A stretch of 64,000 nucleotides of DNA from positions 1,861-65,860 of the forward strand of contig CAXTCR010000001.1 of NCBI GenBank assembly GCA_964242555.1. The letters are read 5' to 3'. Each line of letters begins with the position of its first letter. Position 1 is the first letter of the stretch. The position numbers and the translations under genes are program-made. The stretch comes from an uncultured Ktedonobacteraceae bacterium. GTDB taxonomy: Bacteria > Chloroflexota > Ktedonobacteria > Ktedonobacterales > Ktedonobacteraceae. The notes beneath the pieces are model-generated. The model did not search any database. It had not been told where the DNA came from and worked only from the letters and a program-made list of their open reading frames with translations. Positions 1-64,000 of the stretch are shown here, piece by piece.

Positions 1-302
1 TGTGGTAACATTTTGTTCAGTATGTAAACCTTTTGGAGGTACAAATGTAGTTTTACTTAGAGGCTTCTTTTCCGTAGTCGCTCATCATATTGCTGTAGCG
101 TGTTATGTAGCACCTCCTATTACCATTGTTTTTATCAAGTAGCTAATAGTACGCCTACAATAGTAGAACTTTTCCCATCGACCTTTATTGAGCAGGACTT
201 TTAGACGTTGTGGTGCTAAAGAGCTGTAAATCCTGCTATATAATAAGCTTACGATGGGGATAAAAATTGTAAAGTAGTTTCTATAATGAAAGGAGTCATT
301 TC

Positions 303-1388
303 GTGACGCAAGGAAAGGCGAGTGCTTTATATTCCTCTATTCATGCTCAACCACAGGCTATACGGGGATTGTTGGCGGATTGGGATGGGCCGACAGAGGC
401 AGCACAACAGTTACATACGCGGGAACGGATCTTGCTGGCAGGCATTGGGACGAGTTATCACGCAGCGTTGATTGGTGAGTATGTATTTCGTTTGGCAGGA
501 GTTGACGCGTGGGCGGTCCGTTCATATGAGCTTGTGACATATCCACGACCACTGCGTTCAAACGATGGCGTGGTTGTGATCAGTCATCGTGGCAGTAAGG
601 TTCACGGTATTGCAGCAGCTCAGCGTGCGAAGTTGTCCGGAGTTTTGACGGTCGGCATCACGGGCAAGGGTTCGCAGATGCGAGACGTGGATGTAGTAAT
701 AGAGACCGTCGAGCAAGAGGTATCGTCCGCACACTCGATAAGCTTTACTGGTACGCTCACTCGTTTGGCACAGGTAGCAGCGCGTCTTGCAGCACTTCGC
801 GGCAATACTCAGGTTTCACAACAGATAGAGCAGGGGCTAGCACTAATACCGACCTATGTAGAACAGGTCTTTCTACACGAGGACACGCTGAGACGGGTGG
901 CGCAAGATATTGTGGCACGGCAGCGCAGGGTCTTTCTTGTGGGGGCTGGTCCGAACGCGGCTATAGCGCCAGAGGGAGCGTTAAAGGCAAAGGAAGCGGC
1001 ATATGTGACGGCAGAGGGGTTTGAGCTAGAGCAGGCAATCCATGGTCCGTTTGTTGGTTTCGAGGCAAGCGATTTAGTGACTATTGTGAACGTCAAGGGG
1101 CCTGCACAACCACGCATAGCTGATTTCCTGCGTGCACTACACGAGATTGAGACTCAGGTCCTGCTACTGGGAACGATACCGTCCGAAGAGACACAACTGT
1201 TTACGCAAGGGCAATGGAGGCATGTGGACCTGGTGACAGATGTGGTGGAGGAATTAACACCACTGGTGAGTGTGGTTCCATTACAACTACTGGCGGATTT
1301 CCTGGCGTCTGCGAGGGGAGTCAATGCCGATTCGTTCAGGAAGGACCAAGATGCGTACGCACGAGCGAGTGCAGCATTTCGTTTATAA
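303..1388 (+). CDS. SIS-domain sugar-phosphate isomerase, GlmS-isomerase-like (two SIS halves)
   Basis: 361-aa ORF. SIS-type motifs LLAGIGTSYHAALIGEY and VVVISHRGSK in the first half, and a second SIS-like half (FLVGAGPNAAIAPEGALKAKE). GTG start with AAGGAG 7 nt upstream. Confidence 0.75.
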   Translation: MTQGKASALYSSIHAQPQAIRGLLADWDGPTEAAQQLHTRERILLAGIGTSYHAALIGEYVFRLAGVDAWAVRSYELVTYPRPLRSNDGVVVISHRGSKVHGIAAAQRAKLSGVLTVGITGKGSQMRDVDVVIETVEQEVSSAHSISFTGTLTRLAQVAARLAALRGNTQVSQQIEQGLALIPTYVEQVFLHEDTLRRVAQDIVARQRRVFLVGAGPNAAIAPEGALKAKEAAYVTAEGFELEQAIHGPFVGFEASDLVTIVNVKGPAQPRIADFLRALHEIETQVLLLGTIPSEETQLFTQGQWRHVDLVTDVVEELTPLVSVVPLQLLADFLASARGVNADSFRKDQDAYARASAAFRL

Positions 1389-1638
1389 CAATTTGTATAA
1401 CATACGTATTCAATGAGAGACAGGCACCACGGCTCTCAGCATTCTCCGAGTCGTATTCGGGGGATGCTGAGGGCTATGGAGCCTGTTCGCTTTTGCATCC
1501 TTCGTCTATAGCTCCGCAACGTCCACAGACTCTGCTACGTCGAAGGGGAGTTTTTGCGGCTGCGGGTGATATACTTGAGTTAGTAGCTATTGCTCACTTG
1601 TTACGCCCCGTTGCTTCAAGACAAAGAAGGAGTGCTCC

Positions 1639-2250
1639 ATGCCCGGCTCTTTTGGTATCCCCCAGATCACAAGTTACCTCACGCAGATGTGTTTGAAGCT
1701 GGCACACGTAGATTATGAACGAGAGCTTGTTGAACTTGCATTTCATGGTAGTAATGGACAATGGAGGATGATCGTGAGCATTCAGCAACATGGGGAGGCA
1801 CGCAAGCTGCTGTTGATCGCGCCGCATATTGGAACGGTGACAGCAAAGCGGCGACTGGAATGCCTTGAGGCATTGCTGGCGGTCAACTACCGTATAGCGG
1901 TGGGCAAGTTTGGTATTGATCTGGCGGATGGAGAGGTGAGGCTGGAGGAAGCCATTCCACTGGGAACGGGGATAATTACGTTCGAGCAGTTTCAGCTTGC
2001 ATTTGGCGCGATCATGCAGTCGGTGGCTATGTATCATAGCCTGCTCCCGCGCATTGTGTACGGGAATCTCACACCGCTAGAGGCATTGCAGGCCTGTGAA
2101 GAAGAATTTGCTTCGCAGACTGATGGCGAGAAGCGGCCACAGACGGAGCCACTTGTCGATATGTCACAAGAGCAGCAGGGACCGAGAGCAATCAGTCTCG
2201 ACGATGTGCTTGCAGAGGTCACACGTATCTTTGAAGACAACAAGGAATAA
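1639..2250 (+). CDS. YbjN / secretion-chaperone-like family protein (putative)
   Basis: 203-aa ORF with AAGGAG 6 nt upstream of the ATG and an acidic C-terminal tail. The family call rests only on by-eye resemblance of the first ~150 aa to YbjN-type proteins. Confidence 0.45.
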   Translation: MPGSFGIPQITSYLTQMCLKLAHVDYERELVELAFHGSNGQWRMIVSIQQHGEARKLLLIAPHIGTVTAKRRLECLEALLAVNYRIAVGKFGIDLADGEVRLEEAIPLGTGIITFEQFQLAFGAIMQSVAMYHSLLPRIVYGNLTPLEALQACEEEFASQTDGEKRPQTEPLVDMSQEQQGPRAISLDDVLAEVTRIFEDNKE

Positions 2251-2258
2251 CACCAAAT

Positions 2259-2295
2259 GTGCATCACATCATAGGGAAGCCACAATGTGATGCAC
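2259..2295. terminator. Hairpin between convergent genes (11-bp stem gtgcatcacat / atgtgatgcac)
   Basis: Inverted repeat 2259-2269 / 2285-2295 read directly. It lies between the stop at 2250 (+) and the stop at 2309 (-). Confidence 0.4.
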
Positions 2296-2308
2296 GTTGG
2301 TATTATTT

Positions 2309-4366
2309 TTAGGCCGCGGTAATTGTGCCATCCGCATTTACCCGAATGGCGACGGGGGCGAGTGGAGTTTGTGCTGGTCCCTGCAAGACAGAGGCTTTGT
2401 TGCGAGGATCGAAGATAGCGCCATGCGCTGGACAGACCAACGTGTGTGTCTTCGGGTCGTAATTGACCTCGACGCCTTCGTGGGTGCAAGCGCGTTCGTA
2501 AGCGACGAAATTTCCATTTGGCAAGTGAATAAGCAAGCTGGGCTTGTTATCTGCTGGATTGACGATATAGAGGGCCGTATTTGGCGCGATGCTCGTCGTG
2601 CCCAGGACTTTTCCAGTATGTGTTGCACCGGTTGTACCGGGGTTCATTCCACTTTTTGGGGTCGCCGTTGGGGTATTGCCAGCCTGTGTTTGCTGACCTG
2701 TCCCAGTGGTAGTGCCCTGAGCCGTGTGGGTATTAAGTTGTGGCACAAGGTGAGCAAGGTTCATTTTGCCCGCAATCAATGCACCTGCCGCGACGACGCT
2801 ACCAGCAGCAATGGTTGCAAGCACCCGTCTGCGCCCAACATTGTTGCGTGCTCGTCTGGTAGGACGAACACGCATAACCGTATCAGGGGTTTGAGTGCTT
2901 GGATCCGTCGGCTTCGTCTTTTCCCTATTGGGATTCGGCATCTCTATTGCGGACGCCTCTTGCGCGCTTGCTAAAGGTACAACGCGAGGTGGTGGCGATT
3001 GTACCCACCAAGTCGGTGTAATCATGTCGTTAGCATCATTCGCATTTGGTCCAGTGGGCAACGGTGAGGGTGCCTGTGTTGGTTGCGGCATCTGTACAAT
3101 TGGTGCAGGCGCGGGAGCAAGTGCAGAAGTGAACGGGTAGTCTGGTTGTTGTAAGAAGCTCGTTGGCGCCACAGGCTTTGGTGCAGGCGGCTCTTGTGAT
3201 GGGCGAACGGCAGCAACGCGTCCTGTAACAATGGGAGGTAAAATTTGCCACCCATCCGTTGAGCCGGGGATAGGCTGACCAGGAATTACTCCACTCTGTC
3301 CGTTGCTGTTTGAAGCAGAGGGGCGAGAGGCGAGCAGTTTACCAGTCATGATAGGAGGCGTGAGTTGCCATCCTCCGATAGAAACCTCTTCTTCGGGCAC
3401 ATTTTGTAGGTTCTGCACAGGTGACGGCTTATCCAGTAAGAAGGCACTTTCATTATTCTGTGTATTTTGTGGTCGCTGAGCAACACCTTGACATACCTGT
3501 GCAAAGGCTTCCAGGAGTTCGCCAACGCTTTGGAAACGCTGCGCGGGATCACGTGCAAGAGCATGATTGACGACCAGTTCCATCGCAATAGGAATGTCGG
3601 AGCTAAGCTTGTGAAGCGAAGGCAAGGGACTTTGCACATGCTGAATAGCCGTATCTAAAGGCGAGGTACTGGAGAATGGTGGTTTTCCGCTAAGCATTTC
3701 AAACAGGATTACGCCTAACGCATAGATATCGGAGCGCACGTCGACGGGCTGACCCTGAACAACCTCTGGCGCAATATAGGTAGATGCATAGAGAAAGGTG
3801 TTAGCGATACTTAAAAGATACGCATAAGGCTGGTCACTTTGCTCAATGCCGCGCATTTGCAGCATATGAACCAAGCCAAAGCCTGCGATGAGCAATTTTC
3901 CATCGGGAGTGGATAAAATATTTGCAGGCTTCAACGTACCATGGACCACACCTTTGCGATGCGCATGTTCGAGGCCAGCGGCGACTTGCTCCAGAACCTG
4001 GAGCGCAAACGCGGGCGTGCAACGCCCCTGCCGTTTCAGGATATCGGCGAGGGAGCCATGAGACATGTAGGGCGTAATGAGATAGGGATAGCCAAACTGC
4101 TCACCATACTCAAAAACCGGTAAGACATCACGATGGCTGAGAGCAGTCAAAGCGGCGGCTTCCCTGGTAAAACGTTGCATGAAGCGGGTTCGCATGTCCG
4201 CGTTATAGTGGTCGGGCACAATAAAGGTGGTTAGAGCGGTGGCTATGTTCTGCGACGGGTGTTGAGCCAGATAGACTGCGCTCAAACGACCACGCCCTAG
4301 TAGGCTTTTTATAGCATAATGGCCTACGGTTTGTCCTACAAGTTGACCGGTTGATACAGTTTGCAT
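2309..4366 (-). CDS. Hanks-type Ser/Thr pseudokinase with Pro-rich linker, internal Tat-like RRR membrane anchor and C-terminal Rieske [2Fe-2S] domain
   Basis: The kinase fold is readable (LGRGRLSAVY, YIAPEVV, DIYALGVILFEMLSG), but the VAIK Lys, HRD Asp and DFG Asp are replaced (TALT, HGT, GFG). It also has GRRRVLATIAAGSVVAAGALIAG and the Rieske motif CTHEG..(15)..CPAHG. ATG 4366 is preferred over GTG 4402 because of the purine-rich GGGGGGAAG upstream. Confidence 0.8.
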   Translation of the reverse strand: MQTVSTGQLVGQTVGHYAIKSLLGRGRLSAVYLAQHPSQNIATALTTFIVPDHYNADMRTRFMQRFTREAAALTALSHRDVLPVFEYGEQFGYPYLITPYMSHGSLADILKRQGRCTPAFALQVLEQVAAGLEHAHRKGVVHGTLKPANILSTPDGKLLIAGFGLVHMLQMRGIEQSDQPYAYLLSIANTFLYASTYIAPEVVQGQPVDVRSDIYALGVILFEMLSGKPPFSSTSPLDTAIQHVQSPLPSLHKLSSDIPIAMELVVNHALARDPAQRFQSVGELLEAFAQVCQGVAQRPQNTQNNESAFLLDKPSPVQNLQNVPEEEVSIGGWQLTPPIMTGKLLASRPSASNSNGQSGVIPGQPIPGSTDGWQILPPIVTGRVAAVRPSQEPPAPKPVAPTSFLQQPDYPFTSALAPAPAPIVQMPQPTQAPSPLPTGPNANDANDMITPTWWVQSPPPRVVPLASAQEASAIEMPNPNREKTKPTDPSTQTPDTVMRVRPTRRARNNVGRRRVLATIAAGSVVAAGALIAGKMNLAHLVPQLNTHTAQGTTTGTGQQTQAGNTPTATPKSGMNPGTTGATHTGKVLGTTSIAPNTALYIVNPADNKPSLLIHLPNGNFVAYERACTHEGVEVNYDPKTHTLVCPAHGAIFDPRNKASVLQGPAQTPLAPVAIRVNADGTITAA

Positions 4367-4567
4367 TCGGGCTTCCCCCCACAGATTTCTATTGATGTAC
4401 ACAAAGGAATTTTACATACTGTATCAATGTAGGTCAATGTGATATACCAAAAGTAGGACTTGTGTCTATTTTAGGATAAAAATAAACGTTGAAAAAACAC
4501 AAATAGGAGCAAAAGCAGGACCAAATCTGCAACATTTGAGTTGTGTTACAGATGTGATCCCAACTTG

Positions 4568-7393
4568 TTATGCATGTTTGGCATCTTTAGCGTGTAGAGC
4601 ACGAAGAATGCGTTCTGGAGTGAGCGGAAGTTGGCGTATGGAGAGTCCGAGGGCATCTGCTACAGCGTTGCTTATAGCAGGAGCAACGCCGCTTTGCGCA
4701 ACCTCAACCACCGATTTCGCGCCAAAGACAGCGTTTGAGGCTTCCTCGTCTTGCAGCAGGTAGGTTTGTAGCTCTGGCATTTCAGTCGCGTTACAGAGGT
4801 GATACTCATCAAGTGTTTTCGCGAGAATGTATCCCTCTGTATCATACAGAACTTCCTCGCTCTGGGAAAAGCCCAAGCCTCTGACGATGCTCCCCTGCAC
4901 CTGTGCCTCGGTTAGGGCGGGATGAATAACGCGTCCGGCATCGAGGGCGGCAAGCAGTTTTATAACACGCACCTCGCCGGTGTCGATGTTCACCTCTACC
5001 TCGGCGCCGTGTACAGCATGGGCAACAGGAGGAGAGGTTTCTTTCCAGAAGGCATTGGTGAGAAGCTGTTTACCCTCATTTGTCAGTAGGTGCGTAGCGA
5101 TCTGAGCAAGGGTGAGCGTGTGACCATTGAGCGGCGAGGGCGTGACGACACCTTCGCGTATGGTCAGATTTTCCGGGATATTTCCGAGCAGGCGACTCGC
5201 GACGATGAGCATCTGCCGGCGAACCTGCTCTGCCGCCCGGTGCAGTGCTGCCCCCGCGTTGTAGAGCGTCGAGGCCTGCTCTGTTGTTGTCCCAACAGGG
5301 ATAGTGTCGGTCGTGGAGGTATGCAACACAATTTCGTCTACCGACACATCGAGCACCTCGGCGGCAATTTGTACGAGCATTGTTTTGAGGGCGGGATCAG
5401 CCACACTCACAAACACATCGAACGAGCCATCTTCATTCAGCTTTACACTAGCACCGCTGCTTTCAGCATTTGGTAGCGTGTTGTCAAAACGCGTGAGGGC
5501 TATGCCAACGCCGCGATGCAGGCGGCTGTTCAATGTTTGACCGCGTTTAGCGCCCCATTGAAGTTTTGCCTCGACAAGTTGCAGACACTCTTGTACAGTA
5601 CGACTCGCTGTTGACGGAGTTTCTCCTCTACCCCAATTTTTGCGTCGAAACGCAAGAGCGTCCATGTGCAATTGCTTGGCGACCTCGTCCATATGAGACT
5701 CTAGTGCGAACAGTTCAGCAGATGCACCTGGCGTGTTACTGGCTGGCGGAAGATTTGTATAGAGGACTTCAGCGACAAAGCGTGTGTGTGGGCATGAGTA
5801 GAGTGACAGCACATTTTGACTTGTAGGTGTATATGTGCCGTAGGCGCCAGTACTAGTAAGCACAAGCATTTGCTGCGCAACGAGTGAGCCATCGCTCCTC
5901 ACGCCTGTTTTCACACGCACGATGTGTTGAGGAGAACCAATGTCGCGTAACTCCTCAGCACGAGAGTAGACAAGCCTCACGGGTCGGTGGGTAGCCTGCG
6001 TAAGAAGGGCACAGATATCTTCACTTACCAAAGATTGTCCTGCTGTAGGATTACCAAGCGTGGGCTGCTCGACGCGAATACAGCGAATGGGAATGCCCAG
6101 TATGGTAGAGAGCTGTCGACGCAAGTTGTGCGGTGTGTAGGCATTGGAACGCACAACAAGATAGTCATCTTCGTCGAAATAGGTAATAACACTATGGGGT
6201 TCAAGGGATGCTTGCCGCGTCATTTGTGTGAGGTATTCGTTCTCTATTACTATATCAGCATCCGCGAAGCCACGTTCCACATCACCGGTTTCAAAGCGTG
6301 TACGAGCCGCAACATTACGCTCAGCATCATGGATATTGCGTGACTCAGACTCCGCGTGTATGCGAATGTTACCGCTATCTAATGCTTGCCGTGGATGCAA
6401 CAGAGGCGGCAGCACATCATATTCGACGGAGATGCGTTCCAGGGCTTGTTCAGCGAGTTCTGGAGTCTCAGCGGCGACGGCGGCAACGCGATCACCACTA
6501 TAGCGTACGATATAGTCGAGACTATAGCGGTCCTGTGGTCCCGTTTGGCTTCCGCTTGCAAAAGGCACGCGCGGCACATCCTCGTACGTCAACACAGCAT
6601 GTACGCCCGGCATGGAGCGTGCTGCGGAGGCGTCAATACTGCGAATCACAGCATGGGCACGGGGGCTAGTCAGTATTTTTGCGTATAACACGCCAGCGGG
6701 TACATCATCATCTGTAAACGTGGCGCGACCCATTACTTTTTTTACCGCATCCACAGGCAGGACGGATTTTCCGATAATGGAGTAAGGAGTGCTGCCGACA
6801 CCAGTAAAAGGCGTCGTGATTTGTAGAGCACGTCTTTTACTGGTAACGGTATTTGAACCATCCAGGACAACGGCGCGCTGCTTGCTCGTAGTACGTGCGC
6901 CATTGAGGGCGTTGGCGTACTCTGCAGGCACTTCTCCGCGCAGAATTGAGGCTGCGTTGAGCACTGCCTCTATGGGTTTTTCGTAACCTATACACCGACA
7001 GAGATTGCCGGAGAGCGCATCGCGTATCTCGTCTTCTGTTGGTTGTCCGTTGCGCTTGAGCAGGGCTGAAGCGGACAGTATCATACCAGGAATACAGAAG
7101 CCACAACCGGTCGCGCCTAGAGTTGCAAATGCTTGTTGCACTGGAGTGGGGGTGTTTGCTGTTCCTAAGCCCTTCACCGTTGTGAGGGTACAGCCGCCAG
7201 CCTGTGCCGCGAGTAAGACACAACTTGTTTTAGGGACACCGTCGACCAGCACAGTACACGTACCACACGCGCCCGTTTCACACCCCTGTTTGACCTCTGT
7301 GTAGCCATTACGCCGCAACAATGTCAACAGGGATTCATTAGGGGCTGCGTCTAAACTCTCAACAGTACCATTGACACGTAACTCAAGTTCCAT
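4568..7393 (-). CDS. Xanthine dehydrogenase / aldehyde oxidase family protein, with the [2Fe-2S] small subunit fused to the molybdopterin-binding large subunit
   Basis: 941 aa. The N-terminus carries both 2Fe-2S motifs (GCETGACGTCTVLVDG; GCGFCIPGMILSA; LCRCIGYEKP), followed by a ~780-aa Mo-cofactor dehydrogenase-like body. It starts 5 nt after the FAD-subunit stop. Confidence 0.85.
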   Translation of the reverse strand: MELELRVNGTVESLDAAPNESLLTLLRRNGYTEVKQGCETGACGTCTVLVDGVPKTSCVLLAAQAGGCTLTTVKGLGTANTPTPVQQAFATLGATGCGFCIPGMILSASALLKRNGQPTEDEIRDALSGNLCRCIGYEKPIEAVLNAASILRGEVPAEYANALNGARTTSKQRAVVLDGSNTVTSKRRALQITTPFTGVGSTPYSIIGKSVLPVDAVKKVMGRATFTDDDVPAGVLYAKILTSPRAHAVIRSIDASAARSMPGVHAVLTYEDVPRVPFASGSQTGPQDRYSLDYIVRYSGDRVAAVAAETPELAEQALERISVEYDVLPPLLHPRQALDSGNIRIHAESESRNIHDAERNVAARTRFETGDVERGFADADIVIENEYLTQMTRQASLEPHSVITYFDEDDYLVVRSNAYTPHNLRRQLSTILGIPIRCIRVEQPTLGNPTAGQSLVSEDICALLTQATHRPVRLVYSRAEELRDIGSPQHIVRVKTGVRSDGSLVAQQMLVLTSTGAYGTYTPTSQNVLSLYSCPHTRFVAEVLYTNLPPASNTPGASAELFALESHMDEVAKQLHMDALAFRRKNWGRGETPSTASRTVQECLQLVEAKLQWGAKRGQTLNSRLHRGVGIALTRFDNTLPNAESSGASVKLNEDGSFDVFVSVADPALKTMLVQIAAEVLDVSVDEIVLHTSTTDTIPVGTTTEQASTLYNAGAALHRAAEQVRRQMLIVASRLLGNIPENLTIREGVVTPSPLNGHTLTLAQIATHLLTNEGKQLLTNAFWKETSPPVAHAVHGAEVEVNIDTGEVRVIKLLAALDAGRVIHPALTEAQVQGSIVRGLGFSQSEEVLYDTEGYILAKTLDEYHLCNATEMPELQTYLLQDEEASNAVFGAKSVVEVAQSGVAPAISNAVADALGLSIRQLPLTPERILRALHAKDAKHA

Positions 7394-7398
7394 TTGTG

Positions 7399-8376
7399 CT
7401 ATCTGCTTTCCTTGCTTGTATTTTCCTGTGCCGTCAACAATTCTTGATAGCGCGCAAGATAGGTTGCTTCTTCGAGGACACGCCGGGCAAGTTTTGCTCC
7501 ACTCACACGCCGATAGCCACCTGTCACACGTCTATCGGTGGGGGGACGAAATTCGGTCATGCCATGTTGCACGGCATCTGCGATTGCGGCAGTATCGTCA
7601 ATTAGCAGACCCACAAGCGTGTGCTCAATAGTGCGCATACGTACAGGCTCCATATTGACGCCACCAAAGGCCAATCGCACACGTGTGTACTTTTGCGCCT
7701 CGACCTCTACATATGCGGCGACATTGAGCAAGGCCACATCTGCGAGAGTACGGGCGACGCGTGCGAAAGCTGTTCCATGTGGGGCATGTATCGCAGGAAG
7801 CACACATTCTACAATCAATTCGTTAGGAAGTCGCTCCCCAAGTACGTCATCGGCAGCTATGCGTCGTTCTTGCTTGCCCTTGTAGACCACTCCGGCAAGG
7901 GCCAATCCTGGTCGCTCCCATGTGCCTCCACTAAGGTCAACGGAGGTTTTTGAGCCTGAACGGACTATCGTCTGTGCTTCCAGGACCGAGAGGGCAGTTA
8001 GAATATCGGCATGGGATGCAGCACCAGTGCTCAGCGAGCCTCCTAACGTTGCGCTGTTGCGGATAAGACGCGATGACGAAGAGGAGAGAGCTGCGTGTGC
8101 CAAGAGACCAGATGCATATCCATTCAGGGCAGGAGCATCAACAATGTTTTGCAGCGTCGTCATTGAGCCAATGTGGATATCCCCGCGTGTATCCTCAGAA
8201 ATATAAGCGAGACCTAATTCGCGCAGGTCAACGACAGCCTCGATAGTGTCATCATCCTGACCTAAAAGATAAGTTCCACCCGCGAGTGGAACTGTTTTTA
8301 CATTCAGCCGAGCAAGCAGTTCTAAAGCATCGTCGATATGCTCGGGCCAATGATATTCGACAAGGTTACGCAACAT
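7399..8376 (-). CDS. Molybdopterin dehydrogenase FAD-binding subunit (CoxM/XdhB-like)
   Basis: FAD-binding subunit pattern (VPLAGGTYLL, ATLGGSL). ATG 8376 lies 5 nt after the adenine deaminase stop. The ORF-track extension to 8493 would overlap the upstream gene. Confidence 0.8.
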   Translation of the reverse strand: MLRNLVEYHWPEHIDDALELLARLNVKTVPLAGGTYLLGQDDDTIEAVVDLRELGLAYISEDTRGDIHIGSMTTLQNIVDAPALNGYASGLLAHAALSSSSSRLIRNSATLGGSLSTGAASHADILTALSVLEAQTIVRSGSKTSVDLSGGTWERPGLALAGVVYKGKQERRIAADDVLGERLPNELIVECVLPAIHAPHGTAFARVARTLADVALLNVAAYVEVEAQKYTRVRLAFGGVNMEPVRMRTIEHTLVGLLIDDTAAIADAVQHGMTEFRPPTDRRVTGGYRRVSGAKLARRVLEEATYLARYQELLTAQENTSKESR

Positions 8377-8381
8377 AGCAA

Positions 8382-10163
8382 TTAGAGCCTTTGTAACGGA
8401 AGCAGGGTGAAGGTTTCGACATCGATCAGGCCCTGATCCGTGAGTTTGAGTGAAGGAATAACCGATAAAGAAAGAAAGCTGAGTGTCATGCATGGATGAT
8501 CGAGAACGCAGCCGAGTTCGGCGGCGACCTCATCCAGATGACGTAGTTGCCCTACCAGTTCAGCAGCGGGCAGGGGTGATACCAGCCCAGCGAGCGGCAA
8601 TGGGACACGAGCCAGTACCTGGCCATCTGCGACACAAACAAAGCCTCCGCCCATTTCTTGTAGTGCGCGTACCGCGCCAACGATGTCGCTATCACTTGCG
8701 CCCGCGATAACGAGGTTATGAGCATCGTGTGCGACACTGGAGGCAAGTGCGCCTTTTTTGAGACCGAGGCCTTGAACAAGCCCAAGCCCGAGGCGACCGC
8801 TGGCATGGTGGCGTTCAACCACGACGAGTTTCAGCAGATCGCGCGCCGGGTCCGCGACAATTTCGCCGTCGCGTATGGGGGCCTCTACTTGCAAGTGCTT
8901 TGTTGTGATCTGCCCCCGTTCAATGCCGATGACCTCGACCGGTCCTAGTTTGCCCGCAATACGTAGCTCGTACTCGGTGAGGGGGGCAATATGGATAGTC
9001 TGCGTTACTTCGACCTCGCGCATGGCCATATCGGTTTCGATACCCATTACAGCTGCCGAGGGAATATCAACGAGGAGACCGTCATTTTGCGCAACCAGTA
9101 TGCCATCTTTGTAGACGGATTCGACCTTAAAGGTGTGTAGATCGTCCAGCACGACAAGATCGGCAACACAACCCGGCGCAATCATACCACGATGATATAG
9201 GCGGAAATACTGAGCGGTATTGTAGGACGCGAGACGAATGGCTTCTATCGGATCTAGCCCCAATTCAATGGCGCGCCGGACCATCGAGTCCATGTGGCCC
9301 CGCGTGGTGAGATCGAGCGGGTCACGGTCATCGGTGACAAAGAAGACACGCGGCGGGTGCAATTCTTGAACTAGGGGTAAGAGGGCGTCAAGGTTCTGGG
9401 CTGCTGAGCCTTCGCGAATCATCAACCACATACCAAGGCGTACGCGTTGGCGCGCATCCTCAAGTGTTGTGCATTCGTGATCGGACATAATGCCAGCGAT
9501 AGCGTAGGCAGAGAGGTTTGGACCAGTCAGGCCGGGAGCGTGCCCATCCACGACGAGGTTGCGCCGGAGTGTTGCCTCGATTTTTGCCAGGACTTGTTCA
9601 TCCCCATGCAGCACGCCGGGCATGTTCATCATCTCGGCGAGACCCAACACCCGTTCATCGTGTAAGAGGGGAAGCAAATCGTTAGCGGTCAGGACGCGAT
9701 AAGGGCTTTCAAAAGAGGATGCGGGCACGCAGGAGGAGAGCAAGATATAGGTGGAGAGGGGCAAGCCACGGCCCGACTCAAGCACATAGCGAATGCCTTC
9801 GACTCCCATCACATTGGCGAACTCATGTGGGTCAAGCATGACTGTTGTCACACCACGCGGCACTACAAGACGAGCAAATTCGGGTAAGACTAACATGGTG
9901 CTTTCGATATGCATATGTCCATCAATAAGGCCTGGGGCAAGCCAGCGCCCCTGTAGGTCACGTTCCTGTTGTCCCTGATAGGAGTGGGAGTGTGGTGTAT
10001 TACTTTCGCTCACGCCCATAATTAAGCCATCGGCAAGAGCGACATCGGCAAGATAGTTTTCACCAGTGCACACATTGACCAAATTCGCGTTGCGCAGCAC
10101 GAGGTCAGCGGGCAATTCTCCACGGGCAATCTGGATATGTCGTTTTAGTTCACTCATAACCAT
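8382..10163 (-). CDS. ade: Adenine deaminase
   Basis: 593 aa. Amidohydrolase metal motif GLIDGHMHIES, with length and sequence pattern typical of Ade. First gene of a tightly packed three-gene operon. Confidence 0.85.
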   Translation of the reverse strand: MVMSELKRHIQIARGELPADLVLRNANLVNVCTGENYLADVALADGLIMGVSESNTPHSHSYQGQQERDLQGRWLAPGLIDGHMHIESTMLVLPEFARLVVPRGVTTVMLDPHEFANVMGVEGIRYVLESGRGLPLSTYILLSSCVPASSFESPYRVLTANDLLPLLHDERVLGLAEMMNMPGVLHGDEQVLAKIEATLRRNLVVDGHAPGLTGPNLSAYAIAGIMSDHECTTLEDARQRVRLGMWLMIREGSAAQNLDALLPLVQELHPPRVFFVTDDRDPLDLTTRGHMDSMVRRAIELGLDPIEAIRLASYNTAQYFRLYHRGMIAPGCVADLVVLDDLHTFKVESVYKDGILVAQNDGLLVDIPSAAVMGIETDMAMREVEVTQTIHIAPLTEYELRIAGKLGPVEVIGIERGQITTKHLQVEAPIRDGEIVADPARDLLKLVVVERHHASGRLGLGLVQGLGLKKGALASSVAHDAHNLVIAGASDSDIVGAVRALQEMGGGFVCVADGQVLARVPLPLAGLVSPLPAAELVGQLRHLDEVAAELGCVLDHPCMTLSFLSLSVIPSLKLTDQGLIDVETFTLLPLQRL

Positions 10164-10424
10164 TATACTCTCTTCGATGAGGTTTTCACGCTGTATTCTT
10201 ACATAAGATGTGTTCTATAGTAGCAGATTGTGGTAGAAGAGTCGAGTTTTGCGCCAATTCTGCTAGATGCGTCTGTAGTCAGCGAGTCGTGTGAGCATTG
10301 GGAAGGGAGCAAAGTTTCAAAAAGAGACGTAAAGTTCAGATAGAACGTATACTAACTATATAGATGATTGTACTTATCGAAAATGCTCCTTATGATATGT
10401 ATGGTAAAGAGAGGAACGAGTCCT

Positions 10425-10667
10425 ATGAGTAATTTTGGTGCAACAGTAGCAAAGGCCGCGATGCTTGCGGGTGGTGCTGTGCTGGGCATGTTGCTCGCGC
10501 GCGTCTTTGATGAGTGGATGGTTTCGCACTCGCATACGCAGTCGGATTACGATAAGATGCGTTATGCACAGGGGCTTGGCGCACTAGAGTTACCGCCTGC
10601 CGGTCCAGTACAGGCGCCATTTCAGGAGCCGAACCCGGAGCAAGAGCAGTATCAAGATGACAAATAA
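10425..10667 (+). CDS. Small membrane protein (hypothetical)
   Basis: 80 aa from the ATG at 10425 (GAGG about 10 nt upstream). One hydrophobic helix (AAMLAGGAVLGMLLARVF) and an acidic/Gln-rich tail. Confidence 0.45.
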   Translation: MSNFGATVAKAAMLAGGAVLGMLLARVFDEWMVSHSHTQSDYDKMRYAQGLGALELPPAGPVQAPFQEPNPEQEQYQDDK

Positions 10668-10727
10668 TCATCAAGTCACAAGAACGATTCCCAGCAAGGG
10701 ATTGTTCTTGTGACTTGATGATTATTT
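10662..10727. terminator. Bidirectional long hairpin overlapping both convergent stop codons
   Basis: Perfect 24-bp arms 10662-10685 / 10704-10727, plus about 5 more pairs inside. The TAA of the + gene and the TAA of the - gene lie within the arms. Confidence 0.6.
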
Positions 10728-11679
10728 ATACAGGTTTGTTTACCAACTGCGTTGCGGTATGGAGCCATGTTTCGGACGTGTCATCGGGGATTGAGCAACC
10801 GTTGGCGAGAATGAGTTTGTGTCCTTTGACCTGGGCGATCGCGCTGAGGATCTCATTCTCAAGTTCCTGTTCGCTCCCATGGGTTAGGGCACCACGCTCC
10901 CATAGGCCAGCCATCAAGCATTTATTCGTCATAGTTGCGGCCTCTGAGAGGCTGGGGCCTGTGAGACGGTCACTCCAGCTGAGGGTCGAGACGGGATAGT
11001 TTACGAAATCCTCAAAGTAAATTTCATCGCCCTCCTGATCGGGTTGAGCATGGACGTGGACGATATTCAGCCATCCATTTGCAGCGCCCTCAAGTGCTTG
11101 CAGGTCGTAAGGTCGCCCATACTGAGTGTACTCATCGCGGGTAAGGTCAGCATTTGTCGCACCCATGCAGGAAAAGAAGACACCATCAGCGCCTGCCTCT
11201 ATAGAGGCTTTGAAGAGATGGCTTAGATTTGACGCGATTGTGCCCAGTCCTTCCATAATAGGCGTGGAATTTTTGCGAAGTTCCTCTATAGCCTTCTGCT
11301 TCCCCATCATATAGAAGAGTTGTGTCAGAGGGCTAAAATGCGTGACGATCAGTGGATAGTCAGGGCCAATGCGAGCACGCAGGGCACGGATGCATACTAG
11401 TTGTTGCTCGAACATTGGCGTGTCGAGGCCAAGTTTGGGGAGCATACGGACCTGATCCGCCTCAACCAGCAATTCGTCTGGTCGAGGATAAGGAAGGTCT
11501 GGCATAATTTTGACGATATCCAGAGCAAATTTATCAACGAAAAACTCGTAGGTCTGTTGTGCCAGGCGCTCTCCCGAACCCTGCGGCTGGAAATGGTGCC
11601 AGAAACAAAAAGGCACGCGGTCTACCGTTTCGCCTTTTAGTGCTGCATGGACGCGCTCACCCGGGGTCATCTGATTCAT
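10726..11679 (-). CDS. Uroporphyrinogen decarboxylase (URO-D) family protein (MtaA/CmuA-like)
   Basis: URO-D family pattern (DRVPFCFWHHF, IVKIMPD, FFSCMGATN). ATG 11679 has GAAAGG 8 nt upstream. Confidence 0.7.
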   Translation of the reverse strand: MNQMTPGERVHAALKGETVDRVPFCFWHHFQPQGSGERLAQQTYEFFVDKFALDIVKIMPDLPYPRPDELLVEADQVRMLPKLGLDTPMFEQQLVCIRALRARIGPDYPLIVTHFSPLTQLFYMMGKQKAIEELRKNSTPIMEGLGTIASNLSHLFKASIEAGADGVFFSCMGATNADLTRDEYTQYGRPYDLQALEGAANGWLNIVHVHAQPDQEGDEIYFEDFVNYPVSTLSWSDRLTGPSLSEAATMTNKCLMAGLWERGALTHGSEQELENEILSAIAQVKGHKLILANGCSIPDDTSETWLHTATQLVNKPV

Positions 11680-11810
11680 CGGTTTTTGCCTTTCGAGCTG
11701 CTTGAGAACATAGTAACGCTCATGTACAGAGTAGTATATAACACGCATGGGCACGTTCTAAAATGTGCAATTATACATATTTCTCAACCAATGCTACCAA
11801 TTCATCTACA

Positions 11811-12146
11811 TCAAATGGCCTGGCTAAAAAAGTCATCTGCGCCAACCTCATATACCGTTTTTTCTACATTTTTACTAGCTGACATGAGGATGCTAGGAAT
11901 GTGGCGGGTACGCTCCTCGCCTTTTAAGAATTTGCAGATAACTCTTCCATCCATGCCCAACATCCAAATGGCGAGCAGGAGCAAGTCAGGCAGTTTCTTT
12001 TTTCTATCATATAGAGCTTTGCTGTCAATAGTGGTTTTGACCTGGTACCCTTCCATTTCGAGCATGACTTGCATGGCATCGAGAATACCTTCATTCTCCT
12101 CCACAATGAGCATATTTTTACTCTTGTTTGATTGCCTCTTCATCAA
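11811..12146 (-). CDS. CheY-like receiver domain protein, degenerate (acceptor Asp replaced by Ala; C-terminus out of frame; possibly a pseudogene)
   Basis: Receiver pattern MLIVEENEG...PDLLLLAIWMLGMDG...ILMSAS...ADDFF. The frame ends at 11811, but the +1 frame continues as LARPFDVDELVALVEKYV to a stop at 11771. See findings. Confidence 0.6.
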   Translation of the reverse strand: MMKRQSNKSKNMLIVEENEGILDAMQVMLEMEGYQVKTTIDSKALYDRKKKLPDLLLLAIWMLGMDGRVICKFLKGEERTRHIPSILMSASKNVEKTVYEVGADDFFSQAI

Positions 12147-14946
12147 GGGTATCCTCGGGTTGCGGCAGCAAGCGTTCCTCGATAGGTACAGTGAAACCGA
12201 AGGTTGACCCCTGTCCTTCTTCGCTTTCTACCCAGATAGTTCCTCCATGGCGGCGGATGATCTCGCTAGAAATATAGAGGCCGAGGCCAAGACCCGGATA
12301 GAGATTATCTTTGCTACCATCCACACGATAGAAGCGCTCAAACACTCTTCCTTGCTTTGTCTTTGGTATGCCGAGGCCAAAGTCTTGTACACTTAATGTT
12401 ATCGTATGAGCAGTGGCTTCAGTTTTTACAATGATGGTATCGGCGTGTGGTGAGTACTTCACTGCGTTAGTTAGGAAGTTGGTAATAACTTGTCCCAGAC
12501 GATCTTTATCGCCATAGACCATCTTGTTGCCCATCAATTCTGTGTGAATAGTATGGCGGGCGGTGGTACGCTGAATTTCATCGACAATCTCACTGACCAA
12601 TGCGTTAAAATCAAAATGGTCTAAGCGGAGTTGAAGTTTGCCAGCCTGCATTTTTGACACGTCGAGCAAGTCAGCAATCAGCGTGATCAGTTTATTGATC
12701 TGAGCGTCCATCTTGCCAAGAAGCTCGAATGATGAGATATCGCCTTTATTCTTGAACAGCCTCTGTAGTACTTGGGCATAGGCTTTAATGCTCGTCACGG
12801 GGGTCTTCAACTCGTGTGAAGCAACTGCAAGAAATTCATCTTTCTGCTGCTCTAACCTTTTGATATTCGTGATTTCTGTGACGACGCCGCCCACAAAATC
12901 CACGGTAGCACTTTTACCAATGAAAACGGGGTAAAAGCCAGTGAGCCAGTAACGAGTTTCTCCTGGCCGTTTCGGTGTTTGTCCCGTCACTTCAAAGTCA
13001 AGTACGGGTTCTTTTGTTTCTACCACTTTGTCTAATACAGGCGCGACCGTTTTAGCGTTAACGGGTAAAAGCTCTTCTATTTTCTTACCGATATGATCTT
13101 GAGCTGGCAAGCCATTGATTTGGGCTAACGTGTCGTTGATACGAATGTAGCGATGCTCTTTGTCGAAGAAGGCAAAGCCAACGGGCGCGTTTTTGAGCAG
13201 CGATTCAAGAAGGGCAAGCGTCTCTTCTTGTTTTTCTTTACTTACACGTAGTGCTTCTTCTATCTGTATCTGTTCGCTGATGTCCGTGTTCGTACCAAAC
13301 CAATGGATTACCTCTCCCTTATGATCTTTCACAGGCATCACGCGGGTTAAAAATGGTCGGAATACGTTGTCATTCCCTCTAAGAGGAAAAACCATATCGA
13401 ACTGTTCTCCAGCGGCAATCGATGCCTGCCAACGCTCTAGGACGAGGGGAAGCTGCTGAGGGTCGTGAACGGATTGCCAGCCCCAGCCCTCCATATCCTT
13501 TGAAGTTGTGCCTGTGTAGTCATACCAGCGTTTGTTATACCAGTAGATGTAGCCATCGGGTTTTGCCATCCATGCTAGATTTGGAATGTTATCAGCCATT
13601 GCGCGGAAGTGTTCTTCCGATTTGATCAGTTTCTCTTCAGCTCTCGCACGTTCGAGACGTGGGAAAACACGATTTGCTAATTCACGTACCAACTCGACTT
13701 CATCTTCGCGCCACTCGCGTGGCTGTACGCTATGAACGGTAAACAAGTATTTCCACTCACCATGTTGGTAAAAAGGAACGGTGATAAAGGCTAATGCTCC
13801 AATTTTGGCATTCTCTTCACCCTTCGTGATTGGATTTATTTGTGTATTATTGCTAACAACCGTTTCTTTAGCATACACTCGTTGATAAAAATCTCCACTT
13901 ACATGCTCTGAAAGTCGTAGCTTATCTGGTTGGCGCGGCACATGTGGTGCATTCCAGCGATCAAGATATGTTACCTCATCATGCGCCTCGTCGATCAAAG
14001 CGAAGTGGCAGTATTCTACGTGTAGAAACTCTCCGATACGCCCTCCTGCGGCTTGCATAATCTCGTCGGGAGAACTTAAGGTTGCAAAATCCTCCGCGAC
14101 TTTGGCCAGAAGTGCTGCATTAGCCTCTTGACGTTTTTGATCAGTTATATCTCGATTGACGGCAACGGTACCTATTTTCTTGTTTTCTGCGTCTTTCACT
14201 ACAGAGACAAAGGAAAAAATAGGAATTTTCGTTCCATCTTTTCTTGTTTGAATAGCTTCCCCTCTCCACTGTCCGTATCTCGCCATAGCCATTTGTGCTT
14301 CTTCTCGTCCATGAGGGTTATCGGGAAACTCATTTTCGAGCACATCTCGTACATATTTTCCTTTCACCTCTTCCGCGCTCCAGCCATACAATGCTTCCGC
14401 GCCCTTATTCCAAGTAGCAATTCTATAGTCGTTGTCCGTACTTATTACAGCATCAATAATATTGTCTGTAAGTGCTGCAACATAGTCATCTGTTTCCCTT
14501 TGGCTATACGAATTAGAATATTCTAAAGCGAGCTTTGAGATAATCCTATCGCAATTCGTCATAAAGAGAGAATTAAACGCACATACTTCCTGAACAGTCA
14601 GAGTATAGAGGCAACCAGCTTGTTCTAGCGCATCTAAGATACCTTGCTTTACATGCTGGATTTCGGCTAATGCTTCTGTGAGCGTTACATGCTGGGGGAT
14701 GAGTCTTCTGGCAATGCGCTCACCAAGTTGTTCAAGGATGCTCGTCTCCTGCTTGCTCTCTATGAGAGAGTCTGCCAATGTCGCGATGACTCTGAGGGTA
14801 TCTACTTCATAAAGTGCGGGTTTCTTTTTAGGTCCATTACTTTGCGGTTGGAGGCGTTCTTTCGAAATACGCTCGTAGATTTCGCGTGAGTGCAAGTGGA
14901 GAAAATTTGTGAGTACCGCAAACTTCTCTTTCTCGGCTTGAGTCAT
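12118..14946 (-). CDS. Cytoplasmic multi-PAS/GAF sensor histidine kinase
   Basis: H-box FLAVASHELKTPVTSI and HATPase_c boxes (NAVKYSP, DFGLGIP, GLGLGLYIS). Several PAS/GAF-like segments and no TM helix. ATG 14946 has GAAGGA upstream, whereas the GTG 14988 extension has no RBS. Confidence 0.85.
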   Translation of the reverse strand: MTQAEKEKFAVLTNFLHLHSREIYERISKERLQPQSNGPKKKPALYEVDTLRVIATLADSLIESKQETSILEQLGERIARRLIPQHVTLTEALAEIQHVKQGILDALEQAGCLYTLTVQEVCAFNSLFMTNCDRIISKLALEYSNSYSQRETDDYVAALTDNIIDAVISTDNDYRIATWNKGAEALYGWSAEEVKGKYVRDVLENEFPDNPHGREEAQMAMARYGQWRGEAIQTRKDGTKIPIFSFVSVVKDAENKKIGTVAVNRDITDQKRQEANAALLAKVAEDFATLSSPDEIMQAAGGRIGEFLHVEYCHFALIDEAHDEVTYLDRWNAPHVPRQPDKLRLSEHVSGDFYQRVYAKETVVSNNTQINPITKGEENAKIGALAFITVPFYQHGEWKYLFTVHSVQPREWREDEVELVRELANRVFPRLERARAEEKLIKSEEHFRAMADNIPNLAWMAKPDGYIYWYNKRWYDYTGTTSKDMEGWGWQSVHDPQQLPLVLERWQASIAAGEQFDMVFPLRGNDNVFRPFLTRVMPVKDHKGEVIHWFGTNTDISEQIQIEEALRVSKEKQEETLALLESLLKNAPVGFAFFDKEHRYIRINDTLAQINGLPAQDHIGKKIEELLPVNAKTVAPVLDKVVETKEPVLDFEVTGQTPKRPGETRYWLTGFYPVFIGKSATVDFVGGVVTEITNIKRLEQQKDEFLAVASHELKTPVTSIKAYAQVLQRLFKNKGDISSFELLGKMDAQINKLITLIADLLDVSKMQAGKLQLRLDHFDFNALVSEIVDEIQRTTARHTIHTELMGNKMVYGDKDRLGQVITNFLTNAVKYSPHADTIIVKTEATAHTITLSVQDFGLGIPKTKQGRVFERFYRVDGSKDNLYPGLGLGLYISSEIIRRHGGTIWVESEEGQGSTFGFTVPIEERLLPQPEDTLDEEAIKQE

Positions 14947-15078
14947 TGTGAGCGTTCCTTCTATGAAGAAATGGTTGTGCGGGTGCACATTGTTATTCTT
15001 ATAATAACATAGGGAGTCTAACTTTGAAAGTATAGATGTTGCCCATCCATTGCTAAGTAGGACATGATAAATCGATCC

Positions 15079-17922
15079 CTACTCGTATCTTAAGACCTCC
15101 AAAGGACGTATGCGGGTCGCGTTCCATGATACGAGTAGGGCGACGAGCATTGTAACCAGTGATGTGGCGGCGACGATGAGGATTATGAGCAAGGGACCAA
15201 CGCTAATTTGCACTTGGAAGACGAAGGTGCTTAAGACGGTGATTGAACCCGCGACGAGCAGCATAGCGACGAGCGAACCCAGCAGGCCAACGAGTCCGTT
15301 TTCGATGAGCACGGTTGTCAGGACTGAACGACTGGTGTAGCCAACGGATTTAAGAATGCCTATTTCGCGCTGCCGTTCTAACATTGCAAGCGCGACCGCA
15401 TTGGCGATGATAATCAAGCCAGCAATCATTGCTAACGATGCAATGGTGGTAAGCAGAATGATCAGGTTATTAAGAACTTGGTTGACGATAGCGTCAATAT
15501 CAACGACACTGAACACAATCGCACCAGGTACTGCCTTGTTGATGTTACGCTTAAATGAGGGCAACTGGTTCGGGTCGACTCTGAGCGAGTAAACGGTCAG
15601 CGTTGATGAAGTTCCTAGCTGCGAGGCAACGCCTTCGTCGCAGAGAATAGAGGCGAAGGTGGGATTTTTTGTAGGGTCTGTGTCGTCATAGAAACCGACA
15701 ATTGTCAGTTCTTTTGTCACCTTGCCATCGGCGCTCTGCTCGATAACAGTATCGCCAACATGTAGCCCTAATGGAGCACCTTGGAGGGAAGCATTGACAA
15801 GAATGTTGTTTGTGCCCGCATCAGATGGACTCAGGTTGCGTCCGCTATGCAGTGTGACCACTGGAATGTTGTTGCCCGCATCGCGCAGGGTATAGCCTTG
15901 GATGCTGGCAAGTTTATTGACGGAATCTCTGGAATTGCCCCTACCTTTTGTAGCGGTGCTTCTTAGCACAGTATTCAGGTCCTGTCCTCCAACGAAGAGT
16001 GGGTAGACTTGACGAACAAGAACGTTTGCGACAGTTTTACCCGTATCAACTCCACGTTGACCTGCTATCTGGGCAGTGATCGTTGCGTTCTGTTTAGGCT
16101 GGGCGACAATGAAAACGTTGCGCGTGAAGAGGGTATCAAGCGTACTTGTAATGGTATCCTTGATACCCTGTCCCAAGACGAGGACAAGGCCAATCGCGAA
16201 CACGCCCACGAAGAGCGCGGTCAGTGTTGTCGTAGTGCGCACGCGCTGGCGTCCCATGTTGCGATACGCGAGCATAACGGATGTTTTCCAGGAGCGGGGC
16301 GTGAACATGACGAGGCCGTCGACGAGCGTTGTGAAAAAGAAGACAAGCGAACAGCCCAAGAAGACAAGACCTAATCCGCCCACTATTGCTAAGCTATATG
16401 CCCCCACAGTACTATTGCCATGATGCGATGCATAATCATTGATGGCGTTGCCCAGCAAGCCGAGTAGAACGGAGACCAGAGCTGCGCCCGCAACTGTACC
16501 CAGTGCGGCAAGTATCCAGAGCAAGAAGCGAGGATGTGGTTTTTCGTAGACGGGAAGCTTAGAGATTGCCAGGACCAGCAGACCGAGGCCGAGTGCCAAG
16601 GTAGAGATCAGTAGGGCACCACCATAAACCGTGATGATTGCGGTTTTCAGGTCGCCCAGGATGCTTGTCGAGAGCGCGACGAAGAGGACGGAGAGCAAAA
16701 CCAGCAGGGCGATAGTGGTCGCGCGCGAGGTGGCACCTGTACCCTCACCAGTGCTGCGCAGTACGGCCAATGGGCGTATCTGGCTTGCCTGTACGATTGG
16801 CAGGAGACCAAAGATGAGCGCGGTTGCGAGGCCAATGACAAAGCCTGAGGCAAGTGTAGTCGGATCAAGCGTAATTGGCAGGTGCAAGGGAAAGACGTAT
16901 TCTACGATAGCACGTACCAAATAACTGGCGCCGATGCCAGCCAGTGTTCCTACGAGACCGCCTGTAAGACCTAGCAGTGCGGCTTCAAAGCCAAAGAGTC
17001 CATATAGATGGACCTGCCGGTAGCCTGTTGTCTTAAGCATAGCGATCTCGATTTGTCGTCTACGCAGCAGAACCTGCATGGTGTTGATGATACCGATGCC
17101 ACCGATGAAGAGTGCTAACAAGCCGACAATGCGTAGAAAGAGGCGAATTTGATCGACTTGAGTTTGCCGCCGCTGAAGCAGGTCCTGAGCGGTTACAAGC
17201 GACACGGTAGGAAAGTTCTGACTAATTTGTGCTTGTACGGATTTCAGGTTGGCATCAGGCACATCAACATAGATAGAGGTATATTGTTCGGGAAGAGGAG
17301 AACCGTTCGTACTCGAAATAGTGTTAAAGGCAGACTGTGCGATAATCATCTGCGGCCCCTGGAATGCTCCACCCTCTTGAAATTCTGCGGCGAGCGTTAC
17401 GGGAATACTGCGTCCGTCAGTAGTTTTCACGGTGAACGTGCTGCCAATGTGAGCATGCAGCGTTTGGAAGACGCGCGTACTGACGGCAACGCTGTCGCCA
17501 TGTACCACCTGTTGGATCGTCGAACCTGATGACGAAGCAAGGAAGTTTGCTTGTCCAACGAGAGGAAAGTTGTTCGATACAGCGACAAGTGTAAAGGTTT
17601 GCTCCTCACCTGAGGACGAGGTAATAGTTCCGCCTACATTGTATGATGTAGCATAGCCGGAGATGCTGCCCCGCTGCTTCAGCGTATCGAAAAAGGGAAG
17701 GTCGCGCTTACGTAGTGGGGTCACACCAGCGTTGACGCGCAGGTCGGCGCCATTAGCTTCCACAATGTTGCCGACAAGGGCGGTATCGACGCTTAAGCCA
17801 ACCAGTTGCAGTGCCACAATCGCCATCACGCCTACCGCGACACAAAAAATGGCAAGGAGTGTTCTTTGCCCACCTCGAAGCAGTGAGCGCGTTGCATATG
17901 ACCAGTAGAGTGTGAGCCGCAT
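15079..17922 (-). CDS. ABC transporter permease, duplicated FtsX/MacB-type
   Basis: 947 aa with about 10 TM helices. Two FtsX-type modules (IAMLKTTGYRQVHL... and IGILKSVGYTSRSV...), each after a large extracytoplasmic domain. Confidence 0.85.
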   Translation of the reverse strand: MRLTLYWSYATRSLLRGGQRTLLAIFCVAVGVMAIVALQLVGLSVDTALVGNIVEANGADLRVNAGVTPLRKRDLPFFDTLKQRGSISGYATSYNVGGTITSSSGEEQTFTLVAVSNNFPLVGQANFLASSSGSTIQQVVHGDSVAVSTRVFQTLHAHIGSTFTVKTTDGRSIPVTLAAEFQEGGAFQGPQMIIAQSAFNTISSTNGSPLPEQYTSIYVDVPDANLKSVQAQISQNFPTVSLVTAQDLLQRRQTQVDQIRLFLRIVGLLALFIGGIGIINTMQVLLRRRQIEIAMLKTTGYRQVHLYGLFGFEAALLGLTGGLVGTLAGIGASYLVRAIVEYVFPLHLPITLDPTTLASGFVIGLATALIFGLLPIVQASQIRPLAVLRSTGEGTGATSRATTIALLVLLSVLFVALSTSILGDLKTAIITVYGGALLISTLALGLGLLVLAISKLPVYEKPHPRFLLWILAALGTVAGAALVSVLLGLLGNAINDYASHHGNSTVGAYSLAIVGGLGLVFLGCSLVFFFTTLVDGLVMFTPRSWKTSVMLAYRNMGRQRVRTTTTLTALFVGVFAIGLVLVLGQGIKDTITSTLDTLFTRNVFIVAQPKQNATITAQIAGQRGVDTGKTVANVLVRQVYPLFVGGQDLNTVLRSTATKGRGNSRDSVNKLASIQGYTLRDAGNNIPVVTLHSGRNLSPSDAGTNNILVNASLQGAPLGLHVGDTVIEQSADGKVTKELTIVGFYDDTDPTKNPTFASILCDEGVASQLGTSSTLTVYSLRVDPNQLPSFKRNINKAVPGAIVFSVVDIDAIVNQVLNNLIILLTTIASLAMIAGLIIIANAVALAMLERQREIGILKSVGYTSRSVLTTVLIENGLVGLLGSLVAMLLVAGSITVLSTFVFQVQISVGPLLIILIVAATSLVTMLVALLVSWNATRIRPLEVLRYE

Positions 17923-18284
17923 GGGTGTCCTTTTAAAGCATGAAGAATGCTGTGATAGCTATTCTGGAAGACTAGGATTGTTCTCTCATATGTACGATGC
18001 AGGGCAAAAAATGCTGCATGTTGTCCCTGTTTATAAGATGATGGGATCAAGCGCACTGAGTACAGGTACAGGTACGAAATAATGTGGATGTTCGTTTCGT
18101 AGGGAAATCTCCCTTCACAAATGAATAAAACGTTCCCACTCATTTGTTGTCTATAAGAGTGGGGTAGAAAATGTCTACTGGCTCACAGCACACGCTTCCT
18201 CCATGTGTTATGCTATTTCAATAAGAATTATAAAACTTCTGTATCATATATATGTTTTTACTTTGCATAAGGTGAATGTAACTG

Positions 18285-19121
18285 ATGGACACCTCTATCC
18301 GTTTCTACAATACGAATGGCAATGCGCACTCAGCCTTTGAGAAGGAGGGTACGCGTAAATTCACCGTTCCATTGCCAATAGATGGGGAAGGCAGTGTGGC
18401 TGAAATAGGAGCAGATAGACGAGAATACGCAACCTCGTCGCCCGAACCTGCCGTACGTGAGCATGCTCAGGAAACTGAACAGGCTGTCGCGGTAGACATC
18501 GCTGACTTTGAATCGATCTTTCTGCGCTTCCAGACACCGATCACGAACTACATCTATCATCTACTTGGCAATCGAGAACAGGCATATGATTTAGCACAAG
18601 ATGTGTTTGTCAAAGCGTACAAGGCATTATTGAATGGAACGGTCGTTCAACCGGCAGCACTTTCAGCATGGCTGTACCGGATTGCCACGAATACGACGAC
18701 AGACACGCTGCGGCGCAGGAGATTGATTTCATGGTTGCCGCTCTCGCTGTTTAACGAGGACCGGGGCATTGGCGCTGGAGTACTCTCCGATTCGGGGGGT
18801 GCAGCTGATGGCTTTACCAATCCGAATGAAGAGAACGCACATGAAAATCGTGCGGGTTCTGTAGGTGCACTGTATGAGCGCAACGGTTATGATGGTGGGC
18901 GCTTTGAAAACAGCGTCGCGGATAAAGAGTTGGTCGAGCGCGTGATGAAGCAATTACAACCTAAGTACGCGGTCTGCCTCTGGCTCTATGAGAACGATGG
19001 TTTGTCTTGTGCAGAAATAGCTGAGGTACTCAATATTAGCTCGTCGGCAGTGAAGATGCGACTGATGCGTGCACGAGAGCGATTTATTGATCTATACAAA
19101 AAAGAGGTCGGTGAAGAGTGA
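18285..19121 (+). CDS. ECF (sigma-70 family group 4) sigma factor with N-terminal extension and long region 2-4 linker
   Basis: Region 2 (YDLAQDVFVKAYKAL, WLYRIATNTTTD) and region 4 (LSCAEIAEVLNISSSAVKMRLMRARERF). Confidence 0.85.
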   Translation: MDTSIRFYNTNGNAHSAFEKEGTRKFTVPLPIDGEGSVAEIGADRREYATSSPEPAVREHAQETEQAVAVDIADFESIFLRFQTPITNYIYHLLGNREQAYDLAQDVFVKAYKALLNGTVVQPAALSAWLYRIATNTTTDTLRRRRLISWLPLSLFNEDRGIGAGVLSDSGGAADGFTNPNEENAHENRAGSVGALYERNGYDGGRFENSVADKELVERVMKQLQPKYAVCLWLYENDGLSCAEIAEVLNISSSAVKMRLMRARERFIDLYKKEVGEE

Positions 19122-20932
19122 ACTGTAATCAAGCGCGGTTATTGCTTGCGTCCTATCGTGAATTTGGGCAGAATAAAGCGGGTTCAATGGAGCTAGATGC
19201 GCATCTGGAAGAATGTGCATCGTGCAGGAACATTCTGGCGCAGTACAGCGTTATAGGTGAGCGCGTTCGCATGGTACCTTCGATAGAATCCGCTCCAGAC
19301 GCACATACAAAACTTATGCATGCACTCGCGGCAGAGCATGCACGTTTCCTACAACACGCGTCGAATGCGCAGGCATCATCGGCCTCGTCCGTGCCAGATT
19401 TCCTTAAGCCGTACATGAATGAACATGGGGATGAGAGACACACCGCACAACTCAGAGCCTTCTCTAGTGCCGAGACCGGCCCTCTGCCTGTTCTGCCTGC
19501 GAAACGCAAAAAGCGTGTAGCTCCAACGGGACAATTTGCCGTTCTTGGCCTCGCCGCAAGTTTCCTCATGATATTTTTAGTTGGCGGCCTTGTTTCTCTC
19601 CTGGTGTTGGCCAATCATGGAGTAAATAACAACTCAAATACGGTCATCTCCATTAAAAACCCATCCCTGATAGCGCCGATCAGTTATACGGCAGAGACAG
19701 CGTATTCACATATCGCGAGTGCTGTTGCTACTCCTGGACACGTGTTTTACTCGGCGTATAACGATGATGAGACCCAATGGATGATTGAGGGACTAAGTGG
19801 CACAACGCAGCACAGTGGTACAACAAAGAATGCTGTGAGTGTTCCACTTCTACAAAACAACAGTCAGAATCCACTGTTCGTGTTGGGAGCCTCGTCTCAA
19901 TGGGTCATCTGGCTACAGTTCGACACGCCACAAAACAAAGTTCAACATCACACTTCGAGCACTGCTTTTACACGCACATGGAGTTTGAATGCTCTATCGC
20001 TTCCATCCAATGGAGATGGACAATTTAGAAACGTGATGACGTTGCAACGCGGTACCTTCGATACCACAACAGCCCCTGACTGGGTTCGTACTCCTATCCA
20101 AGGCATCTCATTTATACAACAGGATACATTGCTTGTGGCATCGTTGGATGTGAAGGGTACGGCACAGCTTGTGCGCTACCAACTGGACACGCACGGGGGA
20201 ACAAGTTCTACGCTTATCGCAACGGCTACAAATGGACATGTACTTACCTCGCCCAGCGCAACGGAGGATGGGTCGCGCACATTCTGGTCTGAGGAATGGT
20301 TTACAGATAATCAACAGCCGCATAGTACGGTCTGGACACAGGAGCAAACGCAACAGCTAGTGCATCAGAGGGGCGCGTGGCGTCAGAGTGTCCAGGTGGA
20401 TAAGCATGTCTACGGTTCGGGCGATACATCGTTTCACCCACTCGTCATTAATGACACGCTTTTCTTGCTCAGTACAAGCGATGCGACTGCTCCAACACAA
20501 GGAACTCCAAACGCGGCAAGCAGCCCAACGGTGCAGGCCACGGCTACTTCTGTGCCACTGACACCCGTTATCGCACGCTTCACAACCGTGTATCCTACGC
20601 AGATTGACGAGTTTATACACGGCACCATTCTAGCTGTGCCGCTTTATGATGTAACGGCGCAATCGACAACGCTTTCAAGTGATAGCATGGCGGCGGCACC
20701 ACAAGCAGGAATGCGCTTCCTATTATGGCAGAGCGGTGCAGGCTATCAAATGTATGATGCGGTCGCTAAATCGACGGTGGAAGTGAAAGACAGTACAAAG
20801 GGTGCCTCGTTCCTGGAAGTTAATGGAGACTCGGCGGTATGGGTCGTGGACGCAGCAACTAGAACTGCGACAAAGAATACGACGAGTGTTCAGACTGCGA
20901 CATTCAACATGTTTAACTGGCCTTCGCAGTAG
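19118..20932 (+). CDS. Anti-sigma factor (zf-HC2) with single TM and large extracytoplasmic domain
   Basis: GTG start overlaps the sigma stop by 4 nt. It has the HLEECASCRNIL motif, the TM helix FAVLGLAASFLMIFLVGGLVSLLVLA and about 430 aa outside. Confidence 0.75.
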   Translation: MNCNQARLLLASYREFGQNKAGSMELDAHLEECASCRNILAQYSVIGERVRMVPSIESAPDAHTKLMHALAAEHARFLQHASNAQASSASSVPDFLKPYMNEHGDERHTAQLRAFSSAETGPLPVLPAKRKKRVAPTGQFAVLGLAASFLMIFLVGGLVSLLVLANHGVNNNSNTVISIKNPSLIAPISYTAETAYSHIASAVATPGHVFYSAYNDDETQWMIEGLSGTTQHSGTTKNAVSVPLLQNNSQNPLFVLGASSQWVIWLQFDTPQNKVQHHTSSTAFTRTWSLNALSLPSNGDGQFRNVMTLQRGTFDTTTAPDWVRTPIQGISFIQQDTLLVASLDVKGTAQLVRYQLDTHGGTSSTLIATATNGHVLTSPSATEDGSRTFWSEEWFTDNQQPHSTVWTQEQTQQLVHQRGAWRQSVQVDKHVYGSGDTSFHPLVINDTLFLLSTSDATAPTQGTPNAASSPTVQATATSVPLTPVIARFTTVYPTQIDEFIHGTILAVPLYDVTAQSTTLSSDSMAAAPQAGMRFLLWQSGAGYQMYDAVAKSTVEVKDSTKGASFLEVNGDSAVWVVDAATRTATKNTTSVQTATFNMFNWPSQ

Positions 20933-20936
20933 TCGA

Positions 20937-20990
20937 TAAGGAAAAGGAGCAGGCGAGCGACGTATGTCACTCACCTGCTCCTTTTCCTTA
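20937..20990. terminator. Hairpin between convergent genes (17-bp perfect stem)
   Basis: taaggaaaaggagcagg (20937-20953) pairs with cctgctccttttcctta (20974-20990). Confidence 0.5.
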
Positions 20991-20994
20991 GGCT

Positions 20995-21834
20995 TTATTT
21001 CCCCTCTTTGAGAATGTCGAGATGCATGTTATGGAGCTTATTCTCCATTTCTTGCATTTTTGTGAGCATGACATTCATCTCTAGCTCTGTCTTCACGTTT
21101 ACTTCATAATCGAGGTCTGCTTTGATACGATCTTTCGCGGACTGCCGGTTCTGGCTGATCAGAACGAAGATCGAGAGAAAGATAGCTTCGAGCGACACTG
21201 CCATGGTGAGAAACTGAAATGGATAGGGATCAAACTGAAAGCCTTTTGGACCAAGTGTATTGGCAACAATCCACACGACAAAAGCGATAAGGTTCATGAG
21301 GAGGAAGGGAATAGAGCCGCTGAAATCCGCAATTACGTCCGCGATACGCTGCCCAACCGAAAGTTGCACTTCCTCAGCCTCATTGGGGTTACGACTAACA
21401 CGGGTACGCAGGATATCATCGGTATGTTTGAGGCGTTGCCCCAGTTCCATCAGCACATCGAGGGCAGCATCAGGCCGACGCCGCAGGAAATCAAAGAACT
21501 CATTGCGGTCCAGTTCGAGCGTGACCACCTCGCCTTCGGAGGTCGCGCTGGCCGAGCGCGTCTCGCCGGCCAGCATTGATAGTTCGCCAAAGAATTTTCC
21601 TGGACCAAGCACGTCGAGCACGACCTTTTTGCCATCGCTATCGATGAGCCATATCTCCACCTCGCCACGCTCGATGATGCTAAACGCGCAGCCTAGATCG
21701 CCCGCCCTCATGACCTGCTGCCCCGGTTGGAAAACTCGTTCCGTCATGATTGAGCGGACCTCAGCCCGCTCATTATCATCCATATTCGAGAAAAGTGGTA
21801 TTTCAGCCAGAAGCTTTGTCGTTACTAGACTCAT
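20995..21834 (-). CDS. Cyclic-nucleotide-binding domain protein with C-terminal DUF1003-type membrane module
   Basis: cNMP-binding pattern (FGELSMLAGETRSASA) followed by PYPFQFLTMAVSLEAIFLSIFVLISQNR, which is typical of DUF1003. Confidence 0.75.
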   Translation of the reverse strand: MSLVTTKLLAEIPLFSNMDDNERAEVRSIMTERVFQPGQQVMRAGDLGCAFSIIERGEVEIWLIDSDGKKVVLDVLGPGKFFGELSMLAGETRSASATSEGEVVTLELDRNEFFDFLRRRPDAALDVLMELGQRLKHTDDILRTRVSRNPNEAEEVQLSVGQRIADVIADFSGSIPFLLMNLIAFVVWIVANTLGPKGFQFDPYPFQFLTMAVSLEAIFLSIFVLISQNRQSAKDRIKADLDYEVNVKTELEMNVMLTKMQEMENKLHNMHLDILKEGK

Positions 21835-21854
21835 ATGCCCTCGTTACCCTTTGC

Positions 21855-23003
21855 TCAGCAGCCAAGCGACTTCGCGATAAGCATGCGCTGAACCTCGCTG
21901 GTGCCTTCACCAATTTCGTTAATTTTGACACTGCGGAAGTAGCGTGAGACGGGATACTCGTCCATAAAGCCGTAGCCACCGTGTATCTGCACCGCTTGAT
22001 TTGCCGCGCGGTTGGCGGTCTCCGAAGCGAACAGTTTGGCCATTGATGCCTCACGCGTATAGGGCTTGCCACTCATATGCAGCCATGCAGCCTTATAGTA
22101 CATTAAACGAGCAAGTTCTATTTCGGTAGCCATATCAGCCAGTTTGAACTGGATCGCCTGATTCTTGCTAATAGATTGTCCAAACTGCACCCGTTGCTTT
22201 GCATAGCTTAATGACTCATCGAGACACGCCTGAGCGAGACCAACGGAAAGAGCCGCAATAGCTACGCGACCAGCGTCAAGAATTTGCATAAACTGCTTAA
22301 AGCCATCACCCCTGTGGCCAAGGATATTGCCTTCTGGCACCACACAATCCTCAAAGGCAAGGGGGCGCGTATCCGATGCTTTCCAGGCCATCTTTTTGTA
22401 GGGTTTGCCAATCTCGTAGCCGGGGGTGTCTTTGGGAACAATGATATTGGTGATTTCGTTGCGGCCATCTGGACGCGTGCCGGTGATACAGGTGATGGTG
22501 ACTCCACCCGTCATATCGGTCCCTGCATTTGTAATAAACGCTTTGGAGCCGTTGATGTGCCATTGACCGTCGCGTAGGACTGCACGCGTTTGTGTGCCAC
22601 CGGAGTCGGAACCAGCCTCAGGTTCTGTGAGTCCAAAGGCCCATAATTGCTTGCCGGTTGCCAGTGGAACGAGAAATTGCTGTTTTTGTTCTTCGGTGCC
22701 GAAGAGATAAAAAGGTGAGGCGCCAAGCGAGGTGTGAGCCTCCATTGTGATGCCAACTGAGACATCGCCACGCGAAATCTCTTCGATGGCGATGCAGTAG
22801 GACAAAAAGTCTGCCCCTGCGCCGCCGTACTGTTCGGGAAATGGGAGTCCTAACAGGCCAAGTTCGCCCATTTTGTGAATCAAATCATAGGGGAACTTGC
22901 CAGTTGCATCCATCTCTTCCGCAAGTGGCTTTATTTCTTCTTCCGCGAACTCGCGACATGTATCGCGGATAGCTATTTGCTCGTCATTGAGTGAAAAATC
23001 CAT
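21855..23003 (-). CDS. Acyl-CoA dehydrogenase (short/branched-chain type)
   Basis: 382 aa with GLTEPEAGSD and QIHGGYGFMDEYPVSRYFR signatures. Confidence 0.9.
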   Translation of the reverse strand: MDFSLNDEQIAIRDTCREFAEEEIKPLAEEMDATGKFPYDLIHKMGELGLLGLPFPEQYGGAGADFLSYCIAIEEISRGDVSVGITMEAHTSLGASPFYLFGTEEQKQQFLVPLATGKQLWAFGLTEPEAGSDSGGTQTRAVLRDGQWHINGSKAFITNAGTDMTGGVTITCITGTRPDGRNEITNIIVPKDTPGYEIGKPYKKMAWKASDTRPLAFEDCVVPEGNILGHRGDGFKQFMQILDAGRVAIAALSVGLAQACLDESLSYAKQRVQFGQSISKNQAIQFKLADMATEIELARLMYYKAAWLHMSGKPYTREASMAKLFASETANRAANQAVQIHGGYGFMDEYPVSRYFRSVKINEIGEGTSEVQRMLIAKSLGC

Positions 23004-23094
23004 CGTTGGTTCTCTTTTCTTGCAAGTATATACTACACTACTATATGTAATAATTATACAAGCAACACAGAGAAATTTGCTAAAAATAGTGATT

Positions 23095-23143
23095 AGAAAA
23101 CAAACAAAGACAGAGCAAACTTTATGCTCTGCCTTGTGTTTGT
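23095..23143 (-). terminator. Intrinsic terminator downstream of metK
   Basis: About 16-bp stem (23101-23117 / 23125-23142, one bulge and one mismatch), followed on the - strand by a U-rich run (UUUGUUUGUUUUCU). Confidence 0.6.
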
Positions 23144-23153
23144 TGTCCCCTTG

Positions 23154-24413
23154 TTACGAGACGGTCTCGCTGCTCTCAACGCGTGCTCCAACACCCTTGC
23201 GAAGCATGGGAACTTTGTCTAGCGCCTCCCATGGGGCATCGATGTCGGTGCGACCGAAGTGTCCAAATGCTGCAGTTGGCTGGTAGATGGGGCGACGCAG
23301 GTTCAGGGCTTGGATGATACCAGCGGGTCGCAGATCGAAGTGCTCATTGATGAGGCGAATAATCTCATCATCGGAGACTTTGCCTGTACCGAAGGTTTCG
23401 ACAAATAGAGAAAGCGGGCGAGCGACTCCAATGGCGTAAGAGACCTGGAGTTCGAGGCGGTCGGCAAGACCAGCAGCGACAATGTTCTTCGCGATATGAC
23501 GAGCCGCATATGCAGCGGAGCGGTCTACCTTTGTCGGATCTTTACCACTAAACGCACCGCCACCATGACGAGCCATGCCGCCGTAGGTGTCGACGATGAT
23601 CTTGCGTCCAGTGAGGCCGGCATCGCCCATTGGACCGCCAGTGACGAAGCGCCCTGTTGGGTTCACAAAAATCTTGGTCGACGAGTCAAGCAGGTTCGCG
23701 GGAATGACGGGCTTAATAACATGTTCCAGCACATCGGCATAAATCTGTTCCTGGTCGACATAGCTGGCATGCTGCGTCGAGATCACGACGGTATCGACGC
23801 GCACAGGTCGACCATGCTCATATTGTACCGTGACCTGACTCTTGCCATCTGGTCGCAGGTACGCGAGTGGACCGCTGCCCAGCCACGCTTTGCGGCGCTC
23901 AGTCGAGAGTTGACGTGTCAGTTTGTGTGCGAGGCTGATTGGCATAGGCATGTATTCGGGCGTCTCGTTGCAGGCAAAACCAATCATCATGCCCTGATCG
24001 CCTGCGCCGATTTGCTCAAGCTCATCATCGCTCAGATGCTTCAGGCCGCCGTCCTTCGTCTCCAGTGAACGGCTGACACCCATGTCGATGTCGGGCGACT
24101 GTTTGCCGATGGAGGTAACGATACCGCAGGTGCGGTAGTCAAAGCCGTATTCCGCATTGACATAGCCAACTTGCTCGATGGTTTTGCGCACGATGGCGGG
24201 CATATCTACCCAAGCCGAGGTTGTGATTTCGCCAGCAACCAGCACAAGACCAGTTGTGGTCGCGGTTTCACAGGCGACGCGTGCGACTGGGTCCTGGGTA
24301 AGAATAGCGTCCAGGATGGAATCCGAGATTTGATCGCATAGCTTATCGGGATGTCCTTCCGTCACCGATTCGCTTGTGAAAAACGATTTGGGACTTTCCA
24401 TAAAGTTACTCAA
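23154..24413 (-). CDS. metK: S-adenosylmethionine synthetase
   Basis: [24 protein letters not shown] and GGGAFSGKD motifs. TTG 24413 sits 8 nt after AAGGAG; ATG 24401 is the alternative start. The ORF-track extension to 24635 runs through the riboswitch and is not coding. Confidence 0.9.
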
Positions 24414-24446
24414 ATTATTGTCTCCTTGTGTAAGATTTGACCTGTC

Positions 24447-24550
24447 GTAGGGAGAATGTTCACGGCGTCCAAAACCGATGTATCGCGTATACAATGGCAC
24501 GTATAGCCAATGAATTGGCGTTTTGTGGACGCCGTGAACATTCTCCCTAC
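24447..24550 (-). repeat. 104-nt inverted repeat (24-bp perfect stem plus 5 bp) inside the metK 5' leader
   Basis: Arms 24447-24475 and 24520-24550 read directly, with a 2-nt bulge in the right arm and a loop of about 44 nt that has its own small stems. Confidence 0.6.
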
Positions 24551-24573
24551 CAAGAGGTGAGGAAGGAGGGTAT

Positions 24574-24598
24574 AAAAAAACCCCTGCAATGTAGGGGT
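24574..24598 (-). terminator. Riboswitch expression-platform terminator (ACCCCU-ACAUUGC-AGGGGU-U6)
   Basis: 6-bp GC stem plus a U tract immediately 3' of the SAM-I aptamer. The 3' P1 strand AGGGG can alternatively pair with ACCCCU as an antiterminator. Confidence 0.7.
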
Positions 24599-24615
24599 AT
24601 GGCGTGTTGCACATT

Positions 24616-24740
24616 CCCCTCATCTTGCGAAACATAGCGTGCGATGTTTCACCGGAATTGGCACCCTTCCTGCTATGGTATTAGCAGATGGGTTGCCGGG
24701 CTTCGTCGGGCCGTTTCCCTCCACCTCTCTGGATGAGAGC
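24616..24740 (-). promoter_or_regulatory. SAM-I (S-box) riboswitch aptamer
   Basis: The - strand reads GCUCUCAUCCAGAGAGGUGGAGGGAAACGGCCCGACGAAGCCCGGCAACC...GGGUGCCAAUUCCGG...CAAGAUGAGGGG. This matches the conserved S-box core and P1 pairing, and it lies upstream of metK. Confidence 0.9.
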
Positions 24741-24800
24741 ATTCTCATGCGTATTCAGTTGTAGACTTGCGCTGCAGCATACGTGCTTAACTATACCACT

Positions 24801-24830
24801 ATTCTATGATACGAGAGGGAGGGTTGTCAA
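24801..24830 (-). promoter_or_regulatory. Sigma-70-type promoter for the metK leader (TTGACA-18 nt-TAGAAT)
   Basis: -35 at 24825-24830 and -10 at 24801-24806 on the - strand, about 55 nt upstream of riboswitch P1. Confidence 0.55.
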
Positions 24831-24881
24831 TTCGGCAACAGTGCGGCTTGTCGTTGGTGACAAATCACACTGTTGCCGAAT
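24830..24881 (-). terminator. Hairpin downstream of ahcY (14-bp perfect stem, no U tract)
   Basis: attcggcaacagtg (24830-24843) pairs with cactgttgccgaat (24868-24881), 10 nt after the ahcY stop. Confidence 0.45.
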
Positions 24882-24890
24882 GTGTAGCTG

Positions 24891-26252
<1,362 letters not shown>

Positions 26253-26280
26253 CTATTCTACAACATTTATACGGACGTAT

Positions 26281-27246
26281 TTAACGCGTCCGTGTCGCAT
26301 CCTCTACGGTTGAAAGATGCCACTGGGGGTCGAAGTGTGAGTAGGTCACGAGTTCGTTGTAGCGTCTGGCGATGTCGTCGATAGTCACGGTGCGTAGACG
26401 GTCGATGCTGAAGTCGGCACAGACGAAGGAGCCGATGATATTGCCATGGACCACTGCACGCTTGATATCATCGACGGCATAGCGACCGTTTGCGTCAGGT
26501 TGCACTGTAGAGAGATAACCAAGCAGACCACCAGCGAAACTGTCTCCCGCACCGGTAGGATCAATCACCTCTTCGAGAGGATACGCGGGCGCGGTAAAAT
26601 AGGTGCCATCGGCACCGAAGAGGAGCGCACCATAGCTACCCAATTTCACCACAAGGTATTGTAGCCCCATACCTAAGAGTTGATGTGCACCTTTAAGAAT
26701 GCTAGCCTGACCGGTGTAGTGGCGCACCTCTTCCTCGCTCATGAGCAGGATGTCGACACGTTTGATCACCTCGGTCAAATCGTCTTTGGCTGTAGTGAGC
26801 CAAAGTTCCATTGTGTCCAGCACAGTGAGGCGTGGATGTGGCATCTGATTGAGCACCTCCAGCTGCAGACTCGGTTGGATATTGGCAAGAAAGACAAGCG
26901 GACACCGTTTGTAGGAGTCAGGAACGACTGGATGGAAATTCGCGTACACACCGAGCTGCGTGTCGAGTGTGTCGCGAGCGTTCATATCCATGTGGTAGCG
27001 ACCCGACCAGTAGAATGTTTTGCCTTCCTCGATTTGTAGGCCGGTAAGGTTAATTGGGCGGCTACGGAAGAAGTCGAGGTAGTGCTGGGGAAAATCGGTT
27101 CCAACAACGGCGACAAGATTCACGGAATCATAGAGGGAAGCTGCTGTAGAAAAGAACGAGGCGGCCCCACCAAGCACATGATCCACCTTTGCGAAAGGGG
27201 TCTCTACGCTATCAAAAGCGACGGACCCAACAACAAGAATAGGCAC
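26281..27246 (-). CDS. PfkB-family ribokinase-like kinase (adenosine or pentose kinase candidate)
   Basis: DPTGAGDSFAGG anion-hole motif. GTG 27246 has GGAGGG 6 nt upstream and yields an MPILVVGS N-terminus. The ATG 27297 start in the ORF track would overlap the HD gene by 20 nt. Confidence 0.8.
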   Translation of the reverse strand: MPILVVGSVAFDSVETPFAKVDHVLGGAASFFSTAASLYDSVNLVAVVGTDFPQHYLDFFRSRPINLTGLQIEEGKTFYWSGRYHMDMNARDTLDTQLGVYANFHPVVPDSYKRCPLVFLANIQPSLQLEVLNQMPHPRLTVLDTMELWLTTAKDDLTEVIKRVDILLMSEEEVRHYTGQASILKGAHQLLGMGLQYLVVKLGSYGALLFGADGTYFTAPAYPLEEVIDPTGAGDSFAGGLLGYLSTVQPDANGRYAVDDIKRAVVHGNIIGSFVCADFSIDRLRTVTIDDIARRYNELVTYSHFDPQWHLSTVEDATRTR

Positions 27247-27277
27247 GAAAAGCCCTCCATTTGAATGAGATAGAGCA

Positions 27278-27919
27278 TCAGACGGGCGTGGCATCACTGA
27301 GATGCTCGATTACGCCATCAAGAAATGCGAGTGTACTATGGAATTTATCCCGTGCCATATCACGGGCGGGATCAGTATTGAGAGATTGATACAGGTCAAT
27401 AAAGCGTTCTTCGATGTGACGCAACATCACAGCAAGCATATCTCCAGTAACAGCCCTATTGGTATAACGGGCACCAATCTCGATTAATGACGTTACAACG
27501 GCCAAGCCACTCAATCGTCCTAGTTTGTCAGCATCGTACAGAATACGCCCTTCGAGTGAGGCGGGCACACCTTGTTCAGCAGCACGAGGAGTCATATGCA
27601 CCAGGATGGCCTCCTCTACTTTTCCGATAATTTCTGGCGAGGCGTGCTGCTCCTGCAAAAACTCAACCGCCATACGTGCGGAAGTTTTTTGATGTTGCTG
27701 GAAGCCCTGAGTGGCAGTCGAGATATCGTGCAAATACGCGGCAAGCACCAGCGCATCCATATCTACCGGCTCTGCTCCCTCCTGAGCTTCGTACTCTAAC
27801 GCCAGCATTTTACAGTTCGCGACAACTATGCTAGCATAACGAAACCCTTCGGTCCCCAACGTCTTTTCGGCGTATTGCGCGGTGGCATGAATCATCTTTT
27901 CCCGCTCCACAGTGCTCAT
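27278..27919 (-). CDS. HD-domain metal-dependent phosphohydrolase
   Basis: 213 aa with an HD motif (AAYLHDIS) and downstream His/Asp ligands. AAAGGAG lies 8 nt upstream. It starts 5 nt after the mtnA stop. Confidence 0.75.
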   Translation of the reverse strand: MSTVEREKMIHATAQYAEKTLGTEGFRYASIVVANCKMLALEYEAQEGAEPVDMDALVLAAYLHDISTATQGFQQHQKTSARMAVEFLQEQHASPEIIGKVEEAILVHMTPRAAEQGVPASLEGRILYDADKLGRLSGLAVVTSLIEIGARYTNRAVTGDMLAVMLRHIEERFIDLYQSLNTDPARDMARDKFHSTLAFLDGVIEHLSDATPV

Positions 27920-27924
27920 GCGTA

Positions 27925-29049
27925 TTACTCCTTTCCAACATCCTGCTCAGAACGCGCGCCACACAGATCGGCAAGTGCAGTATCATAGGGAGGACGAGCA
28001 ATGCCGCGCTCTGTAATAATAGCGGTTATATACTTGTGAGGTGTAACGTCAAAGGCTGGATTGGCCACAGACACACCGATTGGCGCGACACGCGTTTCAC
28101 CGACCCTTGTAACCTCATCAGAGTCGCGCTGTTCGATGGGTATAGATTCGCCAGAGGGCAGAGACAGATCAACCGTTGAACATGGCGCAACGACGTATAC
28201 TGGAATAGCGTGGGCATAGGCCAAGACTGCAACACCGTATGTGCCAATTTTGTTAGCAACATCACCATTAGCGGTAATGCGATCGGCACCTACAAATACA
28301 GCCTTTATCCCGCCATGTCGCATAAAGTGTCCCGCCATGTTGTCAGTGATGAGGGTTATAGGGACTCCTGCCTGTCGCAGTTCCCAGGAGGTTAAACGGG
28401 CCCCCTGAAGCACTGGCCGGGTCTCGTCGACAAACACATGTACCCGCTTGCCAGACTTCTGCGCGGTATAGATCGGGGCGAGCGCGGTTCCAATGCCCGC
28501 CGTCGCGAGAGCACCAGCATTGCAATGTGTCAGCAGCACATCACCATCGGCAATCAAGCTATCCCCGTAGAGGCCCATTTGTATACAGGCGGCAGCGTCT
28601 TCGGAAGCGATTGCATGTGCCTCAGCGCGCAGACGTTCAGACAGGGTTTGTGTATCGTCCACCTCGGTACTCGCACAACGCACCATTCGCTCTACAGCCC
28701 ATGCCAAGTTTACCGCAGTTGGACGTGTGCTGCGTAACATTTGGCCGGTATGTTGGAGGTGAGCACGAGCACTTTCACGTGTCACCCCCGTCCCTTGCTC
28801 ATGTAGCAGTCGAGCAAGCGAGAGGGCCATCCCAAAGGCGGCGGTTACACCAATGGCAGGAGCGCCGCGAACTTTTAGCGTTTTGATTGCGGATGCGACT
28901 TGCTCTTCATGAGTCAGTCGCAGCGTCGTCACGTGTAACGGTAGGAGCGATTGGTCAAGCAGACACACGCAGGGTAGGCCATGTTCTTCTTCCCACCATA
29001 CTGTTTTGATATCTGTCGATTGTCCATTGTTATCAACTAGCGTATGCAC
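27925..29049 (-). CDS. mtnA: S-methyl-5-thioribose-1-phosphate isomerase (eIF-2B alpha/beta/delta family)
   Basis: RGAPAIGVTAAFG, DETRPVLQGARLTSWEL and GADRITANGDVANKIGTY motifs. Confidence 0.85.
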   Translation of the reverse strand: MHTLVDNNGQSTDIKTVWWEEEHGLPCVCLLDQSLLPLHVTTLRLTHEEQVASAIKTLKVRGAPAIGVTAAFGMALSLARLLHEQGTGVTRESARAHLQHTGQMLRSTRPTAVNLAWAVERMVRCASTEVDDTQTLSERLRAEAHAIASEDAAACIQMGLYGDSLIADGDVLLTHCNAGALATAGIGTALAPIYTAQKSGKRVHVFVDETRPVLQGARLTSWELRQAGVPITLITDNMAGHFMRHGGIKAVFVGADRITANGDVANKIGTYGVAVLAYAHAIPVYVVAPCSTVDLSLPSGESIPIEQRDSDEVTRVGETRVAPIGVSVANPAFDVTPHKYITAIITERGIARPPYDTALADLCGARSEQDVGKE

Positions 29050-29402
29050 AAACTTCTTCGTTTCTTCTTCCTGTGTGCTCGAGTGAGGGAACTGTCAAAA
29101 CGAGCAAGGGACATTCTACGAGCGTATTCCCCAAATAGTACTAACCAGAGGGGGTAGTGTAGCTTAACTTCTCCACAAGTATGCTAACATGATAGTCGAT
29201 ACCACACGCGAGTGCAAGTAAATATGACCATTCAGATATGTTACTCGTAGCGTCGGTTGTCCGTTCCACTACACAGAAGGTCCAAAAGGTTCTTCCTCAC
29301 GGGCAAGTGTATCCGTACACTTTGCATCCTGGGATATGTGTTGCAAGCTCTTGCTTTGGAACGGACAAGAGAATATTGTAACCATCGAAGGGATTGTAGC
29401 GC

Positions 29403-29942
29403 ATGGCCCAGGTGGAAGTAAAAGAGACATCCTGGTCATTTGACCAAATTTACGACGAATATAAAACACCTATCTATAATTATGTGTATCATTTGGTGGG
29501 GGATCGTGAGCAGGCAGATGATCTAACGCAAGACACGTTCCTGAAGGCGTTCAAAGCATTGCCAAAAATGGATGGCAGTTTGAAGCTATCGGCATGGTTG
29601 TACCGTATTGCAACGAATACAGCATATGATGCGTTACGCCGCCGTAAGTTAATCGCGTGGATGCCATGGCAGGACCTTGACCATGAACCTGCTGATGTTG
29701 AGAGTGCAGACCCACAAGAAATATATGGCACTACGGAATTGGTGCGTACTGCTCTACGTCGTATGCCCCAGCAGTATCGTTCAGCATTACTTTTGTACAC
29801 GCAAGAGGGGTTCTCGTATAGCGAGATTGCCCACACGTTAAATATTGCCGAGAGCGGTGTCAAGATGTACCTCTCGCGCGCACGACAGTCGTTTCGAGAA
29901 CATTACAAGTCCCTTGAACAGGGAATAGGAGGCAACCCATGA
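29403..29942 (+). CDS. ECF sigma factor
   Basis: 179 aa. Region 2 (DDLTQDTFLKAFKAL, WLYRIATNTAYD) and region 4 (FSYSEIAHTLNIAESGVKMYLSRARQSF). Close paralog of 18285-19121. Confidence 0.85.
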   Translation: MAQVEVKETSWSFDQIYDEYKTPIYNYVYHLVGDREQADDLTQDTFLKAFKALPKMDGSLKLSAWLYRIATNTAYDALRRRKLIAWMPWQDLDHEPADVESADPQEIYGTTELVRTALRRMPQQYRSALLLYTQEGFSYSEIAHTLNIAESGVKMYLSRARQSFREHYKSLEQGIGGNP

Positions 29943-31789
29943 GTACAGAGCATGTCGAGGATTTATTAAGTGCATACCTTGACAACGCTCTTACTCAGGA
30001 GGAACAAGCTACTGTTTCCCGGCATCTACAAACCTGTGCATCATGTAATACTCTTTTGTCTGATTATCGTCGTTTTGATGCACTACTGGCAAAACAACCT
30101 CGTGTGCAACCAAGTGCCGCACTACGCAATAGAATATTTTCGTCACAAGAATTTCTCCAACTGATCGAGTCGATGCCCGAGGGACAACAAAGCACGAAAG
30201 ATATCGAGCAACAGTTGACACTCCCTCAAAAACGGGTAAGTACAGATGGTGCACGCCATCCACACCTTGTTGCACTTCCGGCTAAGCCACAATCTTCTCT
30301 TTCTCTGCAGGAGACGAAGGGCAGTATTCGTATACCGAAACGTCGGAATATGTATATACAGCGTTTTATGCAGGTGGCGATCGCTGCATGTCTCTTGCTG
30401 ACGATTGGGGTGGGTAGCTTCATTGGTTGGAACCTGTTTCAAGAGCAAGGAAGAACGGCTAAGACAGACGGTATTACCCCTCCACAATCGCTCCAGCAAG
30501 GTGGGCAATTGCCTGCTGGAATGCGTTTTGTCTTTTTAAAGGACGGAGGCTTATGGAGCGCACCGGAGGATGGAAGTGCACAGGCCCTTCGGTTGACACC
30601 AATGTCGGTGACGGTCGCGCCTCACTGGGTAGTTAACCCTGCTCCTGCTGGTCATAGAGCGGGCAATCTGCTTGCATATATAGACACCAAACAAGGCTAC
30701 GTTCACACGATTCGTTCTGATGGACAAAGCGATACAATCATCAAACAACTTCTGCTACCGGATGCTTCGACTACGTCCTGGAACACTCCTCTAGGTCAGT
30801 CGGTTTTACAAAGTCTCTCATGGTCCCCTGATGGACGCACACTCGCATTCGTTGCTGCAACTCCAACCACTGAGACGGCTTACCTGTACATGACAACTAC
30901 AAACTCGCTACAGACAATCGCAATTCCTGGTACAGGCACTATTTCAGGTCTTGTATGGTCGCCAAATGGTATGAGGGTTGCATTTGGCTTCACAAGCAAT
31001 GGTCTTACGAGCATTCTTGACTACAACGTGTTCTCACGAGAAGTACTGTCAACCCAACTAACTCTTGCTACGCAACAACATCCTCACGATAGTCTGCTTA
31101 CACTTGATTGGACTTCAGGCAATGACGCGCCTGCTATCACCTGGAGTACAGGCACACCGGGTCATGTGCATAGCATATGGCTACGACATGTAGGTACGAG
31201 CGACAACGGTGTAAAGATGCTTTTTACTGGTGATTTCACACTGGCGATCTACAGTCGTCAAGGTGCAGGACAACAGACAGGCGATTGGCTTCTCGGTCGT
31301 GCCCTTTCGGGGAATGCCCAAACAATCCTTCTACTTAACTTGACAGGTAGTATTCGGACGCTAGCAAGCGGCAGTGGACTGGGAGAAGTTCAATGGGCAC
31401 CGGATGGCAAGCATATCACGTACTTCGATCTTTTCGTTTCTGGTACCGGAATGCTACATAGCATTGACACTATAACTGGCGTTAATACGCTCATTGCGAG
31501 TGCTGTCTCTGGCACACCTGCGCCAGTATGGTCGGGAGATGGACAACACCTTCTGTACGCGGCAGGTAGCCATACATTTGTGGTAGACGGGCAAAACAGG
31601 AAGACACAGCTTGGCCCAAAGGGTACAGACGTAGCCTTTGCGTGGTCTACGACATCACCCCAAATGGTTCTTATCGTACTACAAAAGAGTGTGCAGAGCA
31701 TCTATCTTGTCAACATAGGGCAAAATACGGCGAAGGCAGTAAGTATTGCGGACGTTGCTGGCCCAATTGTGTGGACACAGGTACCATAA
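29939..31789 (+). CDS. Anti-sigma factor (zf-HC2) with TM and PD40/TolB-like beta-propeller repeats
   Basis: 4-nt overlap with the sigma gene, HLQTCASCNTLL motif and one TM helix. It has repeated WSPDG / WSPNG / WAPDG / WSGDG motifs. Confidence 0.75.
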   Translation: MSTEHVEDLLSAYLDNALTQEEQATVSRHLQTCASCNTLLSDYRRFDALLAKQPRVQPSAALRNRIFSSQEFLQLIESMPEGQQSTKDIEQQLTLPQKRVSTDGARHPHLVALPAKPQSSLSLQETKGSIRIPKRRNMYIQRFMQVAIAACLLLTIGVGSFIGWNLFQEQGRTAKTDGITPPQSLQQGGQLPAGMRFVFLKDGGLWSAPEDGSAQALRLTPMSVTVAPHWVVNPAPAGHRAGNLLAYIDTKQGYVHTIRSDGQSDTIIKQLLLPDASTTSWNTPLGQSVLQSLSWSPDGRTLAFVAATPTTETAYLYMTTTNSLQTIAIPGTGTISGLVWSPNGMRVAFGFTSNGLTSILDYNVFSREVLSTQLTLATQQHPHDSLLTLDWTSGNDAPAITWSTGTPGHVHSIWLRHVGTSDNGVKMLFTGDFTLAIYSRQGAGQQTGDWLLGRALSGNAQTILLLNLTGSIRTLASGSGLGEVQWAPDGKHITYFDLFVSGTGMLHSIDTITGVNTLIASAVSGTPAPVWSGDGQHLLYAAGSHTFVVDGQNRKTQLGPKGTDVAFAWSTTSPQMVLIVLQKSVQSIYLVNIGQNTAKAVSIADVAGPIVWTQVP

Positions 31790-32190
31790 ACATCAAGCAT
31801 GAAATAGCACAAGTACTCCTAAGCACAACAAGGAAGAGGTTGGAGTGTTCACATTCCTCCCTTTTAGAGAGAACGTACAGCTTCTATGGGGACACGCCTA
31901 TTAATTTTCCTACCTCAAGTAAATTAGTAGGAGCAGTGATAACAAACTCATAATTCATGCGTTATAATACGTAGGCTATGAACGGAAGGCGGAATGTATG
32001 GTAGCAAGCACATCACCTCGACGAGTAGCTTGTAGCATATATTTGTTGTATTCGTGCAATCTTTTCCCCATAAAGAGAGCACGTGCGCCGTTCAAGTTGC
32101 GCATTGCTATGTCTATGCGTGGTAAGAGAGAAACGAGTTGGCACCCCGTTTCTCTCTTACATTTCGGTGAGACAAGTGAGAGAGGGTTGC

Positions 32191-34734
32191 ATGGGATCTC
32201 CAATGCGGTCATTGGGAGGAAAACTTACAGTTAGCGCTGCACTGGTTCTCTTACTTTGCCTCCTTCTATTTCTGCTGACAACCTGGGGCACATTGACGTT
32301 TTATGCCGAACGAGAGGGAAGAAACAACGCACAGGCTCATCTCACTCTCGCGAAAAGAGCATTCAACGCGCAAAATACTCAGCTTATTCATGACTTGCAA
32401 GTGCTCGCAGCGGACAAAGGTATAGTTTCCGTCACTGTTGGAACAGGTGGTATGGCGCAGTCATACTTTAAAGCCGTCTGTTACCCGCTGCAGAGTCGCT
32501 ACTTACTCTCCGATCTGGATGTTGTCGCCCCCAATCACACGTTCATGGCGCAGCTAGAAAATGACAACAAAGCTCACCAACTGTCTGTGAATGCCATAAC
32601 GCTTGTAGATGCGGCGGCGCAAGGGCAAATTGCGACCTCGTTACAGACAGAGACATTTAGCCTCGCACAAACGCAAGACGATACGTGGGTATTACGTATT
32701 GCGCTTCCCGTATATTCTCCACAACATACTGTATCTGGTATGCTGTTAGCAACACAACGGATTAACGATGCGTTTGCACAGACACTAGTTTCCCAAACTG
32801 ACGCCAACATTTTTCTTTGTGTCTCAGGGCAAGTACAAGGCATAGCAGGGACAACCCTCAGCACTTCTTTGCTATCTTCCTTTAAGCGTTCGAGGAATAT
32901 ATGTACGTTACAAACACAAAGTATCAGCGATGTAACTCAACACTATATGGTATCGGGGAGTGCATTGACGCTGTCGTATGGAGAAGCTTCCTCGGCACCA
33001 TTGCTCCTCGTAAATGTCGAGCCACCGATTAGCGTTACATTGTATAACCCACGTGTCCTCCTGCTCTTGTTAGGAGTGGGTATATGCACCACCGCCGTTG
33101 GCGTCCTCCTACTCATAGGGATTATGCGAGCACTTTTGCTGCATCCATTGCAGAAAGTACAGGCACAGGCACGCGCGCAGGTCTTCGAGAACGTGGGTGT
33201 GGTTCTACCAGCACAAGACGAGTTACAGACGCTTTCACACTCTTTTGATTTGCTCTCGGATTCGCTGGAAAGCGAAAGTCAGATGATGATGGAGCAGATG
33301 AGCAACATGCTAGTGATGAGCGATGCCTTGATCTCAACGGTCAATTTGGAACAGTTGCTGGGGGAAATAGTCGCCCGGCTCGGGCATATTTTGCAGGCCA
33401 AACATGTCGCGTTACTGCTTTATGGACGTGAGATGCTCTCACCGTGGGCGGTAGCACGTTGGTCTGATACAGGGATTACTGACGGGCTTCCACCTATTCG
33501 CCTCGCAACTCGTAAGCAACAGCCGGAGAAAGGGAGCGTTACAGTCCATGCTGACCCAGATAACGATGTAACGATGGCAGTCACAACTAAAATGCTCGCA
33601 TTGCCAAATATCAGTAGTGCGAAGAGAAATGCGATCCAAAACGCTCAATCGCCGCAGGGAACGTATGGCCTACGTCGTCCACGCATACCACGCCCAGTTC
33701 TGCGCGACCTGGATATGATCCTTGCAAGGATGGTTATCGCAAAACAAAAGATTGCCTACGACGAAGACATCGCGGCAGGTTCACAAGAGCATGATGGCTG
33801 GGCACGGATGGCACGTGAAGCGGGCTATGGAGCGGTAATTGCTGTTCCCTTATTGTTGCAAGAGCAGGCGATTGGCGCGTTTATGCTCTATTTTGATAAA
33901 CCCTATTCCGTCAGTAAGCGCGATACATTTCTCCTGAGTACAGCAGCGATACAGGCATCAATGGCGATCCAGAACGCGCTGCTCTTCGCGGAGGTAAAAG
34001 ATAAGAATGCCGCCCTTGAGCGTGCGAACGCGCTGAAATCGCAATTCCTGGCAAATGTCACTCACGAGCTACGTTCGCCATTGCACAGCATCATTGGCTA
34101 TGGGTCGATGATTGTCGATGGTTTTGTTGAGGGCGATTTGACGACGCAGCAAGAGGAAGATATTCGCTTCATTGTGAGACGAGCTGAGGATCTTTCCCAC
34201 CTGGTAGATGAGATGCTGGACCTTTCAAAGATAGAGGCGGACAAGATCGAGGTAAATCCCGAACCGGTAACACTGGCGGCAAGTATACAAGACATCATCA
34301 ACCAGCTGAAGTTGATGGCGGACGAAAAGAAACTGTATCTCACGTTGGAGATAGAGGAGCAGATGCCGCTTGTACTTGCGGACAGCTACCGGCTACGGCA
34401 GGTAATCACGAATCTGATCTCGAATGCATTGAAATTTACCGAGCAAGGGGGGGTGACGGTGCGTTGTACACGTTTAGCAGCTTATGACATGGTGCGCATC
34501 GCGGTACAGGACACAGGCATCGGTATTTCACCTGCTGCCCTTGGCTTTATCTTTGAGGCTTTCCGACAGGCAGACGGAAGTACTACACGGCGTTTCGGAG
34601 GTACTGGTCTGGGACTTACAATTGCCAAGAAACTCGTTGAATTACAGGGAGGGGAAATCGCGGTAGAAAGTATTGTGGGGCAAGGTTCCACATTCTCATT
34701 GACCCTTCCTATCGCACCATTCCCCAACACATAG
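32191..34734 (+). CDS. Membrane sensor histidine kinase with extracytoplasmic sensor and GAF domain
   Basis: ATG 32191 has GAGAGGG 5 nt upstream. Two TM helices flank a region of about 270 aa. H-box FLANVTHELRSPLHSIIGY and G-boxes DTGIGIS and GGTGLGLTIA. Confidence 0.85.
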   Translation: MGSPMRSLGGKLTVSAALVLLLCLLLFLLTTWGTLTFYAEREGRNNAQAHLTLAKRAFNAQNTQLIHDLQVLAADKGIVSVTVGTGGMAQSYFKAVCYPLQSRYLLSDLDVVAPNHTFMAQLENDNKAHQLSVNAITLVDAAAQGQIATSLQTETFSLAQTQDDTWVLRIALPVYSPQHTVSGMLLATQRINDAFAQTLVSQTDANIFLCVSGQVQGIAGTTLSTSLLSSFKRSRNICTLQTQSISDVTQHYMVSGSALTLSYGEASSAPLLLVNVEPPISVTLYNPRVLLLLLGVGICTTAVGVLLLIGIMRALLLHPLQKVQAQARAQVFENVGVVLPAQDELQTLSHSFDLLSDSLESESQMMMEQMSNMLVMSDALISTVNLEQLLGEIVARLGHILQAKHVALLLYGREMLSPWAVARWSDTGITDGLPPIRLATRKQQPEKGSVTVHADPDNDVTMAVTTKMLALPNISSAKRNAIQNAQSPQGTYGLRRPRIPRPVLRDLDMILARMVIAKQKIAYDEDIAAGSQEHDGWARMAREAGYGAVIAVPLLLQEQAIGAFMLYFDKPYSVSKRDTFLLSTAAIQASMAIQNALLFAEVKDKNAALERANALKSQFLANVTHELRSPLHSIIGYGSMIVDGFVEGDLTTQQEEDIRFIVRRAEDLSHLVDEMLDLSKIEADKIEVNPEPVTLAASIQDIINQLKLMADEKKLYLTLEIEEQMPLVLADSYRLRQVITNLISNALKFTEQGGVTVRCTRLAAYDMVRIAVQDTGIGISPAALGFIFEAFRQADGSTTRRFGGTGLGLTIAKKLVELQGGEIAVESIVGQGSTFSLTLPIAPFPNT

Positions 34735-34753
34735 TGCTATAAGAAAGTATAGA

Positions 34754-35137
34754 ATGGAAGTTATGAACACTCCTGCCATCCTCATTGTTGAGAATGAGGC
34801 ATCCAATAGAATACTGATCGAACGCGTCCTATCAACGCGCGGCTATCGTTGTATTTCCGCCACAAACGGTCAGGAGGCACTTGACGTGCTAGATCGGGAA
34901 CATGTGGACCTTATTTTGACGGACCTCTCGATGCCCGTATTGGACGGCTATCGCACTACGCAGCTTATTCGTTCGCGTCCACACCTTGCTAACGTGCCGA
35001 TTGTGGCAGTAACCGCCTACGCGTTAAGCGACGAAGGAGAGGCCGCTAAACGTATCGGGTGTACAGAATATTTGACGAAGCCCTTCAAACCTCGTCAACT
35101 GCTTGATCTCGTTGACCGCTTGTTGCCCACGCAGTAG
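34754..35137 (+). CDS. Single-domain response regulator (CheY-like), canonical
   Basis: ILIVENE, DLILTDLSMPVLDG, VAVTAY and KPF motifs are all present. Confidence 0.85.
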   Translation: MEVMNTPAILIVENEASNRILIERVLSTRGYRCISATNGQEALDVLDREHVDLILTDLSMPVLDGYRTTQLIRSRPHLANVPIVAVTAYALSDEGEAAKRIGCTEYLTKPFKPRQLLDLVDRLLPTQ

Positions 35138-35209
35138 GCAAGCTGTGTTATAGTACTAGTAGTCACACATTCGCTTGTACTCATCCGTCATAGTAGGTAT
35201 ACAACAAAT

Positions 35210-35243
35210 GACCGACCAGCACAGCTTGGTCGGTTTCTCTTTT
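35210..35243 (+). terminator. Intrinsic terminator after the kinase/receiver pair
   Basis: accgacca / tggtcggt 8-bp stem followed by ttctctttt. Confidence 0.65.
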
Positions 35244-35270
35244 AAAAAAACAGACTGGTAGGAATTTTGT

Positions 35271-36779
35271 ATGAATGTTTCTCTAGCAAGACAAACGATA
35301 CAAGATATATCAACTGATGCATTGATTGTATCAGTGGCCCGTAAAGCAGGCAAAGACGAACATGGTCTTGAAATGTCACCATATGCTAGCACAATAGACA
35401 CGCTTTTAGACGGTCTCATTAGTGCTTCATATACGGATGGAGAGTTCAAGGGCGGACTTGGTGAACTACTCACTATTCATTCAATGGGGCGAATGGCCAC
35501 AAAGCGGGTCATTGTAGCCGGTTTAGGCGCGCAAGACAAAGTTACTCCACAATCTCTGCGACGCGCAAGCGCGGTTGCCGCCCGACATGCACAGACCACA
35601 GGAGCACATTCCATCACGCTGGCATTGCAGGGCCTGGATAACGAAAACGATGTGCAGGCAGAGGTAGAAGGTGCATTGTTAGGTCTGTACACGTTTAAAA
35701 TGTACAAGCAGTCCGAGCAGAAGAGCAACGGCAAAGGCGTCTCGCAACTTCGCGTGTTGGCCAGGGACAAAGAAGATACAGTAAGCATCGAGCGGGCAAT
35801 TGAGGAGGCTCAGGTGCTGGCCGAGGCAACAAATTTCGCACGTAACCTTGTAAATGAACCACCGAATGTGCTCACACCAACGGAACTGGCAAACCGCGCG
35901 GTCAGTATGGCGAAACAATTTGGCCTGGAGTACGAGGTATTCGACAAGGACAAGATTACGGAACTCGGCATGGGCGGTTTACTGGGAGTGACACAAGGAA
36001 GCGCAGAACCTCCACAGTTTGTTGTGCTGCGCTATCGTGGCGGAGAGGCATCGGAAAAGGGTATGGCACTTGTTGGGAAGGGCATTACCTTTGACACCGG
36101 TGGTATCTCGATCAAGCCAGCAGCAGGAATGGACGAGATGAAGGGGGACATGGGCGGTGCCGCAGCAGTGATTGGCGCGATGCAAGCGATTGCCATCTTG
36201 AAACCAAACATCAACGTTACGGGGCTTGTACCAACCTGTGAAAACATGGTGAGTGGAACAGCGTACCGGCCCGGAGATATTCTACACATCTCCAATGGCA
36301 AAACGATAGAGATTGTCAACACGGACGCAGAGGGACGCTTGATTCTGGCCGATGCGCTTTCATATGCTGTTAAGGAAGGTCTCTCACCCATTGTCGATCT
36401 TGCCACATTAACGGGGGGTGTCGTCATTGCGTTGGGGAACATCACAACGGGCGTGTTCAGCAACGATGAGCAGTTGACAGGGGACATTATCGCGGCTGGC
36501 CGCGTTACAGGCGAAAAGTTCTGGGCGATGCCAATGGACGAAGAATACGGCGAGGCAATCAAGAGCGATATCGCCGACATCAAGCAAACAGGCGGGCGGC
36601 CAGCATCGTCAATTACGGCGGCGAAAATCTTGGAGCAGTTCGTAGGCGACAGCAGATGGGCACATCTGGACATCGCGGGCACAAGCTATCTCGAAAGCAA
36701 AAAGCCCTATGCCGAGAAGGGTGCGACAGGCGTTGGCGTGCGTACGTTAGTGGAGCTTGCACGCAAGCTTGGGAAATAA
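35271..36779 (+). CDS. pepA: Leucyl aminopeptidase (M17)
   Basis: VGKGITFDTGG and NTDAEGRLILAD signatures; 502 aa. Confidence 0.9.
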   Translation: MNVSLARQTIQDISTDALIVSVARKAGKDEHGLEMSPYASTIDTLLDGLISASYTDGEFKGGLGELLTIHSMGRMATKRVIVAGLGAQDKVTPQSLRRASAVAARHAQTTGAHSITLALQGLDNENDVQAEVEGALLGLYTFKMYKQSEQKSNGKGVSQLRVLARDKEDTVSIERAIEEAQVLAEATNFARNLVNEPPNVLTPTELANRAVSMAKQFGLEYEVFDKDKITELGMGGLLGVTQGSAEPPQFVVLRYRGGEASEKGMALVGKGITFDTGGISIKPAAGMDEMKGDMGGAAAVIGAMQAIAILKPNINVTGLVPTCENMVSGTAYRPGDILHISNGKTIEIVNTDAEGRLILADALSYAVKEGLSPIVDLATLTGGVVIALGNITTGVFSNDEQLTGDIIAAGRVTGEKFWAMPMDEEYGEAIKSDIADIKQTGGRPASSITAAKILEQFVGDSRWAHLDIAGTSYLESKKPYAEKGATGVGVRTLVELARKLGK

Positions 36780-36780
36780 A

Positions 36781-36845
36781 ATAGCAGACGAAACACAAGA
36801 GGCGAGCGTGTCAACCACGCTCGCCTCTTGTGTTTCGTCTGCTAT
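36781..36845. terminator. Bidirectional long hairpin (30-bp perfect stem, 5-nt loop)
   Basis: Arms 36781-36810 and 36816-36845 are exact reverse complements. It starts 2 nt after the pepA TAA and contains the stop of the convergent DinB gene. Confidence 0.65.
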
Positions 36846-37393
36846 ACTCGGTTCTTTGATTGACGCATGATTTCGCGCAACTGCTCAAGGTGGGATTGGC
36901 CGTGCATAATGCCTAGCGCATGCGTGCCAACAGCATTCATCGGGCCGAAGTAGGGGATACGCGTCACTGTGACATCGAGGTGTGGCGCATCGGGCCACGC
37001 GTCAAGATACGCACGACACATGCGACGACTCTCTCGTAGACGAGCGTGCACCTGTTGGGCGTTGTGGATCGTTTGCCAGGGCACCTCGTTACGTAGCCGA
37101 CCGTCGAAGGCAATGCCTCGCGCCAGCACGGAGCCAATAGACGCAGTTTCCTCAAGTGTGGCGGTCAAGTGAACAATAACATGACCAAGGGTATATGCTT
37201 CTTCGTTCGGGTCCTTTAACTCAGGATCGTGAGGAACGAATGTTGCGCCCATATCAGTTACCCCTGAGATAATGGACTCAACTGTATCGAAAAGGTCATC
37301 TGTAGCTTTATAAAGGTCTTTGTGGGTGACATCGCGCACGGTGTCAGCGTAGCTAGCTTTTTGTGTGTAAAATGCCTCGAAATTGAGAGCCAT
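36842..37393 (-). CDS. DinB-superfamily metal-binding protein
   Basis: 183 aa from ATG 37393 (AGGAG 10 nt upstream). His triad pattern (GHVIVHLT ... HGQSHLEQL). Confidence 0.7.
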   Translation of the reverse strand: MALNFEAFYTQKASYADTVRDVTHKDLYKATDDLFDTVESIISGVTDMGATFVPHDPELKDPNEEAYTLGHVIVHLTATLEETASIGSVLARGIAFDGRLRNEVPWQTIHNAQQVHARLRESRRMCRAYLDAWPDAPHLDVTVTRIPYFGPMNAVGTHALGIMHGQSHLEQLREIMRQSKNRV

Positions 37394-37632
37394 GAGGTAA
37401 AAACTCCTACTATGTACAACTGTCTTTTTATAAGATACCACAAAAAAGAATGCTACTTCTATTTGTATGGTTTTATTTGACATTATCAGTACAATCAAAG
37501 AAATGGTTAATTTTGAACATGTATTCTTATTTTATTTAATGAATACTATTCCGTCTATATAGATGAAAATTTTATCTGCTCGTTACCACGGCACTTCTAT
37601 TCTACCCGTCCATGGTGTGCTATACTTTCTCT

Positions 37633-38295
37633 ATGAACATACACATTCGCTATTTTGCCTCGTTGCGCGAGATTGTTGGGCGCGACGAGGAGACACTTTC
37701 GATAGATGAGGGGACACAGGTCGCCGATGTGCGGACTACCCTTGCCACTCGTTATCCACGACTGCAGCCTGTACTGGAACGTTGTGTATGCGCGGTCAAC
37801 CGGGGCTATGTAACACCGGAGACGGTACTGCATGAGAACGACGAGTTGGTGTTTATTCCGCCGATGGGTGGAGGAGCGTCGATGGAACCAATCATTCAGT
37901 TGACACGAGAACCCTTGGACCGCGATGCGCTGGTCGCAGCGACGAGCCATCCAAGCGTAGGGGGTATTGTGGTGTTTGAGGGCGTGGTACGCGATAATGC
38001 GCGGGGCAAGCAGGTTCGCTATTTGGAGTATGAGACCTACCAGGAAATGGCGGAGGGGCAGATACGGGCAATCATCACAGAGGCGCAGCAGCGTTGGGGC
38101 GTTGAACGGGTCGCGGTGGCACATCGCTTTGGACGTTTGGAGATAGGCGAGGCGAGTGTGCTTATCGTGGTCGCGAGTCCGCACCGGAGTGAGGCATTTG
38201 AAGCATGTCGCTACATCATTGATACTCTGAAAAAGACAGTCCCCATCTGGAAAAAAGAGGTCGCCACGAACGGAGAGGAGTGGGTCGAGGGGTAA
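37633..38295 (+). CDS. Molybdopterin synthase MoaD-MoaE fusion protein
   Basis: The N-terminal 81 aa are MoaD/ThiS-like and end in FIPPMGGG. The remainder is MoaE-like (GGIVVFEGVVRD, VAHRFGRLEIGE, PIWKKE). ATG 37612 is an alternative start. Confidence 0.8.
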   Translation: MNIHIRYFASLREIVGRDEETLSIDEGTQVADVRTTLATRYPRLQPVLERCVCAVNRGYVTPETVLHENDELVFIPPMGGGASMEPIIQLTREPLDRDALVAATSHPSVGGIVVFEGVVRDNARGKQVRYLEYETYQEMAEGQIRAIITEAQQRWGVERVAVAHRFGRLEIGEASVLIVVASPHRSEAFEACRYIIDTLKKTVPIWKKEVATNGEEWVEG

Positions 38296-38340
38296 GCAAC
38301 ATGTTTTAAAAAAGTATGGTATACTTGCCCTCAAGGACTA

Positions 38341-39213
38341 GTGAAGTTTTCCCTGGAGGCCTTAATGAACTTATTTCAAAAGCAAGCCCAACTCAACCAA
38401 CTCTTCACACAGAGTCCCGTCAATGCGGCCTATCTCGCAGGTTCTCTCAGTACCCGGACCTCTTTTGGACACCTCAGCGACGTGGATATTGCTATTCTCC
38501 TGACCGACTCTATCAAAGCCGACCAATTCCTGGACTACCAATTGTACTTCTTCAGTGAACTGGCAAAGCGGTTAGAGTCGGACACCATCGACGTAGTGAT
38601 TTTGAATCAGGCATCGCTACTGCTCAAACTTCAAGTGATCAAATATGGACAAATCCTGTTTACGCGCAATGAGAAACAGCGTGTTTCATTTGAGTCTAAA
38701 GCGGTCATGGATTACCTGGACTTTAAGAAGTTTGATGAGATTCAGAATCAGGCGTTGAGCCGGCGCTTGTATGGGCAAATCAATCCCGTTATACCTCTGG
38801 AAGGAGAGACGCTGCTACCGAAATTGGAGCAACTTCGCGATGCTGTCACTATTCTACATGAATTAGGCGATACAGACCGCGAAAGCTTTACAACGGACTA
38901 TCATGTGTACAGTATTGCGGAACGCTACCTGCAATTAGCGATTGAAGCATGCCTGCACATCTGTAGTACGATAGTAGCAGCCCTTGGCTTACGGCGGCCA
39001 GAGGGCTATCACGAGTTATTGAGTATTATCGCGGGTCAACAGATTATCCCCCGCTCGATAGCATTTCGTTTAGAAGTGCTCACTGACCTGCGCGATGCAT
39101 TGCTCTGCGACCCTGGTACATTGAGTCGTGATGTCCTCTATGAGCACGTCCAGTACCGGATCAGCGACCTCCAAGCATTCGCAGATGCAATTGAAGAGAA
39201 GTTACAACAATAA
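38341..39213 (+). CDS. Pol-beta-type nucleotidyltransferase fused to a HEPN/DUF86-like domain
   Basis: GS-x-SDVD NTase motif (AGSLSTRTSFGHLSDVDIAIL, DVVILN). The C-terminal four-helix region resembles DUF86, but the Rx4H site reads RDALLC. Confidence 0.65.
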   Translation: MKFSLEALMNLFQKQAQLNQLFTQSPVNAAYLAGSLSTRTSFGHLSDVDIAILLTDSIKADQFLDYQLYFFSELAKRLESDTIDVVILNQASLLLKLQVIKYGQILFTRNEKQRVSFESKAVMDYLDFKKFDEIQNQALSRRLYGQINPVIPLEGETLLPKLEQLRDAVTILHELGDTDRESFTTDYHVYSIAERYLQLAIEACLHICSTIVAALGLRRPEGYHELLSIIAGQQIIPRSIAFRLEVLTDLRDALLCDPGTLSRDVLYEHVQYRISDLQAFADAIEEKLQQ

Positions 39214-39250
39214 AAGAATGCCTTGGGCTAAATTGCCCAGGCATTCTTTT
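39212..39250. terminator. Bidirectional intrinsic terminator (A-tract, 14-bp stem, T-tract)
   Basis: aaaagaatgccttgggc / gcccaggcattctttt with one bulge, located between convergent stops. Confidence 0.65.
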
Positions 39251-39253
39251 ATT

Positions 39254-40732
39254 TTAGCCCATGACCTCTTCGCGTTCGCGAATAGCATTGGCTTGCTGTC
39301 TGGCTTCATCGGCCTCTGCCGTACGACCGGTTTCACGATAGATTTGCTCGAGCGTCTCATAGGCGAGAAGCATAGAAGGATCCATCGAGATGGCCTGTTG
39401 AGCGGCATCAATCGCCTCGTCGTAACGTTTAGCTTCGCGCAGGGTATCGGCAAGATCGTTATAGTAGTCGACGTTTAACGGGTCGCTGTCGATGGCGTTC
39501 TGGTAGTTCTCGATAGCCTCGTCGTAGCGTCCAAGGGCATCATACGCGCTGGCAAGCTGGTAGTAGCCTTCGGGATCATCCTCTGAACGCTCGAGCAGTG
39601 CATTGGCGGTCTCGATAGCCTTGTCATGCTGTCCAAGTGCATTGTAGGTATCGGCGAGACCTGCATAAGCGGCGGCGATATCATCGGACTGCAGTTCATC
39701 AGAACGCTCAATTAAGCCTTGATAGGCGGTCAAAGCTTCTTCGTAACGTTCGGCCTCGAGGTACGCTTCAGCGAGGCTAAAGCGTGCGGTAATACGCTGT
39801 GGGTCAATTTGGATCGCGTGGACATACGCATCAATCGCTTCGCTCGTGTTATTTTGCACGGAGAGCCACGTGCCGAGATGCTCCCATGCCTCGGCGTCTT
39901 CAGGGTCAATCGCAACGATACGGCGGTAGGCTTCTACCGCTTGATCGCGTTCACCCATTTGCTCATAGACGGCGGCCAGCATATCGTAACCAGTACGTCC
40001 CTCGGGGTCAAGCGAGAGCATTTGATTGGCGACCGAAAGCGCGTCATCGTACCTGCGCATATCGAGGTAGATACTGGCGAGTTCAGCGTAGCGTGTGGGA
40101 TCGGCGGGATCGGCATCAACGCGCCGCTCCTGCTCCATCAAACGACGCTGTTGATCGTTGACGCGCTCACGCACATCGCGCAGGTTGTCGGCAGCGACGG
40201 TATTGTCCGGATTGAGAATAAGTGTTTGGCGATAGGCTTGAATGGCATCCTGATACAGGTTCTGCGTGCGATAGGCATCGCCAATGCTCAGGTATAGCTC
40301 ATCGTTCTCAGGATCAATCTCCTGAGCCAGTTGGAAGGTTTCCAGTGAGTCCTCGTACAGGCCAAGCTCGCCGTACAAATTGCCAAGATTAATGTAGGCA
40401 TCAAGCAGTTGAGGATCGAGATCGATTGCACGTCGATAGCCCGCGACCGCGAATTCTGTGTCGCCAAGATATTGCTGCGCGAGGGCGAGATTATAGCGGG
40501 CGCGTGCGTTTTCAGGATCAAGAGCTACTGCTTGCTCGAATGCTTCGGCGGCAGTGTCGTAGTCTCCCTGTTCGGCAGCCGAGTTGCCGCGATCGGTTAA
40601 TTCCTGCTCGGTTGGTTGACGGTTCGCTTCTTGCATTTCCTGGCGACTCACAAAGTGAACCGGTGCGGTAGTATTCTCGGCGGGTGTTTCCGCGGTGTTC
40701 TCCGTGTTTTCTGTATCCTGTATATCAGCCAT
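39254..40732 (-). CDS. TPR-repeat protein
   Basis: About 12 tandem 34-aa TPR units (A..Y..AL.LDP.N pattern) after an acidic N-terminus. ATG 40732 has AGGAG upstream. Confidence 0.85.
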   Translation of the reverse strand: MADIQDTENTENTAETPAENTTAPVHFVSRQEMQEANRQPTEQELTDRGNSAAEQGDYDTAAEAFEQAVALDPENARARYNLALAQQYLGDTEFAVAGYRRAIDLDPQLLDAYINLGNLYGELGLYEDSLETFQLAQEIDPENDELYLSIGDAYRTQNLYQDAIQAYRQTLILNPDNTVAADNLRDVRERVNDQQRRLMEQERRVDADPADPTRYAELASIYLDMRRYDDALSVANQMLSLDPEGRTGYDMLAAVYEQMGERDQAVEAYRRIVAIDPEDAEAWEHLGTWLSVQNNTSEAIDAYVHAIQIDPQRITARFSLAEAYLEAERYEEALTAYQGLIERSDELQSDDIAAAYAGLADTYNALGQHDKAIETANALLERSEDDPEGYYQLASAYDALGRYDEAIENYQNAIDSDPLNVDYYNDLADTLREAKRYDEAIDAAQQAISMDPSMLLAYETLEQIYRETGRTAEADEARQQANAIREREEVMG

Positions 40733-40886
40733 AAGATATTTCACTCCTAAGTATGTACGGTAGTATCGTGTGCAAGTATTGAAAACAGTTCTCGCGTAGT
40801 ATAACACAGTCCGTTTAGGCATAACACAATCAATTCTCAATTATTCCGACATGTACATACTAGAACAAATGAGAATGGAAGTCTTA

Positions 40887-41624
40887 TTACTTTACACGTA
40901 GAGTGAGTTGTACATTGTAACGTGTGCTGGGATAGAACGCCTCAGTATACTCAATGGGTGCGCCCGTCTCATCAAAGGTCGTACACATAAGGCGTAGACC
41001 AGTTTCAGAGGGGTCTATACGTAGTAGTTCGGCCTCGCGTTGCGAAGGAGTGTCGCCCTTAAATGTTTGCTCGGTGATATATGGATTCATCCCCTCCGAG
41101 GCCATTAAGCCATAGAGCGAGCCTTCTGCAGTCTCTTTAGCACGTTGATAGATGTTCGCGGCCCGGGGATGGGGTAGGTAGTCAACTTCTAGCGCAACGG
41201 GTGTGTCATCGGCGGTACGTAAGCGTTCCAGGCGAACAACCTGATCTTCGTCGTTCAGGCGTAATCGCTCACGTACGGTTTGTGAGCCTCGCACCAGTTC
41301 GCTAACGAGTAACATGCCACCTGGACGCTTACCACGGCGTTTTAACTCGTTCGTGAAGCTTGTAAGTTCGCTAATATCTTGTTGAATACGGGGTTCACAG
41401 ACGAAGGTTCCACGTCCATGTTGACGGTATAATAAACCCTCATGCACCAGTTCGGTAAGAGCTTGCCGTACGGTTGCGCGACTTACCTGATATTGTGCGA
41501 CCAATTCTGGTTCGGAAGGGATGGCGACATGAGGTGCAAGGTGGCCAGCGCGAATCTGTTGCTTCAGCACCTCTTTTAGCTGGTAGTACAGAGGGAGAGG
41601 GTTTGAGCGCTCTAGTGTAGGCAT
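40887..41624 (-). CDS. GntR-family transcriptional regulator (HutC/UTRA subfamily)
   Basis: N-terminal wHTH (LPSEPELVAQYQVSRATVRQALTELVHEGLLYRQHGRGTFV) plus a UTRA-like C-terminus. Confidence 0.85.
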   Translation of the reverse strand: MPTLERSNPLPLYYQLKEVLKQQIRAGHLAPHVAIPSEPELVAQYQVSRATVRQALTELVHEGLLYRQHGRGTFVCEPRIQQDISELTSFTNELKRRGKRPGGMLLVSELVRGSQTVRERLRLNDEDQVVRLERLRTADDTPVALEVDYLPHPRAANIYQRAKETAEGSLYGLMASEGMNPYITEQTFKGDTPSQREAELLRIDPSETGLRLMCTTFDETGAPIEYTEAFYPSTRYNVQLTLRVK

Positions 41625-41806
41625 ATGCGGTTTTCCTTATGTCCTGACAACAGTTCTAATTAAGAAAGATGATGAAGAATGAAGTAGGTCAGGATTCTAG
41701 GATGAATATATCACAAAAGTATACGGGCGTCGAGAGGTAAAATTTTTATGGTCTTCTGATGATCTGGAGGATTATTTCTGCTTATGACAAGCAACTTATT
41801 TAACTC

Positions 41807-41843
41807 CACTAGCTAAGAGGCAGTAGAAACCTCTTAGCTAGTG
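41807..41843 (-). terminator. Hairpin downstream of the DUF3592-like gene (14-bp perfect stem)
   Basis: cactagctaagagg / cctcttagctagtg with a 9-nt loop; no U tract. Confidence 0.4.
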
Positions 41844-41866
41844 TAACTGTAACAATTCCTGCGTAT

Positions 41867-42241
41867 TCATAGTTCCAAGGTGTAGGACAGGGGATTGTTC
41901 GATTTAATGACAACCAACACATTGTCCCCAATGCGCTGTTTGGGACGAAATTCTTGCGGTGAGCTGCTAAAGATATAGGATTGCCGGCTCTTTTTGTCAA
42001 CCCATTTAGCCTTCACCACCCAGCCTTCACGCCACGTTTCTGGCTCCAGTTCTACTTGTGTCACTATTGCTGGAACGCATCCGGTGCAATCATACAGTCT
42101 GCTTACCTTACGTCTATATTTGTGCAAGGCACAGCCAATGTAGAAACACGCAATAGGAACTATACTTGCCAATAGTACAATGAGTGCTACTGGCAGACTT
42201 ACACATATACGGGTAAATGCCATTGTTCTCTCTTCTTGCAT
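41867..42241 (-). CDS. Small membrane-anchored protein, DUF3592-like (putative)
   Basis: N-terminal TM helix followed by a beta-rich region of about 80 aa. The start may instead be the seventh codon (42223). The family call is by eye only. Confidence 0.5.
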   Translation of the reverse strand: MQEERTMAFTRICVSLPVALIVLLASIVPIACFYIGCALHKYRRKVSRLYDCTGCVPAIVTQVELEPETWREGWVVKAKWVDKKSRQSYIFSSSPQEFRPKQRIGDNVLVVIKSNNPLSYTLEL

Positions 42242-42314
42242 TACTGCATCTTCTCACAAAGATGCACTCCAACTATGCACAACATACGTATGCAGCGTCT
42301 CTGGTGAAGCTTGC

Positions 42315-43301
42315 TTAAGCCTCCTGCCTCTTGACTCTCTCGTATGCTTCTGTTTGTGGAGAGGCAAACACTTGCGACCGCAGCCGCTCCATATGACGTG
42401 CTTCTTTTACCCGCGTCAATTCCGCACGAAGCTGCTTATTTTCTTGCTCTATTTGACCTATTCTCATCAAGCGAGTAAGCAAGAGGTTGAGCGAATTGCC
42501 GACGCGCCAGAGCATATTATCCTGATTCATCTTTGCACGAGCAGTTCGATCCCCATTGGCCGCTTGTACCAAGACCTGTGAGAGATGCTGCACTCCCTCG
42601 TCAAGATGCCGCTGACGCTCAATTTCACGGTGTTGCAATTCAGCCTCACGGTGCTGCAATTCAGCGATCTCTTCGGCGCGGTCAGCACGCGCCATTGCAC
42701 GTAAGGCACTACGCACCCAAATATAGGAAACCACCGCTACGACGACTTGCAAGCTGATGGGCTGTGCTACAGCATTAAAGCCCATGTTTGATGAGAGTAC
42801 CATTTGCAGTTCAGGTGTGCGTGGCTGAAACATAAGGTCAGCAGCGATAAATACAATATTGCTGATCGCGACGGGAAAGACGCTGGTGGGAGTCAGTAGC
42901 GAGACCGCGATGAGTTCGGACACGACCAGCAGGTCAAATGTTGGAAGGTCGCTCACGCCTAGGCCCATCGGAGTGGTGAGGAGCATGAGGCCACAACCAA
43001 GGTCTACCACCGTTATGAGCAAAATACTCACCACCGTGACTTTTCCCATTTGGTTAAATAACAGTGCTACGGCACATAGTATCAAGCCAAGAAGGACCGT
43101 ACCAATTGAAGCTACACTCTTCATCAAGAGAGCACCCGGCAACGCGATCAGTTGTGACAGAGTAATGACCAGGAGAATGGCGTTCACCACTTTTCTGCCT
43201 TGAACCTGTTCACGCAATAGGCGTTGGGTGTTGCGTTTGACAATTGTTGGGTGAATTGTGCTACTTTGCGCGAGGCGATCTGTGAGTGGAAGCATACCCA
43301 T
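42315..43301 (-). CDS. Polytopic membrane protein with C-terminal HAMP-like segment and coiled coil
   Basis: ATG 43301 has AAAGGGG 8 nt upstream. About 6 TM helices are followed by VQAANGDRTARAKMNQDNMLWRVGNSLNLLLTRL (HAMP-like) and heptad-rich helices. Confidence 0.6.
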   Translation of the reverse strand: MGMLPLTDRLAQSSTIHPTIVKRNTQRLLREQVQGRKVVNAILLVITLSQLIALPGALLMKSVASIGTVLLGLILCAVALLFNQMGKVTVVSILLITVVDLGCGLMLLTTPMGLGVSDLPTFDLLVVSELIAVSLLTPTSVFPVAISNIVFIAADLMFQPRTPELQMVLSSNMGFNAVAQPISLQVVVAVVSYIWVRSALRAMARADRAEEIAELQHREAELQHREIERQRHLDEGVQHLSQVLVQAANGDRTARAKMNQDNMLWRVGNSLNLLLTRLMRIGQIEQENKQLRAELTRVKEARHMERLRSQVFASPQTEAYERVKRQEA

Positions 43302-43456
43302 GATCTTTTCCCCTTTCTTGATTGGAATAGGAGTAACAATTTTCTCTCTGCACATTCTTTGCAGAGATACATACGTGAACTTCACATCCTCCATCTACAC
43401 CAGTGGAAAACGTTTCCGTTCTCCGCTGGCATCCTCTTGCTACACATCCGATATTC

Positions 43457-44998
43457 CTAAACGATACCATTAATGTATGCTAGTGCCTTCACGCCTGCGA
43501 CGACCGCAACCTTTTGACCAAGTGTTCGCCCGTCCTCGTCGGCTTTCTGGAAGTGAATACCGCCATAGCGACGTGACATTCCTGCTTGAATAGCTGCAGA
43601 GGAGAAGGTCGGCCAGGAGAGAGTCACACTGCTTGCAGGAGTGATTCCAGGCTCGATGGTAGAAGACCCTGCGGAGGCTGTGTAGGAATTGCCAAAGGTA
43701 TCAGTTCCAGCGCCAAAGAGTGCGTACGCTGCGCCAGAGAGAATAGTTGCTCCGACAGCACTAAACGTACTATGCCCCGACACATATTCGGGGAACGCTG
43801 GCGTCTTGATGTAACTCTGCCATAGACTACCATCAAACGTTTGTGTACCTTTGCCAGGGCCGGCCCAGGCAGTAATAGGTGTTCCAGTATAGAGAGTGTG
43901 TATGGCACTGACCGGACGACAAGAGTCATAGTAACGTTTACACTCCCAACAGGCGATACTCGCATCAAAAATTGCGTTAGTAAGCGCGAAGAACAACATA
44001 ACGTCGTTATTCAGCGTGTGGTTATACTTTTTCGAGACGTACTGAGCCAGGAAAAACTGTGACATCAAGTCCCAGTGTCCAGGAGGAGTGACAGACTTTG
44101 GACCATCCGCCCAATATTCAGCAATCACTTTGCTCGTATCATTGAGGCCAGCACTCAGACTTAGCACGTCATTCACCTGTCCGGCAAAGGCTTGCGTTGA
44201 GGAATAAGGGATGGGACCGGAGGGCCGGAACTGACTGGCACTGCTCAGCGCAAAGGGTTTGACCAGCCCCCATTGGGGGGTGAGGAATTTCTGTGTGCCG
44301 AGAGGCTGCCAGTGATCAGGATTTCCAAGCGTGGGAGTATAGCCTGTATAATCGGAGTATGGGCCAGAGGACCCAGCCGCATCACCAAGCTGGTTTGAGC
44401 CGTCCTGGTGTCGATAGGCTAGGATTGCCTGTGCAGCTACGTTGCCGACGCCTGTAGGTGTACTGGTATCTGTCGAGGTATCAGCAGGATTATATCCAAG
44501 ACCGTTCATCACCGCGTTGAAAGAGGACACTTGAGTCGGGAAAAGGTCTACCAGTGCCCGGTACGCGGCAAAGGAGAGCGCCTGTGTCGCGTTTAAGCCT
44601 TTGTTATCTCCCTTCTGGCGAGGAATACCGTTGGACTGGGTAGGAACAGCAGTCCGATCGTAGGTTGCCCATGCATCATATATAGCGGTGTGCACAATGG
44701 CAAGCGCTCGTGCGCCGATAGTGGGACCGGTTGCGGTAGCACCAATCGCCTGAAGCGCGGCACTATTCCATTGAACGACCGGATTTACGCTTGGCGTTGG
44801 AGAAGGTTTAGCTGCGAATGTCAGTCCTTTCTCCAATTCAAAGAAGGTGCCAGCACCTGCAGTGACAACCGCTACACCCAAACCCGTACGCAAGATGGTG
44901 CGTCTGCTCACACGCTTTCTCATCTCTTCCATCAAATCATGCGTCCCTTCTCCTTCGCTACTTGGTTGCACACTGTCGCGGTACTTTCTTGTGTTCAT
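43457..44998 (-). CDS. Tat-exported PAP2 / vanadium-dependent haloperoxidase family protein
   Basis: Tat signal SRRTILRTGLGVAVVTAGAG. PAP2 motifs CKRYYDSCRP, PEYVSGHSTF and SRRYGGIHFQKAD. AGGAG lies 6 nt upstream of ATG 44998. Confidence 0.75.
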   Translation of the reverse strand: MNTRKYRDSVQPSSEGEGTHDLMEEMRKRVSRRTILRTGLGVAVVTAGAGTFFELEKGLTFAAKPSPTPSVNPVVQWNSAALQAIGATATGPTIGARALAIVHTAIYDAWATYDRTAVPTQSNGIPRQKGDNKGLNATQALSFAAYRALVDLFPTQVSSFNAVMNGLGYNPADTSTDTSTPTGVGNVAAQAILAYRHQDGSNQLGDAAGSSGPYSDYTGYTPTLGNPDHWQPLGTQKFLTPQWGLVKPFALSSASQFRPSGPIPYSSTQAFAGQVNDVLSLSAGLNDTSKVIAEYWADGPKSVTPPGHWDLMSQFFLAQYVSKKYNHTLNNDVMLFFALTNAIFDASIACWECKRYYDSCRPVSAIHTLYTGTPITAWAGPGKGTQTFDGSLWQSYIKTPAFPEYVSGHSTFSAVGATILSGAAYALFGAGTDTFGNSYTASAGSSTIEPGITPASSVTLSWPTFSSAAIQAGMSRRYGGIHFQKADEDGRTLGQKVAVVAGVKALAYINGIV

Positions 44999-45616
44999 TA
45001 GTTTCTCCTTTTTGAGAACTCACCGGTACAAATAGTACTAATATCCCGAAAATTCTCTTTTTTTGTCCAATACCCAAATAGAAATATTTCTATATGTCAA
45101 TATGAAGGACCTGCACAGAGTAGTAACCATACATGCGTTACTAAAGAGAAAAAGCCATTGGTTACATCATATTGACTATCTTAAAGAGGAAAAAGCCTCT
45201 ATTCGTCTCTTGTGTACACAAGAGAGATACTCTATATCCTGTAACGAATAGCAAACAATTAGTAACAAGAGAAATTACATAAATATGCTATATTAGCTAG
45301 TTCAAAACACAGCACCTTCACTTTTAATAATTCTAAAAGGATTTCTCGCTATAAACAAAGTGTTCTATGCTAAAATTGATGTATAAACATTGTATCAGGT
45401 ACATAGGTCAAATTCCAAAGGTGGTACCTTTGGAGTATGTGTTTCTCCATCTAAGTTGCACATGATGTAGAATACTAATAACAAATGTCATATTTACTAA
45501 TCGAAAGTACTACGAAAAAATACTTCCAAATTTTGGATGATTGTGTAAAAAATGCTCCTATTATAAGCAGAGAGCAATGATGAACGAAGCACTGAAGCGG
45601 AAGGAAACGAGGAGTC

Positions 45617-47041
45617 ATGCCACATACACAGTACGATATGACCGTAATTGGAGGTGGGTCAGCGGGGCTTACGGCAGCATATATCGCGGCATCGTTAGGA
45701 GCGAATGTTCTACTGGTGGATAAAGAGAAACTTGGTGGTGATTGTCTACATTATGGGTGTGTACCAAGTAAAAGCTTAATTCATGTTGCTCGCATGGTCA
45801 GGCACACACAAGAGGCTATGAGCTTTGGTCCAAATGTGGAACAAAGAAGTATTGATATGACAAAAGTCAGCACCTATATTAAGAATGTGATTGAGCGGAT
45901 CGGGAAAGGCGAAGAAGCCTATGTCAAGAACGTAACGGTCAAGTTTGGCGCAGTCGAATTCGCATCTCCTACGAAACTGCTCTTGAATGGAGAACCTGTT
46001 ACGAGCCGCACTACGCTTATCGCTGCAGGTTCGCGCCCTACCATTCCAAATATTGAAGGTCTGGAGGAGACTGAGTACTATACGAATAACGATCTCTTTG
46101 ATTTGGAACACCTGCCTACCTCACTGCTCGTCATCGGTGGTGGACCTGTCGGTGTAGAAATGGGTCAAGCATTTGCACGTTTAGGCGCTCAGGTAACGCT
46201 CATCACTCGTGCCCAGCGTATCCTGCCCAAGGAAGACATTGATGCCTCTACAACGCTTGCACACGCACTAACATCCGAAGGTATCAGGCTTATCACAGGA
46301 GCTACTCCCCTCAAAATTGAGCGCGACGGGAATAAAAAAGTGGTGAGGGTACAGCATGGAGAAGAGCAACAGACACTTGAGGCTGATGCACTGCTGCTCG
46401 CAGTGGGACGCCAACCTAATGTAGAGGAACTGAATTTAGATGCTGCCAATATTCAGTATGACAACAAAGGTATCAAAGTTGACCAATATCTACGAACGAC
46501 AGCACCAAACGTCTATGCTCTCGGCGACGTTATCGGCGGGTACCTCTTTACTCATGTCGCTGCATATCAGGCAGGAGTGGCGGTGCGTAACGCGTTAGTT
46601 CCTGTAAGCAAGAAAAAGGTCGATTATCGAGTTGTGCCGTGGTGTACCTTCACGGAACCCGAAGTTGCACACGTCGGACTTACGCACGAAGAGGCCAAAA
46701 AGCAGCACAAGGATATCCGCATAGCAGTGTTTCCCTTGACCGAGGTCGACCGTGCCCAAACCGAAAACGAGACAGTAGGATTTATTAAACTCGTTCTCGC
46801 AGGAAAAAAACAGGAGATTGTGGGAGCACACATCGTTGGTCTACATGCAGGTGAACTGCTAGGCGAAATGACACTTGCCATACAGCACCATATGACAATT
46901 GATGATATCTACAACACCATCCATGCCTATCCCACGGTGGCGACTGGCATTCAGCAAGCTGCATTTGCAGCATATCTTCGCAGCAATGAGGCCGCAAACA
47001 ACCGCAAGCTAGTACGCGCACTACTCAAGTTTCGGGGCTAG
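45617..47041 (+). CDS. Pyridine nucleotide-disulfide oxidoreductase (dihydrolipoyl dehydrogenase / mercuric-reductase-like family)
   Basis: GGGSAGLTAA FAD site, redox disulfide CLHYGCVPSK, a second Rossmann motif IGGGPVGVEMG and a dimerisation domain. There is no MerA C-terminal Cys pair. Confidence 0.85.
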   Translation: MPHTQYDMTVIGGGSAGLTAAYIAASLGANVLLVDKEKLGGDCLHYGCVPSKSLIHVARMVRHTQEAMSFGPNVEQRSIDMTKVSTYIKNVIERIGKGEEAYVKNVTVKFGAVEFASPTKLLLNGEPVTSRTTLIAAGSRPTIPNIEGLEETEYYTNNDLFDLEHLPTSLLVIGGGPVGVEMGQAFARLGAQVTLITRAQRILPKEDIDASTTLAHALTSEGIRLITGATPLKIERDGNKKVVRVQHGEEQQTLEADALLLAVGRQPNVEELNLDAANIQYDNKGIKVDQYLRTTAPNVYALGDVIGGYLFTHVAAYQAGVAVRNALVPVSKKKVDYRVVPWCTFTEPEVAHVGLTHEEAKKQHKDIRIAVFPLTEVDRAQTENETVGFIKLVLAGKKQEIVGAHIVGLHAGELLGEMTLAIQHHMTIDDIYNTIHAYPTVATGIQQAAFAAYLRSNEAANNRKLVRALLKFRG

Positions 47042-47077
47042 CATTCTGTAACAACTCATCAAAGCTCTATTCGAGTG

Positions 47078-47179
47078 TCAGCTTTTCAGGAGAAAAGCAA
47101 CGAGCACGTAAATAATAACTACGATCAACAAAATAACAATGCTCAAGGCAAAAAGTGGACTGCTAAGAAATTGACTCAT
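47078..47179 (-). CDS. 33-aa hydrophobic single-helix peptide (candidate small membrane protein)
   Basis: Not in the ORF track. AGGAG lies 8 nt upstream of ATG 47179. Product is MSQFLSSPLFALSIVILLIVVIIYVLVAFLLKS. A 7-bp hairpin covers the stop. Confidence 0.4.
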   Translation of the reverse strand: MSQFLSSPLFALSIVILLIVVIIYVLVAFLLKS

Positions 47180-47228
47180 TTGCTTTTCTCCTAAAATGTC
47201 GATTGAGATAGGGAGTTTTAATCTTTCA

Positions 47229-47258
47229 TTGGAACGCGGACGCAAAAACATCTATAAT
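47229..47258 (+). promoter_or_regulatory. Sigma-70-type promoter (TTGGAA-18 nt-TATAAT) ahead of the photolyase-family gene
   Basis: -35 at 47229-47234 and -10 at 47253-47258, about 50 nt upstream of GTG 47310. Confidence 0.5.
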
Positions 47259-47309
47259 GTAGAGAGAGGATTGTTAGTCTAGGTATCTGAAAAGAAGATA
47301 GCGTGTGTC

Positions 47310-48899
47310 GTGAAAACAAGTATCCAGGTTGTTTGGTATAAACGCGATCTGCGCATCTCTGATGCAGCACCCTTATATGCAGCGGCACAGCACGGTCCCG
47401 TTCTTCCACTTTATATTGTCGAACCCTCACTTATACACGCTCAGGACTTTGACCCAGCACATTGGACATTTATTCGGCAGAGTCTTGAGGTTTTACGTAC
47501 AGAGCTTGCCGCCCTTGGACAACCACTTCTTGTGCGTGTTGGTGAGGTTGTCGACGTGCTGCAAGCACTTGCAGACGAATTTTCCATAGATGTGCTGTGG
47601 TCCCATGAAGAAACGGGCAATTGGCAGACCTACCAGCGTGATATTGCAGTAAGACGGTGGGCAAAAGCGCGTGGTATTCCCTGGCATGAGTTACCACATA
47701 CGGGAGTCATACGACGTTTGAAGAGTCGAGACGGGTGGGCGAATGCGTGGGAAGAGTATATGCGTTCACCGCTTGCCAAGAAGCCGGAGCGTCTACAACC
47801 AGTTCCGGAGATTGCAATTGGCGATATTCCTCCACACGAGAGCCTTGGACTACTTCCTGCGTCGCGTGTCCAGACCCAACAGGGCGGAGAACATGAGGCA
47901 CAACAGGTGCTTTTGAGTTTTCTGCGCGAGCGTGGATCTGGCTATCAGAAGGCAATGTCAAGTCCGGTTTCGGCGTGGGAGACATGTTCGCGCTTAAGTC
48001 CGCACCTTGCATGGGGAACGATCTCCCTGCGCTCGGTTTATCATGCGGTACTGAGGCATCAGGAAATACTTCGACAGACTGATGGGCGGGAACGGGCAGA
48101 AGTTGCAGGTCCTACGCTTAAAGATTTGAATGCTTTCCAGTCGCGGCTACACTGGCGAAGTCATTTCATGCAGAAGCTAGAGGACGAGCCACGTATCGAA
48201 TTTGAGAATTTCAATACTGCCTACGATGGGTTACGCGAAAACGAGTTTAACCGTGAATGGTTTGAGGCATGGTGTTGTGGGAAGACGGGCTATCCGCTGG
48301 TGGATGCGTGTATGCGAGCTGTGTGTGCGACAGGATATCTCAATTTCCGCATGCGGGCCATGCTTGTGTCTTTTGCGAGCTACGATCTGTGGTTGCACTG
48401 GCGAGAAACCGGGCTGTTCCTGGCACGTCAATGGCTCGACTATGAACCGGGGATACACTACAGTCAAATGCAAATGCAATCAGGCACAACAGGGATTAAC
48501 ACGGTGCGTATTTATGATCCGACGAAACAGGCGCACGATCAAGATCCTGAGGGTGTATTCATTCGTCAGTGGGTGCCAGAACTCGGAAACGTTCCGCAAG
48601 CGTACATTCATGAACCGTGGCATATGCCAACAGATGTACAACACACATATGGGTGTGTACTTGGGCGAGACTACCCACTCCCAATCGTTGACCACAAAAG
48701 TGCCGCACGAACAGCGAACAGCCACATTGCAGCATTAAGGCGCGAGAGAACGACAAAAGAGAAGTCACGTTCAGTGCTCCTGCGACATGGAAGCCGAAAG
48801 GACGTGAGGCACCGGCTCAAAGCGCTGAGAGAGGGTGAGGTGCAACAGCCACCCCTCGATGCTTCATGGCTGGACGAGAGCACGGATGACGTTAGCTAA
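47310..48899 (+). CDS. Cryptochrome/photolyase family protein
   Basis: VVWYKRDLRISD N-terminus and an FAD-binding domain (RLSPHLAWGTIS, TGYPLVDACMR, NFRMRAMLVSF, DPEGVFIRQWVPEL). Confidence 0.85.
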   Translation: MKTSIQVVWYKRDLRISDAAPLYAAAQHGPVLPLYIVEPSLIHAQDFDPAHWTFIRQSLEVLRTELAALGQPLLVRVGEVVDVLQALADEFSIDVLWSHEETGNWQTYQRDIAVRRWAKARGIPWHELPHTGVIRRLKSRDGWANAWEEYMRSPLAKKPERLQPVPEIAIGDIPPHESLGLLPASRVQTQQGGEHEAQQVLLSFLRERGSGYQKAMSSPVSAWETCSRLSPHLAWGTISLRSVYHAVLRHQEILRQTDGRERAEVAGPTLKDLNAFQSRLHWRSHFMQKLEDEPRIEFENFNTAYDGLRENEFNREWFEAWCCGKTGYPLVDACMRAVCATGYLNFRMRAMLVSFASYDLWLHWRETGLFLARQWLDYEPGIHYSQMQMQSGTTGINTVRIYDPTKQAHDQDPEGVFIRQWVPELGNVPQAYIHEPWHMPTDVQHTYGCVLGRDYPLPIVDHKSAARTANSHIAALRRERTTKEKSRSVLLRHGSRKDVRHRLKALREGEVQQPPLDASWLDESTDDVS

Positions 48900-48920
48900 A
48901 TTTTTAGCCTCAAACAAGAA

Positions 48921-48997
48921 AACTGGACACCCACAACGCACTACCCTCTCGTACACGAAGCGTGCATGAGAGGGTAGTGCGTTGTGGGTGTCCAGTT
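48921..48997. terminator. Bidirectional long hairpin (30-bp perfect stem)
   Basis: Arms 48921-48950 and 48968-48997 are exact reverse complements. It lies between convergent stops at 48899 and 49033. Confidence 0.6.
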
Positions 48998-49032
48998 CGT
49001 TTCCATGTAATTCCCGAACAAGCTTTTACCTA

Positions 49033-49692
49033 TTAGTTCGTGAAATCCTCTGTCACCCAGACGATGCCTTGTGAGTCGATGACGATACCGATACCTATTT
49101 GATGAAAGGCGGTGCTGAGCAGATTTTTGCGATGCCCGTCATTGGGTGGCTGCTCCTTGAGCATTCCTCCCTCGATGTTTTGCTGCACAGCCGTCCATGC
49201 ATCGGGATACGGTGATGTATAGCCGGCATTTTCACCGCAGGTCATCCACTGAATGCCCTCGTTTGTGATGCGCTGAGCCAGATTTGGTTCGCCCGGACAT
49301 TGATGTGAGAGGCCACAGCCAGGCTGTGTCATAGCCACACTATGCTGGCGTGCGCCATTAGAGAGCGTGGTATTCAGAGTATATGCTGGTAAGCCTTGGG
49401 CAGCACGATCAGCATTAATTTGCGCAAACAGCTTTTGCTCTAGCTGCGCTGTAGGGGATGTAGTACCCCCGTTGCCAGTTGTACCACCTCCACCAGTAGT
49501 CTTGGTCGGGGTGGGCTTGACTTTTGTAGGAGTCTTGGTCGGCGTCGTCTTCGCTATAGGGTGATGCGTCTGCTGAGGCTTTTTGTGTGCTCCTTTGGCC
49601 CAGGTTGAAAGTGGCTGGACAGTAACAAGAGCAAGAGCAATACTAAGCAACAAGAGCATACTCGTTACTATAATGAGAACAGTCCTCTTCAT
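49033..49692 (-). CDS. Secreted CAP/SCP (YkwD-like) domain protein
   Basis: Signal peptide, Thr/Pro/Lys-rich linker and a CAP pattern (INADRAAQGLP, GHRKNLLSTAFHQIGIGIV). Confidence 0.8.
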   Translation of the reverse strand: MKRTVLIIVTSMLLLLSIALALVTVQPLSTWAKGAHKKPQQTHHPIAKTTPTKTPTKVKPTPTKTTGGGGTTGNGGTTSPTAQLEQKLFAQINADRAAQGLPAYTLNTTLSNGARQHSVAMTQPGCGLSHQCPGEPNLAQRITNEGIQWMTCGENAGYTSPYPDAWTAVQQNIEGGMLKEQPPNDGHRKNLLSTAFHQIGIGIVIDSQGIVWVTEDFTN

Positions 49693-49804
49693 AAATAGAT
49701 AGGTCTCCTTCTATAATTTCTCTCAGAGAGGCAGTAGTGCTGTAGCAAAGATAGCACACCTTTCTATCTACTTCGGCATACACCAGCATTTACATAAACC
49801 CAAT

Positions 49805-49844
49805 TGGCTATTTGTGGTTGAGATATCTCAACCACAAATAGCCA
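49805..49844. repeat. 40-nt perfect palindrome
   Basis: tggctatttgtggttgagat|atctcaaccacaaatagcca read directly. It lies between the trxA terminator and the CAP gene start. Confidence 0.6.
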
Positions 49845-49952
49845 TATATAGTGAGATAGTCCCGAATTGTCCGGATGAGGATAGGACACAAGTAGTGCTT
49901 TTTCGCAGGTAGGGAATAGCTTGGGAGCAGGGTAGATAAAGCTTTCGCCTAA

Positions 49953-49996
49953 TAAAAAGCGCCTCCTTCATTAGTTTGTACACTAGTGAAGGAGGC
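49953..49996 (-). terminator. Intrinsic terminator of trxA
   Basis: GCCUCCUUCA / UGAAGGAGGC 10-bp stem followed by GCUUUUUAUU on the - strand. Confidence 0.7.
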
Positions 49997-50017
49997 ATCT
50001 TTTGTATATCACAGACG

Positions 50018-50368
50018 TTACTTGGCGGCAGAATGCTGAGCCAGCACACGGTCGATCTCACCCTTGAGGCGGGTTGGATGAGGACCAACAAGACGACCGA
50101 TAACCTTGCCATCCTGGAAGATCATCAAGGTTGGAATGGCCTGAATACCAAGCTGTCCTGGTGTGTTGTTATGCTCGTCAATATCCATCTTTGCGAACTG
50201 GAGTTTGCCCTGATACTCTTCGCTCAAGCGCTCATAAACGGGAGCAATTGCTCTACAGGGTCCGCACCAAGCAGCCCAGAAATCGACGATTACAGGAGTA
50301 TCGGACTTGAGCACTTTCTGCTCAAAATCGGAGTCGCCAACATGAAACAGGTTTGCGTGTGTAGTCAT
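50018..50368 (-). CDS. trxA: Thioredoxin
   Basis: WCGPC active site (FWAAWCGPCRA). 116 aa from ATG 50368. Confidence 0.9.
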   Translation of the reverse strand: MTTHANLFHVGDSDFEQKVLKSDTPVIVDFWAAWCGPCRAIAPVYERLSEEYQGKLQFAKMDIDEHNNTPGQLGIQAIPTLMIFQDGKVIGRLVGPHPTRLKGEIDRVLAQHSAAK

Positions 50369-50499
50369 AGTATATTTTCTCTCTTTCAAATGCAAGTCGT
50401 GTATCTCGTTTCCTGGTAGCACGTTTGCTAACGCCAAGATATGGTTGCTTCACTAGAGAAAACACGGACTTGCAGTATTCTATTCCATGTCGCCGCGAT

Positions 50500-51279
50500 T
50501 TAGTTGCGACGACTTCCACCCTGTAGAATGGAGAGGATACGCAGAATATAGAGAAACAGGTTGATCAGCGTGATAAAGAGCGAGACGGTCAAGCCAATTG
50601 CATTAGGCAGGGTATCAGCCATATAGCGAGCACGCTGCACATAGTACAGCACATAACCGGAGAAGATGGCGACACCGATAACGGAGATGATTAAGCCACC
50701 AAGACCGGTATTGAAGATTGGGAAAAAGATGCCCAGGATACCAGCAACCAGCAGCAGAATCAGGCCGAAGAAGAGATAGTCGCCTATACGCGTGAAATCG
50801 CGCTTCGTCGTCCACGAATAAGCGGCTAGACCAAACGCGGTCAGTGTTGTAATTAGAAATGCCTCAGCCAGAATGCCGCCACCTCCATTACCAAGGTAGT
50901 AGCTTAAAAGTGGTGCAAGCGACATACCTTCAAGGAACGTGAACAGGTAAAGCAGGAACAGGTTAATGCCGGGTTTCTGGATCAGGAGGTGCAACGCAAA
51001 CAGAACGACAAAACCAGCTATCACTACAGCAAAGTATGTACCAGGGGGGGTAGCAGCGCTAAAGACGAGGAAGCCGACGAACGTGCCTATTGTGGCGAAT
51101 AGGAACGAGAAGGCGAGCAAGCCCATAACCTTACTAATCAGACCACTTGACTGCGTACCCTCATAAGCCGGGGCCAGTGTTTGATACTGGTATCGTGAAC
51201 CGAATGTGTTACCACCAAAGGGACCATTATTTCTTGGTCGATTATATGGATTGTTGTATGGATCGTTATAATTGTACAT
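50500..51279 (-). CDS. Bax inhibitor-1 / YccA family membrane protein
   Basis: 7-TM BI-1 pattern after an Asn/Pro/Tyr-rich N-terminus. ATG 51279 has GAGG 7 nt upstream. Confidence 0.85.
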   Translation of the reverse strand: MYNYNDPYNNPYNRPRNNGPFGGNTFGSRYQYQTLAPAYEGTQSSGLISKVMGLLAFSFLFATIGTFVGFLVFSAATPPGTYFAVVIAGFVVLFALHLLIQKPGINLFLLYLFTFLEGMSLAPLLSYYLGNGGGGILAEAFLITTLTAFGLAAYSWTTKRDFTRIGDYLFFGLILLLVAGILGIFFPIFNTGLGGLIISVIGVAIFSGYVLYYVQRARYMADTLPNAIGLTVSLFITLINLFLYILRILSILQGGSRRN

Positions 51280-51480
51280 GATGAACCTCGATTGCAGAAC
51301 TGTTCGATGACGTGAACGCAGTGCAACATTGAGCAAGCACAGAATCATAAAGTTAACACTTCCATGCTACAATAATTACGCAGTGCGTAGGGAATAAGTT
51401 GCAGTATATTCCATGCACTAGAAGCGTTTTACCGTCTCTCTAAAAGCTATAGATAGGCAATCGAGGTCACGCTTCCTACG

Positions 51481-52233
51481 TTACATCACGCTCCACACGC
51501 CACAAATTTCACAAATAGCAACGCCAATCTCCCCAAATGTTTTGCTTCGCGTATTCCAGCGATCATATTTGATGGCGACTGAGCCACAATTCCAGCAGCG
51601 GGCACGCCCACCTTTTTTGCTTTCCTGGGTCAACATGTCTAATAACTGGCTGCGTGCTTCATCGGCGCCAGTATAGCCGGGATTATAAGAGAGATGCAGC
51701 AAGTTGCCAAGCGGCAAAGTGATTTCATGCGATGGTGGTGGCAGGGGTGGAGCAGCAGTCTGAGTGTGCACTGGTTGTGCTGGTTGGGACGGAGCCTGTG
51801 GGGGACGACGAAATAGCTCACCGCGAGCAGTACGGCGGCCACCTTCGATGAACGTATCTTGACGGTCGCCATTTGCACGCTCTGCTAGAACTCTCTCTGG
51901 TCGATCACTACCTGTTCGCTCCGCAACAATTCTTTCTGGTCGGTCATTCACCGTTCGTTCCTCCACCCCTCTCTCTGGTCGATCACCATTTGAAGCAAAT
52001 GGCGCAGGTGGCTGTGAGGAAGTCTGTATTTCTGTAGGAGACGATTGAGTATTGCTTTCTGGAAGGCTCTCTGCGGGAGTGAAAGAGGGCTGAGCCTGCT
52101 GTTCTGTCTCTACTGGTGTGTTCTGCGCTTGAGCGGAGGTCGCGCCTCCATTTTCAGTTGTTTCAGCACTGACGCTATTGTTATTTTCAGGTTGCTCTGG
52201 TGGATTCGCACGTTTTCTTCGCGTTATTGGCAT
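51481..52233 (-). CDS. Low-complexity protein with DRPER repeats and a C-terminal zinc ribbon (hypothetical)
   Basis: ATG 52233 has GGAG 8 nt upstream. The region is disordered and Gln/Pro/Ser-rich. The C-terminus has CWNCG...(24)...CEICG. Confidence 0.55.
   Translation of the reverse strand: MPITRRKRANPPEQPENNNSVSAETTENGGATSAQAQNTPVETEQQAQPSFTPAESLPESNTQSSPTEIQTSSQPPAPFASNGDRPERGVEERTVNDRPERIVAERTGSDRPERVLAERANGDRQDTFIEGGRRTARGELFRRPPQAPSQPAQPVHTQTAAPPLPPPSHEITLPLGNLLHLSYNPGYTGADEARSQLLDMLTQESKKGGRARCWNCGSVAIKYDRWNTRSKTFGEIGVAICEICGVWSVM
51859..51993. repeat. About 3.5 imperfect tandem copies of a 39-nt unit (13-aa DRPER repeat)
   Basis: Units at 51893-51931 and 51932-51970, plus partial flanking copies, read directly. 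Confidence 0.6.
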
Positions 52234-52411
52234 AGGGGTGCTCCATAGGAAGTAATGTTGACGCTTGACAATTCTCAATACTCTGCGGGAGTCGCGGGTA
52301 GTGCATTGGGAACGAAGAGATGAGACTGAAGTAGTATAGTTCTACGGTGTCGCCCATCTCCAGAGGGATAGGCGCACACCAGGCCAACGTATAAATACAG
52401 TGTTCCGATAC

Positions 52412-52672
52412 TTATTTATTAAAGAAGTCCGCATTTATCTTAATGAAGCTTTTCCACTCTTCGGGAACTGCTGACTCCTCGAAAATAGCGGTTACAGGGC
52501 AAGCAGGCTCACATGCCCCACAGTCGATGCACTCATCAGGATTAATGAAGAGCTGCTCCGCTGTATCAAACCCTTCTTCACCTTGCGATGGATGGATACA
52601 ATCAACGGGACAAACATCTACGCAAGAGGCGTCTTTAACACCGATACAGGGTTGAGTAATCACATATGTCAT
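52412..52672 (-). CDS. 7Fe ferredoxin ([3Fe-4S][4Fe-4S] type)
   Basis: Cys pattern C-x7-C-x3-CP followed by C-x2-C-x2-C-x3-CP. 86 aa from ATG 52672 (GGAGGA upstream). Confidence 0.85.
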   Translation of the reverse strand: MTYVITQPCIGVKDASCVDVCPVDCIHPSQGEEGFDTAEQLFINPDECIDCGACEPACPVTAIFEESAVPEEWKSFIKINADFFNK

Positions 52673-52794
52673 GAACTTGAAATCCTCCTCTAGACTCGCC
52701 AGCAAAAAATCGAGAACAGTTTGTAGAAACTGCTTTTGGCAACTTTAGTATAGAGGGTTGCATGAGCAATGTCAACGCTTGTGGTAAGCAAATT

Positions 52795-52874
52795 GAGAAT
52801 ACATTTCACCGGCGGCATACAAAAAGCACAACAGTTGTTGTGCTTTTTGTATGCCGCCGGTGAAATGTATTCTC
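52795..52874 (-). terminator. Long hairpin 5 nt after the aldehyde dehydrogenase stop (38-bp perfect stem, 4-nt loop)
   Basis: Arms 52795-52832 and 52837-52874 are exact reverse complements; no U tract. Confidence 0.6.
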
Positions 52875-52879
52875 TACTG

Positions 52880-54376
52880 TTACTGTGCATCACCAAAGAT
52901 GGTATAGTGCCAGCCCTTGTTTGGCTCGCCGGATAACTCGATCATGACATGCTTGATCTGCGTGTATTCGTCGAACGAGTACATCGACATATCCTTGCCG
53001 ATACCACTCTCTTTGTAGCCACCATGGGGCATTTCAGAGGTGAGCGGCAGGTGATCGTTGACCCAGACAGTACCAAACTTTAATGCTTTACTTGCACGCA
53101 TGGCCTTGTAGATATCGCGCGTCCAGACGGAGGCGGCAAGACCATAGACGACACCATTAGCCTTTGCGAGCGCCTCTTCCTCGGTCTTGAAGCGGCTCAC
53201 AAGAACGACGGGACCAAAGACCTCGTTTTGGACGATGCCAGCATCGTGGCGCTCCTCCGAAATCACGGTTGGCTCATAGAAAAAGCCTTGCTCAAAGCCC
53301 GAGATAGAAGCTCGTTTGCCTCCAATGAGAATATTCGCGCCTTCACGCAGGGCATGTTCGACGTGAGCCTCGACACTGTTGCGCTGGCGAGCAGAGATCA
53401 TTGGACCCATGTCAGTCGCTTCCTTTGAAGGATCGCCAACGCGAATTTGCTTGACCTTGTTCATGAATGTTTGCAGGAAGGTGTCGTAGATGCTGTCCTG
53501 CACATAGATACGGGTCGCAGCAGTGCAGTCCTGTCCACAGTTGACGTAACCACCGACAACAGCACCACTAGTCGCAGCATCCAGGTCTGCATCGTCGTAC
53601 ACGATAAAGGGAGCCTTACCACCAAGTTCAAGGTGAACGCGCTTGATTGTATCAGCAGCTGCCCGCATAACATACTTACCACTGCGCGTGCTACCTGTGA
53701 TCGAAACCATATTGACATCTCTATGGCTTACAAGGCTGGGTGCAATCTCAGGTCCATCAGTAATGATGTTAAGGACACCAGCAGGAATACCGGCTTCGAG
53801 CGCGAGTTCTCCGAGACGTAGGGCAGTCAGAGGTGTCTCAGGTGATGGCTTAAAGATAACGGTGTTACCAGCGGCAAGGGCAGGCCCAAGCTTCCAAGCT
53901 GCCATCATGAAGGGGTAGTTCCAGGGGGCAACCGAGGCGACCACGCCAACCGGTTCGCGACGAATGATGCTGGTATGCCCACCACTATACTCGCTCGATG
54001 CAGTACCTGCAAGGTGACGAGCCGCGCCCGCGAAGAAGTGCAAGTTATCAGCAGCAAACGGAATATCGCTGTCGCGTGCAAGTTTGATTGGTTTGCCGGT
54101 ATCTTGCGACTCCATCTCTGCAATTTCACCTGCATGCTCTTCAACTAGTGAAGCTAGTTTTTCGAGGATAGCTGCGCGTGCGCCGTGGGTTAAGCCAGTC
54201 CAGCGCCCATCATCAAAAGCAGCGCGCGCTGCTGCTACCGCACGATTCATATCATCCATCGTGCTCTCTGGCACCTCGGCAATTGTCTTGCCTGTCGCGG
54301 GATTGATATCCTCACTCGTTTTGCCTGTGCTACTACCGACGAGTTGTCCGTCAATCAGAAGTTTCAATTCGCTCAC
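52880..54376 (-). CDS. NAD-dependent aldehyde dehydrogenase (aminobutyraldehyde/betaine-aldehyde type)
   Basis: VHLELGGKAP and YVNCGQDCTAATR catalytic motifs. GTG 54376 has AAGGAA about 8 nt upstream. Confidence 0.9.
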   Translation of the reverse strand: MSELKLLIDGQLVGSSTGKTSEDINPATGKTIAEVPESTMDDMNRAVAAARAAFDDGRWTGLTHGARAAILEKLASLVEEHAGEIAEMESQDTGKPIKLARDSDIPFAADNLHFFAGAARHLAGTASSEYSGGHTSIIRREPVGVVASVAPWNYPFMMAAWKLGPALAAGNTVIFKPSPETPLTALRLGELALEAGIPAGVLNIITDGPEIAPSLVSHRDVNMVSITGSTRSGKYVMRAAADTIKRVHLELGGKAPFIVYDDADLDAATSGAVVGGYVNCGQDCTAATRIYVQDSIYDTFLQTFMNKVKQIRVGDPSKEATDMGPMISARQRNSVEAHVEHALREGANILIGGKRASISGFEQGFFYEPTVISEERHDAGIVQNEVFGPVVLVSRFKTEEEALAKANGVVYGLAASVWTRDIYKAMRASKALKFGTVWVNDHLPLTSEMPHGGYKESGIGKDMSMYSFDEYTQIKHVMIELSGEPNKGWHYTIFGDAQ

Positions 54377-54600
54377 TGTCTTTGTTCCTTTCGGATGCTT
54401 CAAAATGCACAACTTCGTGCAACAATAAGCTTTTCTTTTCGATATTCGTATTCTTTTCTTTCTTCGATACGAATACCATTTACAAATATGGCTGGTGCTG
54501 AATCTATCTTACCACATTTGGAAGGGGTATCTTCTTGCTTGTACTGGTGACACAGAGGCACAGATACATGCGTTCGCACACAACGCCGTAAAGAACTAGG

Positions 54601-54664
54601 GTGCTGCAAGGAAAAATACCTCGTTCATGCAAGGGTATGAACGAGGTATTTTTCCTTGCAGCAC
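54601..54664 (-). terminator. Long hairpin after the saccharopine-dehydrogenase-like gene (28-bp perfect stem)
   Basis: Arms 54601-54628 and 54637-54664 are exact reverse complements, 19 nt after the stop at 54683. Confidence 0.6.
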
Positions 54665-54682
54665 TCTAATCACTCATTATTT

Positions 54683-55849
54683 CTATGATAGAACGTGTTG
54701 CTCGCTCTGAACGTGCATGTCATAATGAGCGGCTTCGCGGAAGAAGCTCTCGGTTGGAACGGCAACCTCGGGACCGAAGGCGCCACGTTTGGTGATTTCA
54801 CCGCGTGCAAGCATTCTGCCAGCGATAGCGAGGGGAGTGCCTGTATCAAGTGCACCTGCCCCAATGCCCCAACGTTTATAGGGGCGAACCACGACCTGAT
54901 TCGTGATTTCCAGGCTTTGCCCCTGTGCCTCTCCCTGCGCGACGATACGTAATACATCGCAGTCACGTGGTTCGGTCTCCTCAACGGGTATCATGTCAAG
55001 CAGACGTGCAAGCACTTCGCGTGGCGATACCTGTACACCTTGTACAGCAATTGGTTCGTTACTGCCGAAGCCGAGATCGACAAGAAACTTGAGCTTTGTC
55101 AGGAAGTCGTTCGGAAAGGCGATTTTGAACGAGACGTAGTTGATGCCTTTATCTTTGAACGAGACTGGGAAAGTTGCGCATTCGGAGTGCAACGAATAAA
55201 TGGCAGTGGCGCGTCCAACAGGTACGGGGAAATAGAGTTCTTCCTGGCCAGTTAATGGCTGTTGCGCATGCCACATACCGTTAGTGAAGACTTGTGGTTG
55301 CTTGGTGAATTCGTCTAGGATGGTGCGAATAGAATACGGTGGCACAAGCGGCGCGGTCGATTTCGTCTCATCACCACAGCCAAGCTGTACTTTGATGCTC
55401 TCCACCTTGTCGAGCTTATCGACAGCCATACGTGCCAACAAGTTGGTGATGCCAGGTGTACCGCCCATGCCCAGCAGAGCTGTTATCCCTGCCGCCTCGA
55501 CTTCATCGTTCATTGCTAAGAGCGTGCGTGACATATGGAAGAGGCCACCGAGATCTGCATAGTGAACCTTGTTGCGAATACAGGCTTTTAATACCGGGAC
55601 GTTGTACACATAATCTACCGCGCTTAGTACGACATCGGATCCACGCAACAGTGTGTCCAGACGGTCCTCACGCGTCACGTCGATCTGCTGAACCTGTACT
55701 TTGTTGCTGTTGAGAGAGGTGGCAACCTCATGGGCACGGACTTCGTTGTAGTCGGCAAGGGTGATCTGGTCTACGTCGTCGTATTCCGTCAGTGTACGTA
55801 CGGTAACGCGCCCCATTGCCCCCGCACCACCCAGAACAATAATGTGCAT
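54683..55849 (-). CDS. Saccharopine dehydrogenase family NAD(P)-binding protein
   Basis: MHIIVLGGAGAMGR Rossmann N-terminus. ATG 55849 has GGAG 9 nt upstream. The ORF-track extension merely reads through the palindrome. Confidence 0.8.
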   Translation of the reverse strand: MHIIVLGGAGAMGRVTVRTLTEYDDVDQITLADYNEVRAHEVATSLNSNKVQVQQIDVTREDRLDTLLRGSDVVLSAVDYVYNVPVLKACIRNKVHYADLGGLFHMSRTLLAMNDEVEAAGITALLGMGGTPGITNLLARMAVDKLDKVESIKVQLGCGDETKSTAPLVPPYSIRTILDEFTKQPQVFTNGMWHAQQPLTGQEELYFPVPVGRATAIYSLHSECATFPVSFKDKGINYVSFKIAFPNDFLTKLKFLVDLGFGSNEPIAVQGVQVSPREVLARLLDMIPVEETEPRDCDVLRIVAQGEAQGQSLEITNQVVVRPYKRWGIGAGALDTGTPLAIAGRMLARGEITKRGAFGPEVAVPTESFFREAAHYDMHVQSEQHVLS

Positions 55850-55871
55850 AAAATTTTCTCCAATAGAAATG

Positions 55872-55945
55872 GGCCTAAGAGCGAATAAGGCAATGCTACA
55901 CATCGACATGTCGATGTGTAGCATTGCCTTATTCGCTCTTAGGCC
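55872..55945 (-). terminator. 74-nt perfect palindrome overlapping the aminotransferase stop codon
   Basis: The sequence 55872-55945 equals its own reverse complement (checked base by base). The TAA at 55939-55941 is inside the right arm. Confidence 0.6.
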
Positions 55946-57369
55946 ACTGCTGTATCTGAATCACTTTTAGGTGCATTTGTGAGCGTACTAGCCTCTGTAG
56001 AAACGCTCGGCGTTGACATAGTTGCACGGATTTCCTGCAGCGTGTCCTCGAGACGGTTGAGGATGGTGTCGATCTCTTCGCGCGTGATAACCAGTGGTGG
56101 CTCGACGCGAATAACACGCGAGTTGTTCATCGTGCCAGAGATGAGGACGCCGCGCTTGAACAGACCAGATGAAACGGCGTAACCGATATCATCGTTGATA
56201 AAGTGCTGTCCAATCAGCAAGCCCTTACCAGTGATGTGCGTGTAGATGTCGCTATGACGGGCGGCGATCTCCTTCAACTGCTTGATGAAGTAGTCGCCCT
56301 TTTCGGCGGCTTGCTCAGAAATGCCCTCTTCAAGCGTGACATTGATCGCGGCAATGGCGGCTGCACAGGCAAGTGGATTGCCACCCGTTGTCGAGGTGTG
56401 AATAAACGGGTTGCTATTCATCACGCTCCAGATTTTTGGCGTGGACATGAACGCGCCAATCGGCATGACGCCACCACCAAGAGCCTTCGCGGAACAGATG
56501 ATGTCCGGCGCAACGTCCCAATTGTCCACGCCCCAGAGCTTGCCGGTGCGACCCATGCCGGTCTGCACCTCATCAGCTATAAGAAGAACCTCGTACTCGT
56601 CGCAGATTTGACGCAGGCGCGGCCAGAAGTCGTCGGGCGGCACAATCGCGCCCGCTTCGCCCTGTACCGGCTCCATGACGACGGCGGCGATATCGTTGCC
56701 AACCTCACGCGCGATACGCAGTTGTTGCTCAACGGCGTCGGCATCGCCATAGGGCACGTGAAACACGTTATTGTGCAGTGGCATAGCAGGCTTACGGAAT
56801 ATGGCCTTACCGGTAAGCGCGAGCGAGCCAGTTGTTTTGCCGTGGAAACCACGCACCGAGGCAATAAAGCCACTCTTACGCGTGTAAAGCTTCGCAAGCT
56901 TCATGGCACCTTCAACCGCCTCGGTACCACTACCTACGAAGAAGCTATATTGGATGTCACCGGGAGTAATCTCAGCGAGCAGGTGAGAGAGCATACCACG
57001 CAGAGGATCAAGGAGTTCTTGCGTTGGCAATGGGCTTTTCTCTAACTGTGCTTGCACGGCCCCAACGACCTTTGGATGTGACCAACCGAGGTTGAATACG
57101 CCATATCCGCCGATGCAGTCGATGTATTCGCGGCCCAGTACATCCTTAAAGGTTGCGCCACGGCCTGTCCATTCGACTGCTGCATAGTCGCTTGCTTCCG
57201 CGACTGACTTACGATACTCGATAAAACCGCTATTATAATATTTCGCAAAATTGCTGAGTGTTGTCTCGATCAACCACTCTGACTCGCTCTTGGTCAATTG
57301 TGGTTTGTGGACGATATCGAGGTAACGCTGTGAATCGTTGAGGGCCTTGAGTAATCCATCGGTACTCAT
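55939..57369 (-). CDS. Class-III PLP aminotransferase, putrescine aminotransferase-like
   Basis: The N-terminal region NSGFIEYRKSVAEASDYAAVEW...IDCIGGYGVFNLGWSHP parallels E. coli PatA/YgjG. The PLP-Lys context is ICSAKALGGG. Confidence 0.85.
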   Translation of the reverse strand: MSTDGLLKALNDSQRYLDIVHKPQLTKSESEWLIETTLSNFAKYYNSGFIEYRKSVAEASDYAAVEWTGRGATFKDVLGREYIDCIGGYGVFNLGWSHPKVVGAVQAQLEKSPLPTQELLDPLRGMLSHLLAEITPGDIQYSFFVGSGTEAVEGAMKLAKLYTRKSGFIASVRGFHGKTTGSLALTGKAIFRKPAMPLHNNVFHVPYGDADAVEQQLRIAREVGNDIAAVVMEPVQGEAGAIVPPDDFWPRLRQICDEYEVLLIADEVQTGMGRTGKLWGVDNWDVAPDIICSAKALGGGVMPIGAFMSTPKIWSVMNSNPFIHTSTTGGNPLACAAAIAAINVTLEEGISEQAAEKGDYFIKQLKEIAARHSDIYTHITGKGLLIGQHFINDDIGYAVSSGLFKRGVLISGTMNNSRVIRVEPPLVITREEIDTILNRLEDTLQEIRATMSTPSVSTEASTLTNAPKSDSDTAVA

Positions 57370-57836
57370 AAAAAACCTTTCGGGTAACGCAGCGCCTTGA
57401 CTCCTCCTCTACGCCGGGCTGCGTGCCAGACGAGCAACTTTCGGTCAGACGACCTACACGTTCAGCTTGTAGCAGGAGGAATATTCGCTTATCTCTCTGG
57501 ATAAGCAGAATGGGATAAAAACTCTGGAAGCTTGCTATTGATTACAGTATGCTTGGATGCGAGAATGCTTCAAAAAAACGAAAAAGTGTATGAGCTAAGA
57601 ATGCAAAAACGTTTTCCGCTCAAAAGATGTGAGGACAGGAGAAGCGGAAGGGAAGGACAATCAGGGGTAACAAGTAGATAGGTGAAAGCCACGGAATACG
57701 TAGTATTTCGGTATGTAACGACCTCTTCTTTTTCCTGGCATATCGGCAAGCAATCTCATAAAAACACTCTGCTCTATCATGTTAGGCTTCCATATATACA
57801 GTATAGCTTATGTTATGGAAAGAAGCAAGGGTTGAT

Positions 57837-58040
57837 TTAACGACGCTCCTTCTCAATCAATTGGTCATAAGTAACATCGAGTGCATCCGCTAACGTATCT
57901 AGTGTGTGCACTTTAGAGTCTTGAAAGGGATTCAGGCACAGCTTTCGGATTTGGCTATAAGACACACCTGAAAGTCTGGCTGCATCTCGCATGGTGAGCT
58001 TTTTCTCCACAAGCACTTGTTTGAGTTTCCAACGTACCAT
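57837..58040 (-). CDS. XRE-family HTH transcriptional regulator (67 aa)
   Basis: HTH segment LTMRDAARLSGVSYSQIRKL. It starts 3 nt after the upstream stop. Confidence 0.8.
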   Translation of the reverse strand: MVRWKLKQVLVEKKLTMRDAARLSGVSYSQIRKLCLNPFQDSKVHTLDTLADALDVTYDQLIEKERR

Positions 58041-58043
58041 TGA

Positions 58044-58514
58044 TTACGTCTCCCGCACCTTGATACCGGCGATGTCTCCTAGTTTATATGGTTGTCCCAA
58101 TTGACGCACATAGACTGTGAGGACGAGGAACACATCGAGCAATGATGACTCGACGCCATCCTCCATCCATGCGACACGACAGGGGCGCACTCCTGAAAGT
58201 ATTGAGACTTGCATCTGACTCAAACCACATTGCTGGCGCAGTTCCAACAGCGTAGGCTTGCGCCGCTCGATTACGGGAATGGGTTGAGTGTCTTGCAGTG
58301 CTACTGCTCGGCGGATGTCATCGTCTCCTCTGATGGGACTCCAAACAACATTTGTGCCGTTTCCTGTTTGCCAACGAGCTTTATGAGTTCCATTGTAGCG
58401 CGACCCATGTTTTCCATACGCCGCGTGATAAATTCGTGCGACGAAGTCACAGCATAAGCGTCCAATCGTACGCAATAGGCCGCTTCGTAGTTCTCTTCGT
58501 ATTGTCGTCTCCAA
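58044..58514 (-). CDS. Protein with a C-terminal XRE-type HTH; the N-terminal part of the frame is doubtful
   Basis: The C-terminal ~75 aa (PTLLELRQQCGLSQMQVSILSGVRPCRVAWME) are a convincing HTH. The N-terminal ~80 aa are Arg/Cys/His/Trp-rich and overlap a more protein-like frame. Confidence 0.45.
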   Translation of the reverse strand: METTIRRELRSGLLRTIGRLCCDFVARIYHAAYGKHGSRYNGTHKARWQTGNGTNVVWSPIRGDDDIRRAVALQDTQPIPVIERRKPTLLELRQQCGLSQMQVSILSGVRPCRVAWMEDGVESSLLDVFLVLTVYVRQLGQPYKLGDIAGIKVRET

Positions 58515-58579
58515 TATGCTATCTCGCTTTCTTGCGACTTTTGGACATGAGCAGAGAATTGTATGTCATCCGTTGCCAC
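58301..58579 (-). CDS. Hypothetical protein (alternative frame overlapping 58044-58514)
   Basis: GTG 58579 has AAGGA 8 nt upstream. The product has natural-looking composition (EIAYWRRQYEENYEAAY..MELIKLVGKQETAQML). Confidence 0.35.
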   Translation of the reverse strand: MATDDIQFSAHVQKSQESEIAYWRRQYEENYEAAYCVRLDAYAVTSSHEFITRRMENMGRATMELIKLVGKQETAQMLFGVPSEETMTSAEQ

Positions 58580-58756
58580 TTGCACTATCCTTACCTTAAA
58601 AGAATTACTTTTATATTTGTTTCTTTTTATTCCTAACAAGCCAATTATAGAATCTGTTTTCTAAAGTGTCAATGTAATTAGATTCTATTTGTAAAGCACC
58701 ATAAGAAGATGTTACATTGAGCTAGCAGTAATGTTAGTTAACATAACGAGGGTGCT

Positions 58757-59593
58757 ATGAGCGAGAACATGATTGGTTCAGATGAAGCTATCAAGTTGTA
58801 TGTCGAGGCTGGACTTTCATCAAATACCTTTTTCCGGCATGCACGCGAGGGCAAAATCAGAAAAAACTTGCCCGAACTGAGAGAAAGAGGTGCTTTGTAT
58901 AATGAGGGTGATATCAGAAAGCTCATAGGCAAGCGGCTAAATGCCCAGGAGAGGGCACTAAGAGAAGAAAGGGAGCGGACAGAGGTTGCGTGGCAGGAGT
59001 TGTCTGATTTGCCCGCTATTTTAAAGCTAGATATACAGGTATACAAAGGGGAGCAAGTAGGCGAGATGAGGCTATACGCTTCATGGGCCAAGAAAAACAC
59101 CCACATTACACTCCTGGCCTTTGAACGAGGCAAGCGAGATACTGTAGTGGCGTATATCAACTTAGTTCCCATGGCAGAAGAGGTTATAATTTCTATTTTG
59201 AAAGGCGAACGAACGGTGTCATCGATAAGTCCCGACGAAGTAGAAAGCTATGAACGCAAAGGCGAATACACGCTTCTCGCCGAAAGTGTGGTGATACATC
59301 CCCAATACCCTGAACAGCTCAATAAACTCTTAAGCTCCGTGTTACACTACTGGTGTGAGCAGTATCCCGACAGGTACATACACAAGATATACGCAAATGC
59401 CGCATCCTACGATGGCGATATACTTGTGCGAAAACTTTTCTTTTCGCCGCTTTATGCTTTGTCGGATAGGGCATACGTTTTGGATTTAAGAAAACCTGGG
59501 ATTTCCAGAGTGGTAAAACGATTTCAAGAGTGTCTTGTAGAAAAGTCGAGATCAGACGACCCTTCGCAAGACGACAGGAAAACACACGCATAA
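58757..59593 (+). CDS. Hypothetical protein with a weak N-terminal HTH-like segment and an uncharacterised alpha/beta C-terminal domain (GNAT-like pattern without a CoA loop)
   Basis: GAGGG lies 4 nt upstream of the ATG. 278 aa. The domain calls are by eye only. Confidence 0.5.
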   Translation: MSENMIGSDEAIKLYVEAGLSSNTFFRHAREGKIRKNLPELRERGALYNEGDIRKLIGKRLNAQERALREERERTEVAWQELSDLPAILKLDIQVYKGEQVGEMRLYASWAKKNTHITLLAFERGKRDTVVAYINLVPMAEEVIISILKGERTVSSISPDEVESYERKGEYTLLAESVVIHPQYPEQLNKLLSSVLHYWCEQYPDRYIHKIYANAASYDGDILVRKLFFSPLYALSDRAYVLDLRKPGISRVVKRFQECLVEKSRSDDPSQDDRKTHA

Positions 59594-60546
59594 TGAGCAA
59601 ACACATTCCACACCTTCACGCATCTTCCTCATGGGGACTGACACGCGTATGGACACGTCTAACACAGCGTTCACTTTCGCAAAGCACGGTTATGAATGCA
59701 CTGCCACCACAGGTAATCGTGCTGCTGGCGATTGTGTCGGTGCAGATCGGGGCGGCACTGGCAAAGGGATTATTTCATGCAGTGGGATCGAGTGGAACAG
59801 TATTTTTGCGTGTCGGCTTTGGTGCGCTGATTTTCATGTCAATGGCACGTCCACGCTTGCGTGGATACAGGCGAGCTGATTACTTGTTGATTGTGTTATT
59901 CGGGCTAGCTATCGCGTGTATGAATGCAGCGTTCTATGCAGCCATTGCGCGTATTCCGCTTGGCATCGCGGTAACGTTGGAATTTGTCGGGCCATTGGGA
60001 GTGAGCGTGTTGGCCTCGCGGAAACGGCGCGACTTCTTATGGGCGGGTCTGGCGGCGGCAGGTGTTGTACTACTTGCCCCATTTGGCAACATGACAATTG
60101 ACCCGTTGGGTGTAGGTCTCGCACTGCTGGCAGGTGCGTGCTGGGGAGCGTATATTCTGCTCAACGTCCGCATTGGGCGAACATTCGAGGGCAATAATGG
60201 TCTTGCAATGAGTATGAGTGTAGCGGCACTTGTATTACTGCCAATTGGCATATGGAGCGGTGGCGCAACGTTGCTCAATCCAAAGATTTTGTTGTTGGGC
60301 ATAGGTGTAGCAATCCTTTCAACCGTCATTCCCTTTACGCTTGAATTGGAGGCGCTGCGGAGATTGCCTGCACGTGTATTTGGCGTGCTAATGAGTCTGG
60401 AGCCAGCGATTGCTGCACTCGTCGGCTTTATAGTGTTGCGCGAGACGACGGGGCTGCGGGCATTCATCGCACTAGCGTTGATTGTGATTGCGTCGGGCGG
60501 TGTCTCGTTTTTTCAGCAGAAGAGCATACATGACCCTGAAGAATAA
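59593..60546 (+). CDS. EamA/RhaT (DMT superfamily) transporter, RhtA-like
   Basis: 10-TM EamA duplication. ATG 59593 overlaps the upstream stop (TAATG). ATG 59692 (MNALPPQVIVLL) matches the usual RhtA N-terminus and may be the real start. Confidence 0.8.
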   Translation: MSKHIPHLHASSSWGLTRVWTRLTQRSLSQSTVMNALPPQVIVLLAIVSVQIGAALAKGLFHAVGSSGTVFLRVGFGALIFMSMARPRLRGYRRADYLLIVLFGLAIACMNAAFYAAIARIPLGIAVTLEFVGPLGVSVLASRKRRDFLWAGLAAAGVVLLAPFGNMTIDPLGVGLALLAGACWGAYILLNVRIGRTFEGNNGLAMSMSVAALVLLPIGIWSGGATLLNPKILLLGIGVAILSTVIPFTLELEALRRLPARVFGVLMSLEPAIAALVGFIVLRETTGLRAFIALALIVIASGGVSFFQQKSIHDPEE

Positions 60547-60553
60547 CATCTGA

Positions 60554-60596
60554 AAAACAAACATCGCACCCCGATATGAGGTGCGATGTTTGTTTT
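60554..60596. terminator. Bidirectional intrinsic terminator (17-bp stem with flanking A/T runs)
   Basis: aaaacaaacatcgcacc / ggtgcgatgtttgtttt, located between convergent stops. Confidence 0.65.
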
Positions 60597-60607
60597 GGAG
60601 CAAAGTA

Positions 60608-61246
60608 CTACGCGCGGGAACCTTGCTCGAAGAAGATCACATGCTTAGCGTCGTGACGTGTGCCCTCGGCAGGTACCTCATTGGCAAAACCGACTGGGAA
60701 GATGCTATAGCTCTTCCAAGATGAGGGAACGTTGAGAAACTCCCTCAACTCCTCCTCCATCTGCAGGTTGATGTGCTGATTCGAGGCGGCTAGTCCAGCG
60801 GCAGCAATAGCGTTCCAAACATTCGCTTGGACGATACCAAGCGTTTGAGCCGAAAAGCTATTCACCTGCTCAGGACTCATACCTGACGCAATCTGTTTCT
60901 CTGCAATTGCCGTATCCTCAAAGAATACGAGCGTAAACACGCCTGAACGATAGTCGGGGATGCGGTTCAAGGCGCGCTGCAGTTGTTCGCCCTGTAACTT
61001 TTGCTTTAACGTTGCTTCGACAAAATTCCAGAACTCCTGGTTGCGCTCTTTGAGTACAACAATACGTGCTGGCTGGCTGTTGCCGCTGGAAGGAGACCAG
61101 CGTGCAGCCTCAAGGATATGCGAGATTATCTCGTTGCTTACTTCGCCAGAGGTGAGTTTGCGGATAGAACGGCGTTTTAGAACAGTATCAAGGTATGTTT
61201 GCAGACCTGTGCTATCTATTTGGGAGGCTTGGGTAGCGATTGACAT
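60608..61246 (-). CDS. Nitroreductase family protein
   Basis: RRSIRKL FMN-binding N-terminus and SPSSGNSQP motif. 212 aa from ATG 61246. Confidence 0.85.
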   Translation of the reverse strand: MSIATQASQIDSTGLQTYLDTVLKRRSIRKLTSGEVSNEIISHILEAARWSPSSGNSQPARIVVLKERNQEFWNFVEATLKQKLQGEQLQRALNRIPDYRSGVFTLVFFEDTAIAEKQIASGMSPEQVNSFSAQTLGIVQANVWNAIAAAGLAASNQHINLQMEEELREFLNVPSSWKSYSIFPVGFANEVPAEGTRHDAKHVIFFEQGSRA

Positions 61247-61386
61247 AGTATATTTCGATCTCTCTTTCAAAGATTGTTTATCTAATTTGGTAAGCTCCTT
61301 TTATGAAAGGTTGCTTACCTATTATTATCGTATCATAATTAACAAACAAATAACAAGCTACTAATATTTCCATAGCATAAGAAGAG

Positions 61387-61415
61387 TTGACGTTTCTCCG
61401 TAGCTTGTCTATACT
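61387..61415 (+). promoter_or_regulatory. Sigma-70-type promoter (TTGACG-17 nt-TATACT) for the cupredoxin gene
   Basis: Near-consensus hexamers with 17-nt spacing, 46 nt upstream of ATG 61461. Confidence 0.6.
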
Positions 61416-61460
61416 GCATGCATATAACTTGTATTTGGACCACTATGAAGGCAAACACAC

Positions 61461-62015
61461 ATGAAAGACCCCAAAGATATATCACCCACTCCTAAACAGC
61501 CAAGACGTATTTCCCCTCGTTTTGTCGGCACATTATTTGTCCTGTTGCTGGCTCTAGTTGCCGTTGTGTCACTGAGCATATTTTCCACACGCAATCAGAA
61601 TGTAGCATTATCGGCGGCTCGTAGTACAAGCACCTCAGCGCAGGACGCGGTGACGCCAACAGTGCAGGCAACACCTATGGCAGGTGCGGTAAAGGTGGAT
61701 GTGACGCTCTCGGAATTTCATATTACGTCCTCGGTCACAGACTTCAAAGTTGGCACGCCGTACTATTTCGTTGTGACCAACGCGGGGCGTTCGCTCCACG
61801 AGTTTTTTATTATGCCAGACAAACCTAACGGATCAAATTATCTCGTCAATGGGCAATACAATGGGGCGTTGGTGCAGGGACAACCTGTGAAGCCAGGGAC
61901 AACGCTGATGGTCAACTACACCTTCAAGGCATCGAATACGACACATTATGAGATCGCCTGCTTGATGCGCGGGCATTATGCAGCGGGTATGAGCAGACCG
62001 ATTATTGTGAAATAA
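61461..62015 (+). CDS. Membrane-anchored cupredoxin (type-1 copper site) protein
   Basis: N-terminal TM anchor. Copper ligand pattern: His in SLHEF, then C-x4-H-x4-M (CLMRGHYAAGM). Confidence 0.7.
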   Translation: MKDPKDISPTPKQPRRISPRFVGTLFVLLLALVAVVSLSIFSTRNQNVALSAARSTSTSAQDAVTPTVQATPMAGAVKVDVTLSEFHITSSVTDFKVGTPYYFVVTNAGRSLHEFFIMPDKPNGSNYLVNGQYNGALVQGQPVKPGTTLMVNYTFKASNTTHYEIACLMRGHYAAGMSRPIIVK

Positions 62016-62016
62016 A

Positions 62017-62077
62017 GCAACAAGAGAGCATAGCTCCATTGATGTCCGACATCAACGGAGCTATGCTCTCTTGTTGC
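62017..62077. terminator. Bidirectional long hairpin (28-bp stem, one mismatch)
   Basis: Arms 62017-62044 and 62050-62077. It starts 2 nt after the cupredoxin stop and ends 2 nt before the convergent permease stop. Confidence 0.6.
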
Positions 62078-62078
62078 C

Positions 62079-62966
62079 CTATCCCTTTAGCGCACCCGCT
62101 GTTAAACCTGAGACGATGCGTCGCTCTAAGAGTAGAGTAAGGACGACGAGAGGGACGATAGACATAATCATGGCGGCGGACAAGATGCCGAAGTTGGTGG
62201 TAAACTCTGTTTGACTGATGTTGACGATGCCAACAGGTAGTGTGTAGGTGCCATTGTTGGTGAAGTTGAGCGCAAATAGGTACTCATTCCAATCGCCAAC
62301 AAAGACGATGATTGCAGCTGTAAAAATGCCTGGCAGCGTGATGGGCAAAATGATGCGCAGGAACGCTCCAAAACGCTTCATGCCATCAACTATCGCGGCC
62401 TCCTCAAGTTCTGCTGGCACATCCTGAAAGAAAGCGATAAGGACAAGCACGGCGAGAGGTAGTCCAAACACCGAGTAGGGAAGAATTAGAGCACTGAGCG
62501 TCCCAATAAGGTGTAGTTTCTGCAATATCTGATATAAGGGAATGACCTGCGCCAGTGGTGGAAAGAGCGAGAGCAAAAGGACAAATAGAAGCAATGGTGT
62601 CTTGAAACGAAAGCGCAACCGTGCGAATGCGTAGGCAGCGAGAACCGCAAGCACCATTGTGATCAAGGTTGATATGGTAGCCGCAATGATACTATTGCGA
62701 TAATAAGAGCCGAGATCGCCCTGTAACGCCTGTGTATAGCTGTCAAGGGCTGGTCTGGCGGGCAAGAGTGTTGCGGGTACAGTTGTTGTTTCTTGTGGAG
62801 TCATGAATGACGTGAGCAATGCCCAGAGCAGCGGGAAAAACTGTATCAACAAAACAAGAACGAGCAACACATAGATCAATGTACGAAATGAGAAGCGTCT
62901 CAGTTGCACATTTGGTGAGCGTGTTGCGACAAGAGTTTGTTCCCGTACAAGCGAGTGTTCGGCCAT
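62079..62966 (-). CDS. Carbohydrate ABC transporter permease (MalG-like)
   Basis: 6 TM helices and an EAA loop (EAAIVDGMKRFGAFLRIILP). Confidence 0.9.
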   Translation of the reverse strand: MAEHSLVREQTLVATRSPNVQLRRFSFRTLIYVLLVLVLLIQFFPLLWALLTSFMTPQETTTVPATLLPARPALDSYTQALQGDLGSYYRNSIIAATISTLITMVLAVLAAYAFARLRFRFKTPLLLFVLLLSLFPPLAQVIPLYQILQKLHLIGTLSALILPYSVFGLPLAVLVLIAFFQDVPAELEEAAIVDGMKRFGAFLRIILPITLPGIFTAAIIVFVGDWNEYLFALNFTNNGTYTLPVGIVNISQTEFTTNFGILSAAMIMSIVPLVVLTLLLERRIVSGLTAGALKG

Positions 62967-62985
62967 ATTCGTTTCCTCTCTTTCC

Positions 62986-63945
62986 CTAGTTCACGCCCGG
63001 ACGATACAGGGTGCGCAGGTAAACCACAATGAAGGCAAGACAGATCAGCATGAGCACGACGGCAACGGTCGAACCGTAGCCAAAATCGCCGAACTGTTGA
63101 ATTTGTACATTGATGTAGAGGCCGAGATTTTGCGTCGCAGTTCCAGGAGCGCCGTTTGTGAAAGCGCTGATCAAATCGAATGCCTGCAATGACTCGATGG
63201 TTCTCAGCAGTAGCGTGACAACCAGCGTTGGGCGGAGCAGGGGCAACATCACATTCCACAATACCTGCCACGACGATGCACCATCGACATGTGCCGCTTC
63301 ATAAACCTCATTGGGAATACCTTGCAGACCTGCAAGCACAAGCAGAGCAACGAGTGAATTTGCCTTCCAAATCGCCAGAGTATAGATAAGCCCTGTTGCT
63401 AGCAATGTTGTGCCTAACCAGTTAATGGGATGTGCCCCATTGAGGAGTCCTAAGCGTATCAGGATGCTATTGATGAGTCCATATTGGTCATTGAAGATAT
63501 AGGACCAAAGCACAGAGTTTGTTGCGGTAGGTATGGCCCAAGGGAAAATAACTGCTGCGCGCAGTAGCCAGCGCCCTGGAAATTTTTGATTAGCAAATAT
63601 CGCTAAGGCCGTGCCGAAGATCATCTGACCTGCAACCGTTACAAGGCTAAAGAGCAGCGAAAATACTAGCGCGCCAGAAAACTGTGGATCGTGAAAGAGA
63701 TGGATGTAATTGGTAAGACCGCCCCATGTCGTATTGACGCCATATGAACCACCTTGCTGAAAAGAAAACCAGATCGTGCTCAGCGCAGGATAGAGTCCTA
63801 AAGCCGCAAGAGCAATGATGACTGGCGCAATCATAGCCCATGCAAGGCGTTCCTCTCTTTGTACCAGACCTCCTGACTTTTTAGGGGGCGTGGATTTTGT
63901 CCTGTTGTTAGCTGTTTGGAGCACTGGTATACGAGTGGTTTCCAT
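62986..63945 (-). CDS. Carbohydrate ABC transporter permease (MalF-like)
   Basis: 6 TM helices and an EAA loop (EAAHVDGASSWQVLWNVMLP). AAGGAAG lies 6 nt upstream of the ATG. Confidence 0.9.
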   Translation of the reverse strand: METTRIPVLQTANNRTKSTPPKKSGGLVQREERLAWAMIAPVIIALAALGLYPALSTIWFSFQQGGSYGVNTTWGGLTNYIHLFHDPQFSGALVFSLLFSLVTVAGQMIFGTALAIFANQKFPGRWLLRAAVIFPWAIPTATNSVLWSYIFNDQYGLINSILIRLGLLNGAHPINWLGTTLLATGLIYTLAIWKANSLVALLVLAGLQGIPNEVYEAAHVDGASSWQVLWNVMLPLLRPTLVVTLLLRTIESLQAFDLISAFTNGAPGTATQNLGLYINVQIQQFGDFGYGSTVAVVLMLICLAFIVVYLRTLYRPGVN

Positions 63946-64000
63946 CTATGCTTCCTTTTAGTAGTATTTGATCAAGGAGGAACAACACGTTCATTGTACA

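Follow-up and report, generated by a model that had tools for sequence, protein, structure and literature searches.

The window, a stretch of 64,000 nucleotides from an uncultured Ktedonobacteraceae bacterium, carries on its minus strand an intact gene whose product is 100% identical to a database protein (P0001) and runs from a protein kinase-like domain through a long linker and a twin-arginine-like anchor to a Rieske domain (Table 1). The minus-strand open reading frame 2309..4402 would encode 697 aa if read from a GTG, but the ATG at 4366 (685 aa) is the likely start codon and is favored over the GTG at 4402 because of a promoter-like site and the purine-rich run GGGGGGAAG just upstream, although the number of such promoter-like sites in the scan was not above shuffled expectation. 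Residue numbers refer to the 685-aa protein unless 697-aa numbering is stated.

Table 1. Features of the pseudokinase-Rieske gene, its product, and its immediate surroundings (positions counted from the first letter of the window).
Feature	Position	Strand	Basis
Complete pseudokinase/Tat-anchor/Rieske gene	2309..4366	(-)	685 codons + stop; Pfam Pkinase + Rieske
PknB-like pseudokinase domain, residues ~12-298	3473..4333	(-)	Pfam, phmmer vs PDB, AF2, Foldseek
Thr46 at β3 catalytic Lys position (VAIK to TALT)	4229..4231	(-)	Alignments
HGT replacing HRD, catalytic Asp lost	3935..3943	(-)	Alignments to StkP and PknB guide
GFG replacing DFG, metal-binding Asp lost	3875..3883	(-)	Alignments to StkP and PknB guide
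Linker motif copy 1, GGWQLTPPIMTGKL, Thr341	3335..3376	(-)	Family signature
Linker motif copy 2, DGWQILPPIVTGRV, Thr381	3215..3256	(-)	Family signature
Arg-rich twin-arginine motif (R512/R513) and Ala/Gly-rich helix 515-533, predicted signal-anchor	2765..2857	(-)	Conservation, hydrophobicity, homologue alignment
Thr/Gly/Gln/Pro-rich spacer, ~50 aa	2615..2764	(-)	pLDDT <50, low conservation
Rieske [2Fe-2S] domain, residues 585-685 (cluster predicted)	2312..2614	(-)	Pfam, NCBIfam, AF2, PDB profile, Foldseek
Cluster ligands C627/H629	2480..2488	(-)	Invariant in family
Cluster ligands C645/H648	2423..2434	(-)	Invariant in family
Promoter-like site TTGACC-17-TAAAAT	4409..4437	(-)	Consensus match only
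Purine-rich run GGGGGGAAG	4380..4372	(-)	Just upstream of ATG 4366
16-bp terminator-like hairpin, directly past stop codon	2259..2295	(-)	Consensus scan only
Convergent YbjN-family gene	1639..2250	(+)	Conserved neighbor in 12 related loci

The terminator-like hairpin is common to this gene and the convergent YbjN gene. YbjN, DUF1015, an amine-oxidase-like flavoprotein, an M29-like peptidase, and a kinase with a DUF1080 ectodomain are the conserved neighbors of the gene's orthologue group, a set more suggestive of general synteny than of an operon. An operon with the upstream xanthine-dehydrogenase and adenine-deaminase genes was rejected, since that neighborhood is limited to the window and its closest relative (L001) and the gene is flanked by a promoter-like site of its own and by a hairpin past its stop codon; other orthologues have a DUF1015 gene and an amine-oxidase-like gene in place of the xanthine-dehydrogenase and adenine-deaminase genes. 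Apart from the product of this gene, no kinase domain and no FHA domain was found in the window.

The N-terminus of the 685-aa protein has a bilobal Hanks-type kinase fold. Pfam places a Pkinase domain (PF00069) at residues 29-291 in 697-aa numbering (E 3.6e-39, 135.2 bits against a cut-off of 31.7), phmmer matches StkP and PknB in the PDB at 1e-38, and Foldseek with the kinase domain returns Stk1, PknB, and PknA at TM-scores of up to 0.88 (Stk1 0.88). AF2 assigns a pLDDT above 90 across residues 1-300, with the G-helix region modeled. Defense-system names returned by NCBIfam (MADS6, PglW) were set aside, as their scores are far under the cut-offs and are due to the generic kinase domain.

A preliminary description of this gene held that the VAIK Lys, HRD, and DFG are all replaced within an otherwise recognizable Hanks template, and the alignments bear this out. 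HRD to HGT and DFG to GFG appear both in a HMMER alignment to StkP and in a MAFFT alignment to a PknB guide, and the β3 strand contains no Lys or Arg; PknB K40 pairs with T46 in MAFFT and with F48 in phmmer, so its exact equivalent is uncertain by one to two residues. The G-loop, αC Glu69, K146 and N149 of the catalytic loop, APE, DIYALG, and the subdomain XI Arg277 are kept, as had also been stated. Among 32 full-length genomic family members from 32 loci in Ktedonobacteria, the K/D/D triad is absent from all 32, with Thr at the β3 Lys position in 30 (T46 is found in at least 90% of family members) and Gly for the DFG Asp likewise in 30. H142 and G143 are invariant in the family; the column of the catalytic Asp holds T, I, A, M, S, or L and never Asp. 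The P+1 "GT" Thr is lost as well in the family alignment, and the segment from GFG to APE is longer than in PknB. By sequence definition, then, the domain is a pseudokinase, with all three residues lost and the loss conserved family-wide, while retained K146, N149, Glu69, and Arg27 may allow some ligand or nucleotide binding.

Atypical activity of "pseudokinases" has precedents (PMC9403797; WNK is discussed in PMC12599244). The kinase domain could likewise be active if its catalytic machinery were displaced or unconventional in the manner of WNK, CASK, or ILK1, a reading with which the retained K146, N149, Glu69, APE, and fold and the near-invariant Arg27 at the G-loop tip are consistent. Nevertheless, we regard it as very unlikely. 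The Lys, the catalytic-base Asp, and the metal-binding Asp are lost together, and bacterial pseudokinases in which all three residues are missing nearly always lack ATP binding (PMC12599244). A displaced WNK-like Lys, which the preliminary description had named as a possible objection, is rejected because the equivalent of the WNK β2 Lys is Ser or Asn. The variety of replacements for the catalytic Asp would be unexpected of a catalytic residue, and the loss of the P+1 Thr argues in the same direction. A PknB-style back-to-back dimer was also considered: an acidic residue (D or E) occupies the D76-equivalent position of the PknB dimer interface in 26 of 32 members, but the R10 and L33 equivalents are not conserved, which leaves an allosteric dimer of this kind unsupported. 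The conserved G-loop Arg27 does not by itself point to activity.

The same architecture occurs in ~120 protein clusters (90% identity) that are 41-100% identical and all belong to Ktedonobacteria, with HG[T/S/M..], GFG, and VALT in every one. A one-off decayed kinase was therefore rejected: the same losses in ~120 clusters and 32 loci show that the substitutions are not the decay of one gene. The family is thus large and restricted to Ktedonobacteria, with paralogues within one genome, which answers the survey of genomes suggested earlier. By sequence comparison, the dead kinase domain evolves under clear constraint. Pseudokinase domains are 58% identical over 36 species pairs, compared with 66% for a syntenic active kinase, and mean column conservation is 0.74 in the kinase domain and 0.72 in the Rieske domain, as opposed to 0.2-0.3 in the linkers. 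When the Rieske module was surveyed in its best 150 cluster representatives at 50% identity, ~88 were pseudokinases, 5 were active kinases, and 54 had no kinase domain. Fully active kinases with the same Tat-Rieske module are thereby rare siblings; the genomic context of one (P0333) was uninformative, and one free-standing Rieske gene (at locus L040) is alone in its genomic setting. No description of a pseudokinase/Tat-anchor/Rieske architecture was found in the literature search, in keeping with the earlier view that it is uncharacterized.

At the C-terminus, the ligand set and fold are those of a Rieske domain, for which a 2Fe-2S cluster is predicted. Pfam Rieske (PF00355) matches residues 620-682 in 697-aa numbering (E 2.7e-8, 34.1 bits against a cut-off of 20.3), so that both the kinase and the Rieske profile exceed their Pfam cut-offs as anticipated. 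The ligands follow the pattern C627-T-H629-x15-C645-P-A-H648, and all four are invariant in the family, which indicates that the cluster is under selection. The two Rieske boxes noted in the preliminary description stand, but their spacing, given there as CTHEG-x15-CPAHG, should read CTHEG-x13-CPAHG. Sequence and fold comparisons support placing the domain with the exported AioB/PetC3/QcrA group: NCBIfam matches include QcrA (3e-13), AioB (8e-11), and PetC; a PDB profile search gives AioB at 8e-16, PetC3 at 4e-15, and QcrA at 3e-13, with cytoplasmic Rieske proteins at only 3e-3 to 8e-3; and AioB and PetC3 are the best Foldseek matches (TM 0.83, 32% identity to PetC3). Like Synechocystis PetC3 and AioB, the domain has a compact ~100-residue fold and an FDP motif past the second ligand box. 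It lacks the hallmarks of high-potential bc1/b6f proteins (the CTHLGC/CPCHGS disulfide and Ser/Tyr hydrogen-bond donors), since CTHEGV and CPAHGAIF contain no disulfide Cys pair and carry Ala for Ser and Phe for Tyr beside the cluster. NT-26 AioB is also without the disulfide, as seen from PDB titles listing an engineered F108C-G123C mutant, and the relative P0169 retains the Cys pair. PetC3 and AioB work on their own as electron carriers or form subunits of enzymes, and their Tat signals are N-terminal, whereas the Rieske domain here is the C-terminal module of a signaling-type protein and follows a long flexible spacer.

The sole hydrophobic segment of the protein, residues 515-533, has a Kyte-Doolittle 19-residue mean of 2.06 (next best 1.12) and is directly preceded by RRARNNVGRRR; the Tat-like motif reads GRRRVLA. 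The Arg pair is present in 115 of 116 members within the motif [VMI][GS]RR[KRQ][VA][VI]A, and the internal RR and helix align with the Tat signals found at the N-termini of free-standing homologues (P0151, P0160, P0143) whose Rieske domains are 58-60% identical. The Tat-like motif and helix reported in the preliminary description are thus homologous to true Tat signals, with a marginally hydrophobic helix: insertion free energies sum to +0.64 for the family and +1.12 for the 685-aa protein, against -1.79 for syntenic active kinases, and the family value lies within the range tabulated for Tat-dependent helices (PMC5449189). Neighboring active receptor kinases have Leu-rich helices, unlike this weakly hydrophobic Ala/Gly anchor. 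About six Arg/Lys among the 15 positions ahead of the helix favor an N-in orientation, with the C-terminus predicted outside. Taken together, the prediction is a Tat signal-anchor that stays uncleaved and has its N-terminus inside, the spacer (50-95 residues across the family) is predicted to be extracytoplasmic and disordered, and the Rieske domain probably sits outside the cell.

Although an RR motif of the S/T-R-R-x-F-L-K-like kind and a moderately hydrophobic h-region are present, the RR lies at 512-513 of 685 and so is not N-terminal; internal Tat signals are known only from dual Sec-Tat proteins. The closest parallels are Streptomyces QcrA (Sco2149) and other dual Sec-Tat proteins, in which an internal RR likewise lies directly before the last, weakly hydrophobic helix and drives Tat translocation of the C-terminal cofactor domain (PMC3471235; PMC5449189; PMC13186574). 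The Rieske domains of Sco2149 and the 685-aa protein are related. However, with a single hydrophobic segment, the 685-aa protein has no Sec-inserted helix ahead of its RR motif; instead, a soluble cytoplasmic region of ~510 residues precedes the signal. It also differs from Sco2149 in not being encoded with cytochrome b/c partners and in the absence of the Rieske disulfide. No Tat substrate with a ~510-residue cytoplasmic N-terminal extension and no preceding membrane helix was documented in the literature searched.

That absence from the literature of internal Tat signals without preceding membrane helices, together with the marginal hydrophobicity, could be taken to mean that the Rieske domain is cytoplasmic, or is exported unfolded without a cluster, the RR being a basic patch and the segment a Sec/YidC anchor or peripheral helix. 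In the AlphaFold model called for earlier, the kinase and Rieske domains are modeled at pLDDT >90 but the anchor is not modeled as a helix, which also fits this reading. A Rieske cluster could not be assembled following Sec export, yet the four ligands are invariant and the cluster is under selection. Moreover, the near-universal RR matches the Tat consensus and lies in a segment that can be aligned with genuine Tat signals at the N-termini of homologues. The domain's near relatives are without exception exported Rieske proteins, and the positive-inside distribution puts the C-terminus outside. This reading is accordingly quite improbable.

Were signal peptidase to cut past the helix, the Rieske domain would be set free and the pseudokinase would remain in the membrane as a stub of its own; the N-terminal part might then be a built-in escort that assists cofactor loading and targeting to Tat. 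Cleavage is common among Tat signals, processing of the free-standing homologues is possible, and 72 of 117 members have a basic residue in the c-region, as Tat signals do. We consider this outcome highly unlikely, however, because the 685-aa protein has no clear A-x-A past the helix (AGKMNLAHL) and Rieske Tat signals are characteristically uncleaved anchors (PMC3471235). A constrained 500-residue cytoplasmic region with receptor-kinase juxtamembrane motifs would also better fit a covalent link.

Between kinase domain and anchor lies a disordered linker of ~200 residues (AF2 pLDDT <50). A near-invariant WQxxPP(I/V)(V/I)TG(K/R/H) motif occurs once or twice in family linkers, with the full signature [GD]xWQ[LIF]xPP[IV][VI]TG[KHR][LVM], in which the Thr is present in 199 of 202 copies; Q374, P377, P378, and T381 are each found in at least 90% of members. 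The WQxxPP motif was found only in proteins of the pseudokinase-Rieske family. In the AF2 model, there is no confident docking of the motif onto the kinase domain. Three positions past the linker Thr (+3) stands a hydrophobic residue, and FHA domains favor phospho-Thr with a hydrophobic +3 residue. No FHA gene adjoins the orthologue group of the present gene; in nine loci, though, paralogues are divergently paired with a flavo-iron-sulfur protein of Pyr_redox_2, FHA, Fer4, and cNMP_binding domains, and four of these nine paralogues are without the WQxxPP motif. The conserved linker Thr motif, the active-kinase versions, and the restriction to Ktedonobacteria go beyond the preliminary description, as does the Streptomyces precedent for an internal Tat signal.

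The PASTA receptor kinases PknB, PrkC, StkP, and Stk1 are the best sequence and fold match to the cytoplasmic domain. They share with the 685-aa protein a kinase fold, a disordered juxtamembrane region with a kinase-proximal Thr, a single helix, and an extracytoplasmic sensor, and activation of PrkC needs a conserved kinase-proximal phospho-Thr in its disordered juxtamembrane region (bioRxiv 10.1101/2025.11.01.686061). By contrast, the 685-aa protein has lost all three catalytic residues, its ectodomain is a predicted cofactor-bearing Rieske domain instead of PASTA repeats, its anchor is a weakly hydrophobic twin-arginine segment instead of a Leu-rich Sec-type helix, and its linker is ~200 residues long compared with 40-80 in PASTA kinases.

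Several described bacterial pseudokinases, namely MviN/ActPs3, ActPs1, ActPs2, and GLW, similarly combine a Hanks fold with degradation of the three motifs and a C-terminal membrane segment (PMC12599244). The MviN pseudokinase is a substrate of PknB that recruits an FHA protein, FhaA, and for ActPs1 there is a link to a PQQ domain, which is related to a redox cofactor (PMC12599244). Family traits given in the same paper include GLW for HRD, a β3 Arg with HRN (ActPs2), an activation-loop deletion (ActPs3), G-helix loss (ActPs1), and a COG3899 fusion (CP1). Compared by these descriptions, the motifs of ActPs1-3, GLW, CP1, DYD, and DLHK are absent from the 685-aa protein, and Pfam found no COG3899 domain in it. 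The present family differs in its taxon (Chloroflexota/Ktedonobacteria), in its VALT/HGT/GFG motifs, and in an activation segment that is longer rather than deleted; a Rieske domain or Tat anchor occurs in none of the seven described families (PMC12599244). The MviN-FhaA pair serves as the model for the mechanism proposed below. MviN-type scaffolds recruit an FHA protein through a trans-phosphorylated Thr outside the pseudokinase domain, a part that the invariant linker Thr with its hydrophobic +3 residue might play here; FHA-gene pairing is limited to the paralogues at nine loci.

While the architecture is well supported, function has to be inferred. Our preferred reading, to which we assign a probability of roughly 0.55, is that the protein is a Tat-inserted, receptor-like pseudokinase acting as a redox-responsive scaffold in Hanks/FHA signaling. 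The 2Fe-2S cluster would be inserted in the cytoplasm and the folded Rieske domain then carried across the membrane by Tat, the signal inserting as a hairpin and remaining as the membrane anchor while the pseudokinase and linker stay inside. On the outside, the cue reported by the Rieske domain would be a redox one: the state of its own cluster or the binding of a redox partner. On the inside, the pseudokinase would be unable to phosphorylate any substrate and would contribute to Hanks-type signaling as a scaffold or an allosteric partner. Its linker Thr would be phosphorylated in trans by active kinases, candidates for which include the rare active kinases with the same Rieske ectodomain, and the phospho-Thr would be read by FHA-domain proteins, as in the MviN-FhaA-PknB system of mycobacteria.

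Alternatively, the Rieske domain may be a working electron carrier rather than a sensor, connecting, for instance, the quinol pool or a Rieske/cytochrome b-type complex with an extracytoplasmic oxidoreductase, with the pseudokinase and linker regulating or localizing it by phosphorylation or partner binding. The nearest solved relatives (AioB, PetC, QcrA, PetC3) are all electron-transfer proteins, Ktedonobacter racemifer has a Rieske/cytochrome b complex (PMC3509893), free-standing Tat-Rieske paralogues occur without any signaling domain, and some paralogues adjoin the large flavo-iron-sulfur protein. We nonetheless hold this to be unlikely, as no partner oxidoreductase or cytochrome b gene was found among the conserved neighbors of the orthologue group. 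Rieske domains are held on cytochrome b by a short tether, unlike the 50-95-residue flexible spacer here. Finally, the occurrence of the same module on active receptor kinases corresponds to a sensor-ectodomain layout.

A broader form of the scaffold reading is offered tentatively. Ktedonobacteria may possess a system devoted to monitoring redox conditions beyond the membrane by means of Tat-exported Rieske ectodomains, in which abundant pseudokinase receptors pair with the rare active kinases that bear this ectodomain, or else with different receptor kinases, the WQxxPPIVTG Thr is phosphorylated, and FHA-containing redox/cyclic-nucleotide effectors are recruited. If this is true, bacterial Ser/Thr signaling would gain its first metallocluster ectodomain, and the protein would be the first natural Tat substrate with a folded cytoplasmic signaling domain of ~500 residues as its signal-peptide n-region.

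Should the preferred reading hold, the reach of Tat would extend to a signal behind a large folded domain without a preceding helix, which bears on the hairpin/loop insertion model. An iron-sulfur redox domain would also join the short list of bacterial Ser/Thr receptor ectodomains. The roles of bacterial pseudokinases are largely unexplored by experiment according to a 2025 review, and the free Rieske, active kinase-Rieske, and pseudokinase-Rieske proteins would form a natural set for the study of pseudokinase function. With cultured relatives available in Ktedonobacter, Dictyobacter, Tengunoibacter, and Thermogemmatispora, the family could show how bacteria link the redox state outside the cell to kinase-type signaling.

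The 685-aa product of the window gene is best read as a pseudokinase followed by a linker, a Tat-like anchor and a Rieske domain (probability about 0.85). Its open reading frame could also begin at a GTG, which would give 697 aa, and the database protein P0001 matches the 685-aa form at 100% identity. The ATG is favored as the true start because a promoter-like site and a GGGGGGAAG run are placed there; both are consensus matches only, and site counts for the promoter, as for a 16-bp hairpin 3′ of the stop codon that is likewise a consensus match only, are no higher than the shuffled expectation. The two domains claimed in the preliminary description are each matched above the curated Pfam threshold, the protein kinase domain at E = 3.6e-39 and the Rieske domain at E = 2.7e-8. 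Among NCBIfam models, the kinase part is closest to PknB/Stk1-type PASTA kinases, and the Rieske part to actinobacterial QcrA, the arsenite oxidase small subunit and PetC.

The three catalytic substitutions proposed in that description are confirmed by alignment to StkP with HMMER and, with MAFFT, to a PknB guide sequence that reproduces the known positions K40, E59, D76, D138 and D156. Both alignments place HGT at HRD and GFG at DFG, and both leave the β3 strand without Lys or Arg. PknB K40 falls opposite T46 in the MAFFT alignment, and phmmer puts the match 1-2 residues further. A displaced Lys of the WNK type is not present in the alignments of the kinase domain, where the equivalent position is Ser or Asn. 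The domain keeps the G-loop, αC Glu69, K146 and N149 of the catalytic loop, APE, the DxxxxG helix and the subdomain XI Arg. In an AlphaFold2 model made with the family alignment, residues 1-300 have pLDDT >90, and the kinase domain matches the folds of Stk1, PknB and PknA (TM-scores as high as 0.88). Unconventional catalysis is highly improbable given that the Lys and both Asp are lost together, that the residue replacing the catalytic Asp varies freely and that the P+1 Thr is lost. The Arg at the G-loop tip (Arg27, in GRGR) occurs in at least 90% of 64 aligned close relatives and is less constant among distant paralogues (R in 15/32); it may block the nucleotide pocket or give it a new use. 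Glu69 is kept although its usual partner, the β3 Lys, is absent.

Among 5.8 billion proteins searched, at least 120 clusters (41-100% identity) have the Pkinase-Rieske architecture, all with source names that indicate Ktedonobacteria and all with the motifs VALT, HG[T/S/M...] and GFG. The survey across genomes for which the preliminary description had called thus finds a family-wide feature of this class. When one genome per species is scanned, full-length relatives are confined to Ktedonobacteria (Ktedonobacteraceae metagenome-assembled genomes, Dictyobacter, Tengunoibacter and Thermogemmatispora), and only generic kinase-domain matches occur outside. The catalytic triad is absent from all 32 full-length genomic members, and a one-off accident is ruled out by this family-wide loss in Ktedonobacteria. 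Some genomes hold two paralogues (locus L006 with L022; L009 with L024). Over 36 species pairs, pseudokinase domains are on average 58% identical and Rieske domains 61%, compared with 66% for an active kinase in synteny, and column conservation is 0.74 and 0.72 for the kinase and Rieske domains and 0.2-0.3 for the linkers. Judged by these sequence comparisons, the dead kinase domain is under constraint.

The single hydrophobic segment of the protein spans residues 515-533. An RR pair lies just ahead of this helix in 115/116 full-length members, in the pattern [VMI][GS]RR[KRQ][VA][VI]A, which upholds the internal twin-arginine-like motif first noted by eye in the sequence. The decisive evidence that the internal RR-helix is a Tat-type anchor is its homology to N-terminal Tat signals: free-standing Rieske homologues from the same class (150-170 aa, Rieske domain 58-65% identical), such as P0151 (MPGKHVRRRDLLGW...), P0160 and P0143, start with ordinary Tat signals that align with it. 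One such free-standing gene, at L040, is alone in its genome. On a plain sum of the Hessa insertion scale, with no position weighting, the helix averages +0.64 kcal/mol across the family and reaches +1.12 in the window protein, whereas the syntenic active receptor kinases have Leu-rich helices with a mean of -1.79. The Tat-dependent last helices tabulated in PMC5449189 likewise lie in the positive range. About six Arg/Lys precede the helix, and an N-in, C-out orientation would fit the sequence. The Streptomyces Rieske protein has a documented internal Tat signal (PMC3471235, PMC5449189, PMC13186574), but there two Sec-inserted helices come first, whereas the signal of the window protein follows ~510 soluble residues, with no membrane helix ahead of it. 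A Tat-dependent location of the Rieske domain outside the membrane is predicted as likely. A cytoplasmic or Sec-exported Rieske domain is very unlikely, as RR is conserved, the RR-helix is homologous to real Tat signals and the cluster ligands are invariant. Cleavage after the helix, which would release the domain, has a similarly slight chance, the sequence having no clear A-x-A site.

AlphaFold2 gives pLDDT >90 for residues 580-685 and <50 between 300 and 580. The ligand boxes CTHEG and CPAHG stand as originally reported, and the x15 quoted between them does not; CxH-x15-CxxH corresponds here to CTHEG-x13-CPAHG. A separately made model of the Rieske domain matches AioB (the arsenite oxidase small subunit), Chlorobaculum Rieske, actinobacterial QcrA and PetC3, the last, from Synechocystis, with a TM-score of 0.83 at 32% identity. 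A sequence profile of the module, run against PDB sequences, finds AioB (E = 8e-16), PetC3 (4e-15) and QcrA (3e-13), and cytoplasmic Rieske ferredoxins and dioxygenases at 3e-3 to 8e-3. From the profile and fold matches, the domain therefore groups with exported Rieske proteins. Its ligand boxes (CTHEGV / CPAHGAIF) have neither the disulfide Cys pair nor the Ser/Tyr that donate hydrogen bonds in bc1-type proteins. On the basis of mutagenesis of bc1 Rieske proteins, a lower midpoint potential is predicted here. The disulfide Cys are retained in P0169, a close free-standing relative (CTHAGC...CPCHG), and lost from almost all other members of its clade; this suggests descent from a bc-type exported Rieske protein.

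The Tat-Rieske module recurs in other settings. With a Tat+Rieske profile, a complete HMMER pass over 1.84 billion cluster representatives gave 231 clusters at E ≤ 1e-30. In the top 150 of these, sorted by pairwise alignments that are approximate for β3, ~88 have a kinase-like domain that lacks the triad, 54 are free-standing proteins or fragments with no kinase domain and five are canonical active kinases (P0215, P0260, P0270, P0294 and P0320), recognized by the motifs AAIKVL, HRDIKPEN, DFG and GT..PE. Active kinases thus make up about 5 of the ~93 kinase-Rieske cluster representatives examined, and P0333 is a further canonical Hanks kinase with RR-anchor and Rieske domain. Identity between the active proteins and the window protein is 57-63% over the Rieske domain and only 29-35% over the kinase domain. 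These classes show one Tat-Rieske cassette that occurs as a free protein and fused to either active kinases or pseudokinases. The disordered linker of the pseudokinase proteins carries the motif [GD]xWQ[LIF]xPP[IV][VI]TG[KHR][LVM], in two copies in 83/117 members and one copy in 33/117, with Thr in 199/202 copies and a hydrophobic residue at +3. Among 79 fetched loci and the window, it is confined to pseudokinase-Rieske proteins, and the WQxxPP motif is absent from the five active kinase-Rieske proteins.

Around the orthologues, the conserved order is a HEAT-repeat protein, an amine-oxidase-like flavoprotein, DUF1015, the pseudokinase-Rieske gene, a convergent YbjN, an M29-like peptidase, an active receptor kinase and a GNAT acetyltransferase. 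This kinase, 2-4 kb downstream, has intact VAVK, HCD and DFG. Its helix is rich in Leu and its ectodomain is of the 3-keto-disaccharide-hydrolase (DUF1080-like) type; the expected site of the peptidase and kinase lies beyond coordinate 1 of the window. The adenine deaminase and xanthine-dehydrogenase genes directly upstream on the same strand are shared with the closest relative, L001, only, and other orthologues have DUF1015 and the amine-oxidase-like gene. In nine loci, the second paralogue group forms a divergent pair, ~300-430 bp apart, with a gene for a ~1200-aa protein of Pyr_redox_2, FHA, 4Fe-4S ferredoxin and two cNMP-binding domains, which is followed by an unannotated gene of ~300 aa. 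An electron carrier regulated from inside the cell would agree with the nearest relatives of the Rieske domain, but is unlikely, as no partner enzyme is conserved and the module also sits on active receptor kinases. Elsewhere in the window, the arrangement of SAM riboswitch, S-adenosylmethionine synthetase gene and AdoHcy hydrolase gene is ordinary.

Coordinates of features in the window and in related loci (gene calls in related loci are crude longest-ORF calls)
Feature	Locus	Position	Strand	Remark
Pseudokinase-Rieske ORF	window	2309..4402	-	ATG at 4366
αC Glu69	window	4160-4162
G-loop tip, Arg27 and its neighbor in GRGR	window	4283-4288
GGGGGGAAG run	window	4380..4372	-	5′ of ATG
Promoter-like TTGACC-17-TAAAAT	window	ends 4409	-
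Adenine deaminase, xanthine-dehydrogenase FAD subunit, fused 2Fe-2S/molybdopterin subunit	window	4568-10163	-
Large PAS/GAF histidine kinase	window	12118-14988	-
ECF-type sigma factor, then 604-aa ORF	window	18285-20932	+	ORF without Pfam match
cNMP-binding + DUF1003 protein	window	20995-21834	-
S-adenosylmethionine synthetase gene	window	23154-24635
SAM riboswitch	window	24617-24739	-	Rfam RF00162, 73.6 bits; precedes synthetase gene
AdoHcy hydrolase gene	window	24891-26210		just upstream of riboswitch
zf-HC2 (anti-sigma-like) protein + PD40 repeats	window	29939-31789	+
Large PAS/GAF histidine kinase	window	32083-34734	+
Active receptor kinase	L001	14137-15849		equivalents L006, L008, L013, L014, L017, L018, L020
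Active receptor kinase	L007	12128-13834
Partner of second paralogue group	L012	3849-7568	-	equivalents L016, L021, L022, L024, L027, L028, L029, L031
P0333, active kinase-Rieske	L080	10001-11566

A 2025 review recognizes seven bacterial pseudokinase families, ActPs1-3, GLW, CP1, DYD and DLHK, which are mostly actinobacterial, proteobacterial and cyanobacterial (PMC12599244). By their descriptions there, these differ from the present family in having no Rieske domain or Tat anchor and in diagnostic motifs unlike VALT/HGT/GFG. In full-text searches, no description of a Rieske domain joined to a pseudokinase or other Hanks-type kinase, in Ktedonobacter or elsewhere, was found, in line with the initial view that this signaling architecture is uncharacterized. 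Databases already show the domain pair, since the automatic annotation of these proteins reads 'serine/threonine protein kinase/Rieske Fe-S protein'; no description appears to exist of their pseudokinase state, Tat anchor, linker motif or family structure. The protein is read as a combination of known kinds, a bacterial pseudokinase of receptor type and a Tat-inserted Rieske protein, and is not categorically new.

A scaffold or sensor mechanism is offered tentatively, at somewhat less than even odds. The 2Fe-2S cluster would be loaded in the cytoplasm, and Tat would export the folded Rieske domain while the signal stays as an anchor. A flexible spacer of 50-95 residues would let the domain reach partners off the membrane surface. 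The pseudokinase would be unable to phosphorylate and would keep those features of a receptor kinase that serve docking and the substrate side. In such a circuit the Rieske ectodomain would set the oligomeric state or the choice of partner, an active kinase would phosphorylate the linker Thr and an FHA effector would read it. A conserved kinase-proximal Thr in a disordered juxtamembrane region is common to the window protein and PrkC (Thr290), where its phosphorylation is needed for trans-activation (bioRxiv 10.1101/2025.11.01.686061). In M. tuberculosis, PknB phosphorylates the pseudokinase MviN, which then recruits FhaA, an FHA protein (PMC12599244). With an FHA-containing neighbor beside the paralogues and active kinases that share the ectodomain, a similar circuit in Ktedonobacteria is plausible.

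Follow-up and report, generated by a model that had tools for sequence, protein, structure and literature searches.

Long hairpins of the window and their neighbouring genes

The DNA analysed here stems from a soil bacterium of the Ktedonobacteraceae (Chloroflexota) and comprises 64,000 nt, referred to below as the window. At 36781-36845 the 62-nt gap between two convergent genes, a pepA-like gene for an M17 aminopeptidase (35271-36779, + strand) and a DinB-family gene (36842-37498, - strand), is occupied by a hairpin with a perfect 30-bp stem and a 5-nt loop, TCAAC (-58.9 kcal/mol, z -13.9). No strand is assigned to it, and the stop codon of the DinB gene (TAG, 36842-36844) lies within its 3' arm. 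The hairpin belongs to a set of seven described in an earlier note on this DNA. All seven were found again where that note had placed them, with 24-39 perfect bp, in an inverted-repeat scan and in a separate ungapped Watson-Crick scan. Score thresholds of at least 13, 18 and 20 were applied, and the detector is biased toward perfect stems. The folding energies of the seven range from -45 to -70 kcal/mol, with z values of -12 to -18 relative to dinucleotide shuffles.

Convergent genes flank three others of this set, likewise without strand assignment. The hairpin at 10662-10727 (24 bp perfect, 93% over 30-nt arms; -44.6 kcal/mol) lies between a 99-aa ORF (10368-10667, +), the stop of which (TAA) falls within the 5' arm, and a URO-D family gene (10726-11754, -), the stop of which overlaps the final two bases of the 3' arm. 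The one at 48921-48997 has 37-nt arms with two mismatches close to the loop (-70 kcal/mol) and separates a photolyase gene (47310-48899, +) from a CAP-domain gene (49033-49692, -). A 30-bp stem with one mismatch at 62017-62077 (-48.6 kcal/mol) occupies the 63-nt gap between a 184-aa ORF (61461-62015, +) and an ABC permease gene (62079-62966, -).

The remaining hairpins of the set are assigned to the - strand. The first, 52795-52874 (39 bp perfect, -70.4 kcal/mol), begins 5 nt past the stop of an aldehyde dehydrogenase gene (52880-54412, -) and is followed within about 20 nt by the conserved promoter-like TTGACA-17-TATACT of a ferredoxin-like gene (52412-52705, -). Its apical stem, GCACAACA/TGTTGTGC, is succeeded by TTTTTGT within the 3' arm. 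The hairpin at 54597-54668 (28 bp perfect, or 32 bp if one sense-strand A·C mismatch is allowed; -55.1 kcal/mol) lies 14 nt past the stop of a saccharopine-dehydrogenase-like gene (54683-55849, -) and carries ATTTTTCC within its 3' arm. Between the latter gene and a class-III aminotransferase gene (55939-57369, -) a perfect 74-nt palindrome (55872-55945; 37 bp, -67.5 kcal/mol) is found, the 5' arm of which covers the TAA stop and part of the final sense codon, GCC, while the 3' arm is directly followed by the ribosome-binding site (GGAG) and the start codon (ATG, 55849-55847) of the next gene. As it belongs to a conserved operon and no promoter precedes the following gene, the palindrome cannot terminate transcription strongly at this place.

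Several hairpins were absent from the earlier note. At 20937-20990 a 25-bp stem with two mismatches (no strand assigned; -42.1 kcal/mol) occupies the gap of the convergent genes 19118-20932 (+) and 20995-21834 (-, cNMP-binding/DUF1003). A 23-bp stem with three mismatches at 24830-24881 (- strand, -34.5 kcal/mol) is located just past the stop of the S-adenosylhomocysteine hydrolase gene (24891-26210, -) and directly before a TTGACA promoter-like box. The perfect 20-bp palindrome at 49805-49844, centred on GATATC (no strand assigned; -31.2 kcal/mol), lies, when read on the - strand, past gene 50018-50437 and the terminator-like hairpin that belongs to this gene (49954-50003), and ahead of the CAP-domain gene. 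Finally, the eighth convergent junction (1639-2250, + and 2309-4402, -) holds a structure at about 2243-2311 of some 26 bp with a mismatch and a bulge (no strand assigned; -30 kcal/mol, z -4.8), which shows that imperfect versions exist. Shorter stems without strand assignment occur at two convergent junctions: one of 15-18 bp with A/T-rich flanks at 39209-39253 (genes 38341-39213, + and 39254-40840, -), and a perfect one of 17 bp at 60554-60596 (genes 59530-60546, + and 60608-61270, -), the A tract and T tract of which give it the canonical shape of a bidirectional terminator.

Occurrence at gene ends and within the clade

The window contains 13 hairpins with a score of at least 13, eight of them scoring at least 20, whereas 20 dinucleotide shuffles of the window yielded none scoring at least 13. 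A comparison with shuffled controls, proposed earlier as a check, thus places the window far above expectation. In an unbiased fold survey 6 of the 22 stems were fully perfect and 22 of the 602 pairs were G·U, with the irregularities at the periphery of long stems.

A comparison between taxa revealed that the long gene-end hairpins are a clade-wide and clade-restricted feature. The 811,527 bp of Ktedonobacterales DNA held 77 hairpins scoring at least 20, versus none in 484,658 bp from other taxa obtained in the same search and none in about 290 kb of distant metagenome loci (L125-L160). Similarly, a structure-based survey of convergent junctions found stems of at least 20 bp in 18 out of 42 cases in the Ktedonobacterales versus 0 out of 42 in other taxa. 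Isolate genomes that carry the hairpins include Ktedonobacter robiniae, Ktedonobacter sp. SOSP1-85, Dictyobacter kobayashii and Tengunoibacter tsumagoiensis; the nearest relatives of the window in the comparison are 86-93% identical in protein. The matching gene ends of related genomes hold hairpins as well, but with different sequences. The orthologous junctions of the hairpin at 36781-36845 were also compared across relatives, and a metagenome scan based on the aminopeptidase, in which the closest relatives stood at 77%, again gave conservation of position. We have found no account of such hairpins in Ktedonobacteria in the literature.

The association with gene 3' ends is clear from the distances and from the junction types. 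The base of the hairpin lies at a median of 10 nt from the stop codon, and hairpins scoring at least 20 were found at 18 of 106 convergent, 44 of 424 tandem and 4 of 105 divergent junctions. In the window each of the eight real convergent junctions holds one gap-filling hairpin, if the shorter and imperfect ones are counted. The earlier note had placed stop codons inside the arms or within 2-19 nt of them; for the flanking ORFs the measured span runs from 6 nt inside to 35 nt away. The hairpins are best explained as taking the slot that intrinsic terminators have elsewhere, i.e. directly past the stop codon, in the gap of convergent genes, or ahead of the promoter that follows a gene end.

With respect to the features of a terminator the picture is divided. 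A stable, GC-containing stem-loop just downstream of the gene is indeed present, at the distances and energies given above. The U-rich tract of about 7-9 nt that should follow the stem is mostly lacking in one-directional settings, where the T fraction is only about 0.25-0.3 and where 8 out of 48 hairpins have at least five T in the 8 nt after the stem. About a third of the hairpins, including those at 52795-52874, 54597-54668 and 36781-36845, have a T-rich run inside the 3' arm. Hence the claim that most lack a U tract is correct for the sequence after the stem, but these three hold such a run within the 3' arm past a GC-rich apical stem. Convergent junctions have flanks that are moderately rich in A upstream and in T downstream, and clear tracts are seen in some only, e.g. 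at 60554-60596. The proposal that the long hairpins form a class distinct from ordinary terminators was only partly right: the scores spread broadly, from 14 to 45. Moreover, short and long hairpins share junctions across genomes, which weakens the idea of a separate class: the junction of the 17-bp stem at 60554-60596 carries a 37-bp hairpin in one related genome (L005) and a 40-bp hairpin in another (L041).

Concerted change of the arms

The comparison across genomes suggests that the arms stay perfectly matched through repeated copying of one arm from the other at the DNA level. Wherever hairpins could be aligned, each change had its mirror in the opposite arm. Among the orthologues of the palindrome at 55872-55945 in five genomes, 21 out of 37 pairs have changed on both sides and none on one side only; 97.8% of the cells are paired, and not one of 500 shuffles reached such co-change. 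In L045 the hairpin after the aminotransferase gene carries a mirrored 1-nt indel. L002 and L041 differ by three substitutions per arm, each of them mirrored. Inversions occur as well. Five of the eight non-identical close orthologous pairs fit better when reversed, in the loop or over the whole hairpin, and one of the reversed pairs, with a 12-nt loop, is 100% identical after flipping. The metagenome scan mentioned above added one more loop flip. In short-read assemblies the orientation of a loop could in principle be mis-resolved; three flips, however, are between isolate genomes.

One correction event is seen in L130, which has a perfect 16-bp stem at a place where L112 and L088 have an imperfect one. 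Relative to these two, the 5' arm of L130 carries three changes, including a deletion, each of which raises the complementarity. Changes of several bases toward complementarity and inversion of the loop or spacer are among the marks expected of inverted repeats that template switching maintains, and both are found. Indeed, of the two origins that the earlier note had put forward for the perfect pairing, template switching gains support from the mirrored substitutions and 1-nt indels, the inversions, the multi-base correction of a quasi-palindrome and the lack of preference for G·U over A·C described below.

In the window, in L005 and in L003 the palindrome extends to a different depth into one and the same conserved block of 3'-flanking sequence, and each time the matching reverse complement stands just past the stop codon. 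Outward extension of the palindrome is a possible reading of this arrangement; another is that an old outer stem would have been lost in some genomes. At 4-fold sites about 55% differ between the window and its nearest relatives (the aldehyde dehydrogenase codon alignments of L001 and L006, which were out of frame, being left out), which is near saturation. The hairpin arms evolve more slowly than these sites, and the idea that the arms change faster than neutral sequence was dropped for this reason.

Explanations and relation to known systems

We consider it probable that the hairpins are 3'-end hairpins of transcripts, the arms of which would be kept perfect, and perhaps extended, by template switching at the DNA level. 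Their position is what points to termination or RNA protection: the hairpins would stop RNA polymerase, block 3'-to-5' exonucleases, or both, and one palindrome could serve both strands between convergent genes. Some enclose an ordinary terminator core, i.e. a GC-rich apical stem plus a U-rich run, the latter being paired in turn to A-rich sequence of the 5' arm. While the DNA is replicated or repaired, the nascent strand would switch template inside the palindrome and copy one arm from the other, which would erase mismatches and indels and at times invert the loop or the whole hairpin. Such switching may also drive the palindrome outward up to sequence under constraint, be it a stop codon, a coding region, a promoter or a ribosome-binding site. 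The enzymatic route is inferred from the patterns of sequence change. As a purely mutational process would not give the link to gene 3' ends, selection at the RNA level for long dsRNA is probably also needed.

Selection at the RNA level alone is in our opinion an improbable alternative, in which a long perfect dsRNA would be required, for instance as RNase III site, exonuclease barrier or U-tract-independent terminator, and would be kept perfect by point mutation combined with strong purifying and compensatory selection, with no particular copying process at the DNA level. The confinement of the hairpins to gene 3' ends, the conservation of their position despite the divergence at 4-fold sites and the slower evolution of the arms are all in line with it, and because synonymous sites are near saturation, compensatory evolution under strong selection could also give many double changes. 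However, selection on RNA should tolerate G·U pairs, whereas the hairpins with a single sense strand have 7 G·U and 7 A·C mismatches in 1455 pairs and hence no sign of wobble tolerance. The pairing is, moreover, of the Watson-Crick type on both strands in one-directional settings, where the antisense strand is presumably unselected. The mirrored 1-nt indels and the three-change correction with its deletion would be hard to obtain via independent mutations. Finally, between K. robiniae and Ktedonobacter sp. SOSP1-85, which are 2.2% apart overall, the three long hairpins show differences at 5 of 61, 4 of 59 and about 12 of 68 positions, i.e. more than their surroundings and mostly through inversions.

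The other alternatives concern the origin of the palindromes, a role in DNA and the quality of the data. Mobile palindromic elements (REP/BIME-like elements or MITEs) that insert at gene ends could have left the hairpins as copies or relics. REP-like families, namely GTAGGGAC... pairs, GACCGCAAGGGTC cores and the TGTCATTCTGAGCGAAGCGAAGAATC family, do occupy these same intergenic slots in relatives, and a REP-like element forms the centre of some long palindromes, e.g. at 4411-4492 in L041. Nevertheless, we regard this origin as highly unlikely and, over the 811 kb covered, have rejected it for the listed hairpins. An all-against-all blastn of the hairpins scoring at least 18 left 68 out of 85 as singletons, several of the small clusters being orthologous copies. 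This corroborates that no two hairpins of the window share sequence and answers the earlier concern that the arms might be copies of a dispersed MITE. REP elements are marked by a conserved 5' GTAG motif, and MITEs by terminal repeats and a target-site duplication. A family with many copies and a consensus is not seen within the 811 kb: the seven listed hairpins match neither each other nor the other 78, save for the orthologues of 55872-55945, and the alignable hairpins show the gradual divergence at one locus that is typical of orthologues. GTAGGGAC is, furthermore, absent from the window. Just as little credence can be given to a function of the palindromes in DNA, as cruciforms, protein-binding sites or recombination sites such as integron attC at gene ends, even though the pairing is perfect on both strands and unique sequences beside stop codons look superficially like attC. 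The attC sites depend on unpaired bases, and positive supercoiling between convergent genes disfavours the extrusion of cruciforms. Whereas attC sites are imperfect palindromes that combine conserved core sites with unpaired bases and lie in a cassette array beside an integrase, the pairing here is perfect, the neighbours are housekeeping genes in an order conserved across the clade, and Pfam scans of the flanking genes gave no integrase. The hairpins of the window have no arm sequence in common and, by eye, no common end motif. Both attC-like sites and a cruciform function were therefore rejected on anatomy and gene context. An artefact of assembly or sequencing, for which it could be said that short-read assemblies break or carry N or homopolymer runs at hairpin sites (L001, L006, L047, L163, L003), has a practically negligible probability: the hairpins recur at matching gene ends in many independent assemblies, including isolates, and are present in assemblies with contigs of 0.2-1.6 Mb.

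The reading of 3'-end hairpins kept perfect by template switching relates them to several known systems, and in terms of novelty they are an extreme, clade-wide variant of known things. Like intrinsic terminators they are stem-loops right after the stop, with one symmetric hairpin that may serve both convergent genes, a moderately A-rich 5' side and T-rich 3' side, and in some cases a T run after a GC-rich apical stem. They differ in that the stems are 24-45 bp long, versus typical terminator stems of 7-9 bp in E. coli and B. subtilis; a 15-bp stem has been called extraordinary (PMC10325885). They also mostly lack a U tract past the stem, have the T-rich run, where found, in the stem and paired to the 5' arm, and in one case lie within an operon just before a ribosome-binding site. 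A related terminator is TerR of plasmid pLS20, where the long stem is the functional feature and the sequence of stem and loop is immaterial (PMC10325885). TerR resists processive antitermination and shares the unusually long stem, but its stem measures 15 bp and is accompanied by a U tract, and it is one special case that closes a conjugation operon, whereas the hairpins described here occur genome- and clade-wide.

Template switching has been reported to correct and to create perfect inverted repeats (PMC5941160, PMC8794818), and in the form of the Ripley model it has been put forward as the process by which short inverted repeats remain perfect in Proteobacteria and by which RNA hairpins arise and are maintained (PMC5941160, PMC8794818, PMC5453318). 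The multi-base changes to perfect complementarity, the mirrored changes and the loop inversions are all reminiscent of this quasi-palindrome correction, but the latter is known for short repeats and structural RNA genes, whereas here it apparently acts on arms of 24-45 bp at many gene ends of one class. In the non-coding inverted repeats of E. coli the mean arm is 5.75 bp and arms of at least 13 bp form a rare tail (PMC5941160, PMC8794818, PMC5453318). The REP/BIME palindromes of enterobacteria and pseudomonads also reside in 3' untranslated or intercistronic regions and can stabilise upstream mRNA, but they form multi-copy families with conserved sequence and the hairpins here are single-copy. 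In the non-coding DNA of chloroplasts, recurrent and independent inversions among close relatives affect the loops that lie between short inverted repeats. The likeness to these small inversions lies in the recurrent loop flips, although the genome type is another one, and the chloroplast hairpins are not reported to be so long or present at most gene ends.

If confirmed, the gene ends of a whole bacterial class would be marked by hairpins of three to five times the length of textbook terminators, usually without the textbook U tract, with a bearing on polymerase stopping or 3'-end formation beyond the model organisms. It would also provide an unusually clean natural system for template switching that keeps, flips and possibly lengthens inverted repeats, as unique long palindromes are available by the dozen for such a study and orthologues exist in many genomes. 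On the practical side, software that expects short terminator stems with U tracts will overlook these sites, at which short-read assemblies also break, and covariation in their alignments should not count as proof that RNA structure is selected. A more far-reaching reading, which we put forward tentatively and hold to be rather doubtful, is a lineage-specific way of ending transcripts in the Ktedonobacteria. Long perfect palindromes would be actively made and renewed at gene ends, by a high rate of template switching or by a dedicated factor, and act as terminators or 3'-end caps independent of both U tract and direction. In that case terminators would evolve by copying rather than by point mutation, and the growth of palindromes would reshape gene ends, including stop and last codons.

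REP-like families with GTAGGG... ends coexist with the unique hairpins in Ktedonobacterales genomes. The only Rfam match over the window is a SAM riboswitch, which uses a canonical short terminator with a T7 run.

Gene-end hairpins and their spread

An inverted-repeat scan recovered, in place, all seven of the long hairpins that an earlier note had listed: 39 bp with 100% complementarity at 52795-52874, a perfect 74-nt palindrome at 55872-55945, 30 bp (100%) around a 5-nt loop at 36781-36845, arms of 37 nt with 2 mismatches at 48921-48997, arms of 32 nt with 1 mismatch (28 bp perfect) at 54597-54668, 30 bp with 1 mismatch at 62017-62077 and 24 perfect bp at 10662-10727. Further hairpins were found at 20937-20990, 24830-24881 and 49805-49844, and an imperfect one at about 2243-2311. 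The RNA folding energies of the seven lie between -45 and -70 kcal/mol (z of -12 to -18 versus shuffles). An ungapped Watson-Crick scan (match +1, mismatch -2, loop of at most 20 nt) yielded 13 hairpins scoring at least 13 and 8 scoring at least 20, and the same scan of 20 dinucleotide shuffles of the window yielded none at 13 or more. The claim that these hairpins are unique in sequence was borne out by an all-against-all blastn: none of the seven is part of a repeat family, 68 of the 85 hairpins scoring at least 18 are singletons, and several small clusters consist of orthologous copies.

Based on simple ORF calls, hairpins scoring at least 20 occupy 18 of 106 convergent, 44 of 424 tandem and 4 of 105 divergent junctions. 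Their stem base lies a median of 10 nt from the stop codon, and in about one tenth of them the stop codon lies within an arm. All eight real convergent junctions of the window, with gaps of 58, 58, 62, 62, 40, 133, 61 and 63 nt, have a gap-filling hairpin. On the minus strand three consecutive genes each carry one at the 3' end: an aminotransferase gene (55872-55945), a saccharopine-dehydrogenase-like gene (54597-54668) and an aldehyde dehydrogenase gene (52795-52874, followed by a conserved promoter-like TTGACA-17-TATACT). The 5' arm of the first includes the TAA stop and part of the final sense codon (GCC), and past its 3' arm come the ribosome-binding site (GGAG) and start codon (ATG) of the next gene on that strand. 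Strong promoter-like sites lie 0-20 nt past gene-end hairpins at 52747-52775 (TTGACA-17-TATACT) and 24813-24841 (TTGACA...TATCAT), both on the minus strand, and terminator and following promoter are closely packed at both.

The nearest relatives of the aldehyde dehydrogenase gene, which is flanked by two hairpins, belong to the Ktedonobacteraceae and Ktedonobacterales (Chloroflexota; at most 93% protein identity) and include isolates of Ktedonobacter, Dictyobacter, Tengunoibacter and Ktedonosporobacter. The window and 47 Ktedonobacterales loci (811,527 bp) contain 77 hairpins scoring at least 20, with perfect stems of up to 45 bp, versus none in 33 loci of other taxa (other Chloroflexota, Elusimicrobiota, Bathyarchaeia and others; 484,658 bp) and none in the distant metagenome loci L125-L160 (about 290 kb). 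The scores form a broad shoulder from 20 to 45 and no steeply falling tail. The ungapped detector favours perfect stems, a bias of which a structure-based survey of 42 Ktedonobacterales convergent junctions (each gene at least 150 aa) and 42 junctions from other taxa is free. In this survey the main stem reached at least 15 bp at 22, at least 20 bp at 18 and at least 25 bp at 14 of the 42 Ktedonobacterales junctions, versus 2, 0 and 0 of the 42 others. The terminator stems of E. coli and B. subtilis average 7-9 bp, and a stem of 15 bp has been termed extraordinary (PMC10325885); the Ktedonobacterales hairpins differ from such ordinary terminators both in the length of their perfect stems and in the frequent absence of a U tract.

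Short-read metagenome assemblies show breaks, N runs or homopolymer junk precisely at hairpin and REP sites (among the loci compared with the window, L001 at about 1660-1900 and at its contig end, 10242-10317; L003 at 1-32; L006 at about 8420-8470 and 9700-9860; L047 at about 1790-1800; and the contig end of L163). Long inverted repeats probably fragment the assemblies of this clade.

Stem anatomy and turnover

The 5' arms of the 85 hairpins scoring at least 18 are rich in purines (A 0.29, G 0.29, T 0.22, C 0.20). The excess is independent of the strand chosen (G+A 0.585; G>C in 61 of 81, A>T in 52 of 80), and a published model connects template switching with the asymmetry of base pairs in stems (PMC8794818). 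The ten loop-proximal base pairs are GC-rich, while the outer part is A-rich in the 5' arm and T-rich in the 3' arm. Inspection of the bases after the stem revealed no U tract in one-directional settings. In about one third of the hairpins the 3' arm itself contains a T-rich run, as in 52795-52874 (TGTTGTGC-TTTTTGT), 54597-54668 (ACGAGGT-ATTTTTCC) and 36781-36845 (CGCTCGCCTC-TTGTGTTT); these look like an ordinary terminator core, its U run paired with an A run, that has been extended further. Perfection is not universal: only 6 of the 22 surveyed stems of at least 15 bp are fully perfect, the small irregularities are chiefly peripheral and G·U pairs make up 22 of 602. Mismatches in hairpins with a single sense strand (14 among 1455 pairs) divide into 7 G·U and 7 A·C, showing no wobble preference; over all 85 hairpins 33 of 37 are of the transition type, with G·T about as frequent as A·C.

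The order aminotransferase, saccharopine dehydrogenase, aldehyde dehydrogenase is kept throughout the Ktedonobacterales, and about 10 nt past the aldehyde dehydrogenase stop at least 11 relatives have a long hairpin (stems of 19-33 bp, versus 39 bp in the window). These are barely alignable between genomes, relatedness being visible only in the apical part: GCACAACA-AC-TGTTGTGC in the window, GGCAACA-AC-TGTTGCC in L005 and GGCACAAC-GAAT-GTTGTGCC in L006. At the junction of 36781-36845, L161 and L162 have a perfect 19-bp core with an imperfect outer part and share with the window the loop TCAAC and the base ATAG/CTAT, the latter being fixed by the stop codon (TAG) of the opposite-strand DinB gene. 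At the same junction L165 has a perfect 25-bp hairpin that is unrelated, L081 a perfect hairpin of 28 bp followed by TTTTT, L089 a perfect hairpin of 35 bp spanning the final codons GGG AAA TAA, and L164 a REP-like pair. The convergent junction at 60554-60596 holds a canonical 17-bp terminator in the window versus hairpins of 37 bp in L005 and 40 bp in L041; thus, long and ordinary hairpins are interchangeable in one slot.

An alignment of the aminotransferase-end palindrome (55872-55945) from the window, L002, L041, L005 and L045 showed 21 of 37 pairs altered on both sides and none on one side only, with 97.8% of cells being standard pairs; none of 500 shuffles and no slid control approached this paired change. 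Transversions account for many of the double changes. In L045 the two arms have each lost 1 nt, at mirrored positions, and the synonymous difference between GCC and GCA in the last aminotransferase codon has its mirror image in the far arm. Between L002 and L041, which differ at 27% of 4-fold sites, there are 3 substitutions per arm here, all mirrored. At 4-fold sites the window is about 55% different from its relatives, so the deeper arm comparisons cover a long time span; the arms change slower, not faster, than synonymous sites.

Close relatives also reveal reversals. Over 18.7 kb, Ktedonobacter robiniae and Ktedonobacter sp. SOSP1-85 diverge by 2.2%. They have three long hairpins in common, which differ at 5 of 61, 4 of 59 and about 12 of 68 positions, versus 2.2% in flanking DNA. 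Two of them fit better by BLAST when reversed (1 versus 4 and 2 versus 5 mismatches), and the third has the loop GAAT versus ATTC and, besides, a deletion of 4 nt and clustered changes in one arm. The loop is likewise flipped between L041 and L047 (CATA/TATG), and between L093 and L122 a 12-nt loop is the exact reverse complement, all else being identical. Overall, 5 of 8 close, non-identical orthologous pairs fit better when reversed. Correction was seen in L130, whose 16-bp stem is perfect and corresponds to an imperfect one common to L112 and L088: the 3' arms agree, and the 5' arm has 3 differences, including a deletion, each improving complementarity.

Function and origin

The position of the hairpins argues for a role at transcript 3' ends, in termination, in protection against 3' exonucleases, or in both. 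At convergent junctions a single palindrome could serve both genes. With stops abutting or inside the stems, folding under the terminating ribosome becomes relevant, and we infer that a long stem would be able to fold although that ribosome covers the first dozen bases. The palindrome at 55872-55945, within an operon, must permit read-through, and on our analysis a partial terminator, or an element stabilising the message upstream of it, would be the better explanation. In the latter role it would resemble intercistronic REP elements, which can stabilise upstream mRNA.

As to how the stems arise, perfect Watson-Crick pairing, mirrored indels, correction, flips and the lack of a wobble preference point, at the level of sequence comparison, to arm-to-arm copying in DNA. 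Quasi-palindrome mutation in phage T4 and E. coli is a known example of such copying. Published work has suggested that the mechanism maintains perfect short inverted repeats in Proteobacteria (PMC5941160) and that it creates and maintains RNA hairpins (PMC8794818). Copying would supply and repair perfect stems, and selection, or mere tolerance, would confine them to gene ends; the two are not alternatives. Outward growth by copying of the flank is possible as well, judging from the conserved block TTCTCAA(A)TTTGATGC.ATTTGC located ahead of the conserved promoter that follows the aldehyde dehydrogenase gene. The palindromes enter this block to unequal depths (TTCTC in the window, TTCTCAAATTT in L005, TCTCAATGTTGAT in L003), and in these three the exact reverse complement of the invaded part lies directly past the stop codon; the palindromes of L045 and L006 stop short of the block and the complement after the stop codon is absent. 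The alternative is that the unequal reach reflects an ancient outer stem that was lost in some genomes.

Terminator-like hairpins and template-switch maintenance of inverted repeats are known. Full-text literature searches found no description of such gene-end hairpins in Ktedonobacteria, nor is the group mentioned in the main text of a 2026 survey that covered perfect inverted repeats in 118,019 genomes. What sets the present case apart is its scale, its restriction to the clade, the often absent U tract and the frequent flips; it is a variation on these known components and no new kind of element.

Repeat families and neighbouring elements

Ktedonobacterales genomes contain separate REP-like families, at times in the same intergenic slots: GTAGGGAC... 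pairs (the GTAGGGAC sequence was not found within the 64-kb window), GACCGCAAGGGTC cores and TGTCATTCTGAGCGAAGCGAAGAATC. Membership of the seven hairpins in such families was considered and rejected, as none belongs. One REP-like family consists of inverted pairs that start with GTAGGGA(C), share a motif (e.g. ...ACGGCGTCC) and are spaced 18-60 nt apart; it is found in the window at 24447-24550 (minus-strand context), in L164 (about 5555-5650), L005 (9801-9874), L006 (13963-14094) and L011 (6431-6508), and also in L003 and L083/L088. A 5' GTAG beside a hairpin typifies the REPs that RAYT transposases recognise. Another dispersed family of palindromes, TGTCATTCTGAGCGMAGCGAAGAATCTC..., occurs in several Ktedonobacterales genomes (L021 10134-10199, L033 2214-2281, L038 9749-9829, L046 9688-9756 and another intergenic site, and L113).

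The window's GTAGGGA(C) copy (arms of 28 nt, spacer of 48 nt) is located ahead of the S-adenosylmethionine synthetase gene (about 23154-24401, minus strand), where it stands in the 5' leader between a riboswitch terminator and the ribosome-binding site. The riboswitch, of the SAM (S-box) class (24617-24739, minus strand, 73.6 bits), is located just downstream of an S-adenosylhomocysteine hydrolase gene (24891-26210, minus strand). Its expression platform is an ordinary short terminator at about 24574-24597 (minus strand; CCCCT...AGGGG and T7), and thus the organism also employs ordinary U-tract terminators.

The aldehyde dehydrogenase leader contains, at about 54434-54471 (minus strand), the inverted repeat (G)ATATTCGTAT ... 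ATACGAATATC downstream of an ATGTG(G/A)TAAGATA box, both of them conserved; the repeat recurs at the same place in L001, L002, L003, L005, L006, L041, L045 and L047. In contrast to the gene-end hairpins its sequence is conserved, and it resembles an operator or an element of a leader RNA. Finally, the ORF at 38341-39213 (plus strand) combines a Pol-beta-type nucleotidyltransferase domain with a HepT-like RNase domain and resembles a fused MNT/HepT toxin-antitoxin pair.
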